DNA of 64,000 nt, taken from assembly GCA_002633005.1 (NCBI GenBank), contig NMRA01000105.1:1-64000 (forward strand), given 5' to 3'. Under the pieces are notes generated by a model. It saw nothing but the letters and a program-made list of their open reading frames with translations, made no database searches and was not told the origin of the DNA. The position numbers and the translations under genes are program-made. Source of the DNA: Phoronis australis. Its lineage: Eukaryota > Animalia > Phoronida. The first letter of the stretch is position 1. Each line of letters begins with the position of its first letter. Shown here in pieces: positions 1 through 64,000 of this stretch.

Positions 1-1035
1 TTGCTCAGTTTGTTCCTTATCCAGATGGGAAGTGATTTCTGGAATTGTAGCGAATTGACAGTTTGCTATTCCTTGAGGCCATGCTGTGTGTATAAAATCG
101 CACATTATTAGTGTGTTAGCAATTGCATATTGCCAGTCTTTCAAAGTTCTGAAATTGCTCAAAGTGACCTGGAAGTAATAGCTATTTCGTGATGGTAAAA
201 TGTCAAAAGTTGTTTTACGTGATTTTAGGCGAGTTTATGTCCACTTCAAATGATTTTTTGTTGTAGTACTGAAAAGTGGTGGCACATTAGCTCTGGTGGC
301 TCCTTGTTTTTTTGGCGAATTGACCATTTTATGGTTCCCATGGGTAATTTTGTTACTGGGTCTAGTATGTATGTACAACTGTCATCGTAGGGCAATTGTA
401 ATGCAAACCGTGTTGCAAAAGTATTTTTTCATGACCATTTCATTGTAAAATGCTGGCTAATTGGAACCAACAAGCCAAGTTTTCATTTTGTGGTGGTTAG
501 TTTTGATAAGAACATTGATGTGGTAAATACAGCTACCTCAAGTTTGTGAAGAAGAATGCCTCTCTGCCTCTCTATATGCGTCATCTCATGGATATTCTTG
601 TAATTCTAAACATACTCATTGAAGCACACCCTTTGCAGTGCTATCGTGGGCGAATTTCAACGCTCCGCGTTGCTCTTGTTGACATCTACTTAATCCCTTG
701 CAAGTTCACAATTTGGCGTGAGTAGTCCTATTCTCAACTCGACAACAAATGGACCACTGATGTGCCTCCGAATGGAAATTTCATTTTTTTCTCAAAAAAG
801 TGAGTTACGCCTGCCTCTATCTTTAGAGTTCCTTTGCGGATTTTCATTTAATTTTGTCTGATATTGTTCTTAGAGAGAAGACGACGCCTTGCTTTGGATA
901 GGTTCAATATATTCTGTGCCGTTTAATGGCCATTTTACGATATTAAAAACGCTACTGGAATTGCATTGCAGTCGTGGGTGCATTTCAACGCTCCATTTAG
1001 CTGTTGTTTACAGGGAGCGGGTTCAATGAAACCTG

Positions 1036-1436
1036 GGCCCGGTCTCCAATCTTTCTACTCGAAATGGAACTCGAAATTAGGTTTGGCATTTTCTACTCTA
1101 CTTTTGGGCGAACTCAAGATAAGTGTCTATTATTCTATGCTCGAGTACACAATAACTTACGTAGATAATTTATTGCCCTTAGTTCACAGTTTGTAAACCC
1201 AATATTAAAGCAATAAGTTCGAGTTTGAACTCGAAATTTCGAGTTTTTACTCGAGTTTGTAAGACGAATATAAGGGTCTTCAAGGGCAAGCTTGAACTAG
1301 AAACTCCTATGCATAAACTACAATGTATTCGAGCACAGTCTGACAACCAATTATCTTAAGTTCGCACAAAAGGAGCAGAGAAATTGCAAAAAATAGTTTC
1401 GAGTTCGTTTCGAGTACAAAGATTAGAGACCGGGCC
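1036..1436. mobile_element. Non-autonomous DNA transposon (MITE), PIF/Harbinger-like
   Basis: Imperfect terminal inverted repeats GGCCCGGTCTCCAATCTTTCTACTCGAAA...TTTCGAGTACAAAGATTAGAGACCGGGCC. Flanked by the 3-bp duplication CTG (1033-1035 and 1437-1439). No coding capacity. Confidence 0.75.
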
Positions 1437-4400
1437 CTGGTTTAAGGTATCTAAGGCACCCCACTGTGTCGAGCTGGGTTAACCCAACAAAGAAACTATT
1501 GAAGTGCTCCAATGGAGCTGTGATCACGTGGGTTTCAATGACAGCGCACAGTTGTAGATAGAGTCAGTGCAGCCTATTTTCCTGGTGGCTCTGTCATCAA
1601 TAAAATGAGTAGAAAAAGGTCAGAACCCTTTTCTCCTCATGAGGAAAAGGTTTCCTCACAGAACTGATTACAGAAAAAAAATGATGTCATAGATGGAGAG
1701 CCAAAACAAGTCATCGGAAGCAACAGGCTTGAGGGACAGTGGGTCCTGACTGGCTAAATGGTACACGCAATCAGAAAAACGCAACCATGAACTGAGTTAA
1801 AGGACTTTTGGAAACTAAATGGAACGAGGGAAGTGATGTGGTCGTCCGAGGAGATGAGATCACAGAAATGGTTTTATAAAGGTATTTTGAGAGCGCCTCC
1901 GTGCCTTAGTCTGACGTCCCCTGAGTTACGGCGGAGTCTTTTTGAAAATCAGTCGACATGTGGTTAGATCTCCCGCCGTTAAGCGCTCATGCTCTGTGTT
2001 ACCGGTACTCGAAATTTACAGCTCAGATATGACAAGATAAAAAGGTGAGATAACGAGATAAATAATTTATTTTATTTCTGTGGGCTAGTGCGCTTTCGTA
2101 GTTCTACGTTCAAGGAAAGTGAAAACTTTCGCGTCACGTCCCCACGGCGGCGTTACGGCGCTAGTGAAACAAAACATTTTTCGTGTCCGAAGACTTTTCC
2201 ACGCTCCGGGAAACAGTTTTTTTTTGGTGCTTCTATATAGCCTGCTGTGTGCCAGGTTGATATATTAAATTACCGAAATGCGACTTCATGAATCTCGTCC
2301 GCGGGCTGCAGAAAATGACTCAAAATAGTCGAGTGGCAGGTACGGCGCCCGGCGCCGAATTTCGTTAAACTCCATGGCTGTATTAAGTTGTAAAAAAACA
2401 ACCAAGCATGGTTTTCCATTTTTAAAAATCGATGAACTAATAAGTTATAAACTATTAAACTTTGCGGGGTATGAGGAAACTACCGTGTTGACTTGAGCCC
2501 TATCATACTCGCGGTGGCTGGGATCATTACTAACACTGATCAGAGATAACAACATCACTTCTTTTAATATTCTTTCAACATCTTTTGACCAGATTTTTAC
2601 TATGAAGCAGTTGCAAGTAACTTTTGCCCACTCTTCATTTTTATGACTGACAAAAAGCTAGGCACTGGCACTGAACCCCAGTGTCCAGAATTCAGGCCTC
2701 AAAACTAACCCGTTTGGCTATCACCATATTTGCACTTTGGTATATATTTCATGATTTGAGCTCTAATAAAGTTTAAACTTGAACCAATGACACACGTCAG
2801 TGGTTTGTGCCGTGAAATGTGGCCCGCCGCCGGGGTTTAGTGTGATCTGGCTTCCACTAACTTTAGTGAGAGTTGGGCCGGGGCTACATCAAATCTAGGA
2901 ACCAGTACTGGTTGCTAGATCAAATATACGCGTGGGCAGAAAACGTATCTGCGTAAAGAAAGAGTTGCGTTTTCAAAACTTTCAGTCGTGTGTTGTCAGG
3001 AACTTCATTAATAAACCGAGACCAAGTACAAAGCACGTCTTCAAAGTTTAGGTAAACAAAGTTTACGGCATACTCATTACAGGGTCACTGACTCGAAGCA
3101 CGTTCTTAGGCATACGTATATTGTAATATCGGTTGAATTATATGTTATAACTGTGAATAGCACGTACGCGAACAATAAGCCATTCACATTTATATCTGAT
3201 CACAATTCTCTTCCTGCTTTGAAAACAAACATTCGTTTAGATAAATTTCGGAAAGAACGTGAACTAAAATGATAGGACAAACACTACATACCACAGTCCA
3301 GATTCTACATTCGAAGACCGCTTTTGTGAGAAAGAAACTGTCAACAGGAGATGTTTGTAATGACACGTAAATAAGTATAACTTACCCCTTAGAGTAGACG
3401 CGAAACGCTAAGTATTGTGTTCTTACTCCAAAGGGCTCGGCCTTGGTGCGAAGCTGTTTACTAAATTAAATATACAACTTTTAATTGCGCCGTTGTGGGT
3501 AAAAACTGACCCAACAAAATCTTTCTTGAGTAATCTAAATTATTTACCGGCGTTGAAAAATTTGCTTTTCTACTATTATTCTGCTGCTAAAATTGTGGTG
3601 TGTTCTTTTGCGTCGACTTTCGGCGCAATGAAATATTGCGTCACCTATTAGCCAGTTTCTTTTTCCCAGATTCTTCAATCAAACGTTCTCCCTCGAGGTT
3701 GCATAAACGTCACAACTAATGATCAGAATTGGTTTTACTTCATTATATGTTGTTGGAATTTGATATCAGTAAACCGAATTTTAGAACAGATTTTGCTGCG
3801 ATGTTGTCATCATTTAATGAGAGATGTCGAAAAATTTCTGGAAGTGGCGCGTGACACAAATGTACTACTTTCAAAACGACGACATACATTTCTTTGTTAC
3901 CAATGCAGAGAATTACGCAAGAAAATGACGTCGGATATTTTTTCGCTTAAACGGCCGTAACGGGCAAGGTGAATGTCAATTGAGTTCCAGATTTTGCGTG
4001 CATACCCGCCGGTCTTCAGCTCATGTTGATACAAGCTTCACGACGAGGTGACGAGCGTATTTATTCGGGCTGTTTGCAATTTCGAGGTCTGTCGCAGCTC
4101 AATATATAGTAACACCTCGCTGTATTTTGACAATAGGCTTCATACAGCTAGCTGGCTAAATAGGAAGGCTCTAGCTTCGAAACAATTTTTTACTCCGAAA
4201 GTGACAACAAATTCAGAATGATGATGGATCATGGATGACATTATAACCGATCACATGTTTCCGTTTTCATGCGCCCATGATCTTAATCACTGCGCTATGT
4301 TAAAACCATTGTTTATGTTGTTCTTAAAATAAACTTTTGTTCTACTGCTGTACCAACATATTAAGAAATTATACAAAAATAAACAATAATTATCTGTGGT

Positions 4401-4659
4401 AAAGCGAATTAGACAGCGTGATGAAGTGATGATCAAGAGTAATAACAGATGAGCGCGAATGCGTGCTGCTTGTTGAGCATTCCGCGGCATGAAAACACTT
4501 GAGGTCGTTAAACAACCAGCGTTGTATTCTGATTTTTGTGTAATTTTACTGTAAAATTTCAAATTTCTTGCTTATTTTTTTGCATAATGTACTGTATAAC
4601 AAGTCTCATAATAAGAGACAGAAATTATGCTTCCGCGATATTACTTAACTTTTGATTTA

Positions 4660-6378
4660 GAACAGATTTTGCTGAGCCCCTTACCAACATCATGAATTTA
4701 AGTTTAAAAACGGCTACAATTCCTAGAGAATGGAAGATGGCAGTTGTTACTCCTGTTTTTGAAGATGGTGAAAAGTCAAGTTGCGAAAATTATAGACCAA
4801 TATCGGTCCTCCTTGCAGTGTCCAAAATTCTTGAAAGGTGTGTTCAAAAGCAGCTTCACCAGTTCCTGGAGCAAAATTCCCTTCTCTCGGCAGCACAGTC
4901 TGGTTTCCGCCCCTTGCATTCCACTCTTACTACAAATATTCATGCTACTGAGTTTATCTTTAATAATATGGATCAGGGGAAGCTAACTGGTGCTGTCTTT
5001 GTTGACCTTAAGAAAGCCTTTGACACTGTGGACCATGGTATCCTATTGCAGAAACTAGAGTCATATGGAGTTAATGATAACGAACTCCTTTGGTTTAGAA
5101 ACTACTTATACGACCGTAAACAGGCCACCAAATACGGTGGTATACTTTCTGACTACTCAACCGTAATCACGGGGGTACCTCAGGGTTCCATTTTGGGCCC
5201 TCTATTATTCACTATTTTTGTTAACGACCTCCCTACGGTCCTCCACAACAGTGTCCCAGTTTTATACGCTGATGACACTGCAATTATGTCCACAGCTGGA
5301 TCGGTAAATGAACTGGAAACTTCTCTCAACAATGAGCTAGCCATTATCCATGACTGGCTGATTCAAAATAAACTCACTCTTAACGTTAGTAAAACCAAGT
5401 CGATGCTGTTTGGAACCCACCAGAAATTAAAGCAACAAAAACTATCCCTTTCTATCAACGGTTCTCCCATCGAGAATGTTGACAAGTTTAAGTACTTGGG
5501 CCTTATTTTAGATCCCAATCTTAAATTTAATATGCACATAGATCATATCACAAAGAAATTATCAAAGAAAATCGGTGTACTTAAACGTCTAGGCAAATTT
5601 CTTAATGTCCGTACTCTTAAGACCCTTTACCATTGTATTATTCAGCCTCATATTGATTATTGTTTACCGGTTTGGGGGCACACTAGTGACACACTTGTAA
5701 ACAAAGTCCAAGTAATCCAAAATAGAGCCGCCAGGGCTATCCTGGGTACTAAAATTAGGGACACTAGGGTTGACGACTTGTACTCCAAGCTGGGATTTAT
5801 GAAAGTAAGACAAAGAAATAAATATCTCTCTGCCTGTTGTATATACAGATGTATCAATGGCTTGGCTCCAGCATATCTCAGCAGTAAATTCAATAGCAGT
5901 CAGGCTGTTTATTCTACACGTTCTTCTGTTGCTGGCAATGTTTCTTCTAAAAAAATTAAAACCGAGACTGGCAAGAGATCTTTTATCTATGCAGCTGCTA
6001 TAATATGGAATTCTTTTAGCCCAGAAATTAAACGGTCCAACTCAATTACTACCTTTAAAGTTAATGTTAAAAAGTGGCTGTAATTTACTTAACCTTTTAT
6101 ACCCTGCCTGTCTTAATCATGTCATTTTTTCATTGTCGTAAATACTCTCATTGTCTAGAGTCATCTCTTAATTTATTTCATCTGTCTTAGTTAATTTTTT
6201 ACCATTATTTGTCATTTAGTTATTGTCTTAATTCTCAACCTTAAATGTTTTAATTGTATCTTTGTTACGTATATTTCATTGTTGTTTTATTACTTCATTG
6301 TATTATATTACTGTTTTTCTTGTTGAGGGCCCTCTTGGAAAGCATTTTAAATATCACAATAATAAATAAATAAATAAA
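4660..6378 (+). mobile_element. 5'-truncated CR1/L2-group LINE with an uninterrupted reverse transcriptase ORF (4692-6083, 463 aa), 3' UTR and (AATA)n tail
   Basis: RT motifs NYRPISVL, QSGFRPLHST, FVDLKKAFDTV, GVPQGSILGPLLF, LYADDT and FKYLG are present. The C-terminus IDYC..VWG / RSF.Y.A..IWNS is typical of CR1/L2 ORF2. No endonuclease domain upstream. AATAAAT repeat tail at ~6358-6378. Confidence 0.93.
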
Positions 6379-6789
6379 TTAACAACGCCGTCAGTAATTC
6401 AACATAAAGTTCACGTTGGTGTAATGTCACGCACTTTGTACTTTTAGGTTGATTCGATTTACCACCTTTCAACAGTTGAACAGAAGTTGATAAAACCGAT
6501 GTCATGACCGGAGTTGCCACTGGTGAACGAACAGCGAACAGTTAAATGTTTGTTTGGCCAAAGTTCCCCCGCTAAGTCATAAAATGGTAATTGCCGACCA
6601 AGGACACGCTTAATCCGAATTGGTCATCTACGCTTGACAACCACTTAGCTGACCCAAGTATCGACCACAGAGGCGACTCAGCAGACGGCTCCTAGCCGAC
6701 CGTTGTTGGTCGGCTGCTGATCGGCTAGACGACCGGTCGACGGCTGGTCGTCGACCAATTTCCGACCGGTTGGACAAAAATTCGTGATG

Positions 6790-6995
6790 TGTGTTGTAGC
6801 AAGTTTTAACAGTAATCTATTGTGGTTAACAGTATCAAAAGCTTTCTTCAGGTCCAGGAAGATAGCAACAGTAAGTTTACCATTTTCCATATTGTCAAGT
6901 AAGTAGTCAGTTATATCAAGGAGAGAAGTAGCTGTTGAGTTCGCGGGGCGAAAACCCGATTGTTCATCACATAAAAGATTGTTTGTAAAGATTTC
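6790..6995 (-). mobile_element. Short CR1/L2-group LINE RT fragment
   Basis: Translates to NNLLCDEQSGFRPANSTATSLLDITDYLLDNMENGKLTVAIFLDLKKAFDTVNHNRLLLKL. The rest of ORF 6678-7130 is unrelated sequence. Confidence 0.85.
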
Positions 6996-8970
6996 AGCGG
7001 GTTTTTTTTTGTCATAGGAGTTCAGTTTACCTCGTGAACCGTTATAGGTACCTCTGAAATGAGCAAAAATACACCTTAATACGAATGCCCCATCTCCCAT
7101 ATTCCCCCGGTACCCGTCAAAAGTCTGCAAGCATGCATGCAGAAATGGCCTATAACATTCTGTTTTGATAAATAAATTCGTTGGTTTTTGATTTACTTGT
7201 TGATGTATCTACAATAATCGATAGATTCACAGATGATTTTTGACATTTAGAAGCTAATCTTGTAAGAATTTGTGATGTTTCAGTGAATTTAATTGCAGCC
7301 TAAAGTTGAAAAAAACTTCATAATCTGATCCCCGACGATTTTTGCATATCTTTCTATCTCTCAAAGACATTGATGAAATTTGGACTCTCAAACCTTAGAT
7401 GGAAAAATCATTTTAAAAATGCTTAAATAAATTTAATTGAACTCATTGCTTGGAAATGTTGTCTGTGCACTTCCTTGGTGTTTTTAGTTTCCAGTAGTAT
7501 TGAGAAATGAATTTTTGTTCTTCAAAACTGAATTGATTGCTTGCACGTCATGACTGACGTACCCACGTTAAAAAATTGATGTTACTATGCAGTAGGCCCG
7601 CAAAGATCTCAGTGATCCACGGGAACTGAATTTGAATTCCAGGCGTTCAGGAAGTGTGTACATTTTGGGACACACTATCCTTTTCCCCAGCCACCAGAAA
7701 CAGGACTACCGGTCACGCTTCAACTAAGCAGTCCCAAGGGACTTCGGGACCTCATCTTTTCAAAAAAACTCCGTCAAAGAATGACCATAGTAAAATAAAG
7801 TTTTCTCAAAACTGGATCACAATAAAACGAATCTTGATCTGAGAGCGGCAGGGGACGAACAGCCTGTCTCAAGTGAATCACAGCTGAGCTGGCCAGCAAC
7901 TAGCTTTAGCCCATCTGGAATTTCGTATTTTTAAACTGTTAGATCTCAGCCGTAGTTACTTGAAGAAGTTCCTCGCTACCGGTCAGTGTACTGGTCCTAG
8001 GCCCATTCTTACTCTCTGTGTTGGTTCACGGTTACTCAGCTCGATCTTGATGGCTTCATCTCCGGGATTGTCTCAGAAGCGCATTCAGGATTTTGAGTTG
8101 GGGGGGCAGGGCATAGTATTAGCCAGGGGTTTACCTGTCAGAAATTCGCACCCCCGAACTGCCAAATGGAATCTGGGAGAATTTTAGGAGGGCCATAGCC
8201 CCTTGGCCACCCCCTATGTCCGCCACTACGCATAGTGCCCCCCCCCCACATAAGGCGGACGTGGGATATTCGGTAGGCTACAAATATGGTGGCATCGGGT
8301 GCACGGGGGGAGGGGTGGGGGCGGTGGCGGAGGTGGTGGAGAAGTCGAAATCGGTTTGTGCCCCTCAATAATTTTTGCCTTCCTACGGGCCTGCAACTGT
8401 GATCAGTAGGCAAGCAGCTTCAAATGCTGAAACAGTTAATATGAAGTGGGGTACTACTCCAACTTTGGGTAATCTGTTGACCTACAGACAGTGCACAGTA
8501 GCACGAATGGTTATCACCGATTCTTTGTAGGCGATAAAGATGTTCACAAACATGTGCTGTCAATGAGGCCAGTTGAGTGTCCCTGATTTTGTAGCTTGAA
8601 CGTGCTGCGTGACTTTCTGGAACACAGGAATATGCTTGGAACCCGTTTAAAATAAATAGAATACTTTAAATTCCTTTTATGCAAACACGATAATATTACA
8701 TACAAAACTCTTCAATCAAAAATACGCATTACAGACAAAATTGTTTTCATGTTGACGTGCATAATACCTGTGACAAATACATATACAACGAGCATTGAAA
8801 AGTGAACAAGGATCGAGATTGATTGTCAGTAGGTGAATCTTGTATCTATAAGAAAATCAAGTAAACGGAAAATCTATTATTCTCTGTTTCCACATTTTGA
8901 CAATGATAATTTATTTGTCAGCAGATTCAAACAAGGTCACTCATCGCATTCAAGTATTTTATGTACTATA

Positions 8971-9163
8971 CAGTGGCGGATCTAGGATACCATGAGGGGG
9001 CGACCCAGCATGTTGTCTCAGGGAATTGGGCAAAACGTGATTGTATGTGCACAGGGAGCCCACAGAATTTGTGAGCCGAGGATGTGGACCTTCTGTTCAG
9101 AAAATCTATCAGTGGGCTANTGTTTTATTTTGCTGGGGGCGCGCCCCCTGGGTTCCCGCCTAT
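8971..9163. mobile_element. Small GC-ended MITE-like repeat (CAGTGGCGGATCTAG type)
   Basis: Starts CAGTGGCGGATCTAGG and ends ...GGGTTCCCGCCTATG. Similar degenerate pieces occur at ~8077-8230 and ~13320-13440, which share TTCCATTTGGCAGTTCGGG in opposite orientation. Confidence 0.4.
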
Positions 9164-9982
9164 GCTATAGACAACTAAATACAACCTATAAATGAAAGAG
9201 TTGATGGAACAAACACTTTTCTAATAGAAGACAACCTTCAGGGACAATGACAACTGCATAAAAAGCTGAAAATCACCTATCTTGCGTAACGAAAAACCAA
9301 TATTAACACAACTTAGATACGTCATTACCTCAGTGTGCTCCTCACTCACATGGGAACATTTGTATCAAACATTACTGCATGCCACCATGTTTCAGTCCAG
9401 TTGTTAAATTTTATCCTCTGTATTTAGAGATGTCCACAACCTGCAAAAGACGCATATTCATATGTTACCTCACTCAGTCTAACATAGTTGCTTTTCAAAC
9501 AGCGAATGCTGGGCAGGGGTTTGTAAGATATTGTGCCAAAGCAAGTGGTACGGACAGTATTATTTCACTGGGTCACTTTTGTCTGTATATCATAAAGTCT
9601 TTACATACATTGGCGTATTGTTATGTGGGTCTGTACTGAGCTGAGAAAGGTAAAAATGTCGTAGGCCAGAAAAGTCTAATCATCTATGAGAACATTCAAA
9701 ACCTGTCAACAGAACCTCAGAGAGTTGTGTTCTGTAACTATTGTCATATTGTCATCAATATTTAGACCTGATTACATAACACAGCATACCAATGAAAAAC
9801 TAATATTCATTAAATTGCACGTTTAAAAATTAAATTAGTATTTCCACTTTATTTGCCAAAAATAACACTTTTACTCAACAAGTGTTATCTGAATTTCTTC
9901 CTTAATCAGATAAGAAAGGATTACAGATCACTGCTTAAGGCTATGCTGGCAACGATTGACGATGTCATAAGTGAGATATAAA

Positions 9983-10060
9983 ATGAAAACACTTCCACCA
10001 ATTACAAGCAAATTGCGAGCTCTAAGCACTGGCGTAATCACAGGGGAGATGAGGTGGCAG
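9983..10060 (+). CDS. Candidate first coding exon of ALDH5A1 (MKTLPPITSKLRALSTGVITGEMRWQ), tentative
   Basis: AAAATGA start context and phase-0 donor CAG|GTAC, compatible with the phase-0 acceptor at 16800. The basic/hydroxylated composition resembles a mitochondrial presequence. An alternative candidate is 15097-15114 (MASVMS). Neither is proven. Confidence 0.2.
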
Positions 10061-10861
10061 GTACAACGGGACATGACAAACTGTTCAGTGCAAAACCCCT
10101 CTCGGTAGGCTACGGTAGGTAGGCCTACTGTAGTTATTCATTGTATCCGACCTAGGCAGTATATCCTACCTAGCTCTTTGAGTCTTAATCCTTTTCATTG
10201 CAAAGGTCCCAGGTTGCCAGCCAGCCACCCACCCAACCATCCCAGTCAAGCCACATTTGGAAACAATTACCAAGACCAGAATAACATACAGAATCATGGG
10301 TAATATAAATAATTAAAACAGATACATTAACTCACGACAAATTCGTGTCCACCATTCGAAATCTTACTTAACAGCTGCACACTAGATGTTGCAAACGCTT
10401 GCTTAATCTCAAGATCATTTGCGTGAACTCGGAATAGAAATTTATTCCAAGTTCACTTCTGTTTAAACTTTTATTCTATAAAGTTCCTGCGAAACACAAT
10501 AAAGCGACTTGACTTGTGTACCACACCTAGAACAGAGCCCTTGCTGTTGTGCGATATAAAAGTGCTTAAAACCACCATTTACACTGTACCTTGTTTTGAC
10601 AAGTTACTGTATGCACATTGTCAGCAACGTTAAAACTTCCTTTAAAGCACTGCATATCAAAATTGCGAATTTAATATTCAGAAAACGAGATGAGAGAACA
10701 AAAATATCTTCAGAAAGCTTCTTAGCTCAACGGAGATGAGTGCGACGTATGAACGGAGGCATGTGTGATTTTAAGCACTTCAATATTCCCAAAGAGTATG
10801 CAGTGAAATTGGAATCGAGCAGCACGTCACGTTGAGAGCTTGGTCTGTCAGTTCTTTCCAC

Positions 10862-10892
10862 AGGTCAAAGGTCATTTCAGAACAGAGTAAGT
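10862..10892 (+). promoter_or_regulatory. Perfect DR1 nuclear-receptor element (AGGTCA-A-AGGTCA) next to a consensus splice donor; possible 5' non-coding exon or promoter of ALDH5A1
   Basis: AGGTCAAAGGTCA at 10862-10874 and AGA|GTAAGT at 10887. CACGTCACGT lies just upstream. Confidence 0.3.
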
Positions 10893-11384
10893 AAAGCAGC
10901 ATCATTTTGGTAATTGATAATTTTTCTCTGTCATTAGTTTAACCTTTGACATGATGGACCCATTACTAGAGTTCAAAGGGTGAACGAATAATAGCGTGTA
11001 ATGGCTTACCAACACTACAGTGACATTCTGGTAAGAAAAGTGTAACGTCTGATCATTGAAACTCCCATACCACAAATTGGGGATGGGCTGTTTCATCCGA
11101 ATTTCTCAACACCAATTATGTACTATACAGTGCAAGCAGTGATTCGTTTTTAAACATATTTGCTAATCATTGATTAGTGAGTGGTTTACACGTGCACCGC
11201 AAAATTTCTTTGTTTGATTTGGAATTGGTGGTTGTTCATTCTTGAGTCATTTATTCGTGGAACATCAGAGAGGCAGTGCTGCAGCAAATGCAAAGATAAA
11301 TTAATATTTTTTAAAATTTATTACAATGATAATAACACAGTACAAAGACAGAAATCCCCAATGACACATCACACCCACCCCCTC

Positions 11385-11435
11385 ACACACACGCACGCAC
11401 GCACGCACGAACGCACGCACGCACGCACGCACACA
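11385..11435. repeat. (CA)n/(GCAC)n microsatellite
   Basis: CACACACACGCACGCACGCACGCACGAACGCACGCACGCACGCACGCACAC. Confidence 0.9.
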
Positions 11436-11499
11436 CTTCACCGAAAACTCAATTTCACAAACCAAAAACACCAAGTGTACTTTTCTCATCTACTTTTCT

Positions 11500-12510
11500 T
11501 TTTAAAGATGAAAAAACCAGACCATCTTTGGAGAAATATGTCTCCTAATCTATTTTTACAATAATTTTATTTTTCGAATGTGTTGTAGCTTTCTAGTGTA
11601 TATGGGTTTATTGGCCAAAAAAACGACAAGATTCAACAGTTCATTCGCTTTTCCAGTTTTACCAAATATAACAGTCTGAAAATCTATCAATATGTCGACG
11701 TTTTTTTGAGTGAATATAATACTTTGCTATTCTTTTATAAAAAGGCTTAACAAAAGTGCAACCCCAAAATAAATGTTCTAAACTTTCAGGTTTATTTCTA
11801 CAAAAGGTACATTGTTGAAGAAATACTAATTCGCATTAAAAAGTACAAAAAACAGAAGTTTGGAAACATAACTTCCATTCTGTCATTGATCTTGCAAAAC
11901 CAAAAGTATTTTCCCATTTTTCTAATCTTTTTGGTTTTTGAAACAACGTTGTCAGAAAAATACGTATATATCACGAGTACCTTTCGAATTTTTCACCAAA
12001 ATTTGCCAGAGCTGTGGGATAACTGGTTGAGACACTTTTGCACTTGAAAACGATATACATTTGAAAGTTAATTTCGAGCAATTTCTCCGTGCGTAATAAA
12101 GTGTAAAAAAGTTTTAAAGCCAAAACCAAAACTATTGTATATTTCCGTTTTCGTCAAATAAATCACCTAAGAATCTCACACCCTTTTCATTCCAAGTAGG
12201 GTAAAATATTGGTTTTCCTCCAATCTGAACCTTTGTGTTATGTCATAAAGAAACGGATTGTATCCTGTCATCTTCTTTGACCTCGTTTAATATCGAACCA
12301 AACTCAAATGTTGAAACAAACACATCCTTCCAAAAAGGATTCCCTGTGGGCTGGGCTACCACTCCATTGAACATCTTTTCAACGTCAAATTGACTTGAAT
12401 TCCGCAAAATATCTATCCAGGCCGAATTATTTTGTCCATTTATAATCTTTTTTAACCATGTTACTTTAAGAGCTTTAATAAAGGAAACTAAATGAACCAT
12501 GTTGAGACCA
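11500..12510 (-). mobile_element. Degenerate L1/Tx1-type LINE ORF2 C-terminal fragment
   Basis: Reads GLNMVHLVSFIKALKVTWLKKI...NPFWKDVF...IFYPTWNEKGVRFLGDLFDENG. A CCHC knuckle QQCTFCRNKPESLEHLFWGC sits near 11755-11815. Stops and frameshifts are present. Confidence 0.8.
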
Positions 12511-13902
12511 CAAGATAAATTAATAGTGATAAAGTAAACAGACCAGTCTGAAGCACTGTTTGGTTATATAACCAAACGACGTCAGAAATCATGTATGTAT
12601 GCACCGAATCCATTTGTTAGATTGCTACGTCCGTTCATTTATTATTAAAAAGAGTCGTTCATGTATTATTAATTTATTTTAAATTCGCAATAAACTCACG
12701 GCTTCTGAAAAACAACACATTTTACTTTCCGTGCTGTTTAAATAGATATCTAGACTTGGAAAGTGGTGACAGTTCGGCATATTGCCTCGGACCAGGCTCA
12801 TGAAGTTTGCTTGCCATCATGATTTAGATTCAGGAGCCTAACCAGCACAGTTCATAATGGAATTCCAATTGTTTTAATGCAAATGAATTTCAATAGAAAC
12901 ACAGGATTATAATGCGTGTACGTTTCCTGTGACAAAAACACTCCTGTGCACTATGCAGTTTCTGACTCCTAAAGCAGGGAGATCAATATGTTTTAGATCA
13001 TCCTCCCAGAAGGATTCGAACTTATCATCTCAGGTGTAGAAGTTTAACGGTAAACAGGATAAGACTTTGAAGCCAGTTTTAATGATAAAATAGCCGGCAT
13101 GGACTTCAACCAATGACTGGCGGCCATCTGCAAGAAGTGACGATGCGCCATGAAATCAAAAATCAACACGGATCAGTTACGATTTAATAATTTCAAGTAG
13201 TGTATCCCATCGAATAATAAGCCCCAAAAGTAGGTTTTTGGCCTTAAAACTTCTGTTGATTGAACCATGAATATTTCATTTTTTTATTTTAAACTGAATA
13301 TTGAATTTTCAAATTTAAGTCAGGGGGTCATCCCCCCTAAATTTGAATTTGAATTTCCATTTGGCAGTTCGGGAGTCAGCGAAAGTCTGACGGGCATAAT
13401 CCTGACCACTACTCATTCCTGCCCCCCCCCCCCCCCNACCTTGTGATAAAAATGGCTGCAAGTCGTCTGGGGCTACAAAGCACTTGCGTAAGTTGATTTC
13501 TTTTAATTATAATGGGCTTGCAGCGTGCTCCAGGCTTGTGGGTAGGCTTATCACATGAAACATTGCAAAAAGTATGTAGACTGAAATGAAGCGCTGTCTT
13601 TTGGTTGTGGACCGAGAGAGGTGTGGCATTCATTTGAGTATACATTGACACTGCACACATGCTGACAGGTCGCCAGCGGGTAACATCTTCCTTATCACTA
13701 GGTGATATCTTTGCAGAAAGAGATAAGAATTTTGCGGGGTCATAATATGTGCATGCTGTCTGGGCTTATTGTAAAGTATAGACTTTGACTGCAGCAGTCC
13801 AGGTGGAGGTGGATTTTTGAGTGGGGATAGTTGACAGGTAAAGACTAAAGGCTCAAGAAAAAGAAGCTGACGATATTTCTACTTCTTCTGGACTTGTGTC
13901 TT

Positions 13903-14164
13903 GTGTTGCAGCCCAAACTGATGCCTGCGCCAAACTGATTAGACACACTTGAATTGGCACGGGTTGATGAGCCGAGCTGAAGCCTGTGCCAAGCACATTG
14001 ACCTGCATATATGAGAATTCATCTGCCATCAATTTCGGATCTGATAAGCCAGTAATTTAGGAACTTACAGTAGCTTCAGTTTGGCGCAGGCATGAGTTTG
14101 GTGAATTACCAACCTGAAGTGCGCCAAATCAGTTTGGCGCAGGCATCAGTCTGGGCTGCGACAC
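13903..14164. mobile_element. MITE with ~38-bp terminal inverted repeats
   Basis: GTGTTGCAGCCCAAACTGATGCCTGCGCCAAACTGATT...AATCAGTTTGGCGCAGGCATCAGTCTGGGCTGCGACAC, with internal copies of the TGCGCCAAACTGA motif. Confidence 0.75.
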
Positions 14165-15278
14165 TTACAAATATGTTGGAAATGTTACGTTGTTGGTTAC
14201 AGAGTGAGTATACTAGTAGCATTCTCATCTGAGGACTGACTTTGAGTGTGGGTGGATAGTGGACTGTCACAACACTGAAGGGGAAATCTACTTAAATGAA
14301 CATAAACTGTTCTTATTCAAAATTTTGTTAGTTGTGAATAATTATGTCACAGTAAAGTAATAACTTCATTGAAAATTATAAGAAATAGTGTTCGGAACTA
14401 CTTATTGAAAAATATGTCTGTGTTAACTTTTATGACTCATCATATTTGCACTATAGTCAATGAATGGTGATAAAATTATTTGAGTTACAAGAGGGTTGAA
14501 ATTTGAGCAGTGGTCAAGTTTTAGAGTTTGGAAATCAAAATTAGAATGCGGTGACTCACCATGTGAAAACACTCTTAATAATTAAATAAAGTTAAGGCTA
14601 GAGGTTGGTTGTTAATTTCATGAATTAGTTGATGAGTATAATGCCAGATAGCTAGCCTAGATATAGTGCAACAGGCTCCATCATTAGTATTTTTCCAAGT
14701 CATTTGTTGTGGCTTTGTTGTGTGTTGCAAGATTCAAAAATTACAACATGGCACTGTTTGTTTTGCCGTAATTCGTTCCTATTCCTACATAATACGCTAC
14801 TTTCCTCCTGAATGTGGGAGAATGAGAGAGAAATTGCTGGCAAAACACAAGTTTGTGTGGTAAACTATTGCATTGGTGGAAAAACATCACACGAGTACAT
14901 TTCATTGTGTTGTAGTTGTTCATTCGGAAACAAAGTCACTCACAAATATTTATAATCTTGCACCGTGGCTTCTACTAATAGATTGACCAGTCACCACGAG
15001 CCAGGCCATGTGTACGCTCAGTCCTTGCATACACAATCATTGAGTTGTATGAAACCTAACCTATCTACTAAATAAAGTAGGCTTGTTGTAGTAGAGATGG
15101 CAAGTGTCATGTCGGTATACTGAGGTAGTCCAGGAGATTCAACTCTCCTAACTTTTGCCACTTCTATGTGAGAGAATATATAGTGGGGGCCTTGATAACC
15201 TGAAGGGAAAAGTGGCTGTGCCTTTGGAGAGGGAAATTTTTTGGGATGAGCGGAAATTTCTACCCCCTCCCATCACCA

Positions 15279-15404
15279 TCAATACTAGGTGCACCCTCAA
15301 TACTAGGTGCACCCTCAATACTAGGTGCACCCTCAATACTAGGTGCACCCTCAATACTAAGTGCACCCTCAATACTAGGTGCACCCTCAATACTAGGTGC
15401 ACCC
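15279..15404. repeat. Minisatellite, 7 x 18 bp (TCAATACTAGGTGCACCC)
   Basis: Seven contiguous units with one G>A variant. This explains the repetitive ORFs at 15148-15448. Confidence 0.95.
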
Positions 15405-16799
15405 CATCCCTGTTGCAAGCCCTCATAGGATCTGCTTCAAGTAGCTAAAACTAACTTTTTGTGCTCTTTCAAATTGTCACTTGTGTGAGCTACGAGTGGT
15501 TTGAACGTCGAGGGGAATTTTTAATCATGTAAAGGGAATTTTTGTACCTCATGTAGGGAATTTCATGTGATTTTTCAATATTTTTGGGAGGGGAATGGGG
15601 CCGATGTTCAGCCCCAAAATTGAAGGATTGAGGCGTGAGGGCCCTGTATTGAGACAGAAGTTGTAACTGGAAAGTCACCAGTTAGAAAAAACGTGGTCAA
15701 TATGACAATATGCATGATACGCAGGTGCTGTGGACTGAGGTTTTAATTTTAAAAAGTTGATTTTGATGAGTTTTTCCAATTTGAACAAGTGTTAATTGTA
15801 AGTGAATTATGCCACCATTGTATTGTTAGTCTCCAATATGACATAAAAATTGTACAATAATGGCAATTCAATGACTGCAACTGTGTGATGTCTTTGTTAT
15901 TCAGCGTATTATTGTTAATGTAACCGGGCCCAGCACAAGCCTGCGTTTCATTGACGCACAAAACTCACGAAAACACAATATCACACAAGGCTTTGGAGAT
16001 ATCGCCGTGCATTAGAAGTGAAGCACGTGATCACTTCATGTTTACCATACGAAATTCTTGTATCTATGAAATGCAACCCTTATGTGCAAATGAGGAACTC
16101 GAAATTCACTAGGTTTCGCAAGTGAAGCAAGGGACCTTACCATAGAAATATCCATATTCAGGCAAATCACGTAGGTCCCTTATCCCACCAATGCCCTTAT
16201 GGTGATAGATTACTTTCTACTCTCAATCTATTCAAACGTCCAAAAGAAGGACTTATGTTCCCAGAGCGCCACCTCATGAATATGGGCTCTCATTAAAATT
16301 ATCTCTGTGGCGTATATAGCTATTGACACTTCATGTTGGTATTCTTAAATTTAGAGGTTAAACAATCGACTCGACATTCTCCCCAGCCTTTCTGAGTGTG
16401 TTGGGTCACAACGTTACAAATTTTGAGGTTTCACACTCAAATTTGACCACTACATTCAACTTTTGAGCACCCATGCTCAATGTATGATTGCATGTCATAC
16501 CAATTGTACTTTTAAGTGGTCTCAACCTGTGAAATGTTGGGATAGCAATGTCAGATTTGTCAGTCCAGTTCTCACTGCAGTCTTAATGTTACAATTTTTT
16601 CTTTGAAAATATTACCTTAACTATAATCTGCTTATTCACCAAGAAACGAACAACGGTAAAACGTCGTTAGTCTTCTCTTTGTGCCATTGTTCCCACCATA
16701 ATCAGTGTTAATCCTGGTGAGAGCAGTGCCACTGCTTCTTTTGCTGCATTTTGTAGCTCATATGTTTGTGAATTTGGCATTTTTCGTAATTTTTTTCAG

Positions 16800-19700
16800 T
16801 TGTCCAGACGATTTTTGCACCAATCCTTCACCCATTTTGTGAGACGACTTTCCAGGATGCACCTGAATTTAGACAACATTTTGTCAGCACCCAAAGATGG
16901 GGCAGTGGCGGCCATGTTGAATAAGACGTATATAAATGGCCAATGGGTGCATGCTGCTGACAATAAAACATTTGAAGGTAGGGTTCAGACACTTCGAGTC
17001 TTGTGGCAAATGATCCCATCACCTATGTTGGAACTAACTGGTTATTAGTCTGGTGGTACAGTTTCATCAAATTTCCTTCCTGCTATTTTTCAGATGTACA
17101 TAAATACTGTATAAAGCTTTCCAGATTGTATTATGGACCCATCATGTGACGCTGTTGAGGGCCTTGGAATAGTTGTTTGTTCTTCTATCAGATTTGAATT
17201 AATGAAGTGGAGATCCGACATTAAGGAAATCGTAGCGTGTGACAAATGAGATTTGGTGACAATTCAGACAATATTTTGTGATGTCCCTGTCATTGAAGGG
17301 CTTGACATAGTGATCTACAGGTCGCATTTGAAACCTGCTATGTGATTTGAGATTTTGGCCAATGTTAGCGACTTGGGCATTCCAACTCTTGTGAGCCGAG
17401 TCGCATCATCCAAAAATGCCCAACAGCATTTTAAATTTTTTTTGGTCAAGGTTATGCGACTCGAGATGGCTGTATGTGGGAGCTGCGTAAAATTTCAGAG
17501 TTGCGTGCTGGGCTTTTGGCCAGGTGGCAATAACAATTAAAACCTGGTAATTCTCCTACTATTAAGGGCTGTATTGATAGACCAGATTTTGACAGCACGT
17601 GTCCACCATCCTCAGGATGCAGGATGTTGTTGGTCATTCAAAGTAGCTTGTGGCGTCATGAGATTTACTTTGGTTCAAATCGTATGTTATTTCTAGTCAC
17701 CAACCCGGCCACTGGCGGCGTGATAGGTACGTTACCTGACATGAGAGGACAGGATACACAACAGGCCATTGAAGATGCTCACAAAGCCTTTCAGTCATGG
17801 AAGAATACCACAGCCAAGGTATGACATTTGTGGACAGGTGGATAGTTAGCCTTTGTGGTTGCCTGGTAAGGTTAGTGGTCAACTTTAAAATCACACTGTA
17901 GATCTGCCTGGGTTAAATAATTTGTTTGATTAACCTGTACTCATAATGTGTCTCCATTGACTTCAAAAGCCAAGATAAAACAAAATGGATAAGTCATCCG
18001 TAATGGAAATTCAGTGAGTTGTTTTAAAAACTGTTCTGAAGCCTTCGATGCAAAAAAATTAAATTCAATTTTTTTTAACTTTCCTATAGCTTTCAATGTT
18101 GTGGAGCACACTAACCATAGTGGAGGATGACTTTAATGCTGTGATTGGTTGTTCCAATTCTACGTAGTATGTATCGACCAATTATTGCTTGTGACTTGAG
18201 ATCAGCTAATTAACATATCGCCAGATAGTGTTTGCCGGTGTTCCAATCTGACAGTTGATGAACTGGTTGGGGTTTTCTTTGGTGTTTTTAATATGAAGTT
18301 GTTGGTTTTTTAAAAGCAGTGCAGTCCTGTGTCTCGTGAACCGGGCAAGAAAACTGTGCCAGGTGTTTATGTTTTCATGTTAACATTCATTTGGAAGTTA
18401 ATGGACATCTTAAGCTGACTGTTTGTGACAATTCTTAGCACCAACTGAGTGTGTCTCCACCCCGTTGTGTTCATTCTGTTGTGTTCATGGTCCTTTGGTC
18501 AATGTCCTTGTGTTACGCCTTTCATTTGTAATTGTATTTTCAGGAGCGAGCATCTATTATCCGCAAGTGGTATAACCTGGTTGTTCAAAATCAGCAAGAG
18601 CTTGGCCAGCTGTTGACTGCTGAAAATGTAAGTTGGCTTCTGCTGAAGTCATACAGATGTTTTGTCGAGAATCTCTGTGGACTATCTGAATAACTTGATT
18701 ACTGAGTTTAAGCAGGTTGAAATGACTGATGTGAATGACAGAAATCGTACGCAGGTCGTGTTATTTTTGCGTTAAAAGTGACACTACTTGTAAGTTTTAC
18801 GGCAATTACTGAAGATCATAATATTGGCGAGAATTGAGGTAAAATACCAAAGCTTTGAAATTTTTATGAGGTATATCGGAAGACTGTTGAATCAGCAGTA
18901 CCTAGGTGGCAGTTTTTAATTAGAGATTCAATGGTTCAGGTTATTCTTTCTCTAAGTGTATCTCTGAGGAACTGAAGTACAGGTGCTGCCACTTGTTAAG
19001 AGGTATAACCACAGAAGGGACTATCTGAACCTGTAGTCACTCACTACTCTACAGTCCTGAGATATTTTGTTGAACGACTGGAAACGAGGCACTGCCCCCT
19101 TTGTCTGGAAGATGTCAAGAGGCAGTCATCCAACCAGTGGGGCAGATCATGCATCAGTTGTCCAGAGCCAACTTGTAGCTGTCCCCTCTAGATGTCTGGG
19201 CGTCACTTTTTTGGCAAAGTATCCATGGACTGTATCTGGGTATAGCACTGAGGCCGTTCTTGTACCAAGAGAAAAAATGCATTTGATGTGTGACTGGGGC
19301 ACTTTTGTACCAAGGGGCAGTGTACAAAATGCATTGGTGTGTGACACCTTGGCGGGTCTTGTTCCAAGGGGTCATGTACAAAGTGCTTTGGTGTGTGACG
19401 GTTGCTCTTTTACCAAGGGGTTGTGTACTAAGTACATTGGTGTGTGACACCTTTTCCGCTCTTGTATCAAGGGGTCATGTACAAAGTACATTGGTGTGTG
19501 ACAAAGCCGTTATGAATTCATATGAAATACACTTAGTGATGGTATAAACTATTAGACATGTTTCAGGGCAAGCCTCAAGTTGAAGGCATGGGTGAAGTTG
19601 GGTATGCTGCAGGTTTCCTTGACTGGTTTTCTGAGGAAGCTCGACGTACATATGGGGAGACAATACCCACCTTTGCAGCCAATAAAAGACTGATGACAAT

Positions 19701-22700
19701 AAAGCAACCTGTTGGTGTCGTTGGTATGATCACACCTGTAAGTTGAAGGGGTAATATGAAACCTGCGTTTTCTCTCAAAAACTCGATGTTTGATGTAGGC
19801 CCCTTGCTGTTATAAAACTGGTCTTATCCTCCTACCGTACTCGGATTAGAAGCAATTACTAGGCTTTAGAAGAACTGAAATGCCATGTACTGTTTCAGAC
19901 CAGGCCTAAGAAGCTGCTCATTCCAGGGCTTTGCTATTCAAAACTAATAGGGGTAATAAGGCAATCTTCTCACCCAATACAATAAACCCGTTGTTAAGGT
20001 GTGCTTAGTTACACAGTCCAACTGGGACAGTTGTATGACTAAGAGCAGGGTTCACAAAGAACTACTTTCATTGACCTTGTATGTCAATTTCAAAAAGCTT
20101 ATTGTGTGTGAGTGACACCCATGATTTACAACCATCTGCAGAATTCTAAGCCACTTTGCGGACTGGCGGCCCCCTCCATGGCCAAAATGCTTGTCACAGC
20201 AGGTTTATTTCAGTCATTAAGGCTGTTTGGCCGTCATAGGAATTACAAATGAGTTTTTTAAAAGAACACAATGATGTTATTTTAAAAGAAGAATACGTCT
20301 GAAAACATTTCATTTTTTAAATCCAAAATGTGGTTTGTAGTGGGTTTTATTTCATCAGAAGGTTCACCTAAAACCACCGAGCATCACCTGCCCTTTTCCA
20401 TTTGATTGGCGTATTGCTTGTGGTGCATTGGTGGTCCAACATTATTTTAATACGTTTTAAAAAACGTATTAAATTTTGTCTTCAGCAACACTTTCATTTC
20501 TTTCTTTCCCCAGGAATCTCTCATTGATAATAATCGCAATAACTTGCAAATTGAGAAAAGGTTATAGTTGTAAGGTCATGAATTCAGATTTATCAAATTA
20601 AAAATATTTATGTTAAAAATTTTAAACGAAATGGTATAATTGCCAGTTTATTTATCAAACAATTTGTGCAGACTGGGTAGCATTTTACAAAAAACAACAA
20701 GCCACTGCAGATAGTGCCCAAAGATATGAGTTAATATTTAGCAATCATTTGACCTGTGTCTCTACTGTCTGACTGAACTTTATGTGATGGAATGTGGTAT
20801 CAACATTTTATGTCATCGCTAGTTACCGACACTGGTGTGTGAAATTTCAGTGGAATTTTCCCAGTGCCATGGTTACGCGTAAGGCTGGTCCTGCCCTGGC
20901 AGCTGGGTGCACAGTGGTGATAAAGCCGGCCGAGGACACGCCTTACTCTGCATTAGCGCTGTGTGAGGTAAGCAGTGTCTCAACTTGAACTTGGATTCAG
21001 GGCTTGGAATTTTCCGCGGAAACGTGGATTTCCGCTTTTTTCAAATGTGCTGTCCGCTTTTTTTATAATATTTCCGCGTAAAAAAAAATCGGATTTGATA
21101 TAAAATTTCCGCGGCAAATTCCTTTCTTACCGCGGCGTTGCAGACGACGTTCACCTCGAAAAGCGGAAGTTGCTCTTTATGTTTCGGAGGAACGTAAATT
21201 GTCAACATTGCCAGGGCACCTGGGACAGCGTGGTGGGATTTTCAATGGTGTCTCGCGTTATTGTTAAGCGCGGCGACAAATACTACCGCTCTGCAGCCAA
21301 AAATGTGTGGGGTTGGGAGTGGACGGGTGAGCTAAAAGGACGCAGACGCATGCTGCTGATGGTGGTAACGTTTTTTTTTTTTTTAGTCCCGATTTTTGTC
21401 GAGGAAAGGTTCACATTGACCATTTCAAGGCTGGTTAGCGGGCATGATTTCGGCAGTAAAAGTTTCCACGTTTTTTGTCATTGGTCATTCCAAGCCCTGT
21501 GGATTAGACACTCATTTGTAAACCATGTATTACAGAACTAAATAAGGGACATTTATCTTGAATTCGTTCTAGTTAATGCCGAAATATGAGCATAGTTTAG
21601 AGTTTGAGTTCCAATTCAGAGATTGTTATGTAAGCCTAGGGGTCTATCTTCATGCCTAATTCTCACATTTGCCACCTCGTGTCACACAACAATGGAGGAT
21701 GACGTCCTAGCATCTGTTTTGGTGACTTGTTCAGAAGTGTTATCAGGGCATAAACCACTTGGCGCATATGGGCTCATCAGTGTGCCATTCGTTTTGGTCT
21801 TGGCTAACCAAAACCCATGGGGTTAATAAAAACAAGTGTCTTCTCAACTGGGAACATAAATCCTTTGTTCAGCTGGGTTTACTTAAACAGGTCAATGTGG
21901 GGAGTTGTGTGGCTAAGAGGAGGATTTACAAAGTATAACATTCACTGCTCTTCCATGTCAATTTCAAAAGGCCTACTGTGTATGGGCGTATCCCATTATT
22001 TACAACCTTCTGCAAAATTCTGAGCCACCATACGGGCCAATTACCCCTTCTAAGCCCGAAATGTATGCAGTGTAGAGGTAAAAAAATATAAAAATAATTG
22101 CAGGCGGTCTGATACACGTTGTACCAAACGTGCGCAGGCCTCGCATGTGGGCCCATTGCACTGATCACATGGAAATATTTTTATGCTTTATTAATATATG
22201 GTTAAAAACGATCTGAGGAGCTAGAAACCTGGCTCAAGGGTTTAGCAATGTGACCTGGTGGGACTTGAACCCACGACCTGGAGTAAAGAAAGCGGGCACT
22301 TATCAACCAGGCCACACTGTAGAGGTAGTTATTGTCACCTTTGTTGAAAAGAGAATTATCAAGGACTATAGCCTAATGCTTGCTTGAGTTTAAACAGAAT
22401 ATCCAGTAATCTTACTGCAATTTGTGACTGATATTTTATTCCCTCTTTCTATGTCATCAAAAGTATATTCATCTCCCCTGTATATTGCAGCTGGCTGAAA
22501 AAGTATATTCATCTCCCCTGTATATTGCAGCTGGCTGAACATGCAGGTGTGCCTCCTGGTGTTATCAATGTAGTCACATGTTCCCGGCAGCACGCAGCTG
22601 AAGTGGGAAAGGTGATGTGTGAGCACCCCCTGGTGGCCAAGATCTCCTTCACAGGCTCAACAGATGTCGGGAAGGTAGGTGATACCAGTTAGCGATTGTG

Positions 22701-22891
22701 ACATTCTACCGTAAATTCTGTGAGACAATCATGTTGCGCTGAAAGACTTGTTTTTTACTTTCTTGATTGACCCCTGTTTTACTAAATGATCAGATTCCAC
22801 TACCTGTTGCTGGCAGAAATTATTAATGGGAATTCAGATTAAGACTGAAAAATGTTATTCAAGGTTGGCTAATGTCACTTATGCCCACACT

Positions 22892-22933
<42 letters not shown>

Positions 22934-25900
22934 TTAATAATAATAATAATTCAGTTTTGGAATTAATTATGGTAATTTTTCACTTATTTAGCGCATGATT
23001 ATAAAAGTGAACATCATTAACAGATGGCGCTGCATGCAAATTAGTAGCATCCTTAGTGAGTCATCAGTGGACCAACATAAAGCTGCATTTACAAATTACA
23101 CCCCTCTCAACGGGATCACCTGCAGACAGCACATTACCACACCCTTTGTGTTTCCAATGCAATAAACCTAATCTGGTGGAAATAATTACAAGTGTGATGC
23201 TTTCCAACTAAGATTTACACGCTCAGTTAACTCTAGCATGTCTTTATGAATAGGCTTGACTTGCTGCTTGGCTGGGGTAAGGCACCTCGCCTAGCCTAGT
23301 CTTGATGTAGCAAGATCTGTAAACGCTACATATTCTCATGGCATGAGGAAATTGTTTGCACATTGTGTACTAGAGTCTCATCAGTTCCTGTTGACTTTTG
23401 TGTTCAGTATTATTCGTATACTGTTAAACGGGAAACTTGATATTACGTTACTTCTCTGGCTGAATAATAGACTACTTGAGATGTTGTCTCTGTAAAGCTA
23501 ATATTGTTTGATATTTGCTGTGTTATGCTAGTTGATGAAAGATATGACCAGATGTATCCAGTGGTCTTTATGTCTTTCACACACAAATCTCTAGGGTTAA
23601 TGACAATATATTTTCCGTTTTAGCAACTGCTGCGTCAGAGTGCTGACACTGTCAAAAAAGTGTCGCTGGAGTTGGGTGGGTTGGCCCCATTCATTGTCTT
23701 TGATTCGGCTAACCTGGAGAATGCTGTGGAAGGTGCAATGGCCAGCAAGTTCAGGTGTAGTGGACAGGTAAAGTAGCCAGTAGGTGGACATTGATGAGCC
23801 AATGTTTTTTTAATGTATATTATGAAATATTCAGTACAATAAATATACATACCCAGAAAGTGCCTAGAGGCATTGTATCTGGGTTAAATACATACAAAGA
23901 AATCTATATTGTCAGCGTAATGCTGTGTCTTATACTGAGGCAACGCAACTACACATGGTCAGACAACAAAAATAAACAATTAACTTTGGTCATATTTCCA
24001 GATAGGTTGAGATAAAAATGGATACTGGACAATACAATAGCGTCACTGGGCTTAGCAGCCAGGATATTTTATTGAGTTGTGTCTGTCAGCAACGGCATGC
24101 CATCCACCCGTCAGAACCCTTTCAGTGTTGCCAACATCGCAACGTCTGGATTGCAACACACAGCTCAACAACAACTCTGGTAGCATGTAGCAGCAAAGCT
24201 TCGCTTTCGTTTTCTCTCCTGCATTCTCATTATCCTAAACATTCACGTTGTTAACTTGCTTATTGTCCCTTGTAGACTTGTGTCTGTGCCAACCGGTTCT
24301 ACATACAAGAGGGTATCCATGACCAGTTCGTCGCTGCTCTAGTCCAGAAGGTGGCAGCCCTGAAATGTGGGGACGGATCACAGGTGGGCATAACACAGGG
24401 TCCGCTGATCAACGCCAGAGCTGTGGACAAGGTGGAGGGTATCGTTAACGATGCCGTGCAGAAGGGTGCTAAGCTGGTACTTGGAGGCAAGCGACATGCC
24501 ATAGGTGACCAGTATTATGAACCAACAGTACTGACGGATGTGACTGTGGACATGAGATGTATCAAGGAAGAGATATTCGGGCCAGTGATTGCCATTATGA
24601 AGTGAGTGAACAAGTGGGTGTTGGTGCGGCTGTTACCCATAAAGCATTGCACCTTGCCATGAAGTTCACAAACATTTTAAGTCTGGTCTGCACGACACCT
24701 ATTGGGCACATCACCGGACCTAATGATGTGGCCAATAGGTGGCGTGCAGACCAGACTTAAAATGTTTGTGATCTGTATCTCCACACAGGTTTAAGATTTA
24801 CATATTTATGTTGCCATGAAGTATTGAGTTGTATTTGATAAGCAGTTGGATAGTACCTGTGTTAGCCCTGAAACATCCAAGTGCGACTGTTGTCATAGCA
24901 TTTATATTAACACTTTGCTATATTTTGCTTATGAACTTTCTCAGCACAGTTTAACATTATCAATATATACAAATAATTATGTAAATCGTGAACCGTCATG
25001 GAAATATAGATTGTAAGTCTGGTCTGCAGACCAAAATTAAAAATGCTTAAGAAGTATCAAAATTTATTTAAGAAAGAATAAGACAGTATTTATATTCCAC
25101 TTAATATAAACTGAATGTTTAACATTATATATACTTAAGAAAGATTGCAATTATACCAATTTTATGTGCCTCAGACTGAGTGGTATTCTGTGTATTCGTG
25201 AGCACTGTTCATTACAAATTCCTTTTGTTATTTTGTTATGATGGCTAGTTTCCCCATCCAAGCCCAAACTGGTTTGAAGGTTAAAACAAAGGTTATTTTC
25301 TAGGTTCAAAACTGAAGAAGAGGCTCTAGCTATGGCCAATGACTGCAGATATGGCTTGATGGGTGAGTGACTAGTGTTGTGGTTTTATGATTGTAATTGT
25401 AGATCAGAGTTCACTGTATGAAAAACTTCGTGAGCAATCAAGTACAGGTAAAAACTGGCTGTTGGATGATGATCTCGGATAGTTGGAGTTTGCCCATTGA
25501 ATTCCTGCTGCTTGGTCACCTATGTAATCCTTTACGATACCTCATTATGGCATAAAACGATGTGCCTGTTGACTGTTCAAAGCACAGCCAGCTGGCTCTC
25601 TGTTGTGTTGGCAGGCAATGAGGTAACTGAAACTTGTGCATATGTTGACGAAGTTAATTGGTTTTGGCTTGAATTTTCGTCTGTGTTATAGAAATAATTG
25701 CAGGCGGTCTGGTACAAGACATTTGTAGGCTGCTCATGTGGGCCCATTGCATTATACTAGATCCATCCTGGCTTGCTAAAGTGTATCAAAAAAGCTCAGT
25801 TCCAAATCACTCTTAAAACAATAAATTGAAAGTTGTCTTTAATCGATGTTGCTCATTTCCTTAGTCAAGCTGGCTCATGGTTGACAATGCATAGTTTTTC

Positions 25901-26610
25901 ACTATTTGACTTAGAGTTGAGGTCATTTATTGAGGTCCTAGATAACCTAGGCTATAATCCGGCATTCCGTCCAAGAAGCGGACTTTTGATTTAGACCACT
26001 TACTGCTTTGCTATAAAATTCACCAGATGGCAGTACACATCGAGTTGTACTGCCATCTGGTGACACAAAGTAGCAAACTTTTGATTTAGACCACTTACCG
26101 CCATGCAATTGGTCTCGCCTTGTTGAGAAGTGATTTCTGGGTAAACAACTAACAGTTCATTTACCCTTTTGACCCGATTCGTAAAATTACCCGCCATGAC
26201 AAGCCAGCTGGTAGAACCTGATCTCAACCAATCAGGAACTGTCAATTTTTTGAAGCCCTGAAATCATCTCCAATTTGACTTGGGAACAATTTGAGACCAA
26301 CTTCTCAACGATACGTGGTCTATATCAAAAGTGGAATTTGTAATGGAAGGGGGATTCATGGTATCTTTACCTATTCATATTTCATTGTATTCTCTTTCTA
26401 GGTTATGCATTCACGGGCGACATTGCCCAGTCTTTCAGAGTCTCTGAGAAAATGGAGGTTGGCATGGTGGCCATTAATGATGGGGTGATATCCTGTCACG
26501 AGGCGCCCTTTGGTGGGGTCAAGGAGTCTGGCCTCGGTCGAGAGGGGTCTAGATATGGCATCGACGAGTACCTGGAGATTAAATACATTGGATATGGCAA
26601 CATCAGTTAA
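16800..26610 (+). CDS. ALDH5A1: Succinate-semialdehyde dehydrogenase (ALDH5A1/SSADH), 10 coding exons; start exon uncertain
   Basis: GT-AG exons: 16800-16977, 17697-17818, 18544-18627, 19567-19737, 20851-20967, 22531-22674, 23624-23767, 24276-24601, 25304-25362, 26402-26610. They join in frame to 517 aa plus TAA. Motifs: [53 protein letters not shown] (catalytic Glu), GQTCVC (catalytic Cys), [36 protein letters not shown] at 26655. Confidence 0.96.
19258..19503. repeat. Degenerate tandem repeat, ~5 x ~50 bp, in ALDH5A1 intron
   Basis: Recurring CTTGTACCAAGGGG..TGTACAAA.TGCATTGGTGTGTGAC units. Confidence 0.85.
20998..21499. mobile_element. hAT-like MITE with 13-bp perfect TIR and 6-bp TSD
   Basis: CAGGGCTTGGAAT...ATTCCAAGCCCTG, flanked by TGGATT on both sides, with subterminal TTCCGC repeats. 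Confidence 0.8.
22093..22319 (-). mobile_element. tRNA-derived SINE
   Basis: The minus-strand head CAGTGTGGCCTGGTTG...GGGTTCAAGTCCCACC carries Pol III A and B boxes. A full homologous copy is at 53995-54211 and a 3' fragment at 25693-25752. Confidence 0.8.
22460..22539 (+). repeat. 2 x 40-bp tandem duplication containing the splice acceptor of ALDH5A1 exon 22531
   Basis: AAAGTATATTCATCTCCCCTGTATATTGCAGCTGGCTGAA occurs twice, back to back. Confidence 0.95.
22893..22950. repeat. (TAA)n microsatellite
   Basis: About 19 TAA units with one interruption. Confidence 0.95.
24666..24771. repeat. Near-perfect hairpin (48-bp arms, 10-nt loop), probably a palindromic mini-MITE
   Basis: TCACAAACATTTTAAGTCTGGTCTGCACG...CGTGCAGACCAGACTTAAAATGTTTGTGA with two mismatches. 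A collapsed relative lies at ~25014-25039. Confidence 0.85.
25983..26101. repeat. 71-bp palindromic insert flanked by 24-bp direct repeats
   Basis: Direct repeat CTTTTGATTTAGACCACTTAC(T/C)GC at 25983-26006 and 26078-26101. Insert TTTGCTA...TCACCAGATGGCAGTACA-8nt-TGTACTGCCATCTGGTGA...TAGCAAA. Confidence 0.85.
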
Positions 26611-28552
26611 ATAAATTTAAATAACTCTGTACTTAACTTTAATTAAAACCATTTAATAAAATGGCATAATCGATTTTGATCATCGCGTATAACAAGTGGT
26701 ATAGCTCCAAAAGCCTTTGTATATGCAATTTGCTTAGGCTGGGCTAAGTGCTGGCAAGGAGTCCAACTGCGCTCTACAAAAACACTTTTCAACATGAAGT
26801 TATGGTTGGGCCTCCTTCATATCATCCTGGATCCACCAGTGATTTAGTACAAATTAAATATTTGATATAATTATTTTGTGTGTGAGTATTTTTGACCCGG
26901 TGACTTTTAAAGTGTATTTTTCAGTTTCACCATTCAGTGTGTGTGTTAGGACCATGCTACTCTCAAGAGTGTCTTTTTCTGGGTAGAGTTCTGTGACGTT
27001 AGGAGGTCACTAAAATCTAGCCAAAATCACATGTTCTCATTTAGAATACACGGCAATATCTCATGTAATCTCGCAAAGTCTTGGCTTTCAATGAGGTTCT
27101 AATGTTACTGAACAGAGGCCCTGGTATAGTGCGCTCTTACCTTTTGTGATCTGATGACTGACATAAAGACTAATACCTGAGAAATATGTAGGTCTTTCAC
27201 AAACAACTTGTACATTTTTCCATTCAGCTGTTGTTGTCTGGTATGACACATTGCATGCTCGTAGTAATCTGGTTTGTGATTATGAATTACTGAATGTTGA
27301 AATTGTAGGACTATGAAATGCTTGACTTGCAAAATACTGGGTATATAAAATACTGGATTATGAAGTAATTACGGTCTACGTAGGTATTTAGGCATATGTA
27401 GCTAGGCGCAATGTCTAAAAACAACCTTCTAGGCTGACATTTTGATTCCTGTTGTACTAAAATTTGTAAAGTACATTCTTGAGCGATGTTCTTGCAGGAA
27501 ATGTGAATAATTTTATGTTCAAAATTCATGATGTATTTGACTTTCCATTTTAAGTGTTTCCACTTACTGTCAAAGTCTGTGATTCAGAAAATTCAATAAT
27601 TCAACCATTAATCGTTAAATGTGACAATAGTCATGAAAATTAAACATTGGTGGTGTAATGATTTGAAATACAAGATTCATTCAATATAATGATTTGTTGT
27701 GATATGTTTTAAAATTGGTGCATTGTAGACTGCAAGGTCACCAATCAGTCCGTCTTTGGGACTGCTACTGCCCTCGAATTTAATTGGCCTTGACCTTGTT
27801 CTCGTTTTGTTCCTATTACCTTAATTCCCCCTTTACTTGGGCGTACTTCCAGGACAACTTTATCTGTAACAATTTGTTCTACCTTCTGGTGTGGAATAAG
27901 TTGATTTCAATTTCCTTCGGGTATCAAATTGTTCCAGAACAACTGACGTTCACACCAATTCTGTCCTCTCATAAGTTGCACTTGCAGCACCAGGGACTTT
28001 GTTAGGGTATGAAACAGAATATACCTTTCTGAAGGCACTTATTATGAAAATTACACCTCAGTGCAGTCAATTGTTTATTTTTGTCATTGGAAGATAGAGC
28101 AGTGTAGATCTACATGAAAAGAAGAAATAATTGCCTAACTACATTTATGTCTTCATAATCTTCCGGGACATCCAGTCGCGTCTCCTGGGAGTCCAGTCTA
28201 AAATGTAGAAAATGGTTATGTAATACTGTAGATAATGTTTTTCCTGGTTTTTCAATGTTAACCAGATAACAAAACAGTACTTTATAAATTTTGTAAGGCA
28301 CAGTCTCTGTCGGCTTTGAGTGAAGAGATGCATTTCTGAAAGAAAAATTACGTAGTGGCTACGGCCATGGCTATTTTTTTGCATTCGTTCTGTAAAACCT
28401 CGTATGTAAACCGCTATGGCCTTATATTTGGGATCGTTTAAATGTTCCCAGCGGTTTACCGATTAGTGGATTGAAAATGCACTGACAGCCTTGGGAAAAT
28501 AATTGGTCAACGATACTAAAACAAGCTTATAAGTTGTCGTGAATTATCTTAC

Positions 28553-28628
28553 CGCCTTCATCACTTGGCTTCTTGTTCTTTCAGGTATTGCTCCAAAGCC
28601 TTTGCCATTGCCGCGTTAACCTTTTGAT
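28553..28628 (-). CDS. Peptide gene exon 5: end of propiece and stop codons (TGA TGA)
   Basis: Acceptor GTGTTTACAG|, reading (D)QKVNAAMAKALEQYLKEQEAK*, with donor GCG|GTAAGA 8 nt after the first stop. Confidence 0.7.
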
Positions 28629-31419
28629 CTGTAAACACACATTTCTCATCAACTTCTCGCCGTACATAAACAATTTTATGCAGATGGTAGCCCTACAACA
28701 AGCCTGGTGACGAGCACTCGATGAATGTTAGCCGAACAGTGTTTTTTTATAAATTTTATTACACTGTAAATGCGTGTTTTCAGGCGCACGGGCCTATTTT
28801 CTTAGATTGGCCATTCCGCATTTGGTGCATGTGTCTATACGCGAATCTGAAGTTTGCTCCTGTTTCTATTTACTCACCCCGTCCTTCTTAGTCAGCTCAG
28901 TTATTTAGCCCGGCGGGGTGTGCAGTAGAGATCCTTGGGAGTGGGCTTGCACTGCGCAGACTTGAAGCCAATGCCAACACTGGTGGACATATGAGCATGA
29001 AACTGCGACTACCTTTAGTTCTACAGGATGTCCCGAAAATGCTCTCACGTTTTAAATGATAATGAATAACGGCATTGTTGGTTGACTGACGAACAAGATC
29101 GCTGGTTCAAATCCATTATAAAGCGTGGGTCAAAAAAGGAATTGAGTCTATAAACCGTTGTGAATTTATTGTTTATGAACTTGGAAGGTGGTTTATTGTC
29201 TGCAGTTCCTTGGCATTCATTTTTTGAGTTTCCGATGGTCGATTGCACGATAAATTTTCGTTCTCCAAAACGAAGTTTGCTGGCATGCCGTTCCCGTCCC
29301 GTGTTTAAGCGCAAGCGCGTGCGTACGCACCTACTTTCATTGTATGCGCGCCGACTGGGATCCACAATACTAAAATTGAACTCCTCAATAAATAGCGCTG
29401 TTGTTGTCATTAGAAGTGAAAGTATATTTTTGGGACACTCTGTATGCCGCATCAGCGCCGTTTTAAAATTCTCGGCAATTTAAAAGTTACATGGCCAACC
29501 CCAAAAATCTCTTGAGCGTTTTGCTCAGCGAGTCCGGCTGGTGCTTTCGATGTTTGTTGGTTCGGACCAAATACATTGTAAGACCGATTGAGTTAAATGG
29601 CTTACATTCGTTTTTTGCTGCTAAATACCTAGGAAATACTGATTTATATGAATATTTACCAAATCCTTCCGCATTCCGTAGGTCTCTCAGTACGGTTTCC
29701 TTAACGTCATCGTCAGCGTTCTCCATGGCGTCTTGTTGTTCCGCATCGGTCATCTCAGAGAGCTAAATAGTGAGGTGCAATTAGTCAACTCATGTTGCCT
29801 TCAGTTCGTCTATTGGTTATTCGTCAACAAAACGAACTTAGTCACTTGGCCACGTGATGGGAAGCTCGGCTTGTGAATGTGAAAAGGGTGGACTCGAACT
29901 GATCAAGAACGGGCGAAAATGGCGGGGATGGTGGAATAGACGTTTTATACTTCACTGCGCCGAACACCATGTAAGACACATGTGTTGCCGAGAATATATG
30001 TGGCTAATAAGGTAAACGGGAGAACATCCCCTAGTACTTACAGGCAAAAGCAATTGCGCATTTGAATTGCGAGTGTTCATTTGTTCAAGATTTTTGGCAT
30101 CGAAATCAGTATAATAAACCAGTGTAATTCTTAGGATCGCATTGTTGGAAAAAGTTCCAAAACGCTAAACCCCAATCCCAAATATCCCTGCGCGACGTTT
30201 GTGAGTCGATTGCAACTAAAGAAATAATTAACTATTGTAAACCGATGAGAACACTCTTTTCTGAGACCAGCCCATTTTGGAACCTAAAACTCTTGCGTCG
30301 CAGCTATTCGCTCTGCTGGCTTGGCTAAATCGGCCTTGATACACGGTAAAATATCTTAAACTTATTTAATTGGTAGTCCCCGGCCATGATCTCAGCGAAT
30401 GTCTGACAGACAACACAGGTTGATTTGTAATAAAATTGCAAAAAATGCTACGGATTTTATTGTTTAAAGCTCTGGTCAAAGCTGTAACAATTAATTAAGA
30501 AGTCTTTCCCGTTCAACAGTAATCGGGAAACGTTGTTCACCGTAAAAGCGATATTGTCCCTTATGCATTCCTGGTACTGGAATTATGGGTTGATAATGAA
30601 TCTAATTTAAAAATGTATTTAGCAACACAACTAATTGAAAGTCGGCCGTTTTTACTTACATCTCTCTTTCCATACGGATAAGGTAAAGGCCTGAAATAGA
30701 GACAAGTCGTGTGACGACTGTGGCGTAACAGGTAGCAACCCGGAATTTCCCCTAATGTACGCCTATGGTTCTATATAACGAAAATTTCATAGTGTAGACC
30801 CCTTGTCTAACCTAAGTTGTCGCAATTATAATTTCTTAAGGTGTTAGGGTATCCCAAAGGAACAATGTCATCGAATATCGAATGTACATGTTGAGTGTTT
30901 CTTGAAATATTGCTCATCTGTCACAGCGACGTGTAGTCCGTCAGGGATACGATCACCAACTTGAATGGGACGATAACTTATACATCGTATGGACGATCAC
31001 TCAAATGTCATAGAGACCATCACGCATCGTATTTACGTTAGACGTAAATCAGTGAGATTTACTTTTGACATTATTCCTAGATTCTAACTCCCTGCTTTAG
31101 GGCAAGTCGGACATAAATTCAGGGCGTTATTCAAAACATGTGAGTTATTTAGGTTTGGTCATTATGTTTTGATTCTTACGAAACACTTTATGAACGTTTT
31201 TTAAGGAAGAAAAATAATATCGAATGTTTGCTCATTGAAAATGCATGTATGCACCGGATAGTTAATGTGAACTAAACAACATGACTTGACGATAAAAATT
31301 AGTACTTACGGGTATCTTGGCGCCCGCCACCCCCATCTGCGCCGACGCCAAGCGTCGCTTTCCATCACTGCACTCAAGATTACGGCCAACACAAGGAAGG
31401 CGATAATTGACTTGTTCAT
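28561..31419 (-). CDS. Novel 103-aa secreted prepropeptide; predicted amidated Trp/Arg/Pro-rich cationic (antimicrobial-type) peptide precursor
   Basis: Coding exons on the - strand: 31419-31310, 30690-30660, 29762-29660, 28628-28561. All junctions are GT-AG with matching phases 2/0/1. Product: MNKSIIAFLVLAVILSAVMESDA|WRRRRWGWRAPRYPPLPYPY|GKR|DLSEMTDAEQQDAMENADDDVKETVLRDLRNAEGFDQKVNAAMAKALEQYLKEQEAK*. A non-coding exon 1 lies at ~33015-32965 and a last exon starts at 28197, with AATAAA at 28079-28074. Confidence 0.8.
29024..29442. mobile_element. Tc1/mariner-type MITE in an intron of the peptide gene
   Basis: TA|CAGGATGTCCCGAAAAT...ATTTTTGGGACACTCTG|TA: TA target duplication and CAG.GTGTCCC-type TIRs. 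Confidence 0.85.
29660..29762 (-). CDS. Peptide gene exon 4: acidic propiece
   Basis: CTAAT branch-like site plus CACTATTTAG| acceptor. Reads LSEMTDAEQQDAMENADDDVKETVLRDLRNAEGF. Donor TTTG|GTAAAT. Confidence 0.75.
30660..30690 (-). CDS. Peptide gene exon 3 (31 bp): PLPYPY-GKR-D
   Basis: Acceptor TGTCTCTATTTCAG| and donor GAT|GTAAGT. Phase 2 in and phase 0 out, exactly as needed to bridge exons 2 and 4. Confidence 0.8.
30742..30751 (-). promoter_or_regulatory. Consensus NF-kB site (GGGAAATTCC) in intron 2 of the peptide gene
   Basis: + strand GGAATTTCCC equals GGGAAATTCC on the - strand, matching GGGRNWYYCC. Function is untested. Confidence 0.35.
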
Positions 31420-31426
31420 CTTTTAG
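31310..31426 (-). CDS. Peptide gene exon 2: signal peptide and N-terminal part of the mature peptide
   Basis: Acceptor TTCTCGTGTTACAG|, start context AAAAGATG at 31419, reading MNKSIIAFLVLAVILSAVMESDAWRRRRWGWRAPRY(P), donor CC|GTAAGT. Confidence 0.85.
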
Positions 31427-32964
31427 CTGTAACACGAGAATCAAAAGTTGATCATGACAATAGAGGCGCTGCAGTTGCACTGAAGGCTTTACGTACAGTA
31501 TCAAAACCGTTGACACCCATGTCCCGTTCAAAATAGTTTGGTAATACGTGCCCATGCCATATACTAATATCGCAATTCGTTTGTTTTCGTAGTGTCAGGT
31601 CTTTGGCCGTATTAATTGCACTGGGTGAAAATGTGACGGTTTCGGGTAGTCCATGGTTGAATAAATCAGATTACACTTTTGTGAAACCCTGTTCTGATAC
31701 CATGTTTTGGATTCCTTCCAATTTCTTGACTGGATTCATCCAATAAACTCACATTTGATAAAAAGATGGGATGTAACGACAGTTAGTATTTATTAGATAT
31801 AAAAATTGGTCATTGACAGCGCCCAGTTACGTCGGTTAGGGAGCAATGCTGTCCTACTCTAATAAAGACAAATTATTTCTCATCAAAGAGTTAAGAGATT
31901 TATTTATACCCAATTAATCCAAAAATGTAGATTTTATGAAGTGTGTCTGAATGTAGCACCTTCTCATGAATGGTGCAAGATGCACAGTGACTAACAAATC
32001 TTTGCTTAACATTGGAATCTGATTCTGCTGCTGTTGCTATATGTAGTTTTTGCTTAACAGTCTGAGGATTTGATACATTTTAACGTTATATGTTGCTAAA
32101 TCTTAGTTGCGTTGACGTAGCCTTTAGTAAACGTAATACACCTACAGAGTGTTTCTTTTGTGTCTTGGCAACCCTCATGTCTACTAACAGAAAATTAATA
32201 CCTCCATACCGTGTTCTGCCGTGTTCAAAACGAAAGTATTTCATGACCATAATGTTGAAAAGTTCATTTTCCTGCAGAATTGTTATCAGCTGGATGACAG
32301 ATGGCCTTCACCCAGGCTGTACAAGCCCTTCGTTTCATTGGTTCCCCTTGTTGGATGCGCGCGTGTAAGGGCAAGGACATGACGATAATACATCGCGTTA
32401 TTTTTTCACGTACTGCTACTGATTGTTAAAAAACTTCTTCAAATTACAAACATAATAATCAGTTTTGACCTCAGGTGTTTTGCTCCTGCGGGGATTTGGC
32501 CACTTACAAATGGCGGGTGAGCAACTATTTTGTTGACAAAATATTGCAGGTGGAGACGACGGTTAAAACGATTTGTTTTTTAAAATAGTTTTAAGTTGTA
32601 AGATAAGGATGTAAAAAGGTTTGACAGAGAAAATAAGGTGTTTGAACACTGGGCTCTTTAAAATCACAAGTTGTGAACTAAATAAAGTACATGAATAGTT
32701 GTTGAGATATTATTTTAATTGTTTATTTCATTTTGTTGCTGTTTGCTGTGACCGAAAATCAAAATCATGATGGCTCTAGAATGTTGTTGGGAGGGGGGAC
32801 AGACCAAAGTTCTCAGAGCACTAACACATGCACAACCCCCCCCCCCCAAGACGGCGTTTTTTACTTCTAATCGGCGACCTCCCCGCCTCCCATGAAAGAA
32901 CACTACTCGAAGGTAAACCAGCGCATGAAAAGAAATGAAAACTCCAATCTACAAAAATACTTAC

Positions 32965-33061
32965 CACGTCTTCAAGGAGTCTTAAGAGCGACCAAAAATC
33001 TTGATGAGATGATGATTGAGCTGTAGCCCACGTGCTATTTTATAGAGTTGAGAGCGATTGG
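32965..33061 (-). promoter_or_regulatory. Core promoter and non-coding exon 1 of the peptide gene
   Basis: On the - strand: CCAAT (33061-33057), TATAAAA (33044-33038), CACGTG, an Inr-like TCAATCATC about 30 nt downstream, then donor GTG|GTAAGT at 32964. Confidence 0.7.
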
Positions 33062-34799
33062 TCGTGTCTGCACCAGAGCCCTCGGGACACGAACTTATCG
33101 GAGTCGTGACTAACATCTCACAGGGGGTGGAAACGTGATCGCGCTTCTAACTTCCAGCAACGCCCCCTAAACCCTAACAAACACAAATCTCGTAGTACAC
33201 ATTCCAGGATCTCGCTCCTGAACTCATACCCGGTAACCGTACACTCTGTACCCAGGATCCAAACTTCACTCAGCGAACCTCCGAGTTCCCATGATAAATA
33301 TGGTCCTCGAGACAGAAGCTTGGTTCCGGGATACCTGTGGAGTTTGGTCGCCGGGTATGGACCATTTCCGCCGCGAGTGTGGAGTGCGGGGGGAGGGGGC
33401 TTGAAATTTATACCGTGGGTGTTGGTGTTCAGTGGTCTGGGCTGCGGTTTAGAAGATCGTAGCTGGAATTGTTTCCACCACCTGCCCGGGATAGTTGTGC
33501 AAAAGGCAAAAAATGCCCAAAATCTAAAATCGTGATGAGAAAATATCAAAAAAGTCGATTCAATGGTACATTGTTATGAAATCGTGGGAACATGCAGAGT
33601 AGTTGTATAAAAATTAATTGTGTTTGCACAAAGTCTAGGGTCGCCAGGGGGAAGTGCGGTAACAAGACATGAAGCTAAATTGTAAGGTAATCGTGAGAAC
33701 ATCCAGGGTAGTTATATTGAAAAAAAATAGTGTTTGCAAACAATTCATGATCGGCATGAGGCGAGTTGCATGACGTATTTGTTGACTACAACAGATTTTC
33801 AGATTGCATTATTTATTTATTTTTAGGAAACGTTTGTTGTATTCACACTACAGAATTACAGCGACATTACAGTGATAAGCATGCATGAATTAGATATAAG
33901 ATATGCCTTAATTAAAGCATGTTAATGAATGCATGGTGTAAATACATAACTGTACTTTATAACAAAACATTCACACCCCATTCTCTCTAGAATCTTATAC
34001 AGCCAAATGAATAATAATTGCATTGTCAAACAAAAAGCGCTTCTACAGGGATTCACCTACTTCTAAATTTATTCATAATTGAAAGTTCTTACGGTAAATT
34101 ACCTTTTCTACGTTATAATAGAAAAAAAATCATATATCGACTATTGCAAACAAGGGGTACTATAATTTAACCTAGCTTTCGGATTGCATTTTATCATTTG
34201 GTGGTTACATTTTCCAAGGTTTAAATTCGATTTCTTTAACAATAGGTCTAACCTTCGCAAAGAATAAACGTGGAAAGTTCCGTTCCTGTCGATTTTATTA
34301 TTACCCATTTTCTAACGGAGTCGGTCATATGAGCATTCATTCTACTAATATGTAGAAAGTCGGGATGTAACTTGAACCCATGATAATTTTGCCAGGAACC
34401 AAACCATTTTAAGTAATGTAACTCAACTTAATTCTATTTTATTATTGAAAAATGCTGCTTGAATTGTTTGGCAATTAGTTTCCATCGAAAGCGAGTACAT
34501 TCTTAAAGATTTTCATTTCACTTTTTCGTTACAAGTTACATAAAATAAATTTTAATGCCAACCAATTCGGACAAAGCTTTTGTTCCAAGTAATGCAGGGC
34601 TAATTTCAGCATCACGTGTTCTTTAAAAAGTTGTATCTCATGTTTGTACTTAATTTTGGGATTACTGGGGGGGGGGGGGGGNGGGGGGCACAATACAAAA
34701 ATAGCAGGGCAAGATGAATCACACAGAATTTCACTATTTATAATTTTTTTTTCTTTAACACAGCCCCAGAAATCGCTTACGCATTGTGTCCGGTTTCTC

Positions 34800-34945
34800 A
34801 TTCATTCTCTTGCATACAGGCGAATTCAGCGGAGCATGAGGAGACAATTGTGTGCAATGCTCGAATGTCTGCCAGGAAAGCCAGAAGGATTCGAAACAGG
34901 GTCTCCCAAACGGGAATCCGGAGCTCAAACCACTGAGCCACACTG
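34800..34945 (-). mobile_element. tRNA-derived SINE head (second family, degenerate)
   Basis: Minus strand CAGTGTGGCTCAGTGGTTTGAGC...GTTTCGAATCC carries A and B boxes. Confidence 0.6.
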
Positions 34946-37900
34946 TCGCCTCAAATAAATGGACATTGTAATAGGAAAGATGCAATTACAAAAGGGATTG
35001 TAATACATAAAATTTGGTATTTTAGTGTCACCTCTCTAATTGTTGAAGTCGTTCTTCCTCTGATTGGCCATAACACAGGAAATAGTGGATTGAATGTTAA
35101 ATAGGTATGTTCCATTGAAAACAAAAATGTGCAAATTAGTTGAACGACACAAACACAGAGTGATCAGAGTCATCTCACAGGTTGCAAGTCATGCGATGCG
35201 ATGCTACGACAAACATCGGCAAAACAAGTGATCTTACAAACTAAGAGTAAACCGAGAATCAGTTTATTTTGGCTGAAAACACGTTGACAATTATAACGGG
35301 TCGAATGATTCTTGGCTGAGAATCGAGAGAAAAAAATATTCACTCATTCACACATTTTGCGCCAAGGCACGACTTCATTGTCGCGCGAAAATTCGGGCAT
35401 AAAGGCAACACGGGTTTTTTAGAAAGCCCGGGACCAGACTTCTGACACGTAATTGTCAACATAATCAATTCCCTCGATGAGCTCAACATCAAAGCAACAT
35501 TTTAAACATCTTGTATTGTCCGTTTTTGTAATGTCAGGTTCATCCAAAGACCAAATTTCAGTGTTATCATTTATTGGAATAGCGATGAAAGAGTAAAACA
35601 TAAAAGACAACCGATTTTTTATTTATAAGCATAAAGTGAAAAAACGTGCACATTACAAAACATGGCCGAAAAGAAACAATTTCAAAAGTATCGCGGATTA
35701 TGAAATACTGAGATTTAATCGTAGAATACCCGAGGATAAAGTACTAGGTTATGAAATTCTGCTGATCTACGTCGGAGCATTAGGGTCGTTATAACGACTT
35801 AACTAACTCTTTATAAAGACTTATTATTTTGGATCATAGAACTGGAATGCCAACCCAGAGACCGTATTTATTCGTCTTCAATCCCATCACGTTTTAGAGC
35901 TTGCGATCCCGTAATTTCGCGAGACTGTGTGGGAGAGTTTGCACAGCTGTCTGCTCAGCTAACTTTGGGCTTGTGTACTAGTTGTAAAATCAAGTCTAAT
36001 GTCATTGCTTTATTTCATTCGGACATGTTCACTCATTAAACGAGACGTTTGAGGCACGACTCCATAAAACCAGCAATTTTCCTACAAAATTATTCAACAA
36101 ACCCGACAATTCCGCTGGTCAATCTGTTATACGCAGACCTGTGACCCTGGCTGTGTGCCAGGAATAGCCTGACCACTAGCGTCTTTTCAGCTCGTCTTAG
36201 AACCGCTTTGGACAACCTACCTAACTGCATGTTATTATGAGTTTTTCAGCGAGACATTTTTGGGTGTTAAAACCCTGTCTAAGTATTTTACGGAGACAGT
36301 GACATTTGGTTCCTGAGTTTTTTGTGCAACTAAAAATGAAAAGTTTAGGATTTACTAACTAGTGTGTTTCCCCGTCGTAATTTTTGAAAAACTACTCGTA
36401 TATTTGCGTACCAATGTGTGTGCATGTGCGTGCGAAAGCATGGATATTCTACTACTGTTTTCTATTGTTCGACAGTATTTCAGTTATGCAATGTTCATCT
36501 GTTGCACAGATATAATATTAATGCAATTGCTGGGCAGTAATATTTCCTGTGGTATTTACCTATATCCATGAAATAAAATTTAAAAAATGAAAAGTTTACC
36601 TTGTAAAAGAATCCAATCCAACACTTGCGTTATTTACAACGTACATTGCACTTGCTAATTATCGCGATCTTAGCGGACTGTCTCTCCTTTTGAAATTTTC
36701 TAGACATTCCGTCACACCGTTAAGGGTTCCATTGTTACACTCTGTTATTTTTTCCATTCTAGTAATATTCTTGGTTTTTAGCATTATAAAATATTCAAAC
36801 CTATCAGGTATGCAAAATGATAATTTGTGAAGTAAGCTATTTATCTTTTGATTCTGGTGGCATATGCACCATCAAGCGCTGATGAATGGCTTTCTAATGA
36901 TATAACATGCCATTCGGTAGAAAAACAGCGGACTTGCGAAAAGTTTTAGTGACGGTAAAAAGGTGACATTAATCAACACGGCACGCGCGTTCTTACCATG
37001 AAGACACGGCGTGAGTTCCGTAGAGGCGAGAATTCCGTGAAAAGATAAGAACACGCAAGACTTGGGGTGAGATATCGCCGTGTATTGCACGCGTAGCAAG
37101 TGCTCACACTAGCTCCCATAATGAGAATTTTGCGTCCACGGAACTCTGCCCTCATCTGGCAACCAAGAGAAGTGTTAATGACAACGACACCGCGAGTGCC
37201 GGGTTCACGAGAAAGGTCATTGTCAACTGCACGCATTTTCTTCATGAGCTAATACTAACGTGTACTACATATCTTACTGTATCCGATGAGCACACTTATC
37301 TCTACGGGTGAACAAACGTGGTATTTTCAGACGAAAAAGACACGACTAATGTCCAGTCGGTAAACCAACTCCGAATCCTGCTTGAGCCGATATATTGGCT
37401 AGATTACTATCTTGTAATATGGGGCAACACAAACAATGTCAAGCGCACGTTATTTTATGCTTTTGATAACACTTTCATCTTTGCTGCTTCCCTGGCTCCG
37501 TCGCAAACCCGACTCGTGGACTAGACGGTCACGCCACCTGGTGACAGCAACTGCACGATCCAGCAACCAAATAGGAGAAATAAGCCACTTAACGAGCAGG
37601 TTTTGGGCTCCCTGGGAGTAGCCTGGTTCACTAGTAAAAGTGGTAGGGCTCAAAATACCCACAATACCGCTATTACAGAAATGAAACGAAACACATTTAC
37701 AAATAAATACAATGATCTATTCTATAAAATATCTAGTATGTACTATGTTACATTTTAATTCACATGAAGGACTAATTAAATAAATGGATTAATCAATGAA
37801 CATACGACATAAGAGCACAGAACAAACCCAGACTATTAGTCTGTGGCAAGTTCCACCAGCCTCAAACATAAGATCATCACAAACAAAGCTTCTCAAGCAG

Positions 37901-38765
37901 TCACAGGCAACCATCATCTCTTTCCACTGGTTTCCAAACCAGCTGTTAATAAATAGGTTAATACTTAGAAACTACAACTTGTTGCACTGTACGAAGATAC
38001 CTACTTCACTGACAGGCCCTAGAGGACCCCCGCAGCAGGAAACTCCACTGGGACCATGGTTTTAGTGTCTGTAATTAGAAAGCTAACTCCTCTATTAAAA
38101 AAAATGAATATCGCTGCAAAATATGAACCAAAATCATGATGGCACTAAACGGAGTGTGAAGGGAACACCAAACAAAAAACTTTCACAAAAAACTATATAA
38201 GCCATCTTCTGTAGACTAGTCTTGCCACTGGCACCAAAACTATGAAAATGTGTTGGTAACTTGTAGGGACAAATGTGAATAAATAATTAAACTAGAAAAT
38301 AGTCCAAATCTTAGAACCACAAGCTGCAAACACTGCCAAGCTTGACCAGGGATGGGAACCTATTTTTGACCGCTTCATTCTATAAATGCAGAACTTATCC
38401 GAAAGGGAAAATTTCTACAGTAAGACAGTGTCGCTTCAGTTAGTTACATAGAGCTGTTACATGGCACGGCTCACTAGGCAAAAACATGGAACAAAAACAC
38501 TACAAGAGTATGACAGGCTAACAAAGCCAAATTTTGCGGTTAATCTTTGACAAATTATGAAAAAAGGGACACGCACAAAACCAAGGTTCAAAGCTCAACA
38601 ATTCTCGCCTTCCGCACTAAACGCTCTCTCATGTCGTGAGGTACGAAATAACTGCACACCTGCAGATACAGCAGGCAGGTCAGCAGCCTCGCTTTCGCTC
38701 CTATGGAGATTCACATGTTAGCATCTGTCATTTGAATACTTTAAATTTTATATCATATTTAAGGT

Positions 38766-38930
38766 GTGCGGGGAAAGTATTACTGCTGTGCTGAGGGCTG
38801 CAATGTCGATTCAAGGAAGTGGGATATGCTGGATAAATATCCATGGATACCGGATGTCACATTTCATCCCTTCCCGGCGGTTCTGAAGGACAATCAATTA
38901 TTCAATATAATCTTATCTCACGGCGAGAAG
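38766..38930 (+). pseudogene. Degenerate THAP zinc-finger N-terminus, likely a DNA transposon relic
   Basis: YYCCAEGCN...VTFHPFP matches the THAP CxxxC...FHxFP signature. The downstream W and C..H residues are lost or frameshifted. Confidence 0.55.
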
Positions 38931-39329
38931 AGCGGGAGTGCGGAATACGGAAATTATCTAATACAGCACCATAAAACTGAGAAACAGTACACAATGGACC
39001 TATTAACACGCCTCCGTGACATAAATAATATGATTTGACCTAAGCTTCAGCACAAAATCACCTCGGCCACCCCTTGCACACTGTCTTAAACAACAGTTTA
39101 GTGCGAAACAAAATAATTTGAAGGAAAGCTTTCAATCCACTAAACTAGCATTGGGAGACCTATCTTTGCACAGATCTTAACACGCAATAAGCGAATACTG
39201 AAAGTACCGCCCTCAACAAATACCGAAGAGCTACAACACGTCGCTAAGCCATACAAAACAACACTGGCATAGCAGTGTGCAAGATACAATTAACTTTCCA
39301 CAATTTTATGTTAATGACTAATAACTTAA

Positions 39330-39666
39330 AAGGATACTAAACCCTGTATAGATGCTTTCAACCAATCCTCATTGTATCACCTGGTAATGCATCATTGGCG
39401 TCAATCTTGACAGATAAAAGCAGGAAACAACTAAAAGCTCAATACTCCGCATGTCACAGTTTCGACATAATAGTTCTTGCTGGGTGGTCTTTCCCCACAG
39501 CTGCCGTGTAATTCGCTAAAAGCGTAGGTCATGCTTTGAAGAGAGTTTTCAAATTTTCCTCCAAACGTTTGTCGAGGATTACAGAACACTATTATGTTTC
39601 AGGGAATTGGATGAGAAAGTCGTTTTTAACATCTATTAACAGGTCAAAATTGGGTTTGGTATCCTT
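39330..39666 (+). mobile_element. TTAA-flanked MITE (Kolobok-like), family copy 1
   Basis: TTAA|AAGGATACTAAACCC...GGGTTTGGTATCCTT|TTAA. Homologous copies at ~51158-51519 and ~55417-55763, plus an inverted partial copy at ~55149-55410. Confidence 0.8.
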
Positions 39667-41822
39667 TTAATGTTCTCTTGGGTGAAGCGTTAAGAAACTG
39701 CAAAACTTTAAAGGCCACATGGTTTTGAAGTGTATACTACAGAGGGCAGGATGATGCTAGTCATCTTTCATGGCAATATTCCCAGTAAAGTTTGACAAAC
39801 AAAGAGTGAATGACAACAGTTGAGCACATTTAAGAAGCAGCTACTAATTAAACAGTAATTCGTCACCTATTTAGCACACCAAATGGCAGTGCAATGAAAA
39901 ATTATTTGTCAAATTTCTCAACAACAAAAATAAAAATTAAAAAATCAAGTCTATTGCTAGCTCAACTTGTACTGTTTAGATGTTATAAAACAACTGTTGG
40001 CGACATTTCCATAATTTGCAACTATGTGGTCAACCATTAAAAACCGAAAAATGACAATTTCCACAATTAGTTTGGTGCAAAACAAATGAAGAATTACCAT
40101 ATACTTGATGATTAAAACAGAGGAGGCCCCATTTTGCTCCGTATTTTGATCGTGAAGACACGACTACAACTATTGGACCTTCAAGTTAATCTGCACACAC
40201 TGTATCACTTTGTAGGTCATATATCACAGTCAAGAGCCTGTAGCTAGGGCTTAATATGATTGGCTTCTTGCCTTTGTGTCACAGAGGAACAACGACCATT
40301 CACAACACGACAACGGACAGTTAACATATTGGCTGATACCGTTTCAGAGTGTCACGAGTAAGCATGTGACCACTAACAGGTTGTTTCTGATAGATAAACA
40401 GAGTCCAGAAGAATTTCAAATTTGCATTCCTTAAATATTTTCTCAGTTGATAATAAGAATATCTGAACGAAACGACATACGATGGCATAATAAACACTTC
40501 CCGGAATATCACAGCAGTCATCTCTGTGGTATTTACCCACAATGCTGTGCATCCAAATGACCATGCCTCACAGCTGTACACTGCAGCTATGCAAATCACC
40601 ACTTTGCATCGAGATTAATTTGCTATTGGTCACTCTGGTGACAACTACGTTTTACTGTTGCATAGTGAGTAGAACTGATGACATCAAAAATTTGAAAAGC
40701 TGTGTTAGGCATGATAAATTATTCTTCACTTGTCCGGCTCTGCTCAGAAATTTGGTCACTCAATAAAAGGCACTTTTCTACCTCACAAAAGAGAAGAGCT
40801 GAATCAAGGATGTGGGAAATGAAGAACAAGTTACTTCTTGTAAAATAAATTTGCCACGTGACCACGTGCACAACAACAAACTAGAATATCTGGGTAGTTC
40901 CAACTCAGCAAAGCATAAACAAACCAAGCTACAAGAGCGAAGATAAAACTAAAGAATTAAGATGAAAACACAGCACAGGCTTAAGATTATTGAGTTGCTT
41001 ATTTTTTGAAATTTCAAAACATAATTCAAGAAATGCGGAATTAAATCAATTTCCCAGAACTCAAAACTATTTTGCTGGTTAACATTTCTTTTGCACCGTT
41101 ATTTGTTTCCAGAACAAAATGATTGGCAAAGTTACAAGTTAAACTATGACTCAAAACAAACATATTTATACCCTAGTGAGTAAGGTGGCTTTGCTTTAAT
41201 AATTCTGAGAACAGGCAAGTGAATTTCTTAGCTGCAAGCTGGCATTCACTTATTCAAAAAGGAAAAAGGAAATTGCAGCTATGTAGCTTAAAAAGAACCC
41301 ATTCCAAAAACACGCCAGTATATAAACAACGCCTGCTGCTTTACTCTACGGTGGGCTTAAAAATAAGCTGATCATATGGCACAATAATAGGGGGCGCTCT
41401 TAACATTGGCAAGTACATGTTAGTCACAGTCGGTCCATTATCAACTTCACAAAGAGCAGGACAACCGCTTCACATCTACATTCACAATAATCCCTTCAGT
41501 TTGGACCCCAAGAAAGCAACTTCAATTAAGTTGCAACAAATCCATCCAATTATTCCTAATCACAGACTTGACAAGGATATTAATCTCTTCAAATGTTAAT
41601 TCAATAGGTAACCAATTCGCAACATGATGTAACTTCCTAATTAATTTGAAGAACATGACCCACTTTATCAAATGCTTTTGTTAGGTCCATGAAACTGTAT
41701 ACAAAATGGGACTGGCTGTAATAAGTCTACACTGAACCTTAGTTGTCAAGCAGTGCAGTCATTTGTGCTGATCTTGTTTCTCTTCTTTTGATTTTTATTG
41801 AGTAATAATTCTGTGACCATCT

Positions 41823-60037
<18,215 letters not shown>

Positions 60038-61006
60038 CTGCAGAAACAACGATTGGTATTAAAGAGGGTGCTTCAAGCAAGAATCGCTACCTGTCATTTC
60101 TTTCTAAAATAAAAATTTGTAAAATTCAGAGATGCCAAAAACAAGACCCCTAAACATTTGAGCTTGACATATCTTGTCCCACAATTTCTACCCTAACTGT
60201 AAAGCTTTGACAACGACTGGTTGGAATTGTTGATTTATCAGAACTTCAGATTGCAAAAAAGTGAATCTGTTTCAACTACTGTACCCAAAACAGCAGTTAA
60301 AACAAAACCGTAGTTGCAGTACATGACAGAAGCATTCAGGCAAAATGACCCGGAAATCCCTCATGACGACTGGGTGTAAGCAGCATTCACTGTAAGAGTA
60401 GTCATCCCTCATCAACGAAAATGAAGAGGAGTTAGTGGGGTCCCTAAGCCATTCATACTTACACCTTTAGTAAAAATTCTTCAGTTTCGGGACCCAATAT
60501 GGCGGACGTGTGAAATTTTATTAGTCAAATTTCCCAAGAAAACTAACTTTTTATGAAAATTTACTTTTGCTTTTTTTGCTCTTAACAGCTTGATTTGTAT
60601 GGCGTAGCTATTACCAAACTTAAGGTACAATTTTGAGCATTTGAAACAATGACGTAAGCTGCTTAAAACAGAAATACGGCAATTTTAGCAATTATTTTTG
60701 TTCCAAATTGAAGATTTTTAATGTAGAAGTTTGCCGCCTTGATGGTTACTACCAGTCGTTTTTTTGCTCTTAACAGAATTAGCAGCCATGAGTCATGACA
60801 GGGGTGAGGTATTTTGTCTGATTACTTTTGTCTTGCAGTGTAATTGCATAACACATGTTGTGCATTAGAGAGTGGTATGTTTCCCTTGGTCATAATGTCT
60901 ATAACAGTGCTGTATTCCCTTAGACATCCAGATTAGAAACCACGTTCTCCACAGAATTTCAACAGCTTCGCTTTTAAACACCCATGTTCTGTTATATTAG
61001 GCTTAA

Positions 61007-61440
61007 AGATGCTATGTCTCATGAAATTGTGAATATGCAAAAGAAATACTAGTTAACTAACAACCCCAGGTCTTCCGGTTTGCCGGCAACCATCTGAGAA
61101 CCAGTTACCATTATAATCCCGTGCGAGACTATCTTCATGTTAATGAGTATGGTAATATTTCACTTTTCATTTCATTTCCCCAATGAAACAAGGCACAGTT
61201 TTAATTATTTATCCATTTCACTATAAAATTGATTGCATAATATTTGGAATTACTAGGGTTTCTATATGTTCACACGTATTTTTAAGTGTATCAGTTTTGT
61301 GGTGTTTTCTTCAAAACTGAAATTTATTTACAAATTGTTTCCTTTCCTGATTATACTTGTACACACAGTTCTCCACGAAGTCACTAGGTGGCACTTGTAA
61401 TAAATTTAAATATTCACAGCTTTAATGAGACATAGCATCT
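61007..61440. mobile_element. TTAA-flanked MITE (Kolobok-like, second family)
   Basis: TTAA|AGATGCTATGTCTCA...TGAGACATAGCATCT|ATAA, with a 15-bp perfect TIR. Confidence 0.75.
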
Positions 61441-63227
61441 ATAACAGCCAACCCGGAATTTCTGTGAACTACAATTTAAGTGTCCTGAGCGTTATCCAGG
61501 ACGAGTACAGAACTATTAAATGCAATACCCCTATATTACCTGTAGCAATGATTCAACAAGTGAGAATATTTAGGCTAATCTACAAACGATATGTTTTATA
61601 CAGAGATTGCATGCCAGAAGATGACATTACTATCAAATACATTCAGAAAATATCCTCTCTGAATGACAAGTAATCGCTTTGAAGATGAAGCTGTGCAGAG
61701 AGTCATTGAACATCTTTATATCTCTGTGCCTGTGCCAACTGCATTACTTGTACAAACCCCTCAGCCATGACTAGCGAACTTTTCTCAAGCCTCTGATCAA
61801 AAATTGGCCATGCTTAGAGTAATTTTCCAATTTCGTGCGGTGCGATTGGTCAACTTTCAAGTCTCGAGCAAAGTCTGGTAGAAACGGGTCAATAATACAA
61901 TGGCTTCCTAATTTTACGCGATTTTTCGACCGAGGAGGTGGATTTCGAAGATTGCCTCGGAGACTATTTTCACAATCGCAAAGTTTGATTTGTGGTGAAA
62001 TTTCAACATTTTCGGACAGAAATAAGATGTCAACTTTAACTTGACCTAATTATCATTATCATTATGTCTGATAACACACATACATGGTAAAACACGTGAT
62101 AAGGTGACAACCCTAATAATAGCATATTGCGTTTGGCAAAAGGCAGTATTGACAAAAACCCTTGCTGACAGGAACAGTACTTTGACAAGCCTCACTAAAT
62201 AAGCCAACAACAAGCAGATGACAGAGAGCTGGGTTGTTGGGCTAAATTACAGGATACATATAACAAATGTTTTGACTACTCACAATTGACATGCTGGACT
62301 GAGAACATCTGGGTCATGCATACCTCTGGTGAGAGGAATGTTGTAAGCCAACCCCAGAAATTGTATTATTTACAATCAAGTCAGAAAAGGTGCCATTTGG
62401 AAAGTAAAGCCTAAAACAGCTGGGTATAACTCAGCTTTCACTCCTGGTGTAACCTAAACTATTGGATTCAAAACACGTTCAGACTATACTGGAAAAGCTT
62501 TAGTTCCGCATTCTTGCGAAAAACATAAAATTTTGAAAAACAACGGGCGTCTCCAGCAAAAATTTATACATCGTTTAGTTAATTATATCAAAGTTACTAA
62601 GCTGTTCTCCCCCAGCAGTGGAATGACCACCTTCATACATACAAAATTAGATAACTCTCAAAAGTACGCAGCCGGTATCACGCCATACTCACAACTCCAG
62701 GTTGCCATGGTTACAGCTTTCTGAATGGAAGGTTTTCCAAATACTAAGCCTGTGAAGTGATGTTTGAAACCCTGAGCAATCCTTTAGCAAAGATTTATGG
62801 TAACTTTGCCCTTAGTCAGAACAGGCATGGAGGATGTAACAGTGGCAACATTTTACAACAGAAGTTGGAAGCACCCCACAAATAGGTAACAAATCACTTC
62901 CAAGCTTATTCAGAGCAGCCTTATATAAGAAACAAGAGGAGCATAGCCTTCCCAGTACATAACAAAGGGAGACAAATACCTGCTGACATAAAACCATGTT
63001 ATTAAGAGGCTCATAGCCACAAACAATTAGTTGACAATCAATACATCAGATACAAAGTTGTTGAGCTTGTGTGACATAATGACCATGAAGTGCACAGACA
63101 GGTAAAGGGAAAAGAGACCTAGGGTTGATCACCTCTAGAGTAGTAGGGAGTGAATGCGGAGGAAATTAAGTTGGACACTGATTTGTAGAAAACCTCTCAA
63201 AACACCAAGAGAATTATTGATCTCCAG

Positions 63228-63684
63228 AGTCAAGGTACCTAAACTACACGGACAACGGACTCATAAACACGGGCACGGACGCATGAGCACGACTCACGGA
63301 CCTGCACACACCGTCCACCGACTCACAAAAAAGGGAACGGACTCACAAAACACGATCCACGCACCCAAATACACGGGACACGGACTCACATTCACGAGGA
63401 AACACGATTAATGGACCGCCAAACACGGGTCATGGACTCATCGGCTTCCTGGGTCAGCTGACATCTACATTTTGTCCGTTAACGGTGTTTGGCGGTCCGT
63501 TAACTGTGTTTCCTCAGGAATATGAGTCCGTGTCCCGTGTATTTGGGTGCGTGGATCGTGTTTTGTGAGTCCGGTCCCGTGTTTGTGAGTCAGAGGACGG
63601 TGTTTGCAGGTCCGTGAGTCGTGTTCATGCGTCCGTGCCCCGTGTTTATGAGTCCATTGACTGTGTAGTTTCGGTACCTTGACT
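63228..63684. mobile_element. Foldback/MITE with ~195-bp inverted arms, flanked by 107-bp direct repeats
   Basis: AGTCAAGGTACC.AAACTACAC...GTGTAGTTTCGGTACCTTGACT, with arms built from CACGGACTCA repeats. Direct repeats at 63120-63226 and 63685-63791. Confidence 0.88.
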
Positions 63685-64000
63685 TAGGGTTGATCACCTC
63701 TAGAGTAGTAGGGAGTGATGGCGGAGGAAATTAAGTTGGACACTGATTTGTAGAAAACCTCTGAAAACACCAAGAGAATTATTGATCTCCATAGTGTCGA
63801 AGACTAAACAAGACTTGGTAAGGTTATGCAGGACCTTATCCACAAGCAGTTAGTGAAATATCTTCAAAATTGTAGATTTTAACTCAATAAACGTATGTTT
63901 TCTGAAAGCGGAAAGTCTGTAGACTTTGATTTTTTACTTTTTGTCGATATCTCATTAACTGGGTAACACGGCCATGTGTTTCAGTAAAATTTAGCAAAAA

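Follow-up and report, generated by a model that had tools for sequence, protein, structure and literature searches.

The locus raises two questions: whether a gene split over exons of 31–143 nt lies on the minus strand of the window (the whole stretch of 64,000 nucleotides that was analysed), and what its small product does. Defence peptides of the linear, cysteine-free type are restricted to particular lineages and escape homology searches and ORF callers; here the exons now have junction-read support. Every coordinate, splice site and phase of the gene model put forward in an earlier note on this DNA was borne out: joining 31426-31310, 30690-30660, 29762-29660 and 28628-28553 (minus strand) gives an ORF that starts with the ATG at 31419 and stops with the TGA in 28563-28561, and all five introns have GT..AG borders. 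By weight-based scoring, the five donors fall between the 92nd and 99.6th percentiles among all minus-strand GT sites; four of the five acceptors reach at least the 82nd percentile, and the acceptor of exon 5 is weak (16th).

Exon 1 (32965..33017, 5' end predicted) is non-coding and is supported by RNA depth; read ends accumulate in it at 32996, and its putative start is an initiator-like A at 33017. Exon 2 (31310..31426) begins with 7 nt of 5' UTR and then codes for a 23-aa predicted signal peptide (31419-31351) and for residues 1–13 of the core peptide (a Trp/Arg head), after which the core is interrupted by a phase-2 intron. Exon 3 (30660..30690, 31 nt) encodes the rest of the core (its Pro/Tyr tail) together with Gly-Lys-Arg (30671-30663) and Asp47, and is followed by a phase-0 intron. 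Exon 4 (29660..29762) encodes part of an acidic propiece, with a net charge of -8 over 34 aa, and ends at the phase-1 intron. Exon 5 (28553..28628) holds the last 22 aa (net charge 0), the stop codon and the beginning of the 3' UTR, and exon 6 (28055..28197, approximate 3' end, supported by RNA depth) is non-coding. The promoter elements and AATAAA named in the earlier note are also present, each the sole minus-strand copy in the 200–400 nt examined: a candidate CCAAT box (33057..33061; sole copy in 33000-33200), a TATA box (TATAAAA, 33038..33044; one of 14 on the minus strand of the window) located 27 nt upstream of the initiator-like A, and a polyadenylation signal that is probably used (28074..28079; sole copy in 27800-28200).

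The six-exon gene is real, transcribed and spliced, with a single ORF of 103 aa. We used three RNA runs (X1, X2 and X3) picked via the species label and carrying no tissue labels. Read depth in X3 is confined to seven of 30 bins, precisely those that hold exons, and the X3 reads all map in a single mate orientation, the one that minus-strand RNA gives in most stranded libraries. Spliced reads, suggested earlier as a check on the model, cross four of the five junctions in the form encoded by the window (form A): 28197/28553 (one read in X1, five in X3), 28628/29660 (one in X1, seven in X3), 29762/30660 (eight in X3) and 30690/31310 (12 in X3). The junction between exons 1 and 2 (32965/31426) is crossed by 20 X3 reads, all from a second form (form B) with a 4-nt insertion in the 5' UTR; form A makes up about one in 19 of the exon 1 reads. 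Expression is low, about eight reads per million at best (unnormalised to housekeeping genes), and uneven across samples, as it is for the gill-biased myticalins of mussels: 7.8 reads per million records in X3, 0.94 in X1 and 1.15 in X2, with the X2 reads mainly partial and off-exon. X1 and X2 reads at 27975 and 30382-30416 are loose at both ends; we rejected them as exons and treated them as repeats. None of 239,584 contigs of a further data set (X4) aligned to the window, which is no proof of absence.

What would the product of form A be? Its leader of 23 aa ends in S-D-A, which puts Ser at position -3 and Ala at -1, and is hydrophobic (windows of seven residues that begin at residues 4-13 have Kyte-Doolittle means of 2.7-3.7). 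The core has 20 aa (six Arg, three Trp, five Pro, three Tyr and no Asp, Glu or Cys; charge +6, pI 11.7), is directly followed by G44-K45-R46, and precedes a C-terminal tail of 57 aa with 16 D/E against seven K/R (charge -9, pI 4.2), so that the precursor minus its signal has a net charge of -1. These counts, recounted here, match those of the earlier note, and the layout it claimed (signal, cationic core, G-K-R, acidic tail) agrees with the ORF, the opposite charges and the hydrophobic leader. The reading that we favour, and judge reasonably probable, is that the precursor is secreted and cut to give a 20-residue, likely amidated Trp/Arg/Pro/Tyr peptide, most likely a linear antibacterial host-defence peptide. 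The 20-mer has a calculated monoisotopic mass of 2727.47 as the amide and 2728.45 as the free acid. From pathway knowledge, signal peptidase would cut after Ala23, a proprotein convertase after Lys45-Arg46, a carboxypeptidase would then trim the basic residues, and PAM would use Gly44 to form the C-terminal amide. In storage the core may be masked by the acidic propiece; the Arg/Trp head may attach to anionic membranes of bacteria and perturb them, and the peptide may be held extended by its Pro/Tyr tail, possibly enabling entry as for Pro-rich peptides. Helical moments sampled along the core are 0.24-0.37, with one window at 0.69, and prolines take up five of its 20 positions. A synthetic amidated 9-mer with the same W-R-R-R-R-W start has MICs of 1-8 uM on 16 strains (PMC7725003, Table 2), and having five Trp it serves as an analogy only. 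The 20-mer may itself be trimmed, because the convertase logic used for G-K-R also fits the Arg25-Arg28 run and R32-x-x-R35 inside the core; a cut at the Arg run would leave a 15-mer of charge +2.

Form B, newly identified here, accounts for 60 of the 86 X3 reads, and form A for the other 26. The signal and propiece of B are ∼91-93% identical to those of A, and its core is exchanged: seven uncharged residues with Trp-x-Trp and without the amidation Gly replace the 20-residue, +6 core, so that the core feature common to both forms is Trp-x-Trp, not charge. By hand reading, B retains K-R after the core, carries 31 nt around the core where A has 82 nt, and differs from A at five listed positions in 68 signal-coding nt and at six in the coding part of exon 5. 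Its joint at 29753/31352, found in 13 reads, re-enters exon 4 9 nt inward, right after an AG; as an alternative exon the B core has no match within the window at up to two mismatches. By hand reading, the three coding indels visible in B (51, 3 and 6 nt) leave the frame intact, whereas the one in the UTR measures 4 nt; this pattern suggests that the ORF is translated. We take the gene to be one of a small family that changes fast and is confined to its lophotrochozoan-like lineage, with B as a paralogue or a very divergent allele. The combination of kept flanks and a replaced core typifies families of defence or venom peptides but not neuropeptides, and in this respect the sister transcript adds to the host-defence reading. 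In other respects it qualifies that reading: cationic killing cannot be the role of the whole family, because in the more abundant form the core is uncharged and the amidation Gly is missing, and the case for form A is weakened by this form as well as by the internal run of four Arg, where a convertase might cut.

Two further readings start from form B. In one, which we hold to be unlikely, a single chassis of fixed signal and propiece in an undescribed lophotrochozoan family carries cargoes of opposite chemistry: in A an amidated Trp/Arg/Pro antibiotic of charge +6, in B a Trp-x-Trp heptapeptide that is neither charged nor amidated, with the charge moved to a C-terminal helix. If A and B were alleles of one non-clustered locus, this would be a balanced polymorphism switching peptide function, and the intron within the core would let head and tail modules come or go separately. 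In the other, very unlikely in our estimate, activity would reside, at least in B, in the C-terminal helix instead of the N-terminal core, which would make the propiece a second functional module. All four changed exon 5 codons in B (six nt) are replacements (L>F, E>A, Q>R and Q>R), and the net charge of this segment rises from 0 in A to +3 in B (hand count) as that of the core drops from +6 in A to 0 in B. But the segment has 51 replacement against 12 silent sites, and six changes with none silent have a chance of ∼0.28 (hand calculation), which is not significant; moreover, the segment is weakly amphipathic in A (8% of 5000 shuffles reach its value), no dibasic site would free it, and it is from read shares that the B core and the B tail variants are placed on one molecule. 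Matrix proteins can have low-complexity Pro/Tyr/Arg stretches and acidic tails, so a secreted structural protein (of tube, cuticle, mucus or adhesive) would fit the composition, and B might be a degenerating copy of a decaying gene that makes no specific peptide. That the product is very small, that a clean G-K-R separates oppositely charged blocks, and that B stays in frame over its indels and is expressed above A make this extremely improbable.

Could the host-defence candidate instead be the precursor of a neuropeptide, hormone or pheromone peculiar to its lineage, trimmed at the Arg run to a short Trp-x-Trp ligand? GnRH/corazonin-type precursors consist of a signal, one peptide, G-K-R and then an associated peptide, and the precursor here resembles them in this layout and in the similar length of the associated peptide. 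G-K-R is the standard amidation site of neuropeptides, Arg25-Arg28 is a possible convertase site, Trp-x-Trp is common to both forms, and low expression is compatible with a neural transcript. In neuropeptide precursors, however, the peptide itself is usually the most conserved part, whereas here the core is the least conserved: it differs between the forms, is strongly cationic in A, loses its amide in B, and lacks the N-terminal Gln of GnRH and corazonin. Spiralian precursors with a single-copy peptide right after the signal do exist (e.g. pleurin, PMC8557429), but four of five core motifs have no exact match in the one supplementary file of nemertean, brachiopod and phoronid proneuropeptides from that paper. 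The fifth motif occurs there 30 times, and the two occurrences inspected are multi-copy pedal peptide 3. We regard a neuropeptide as distinctly unlikely.

Homology searches, run exon by exon and not with the full-length precursor, are therefore weak; they detected no homologue, consistent with the earlier note, which recognised no described family in the peptide. Exon 2 has no match at E up to 0.001 among 1.84 billion representative sequences; exon 4 with six intron codons, compared with proteins of 71-2000 aa, gave one candidate and none at E up to 10. In Pfam, exons 2, 4 and 5 match nothing at E below 0.05 (the nearest is DUF998, E 0.051), and among PDB sequences exon 2 has a single match, at E 9.9, which is not meaningful. 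The best ESM Atlas scores for exons 2 and 4 (0.80 and 0.81) are at chance level, and an MgtE_N match was rejected. No tandem paralogue is found within the 64-kb window by blastn or tblastn. An exact literature search with the five core motifs returned matches for Trp-Arg4-Trp only, among them a study of synthetic peptides, and no literature on this peptide family was found in a search whose coverage excluded subscription journals and AMP databases.

The locus lies between the genes for SSADH and CDK17, and the neighbouring kinase gene gives an indication of lineage: its product, CDK17, clusters with lophotrochozoans, namely a nemertean and an annelid (in a tree without tunicate or mollusc), and is 82% identical to that of Owenia, its best neighbour in the tree; no mussel protein is among the 120 listed of 952 CDK17 matches. 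Nemertean and annelid lineages include toxin-secreting species, and this grouping speaks for a venom, defensive-mucus or other exocrine peptide aimed at animals, not microbes. Toxin gene families, too, typically combine constant flanks with a hypervariable core, the uneven expression would fit, and the short Trp/Pro/Gly core of form B may resemble short bioactive peptides of skin or venom, for example tryptophyllins and contryphans. Yet there is no cysteine scaffold, the Pfam search (three exons) gave nothing at E below 0.05 and the PDB search (exon 2) nothing meaningful, and the core of A has a composition like that of tested antibacterial peptides; an exocrine peptide of this kind appears unlikely. 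Under the preferred host-defence reading, the 20-mer is ready for synthesis, and A and B form a natural pair with which to dissect the contributions of core, amide and acidic tail.

How does this candidate compare with known systems? Indolicidin, PR-39 and apidaecin have linear Trp/Arg-rich or Pro/Arg-rich cores, and their precursors have a cathelin domain ahead of the peptide or multi-copy repeats; the likeness, judged without alignment, is compositional only, and the precursors differ. Amphioxus BjAMP1 shares a secreted precursor of ∼100 aa with anionic and cationic blocks and a dibasic site between them, but in the reverse order, the anionic block first and the cationic peptide C-terminal (PMC4683396). 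The linear cationic peptides of Ciona (Ci-MAM, Ci-PAP and the six-member family of PMC7387483), the styelins and the clavanins have the same order of signal, cationic region and anionic helical pro-region, and several Ciona-type cores have Trp beside Arg runs, as here. Ascidian cores are amphipathic helices, whereas the core here is Pro-rich and not amphipathic-helical; according to PMC7387483, Ciona precursors have no basic processing motif at the core/pro-region boundary, and processing takes place before acidic residues (Asp in styelins and clavanins), where G-K-R stands here. The six-member family has a 23-aa signal consensus that starts with M-N-K-S and ends in Ala, and six of its 15 specified positions are identical here (hand count; short hydrophobic signals match easily). 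This likeness is most likely convergent, because the neighbouring kinase groups with lophotrochozoans (in the tree without tunicate); on the same tree a tunicate host, which the likeness had suggested, was set aside.

The earlier note had compared the layout with that of tunicate peptides, but the mussel myticalins are closer, with their Lys-Arg site, a Gly that often serves as amidation donor, and cores of the Pro/Arg/Tyr or Pro/Arg/Trp type (PMC5577615 and PMC12294457). Nor does the chemistry remain an unseen hybrid, as had been proposed: Arg/Trp and Pro/Tyr-type cores are already known in myticalins, whose group A is Pro/Arg/Tyr-rich and one subtype of group D Pro/Arg/Trp-rich (same papers). 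Of seven synthesised myticalins, four were strongly active, two moderately and one inactive (PMC5577615). According to these two papers, the gene shares with myticalins and modiocalins a signal, a cationic Cys-free core, Lys-Arg and a C-terminal extension that is anionic (35-75 aa there, 57 here), as well as a Gly amidation donor (frequent there; here in A, not in B), a non-coding exon 1 with an intron just 5' of the ATG, and conserved flanks around a hypervariable core (two forms only here). There are also differences. The signal lies outside the myticalin consensus of PMC5577615 (by eye; same length class, different start and end motifs). The gene has six exons, phases 2, 0 and 1 and a split core, whereas myticalin genes have three exons, with core and dibasic site in exon 2 and one phase-1 coding intron. 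Myticalin genes are clustered, in contrast to zero tandem copies in the window here; and myticalin cores are consistently strongly cationic (PMC12294457), as is that of A but not that of B. Myticalins and modiocalins are reported there only from Mytilus and Modiolus. The closest known system is thus the myticalins, yet the gene is not a member, since its signal and gene structure differ, and the myticalin/Ciona-type precursor layout would apparently have arisen here independently. New families of cationic peptides with such a layout are found fairly regularly, and no new mechanism is shown by this one; it is a new family of an already known kind, with its layout as in myticalins.

The candidate six-exon gene on the - strand (28055..33061), proposed in an earlier note from sequence alone as encoding an amidated antimicrobial peptide, is real and expressed. 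Splicing its exons yields a 103-aa open reading frame in which every residue count agrees with the predicted precursor (a 23-aa leader, a 20-aa core, Gly-Lys-Arg and a 57-aa acidic tail), and the promoter and polyadenylation motifs were found in the sequence at the positions claimed for them. All five introns are GT..AG (355–1538 nt), and the coding introns are in phases 2, 0 and 1. We mapped three raw RNA-read runs (X1, X2 and X3; about 18–19% of each) and one contig set (X4) on 27800–33300; all carry the same species label, and the runs may stem from individuals other than the donor of the window. In X3, 86 reads fall on this region, with depth confined to exon-bearing bins and a single mate orientation; four predicted junctions are spanned exactly, by 5, 7, 8 and 12 reads, and the two 3'-most also by one X1 read each. 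Twenty reads cross the exon 1/2 junction, but these belong to a sister transcript (form B) rather than to the window's own form (form A). X1 has few reads over the candidate region, X2 has 13 (every one partial, mostly off-exon) and no X4 contig matches 27800–33300; reads per million records are 7.8 in X3, 0.94 in X1 and 1.15 in X2, without a housekeeping control. X1 and X2 reads at 30376–30559 and about 27975 have loose ends on both sides, and most likely derive from a dispersed repeat transcribed elsewhere.

The X3 reads split in two: 26 at at least 99% identity and 60 at 90–95%, with zero in between. The second of these classes is form B, which the earlier note could not see. Thirteen form-B reads leap from 31352 to 29753 with 31 different letters inserted, and the same letters recur in 20 loose read ends. 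Read by hand, the insert completes Ala23, codes for G-W-P-W-G-L-V and then K-R-D, and rejoins at Met51, so that a 20-residue, +6 core with its amidation glycine is swapped for a 7-residue uncharged core without one. In a hand alignment the first five form-B core residues match Arg28–Arg32 of form A codon by codon (both Arg become Gly), and Trp-x-Trp is the element common to the two cores. Five listed sites differ in the signal region, accounting for S4T, A12T and a pair of silent codons; beyond it, form B carries Q57E and M60L, lacks 3 nt near 29729 and apparently 6 nt where exon 4 ends, and has four residues of exon 5 replaced (L93F, E94A, Q95R and Q100R). The coding indels visible in form B are all frame-preserving, and a structural or decaying gene appears highly improbable. 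Variant shares at 29726–29735 are unequal (13/26 reads at 29735; 7/20 both at 29726 and for the missing 3 nt), which may reflect alignment drop-off or a third form. Because neither a match to the form B core nor a second copy of any candidate exon was found within the 64-kb window, form B would be a paralogue located elsewhere, an allele that has diverged strongly, or a cryptic relative's transcript in a pooled sample, and the data are compatible with each of these options.

The window is animal DNA with a GC content of about 36–42%. The candidate gene lies between a succinate-semialdehyde dehydrogenase (SSADH, ALDH5A1-like) gene (16920–26604, +, about 10 exons by tblastn), which is convergent with its 3' end (about 1.4 kb from the SSADH stop to the candidate's last exon), and a CDK16/17 (PCTAIRE-like) kinase gene (about 60044 to 42764, -, 10 coding segments found). 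Among the matches listed, the kinase reaches at most 82% identity and the largest SSADH exon about 64%, so these matches include no closely related annotated proteome. In a tree of 16 kinases (the window's and 15 chosen among 120 listed matches, without mollusc, brachiopod, tunicate or arthropod), the window kinase clusters with Tubulanus, Owenia and one further protein (support 100/99), with hemichordates, a brittle star and vertebrates outside this group; the host therefore appears lophotrochozoan-like. A 33-nt unit repeated three times (52171–52276, -) abuts the end of a kinase exon, duplicating its last codons and splice donor and creating possible alternative donors. Elsewhere the window carries two LINE-type reverse transcriptase ORFs (4656–6083, +, RVT_1 E 8.7e-38, an open 475-aa frame; 6678–7208, -, RVT_1 E 5.1e-09), a long inverted repeat at 63228–63684 (167-nt arms, 90% complementary, 36 nt between, further 46-nt arms outside) that probably represents a foldback or MITE-like element, shorter inverted arm pairs (24663–24774, 13903–14164, 50196–50506 and 1029–1443) and a tandem array of about seven copies of an 18-nt unit (15256–15422).

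The predicted signal peptide shows a basic n-region, an extended hydrophobic run and Ser/Ala at -3/-1; cleavage might instead occur after Ala17. Gly-Lys-Arg is an established signal for cleavage by a convertase, trimming by carboxypeptidase and amidation by PAM, and behind the core it would lead through these steps to an amidated peptide. With +6 on the core and -9 on the tail, the two charges come close to balancing, as would suit a peptide stored in masked form; excerpts of PMC10608444 describe both amidation and charge-masking anionic prodomains for marine invertebrate peptides. The freed peptide would adopt an extended, non-helical shape, and it is quite improbable that a C-terminal helix is instead the active part. 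Arg/Trp clusters suffice for antibacterial activity in synthetic 9-mers, one of which opens with the same six residues as the candidate core (excerpts of PMC7725003). Pro/Arg/Tyr-rich myticalins act on several bacteria, and myticalin A5 inhibits translation weakly (excerpts of PMC5577615), so that action on the ribosome cannot be taken for granted. By analogy with such peptides, the form A product is probably a host-defence peptide. Against this, form B outnumbers form A in X3 without a cationic core, expression is low, and a convertase might cut at the Arg25–Arg28 run or at R32-x-x-R35; trimming at the former could leave a +2 15-mer. Active Ciona peptides retain internal Arg runs, but the peptides tested were synthetic (excerpts of PMC7387483). 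A toxin seems unlikely, and a neuropeptide or pheromone rather doubtful: four of the five core motifs are absent, as exact matches, from the spiralian proneuropeptides catalogued in one supplementary file (PMC8557429).

Exon-by-exon searches, weak with queries of 21–40 residues, found no relatives of the candidate, and the literature searched held no description of its family. As a putative host-defence precursor it shares with myticalins the order of parts, the Lys-Arg site, a frequent Gly donor, a non-coding first exon and conserved flanks around a variable core (excerpts of PMC5577615 and PMC12294457). Myticalin membership is ruled out, as neither the signal consensus nor the exon structure, so far as these excerpts give them, fits. 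The same order of parts is seen in ascidian peptides, and the 23-aa signal of one Ciona family resembles the candidate's, but ascidian peptides form helices and are cleaved before acidic residues (excerpts of PMC7387483); BjAMP1 has its parts in reverse order (excerpts of PMC4683396). Form B with its uncharged core is unusual, and the candidate apparently represents a peptide family that has not been described before, built on a known type of architecture.
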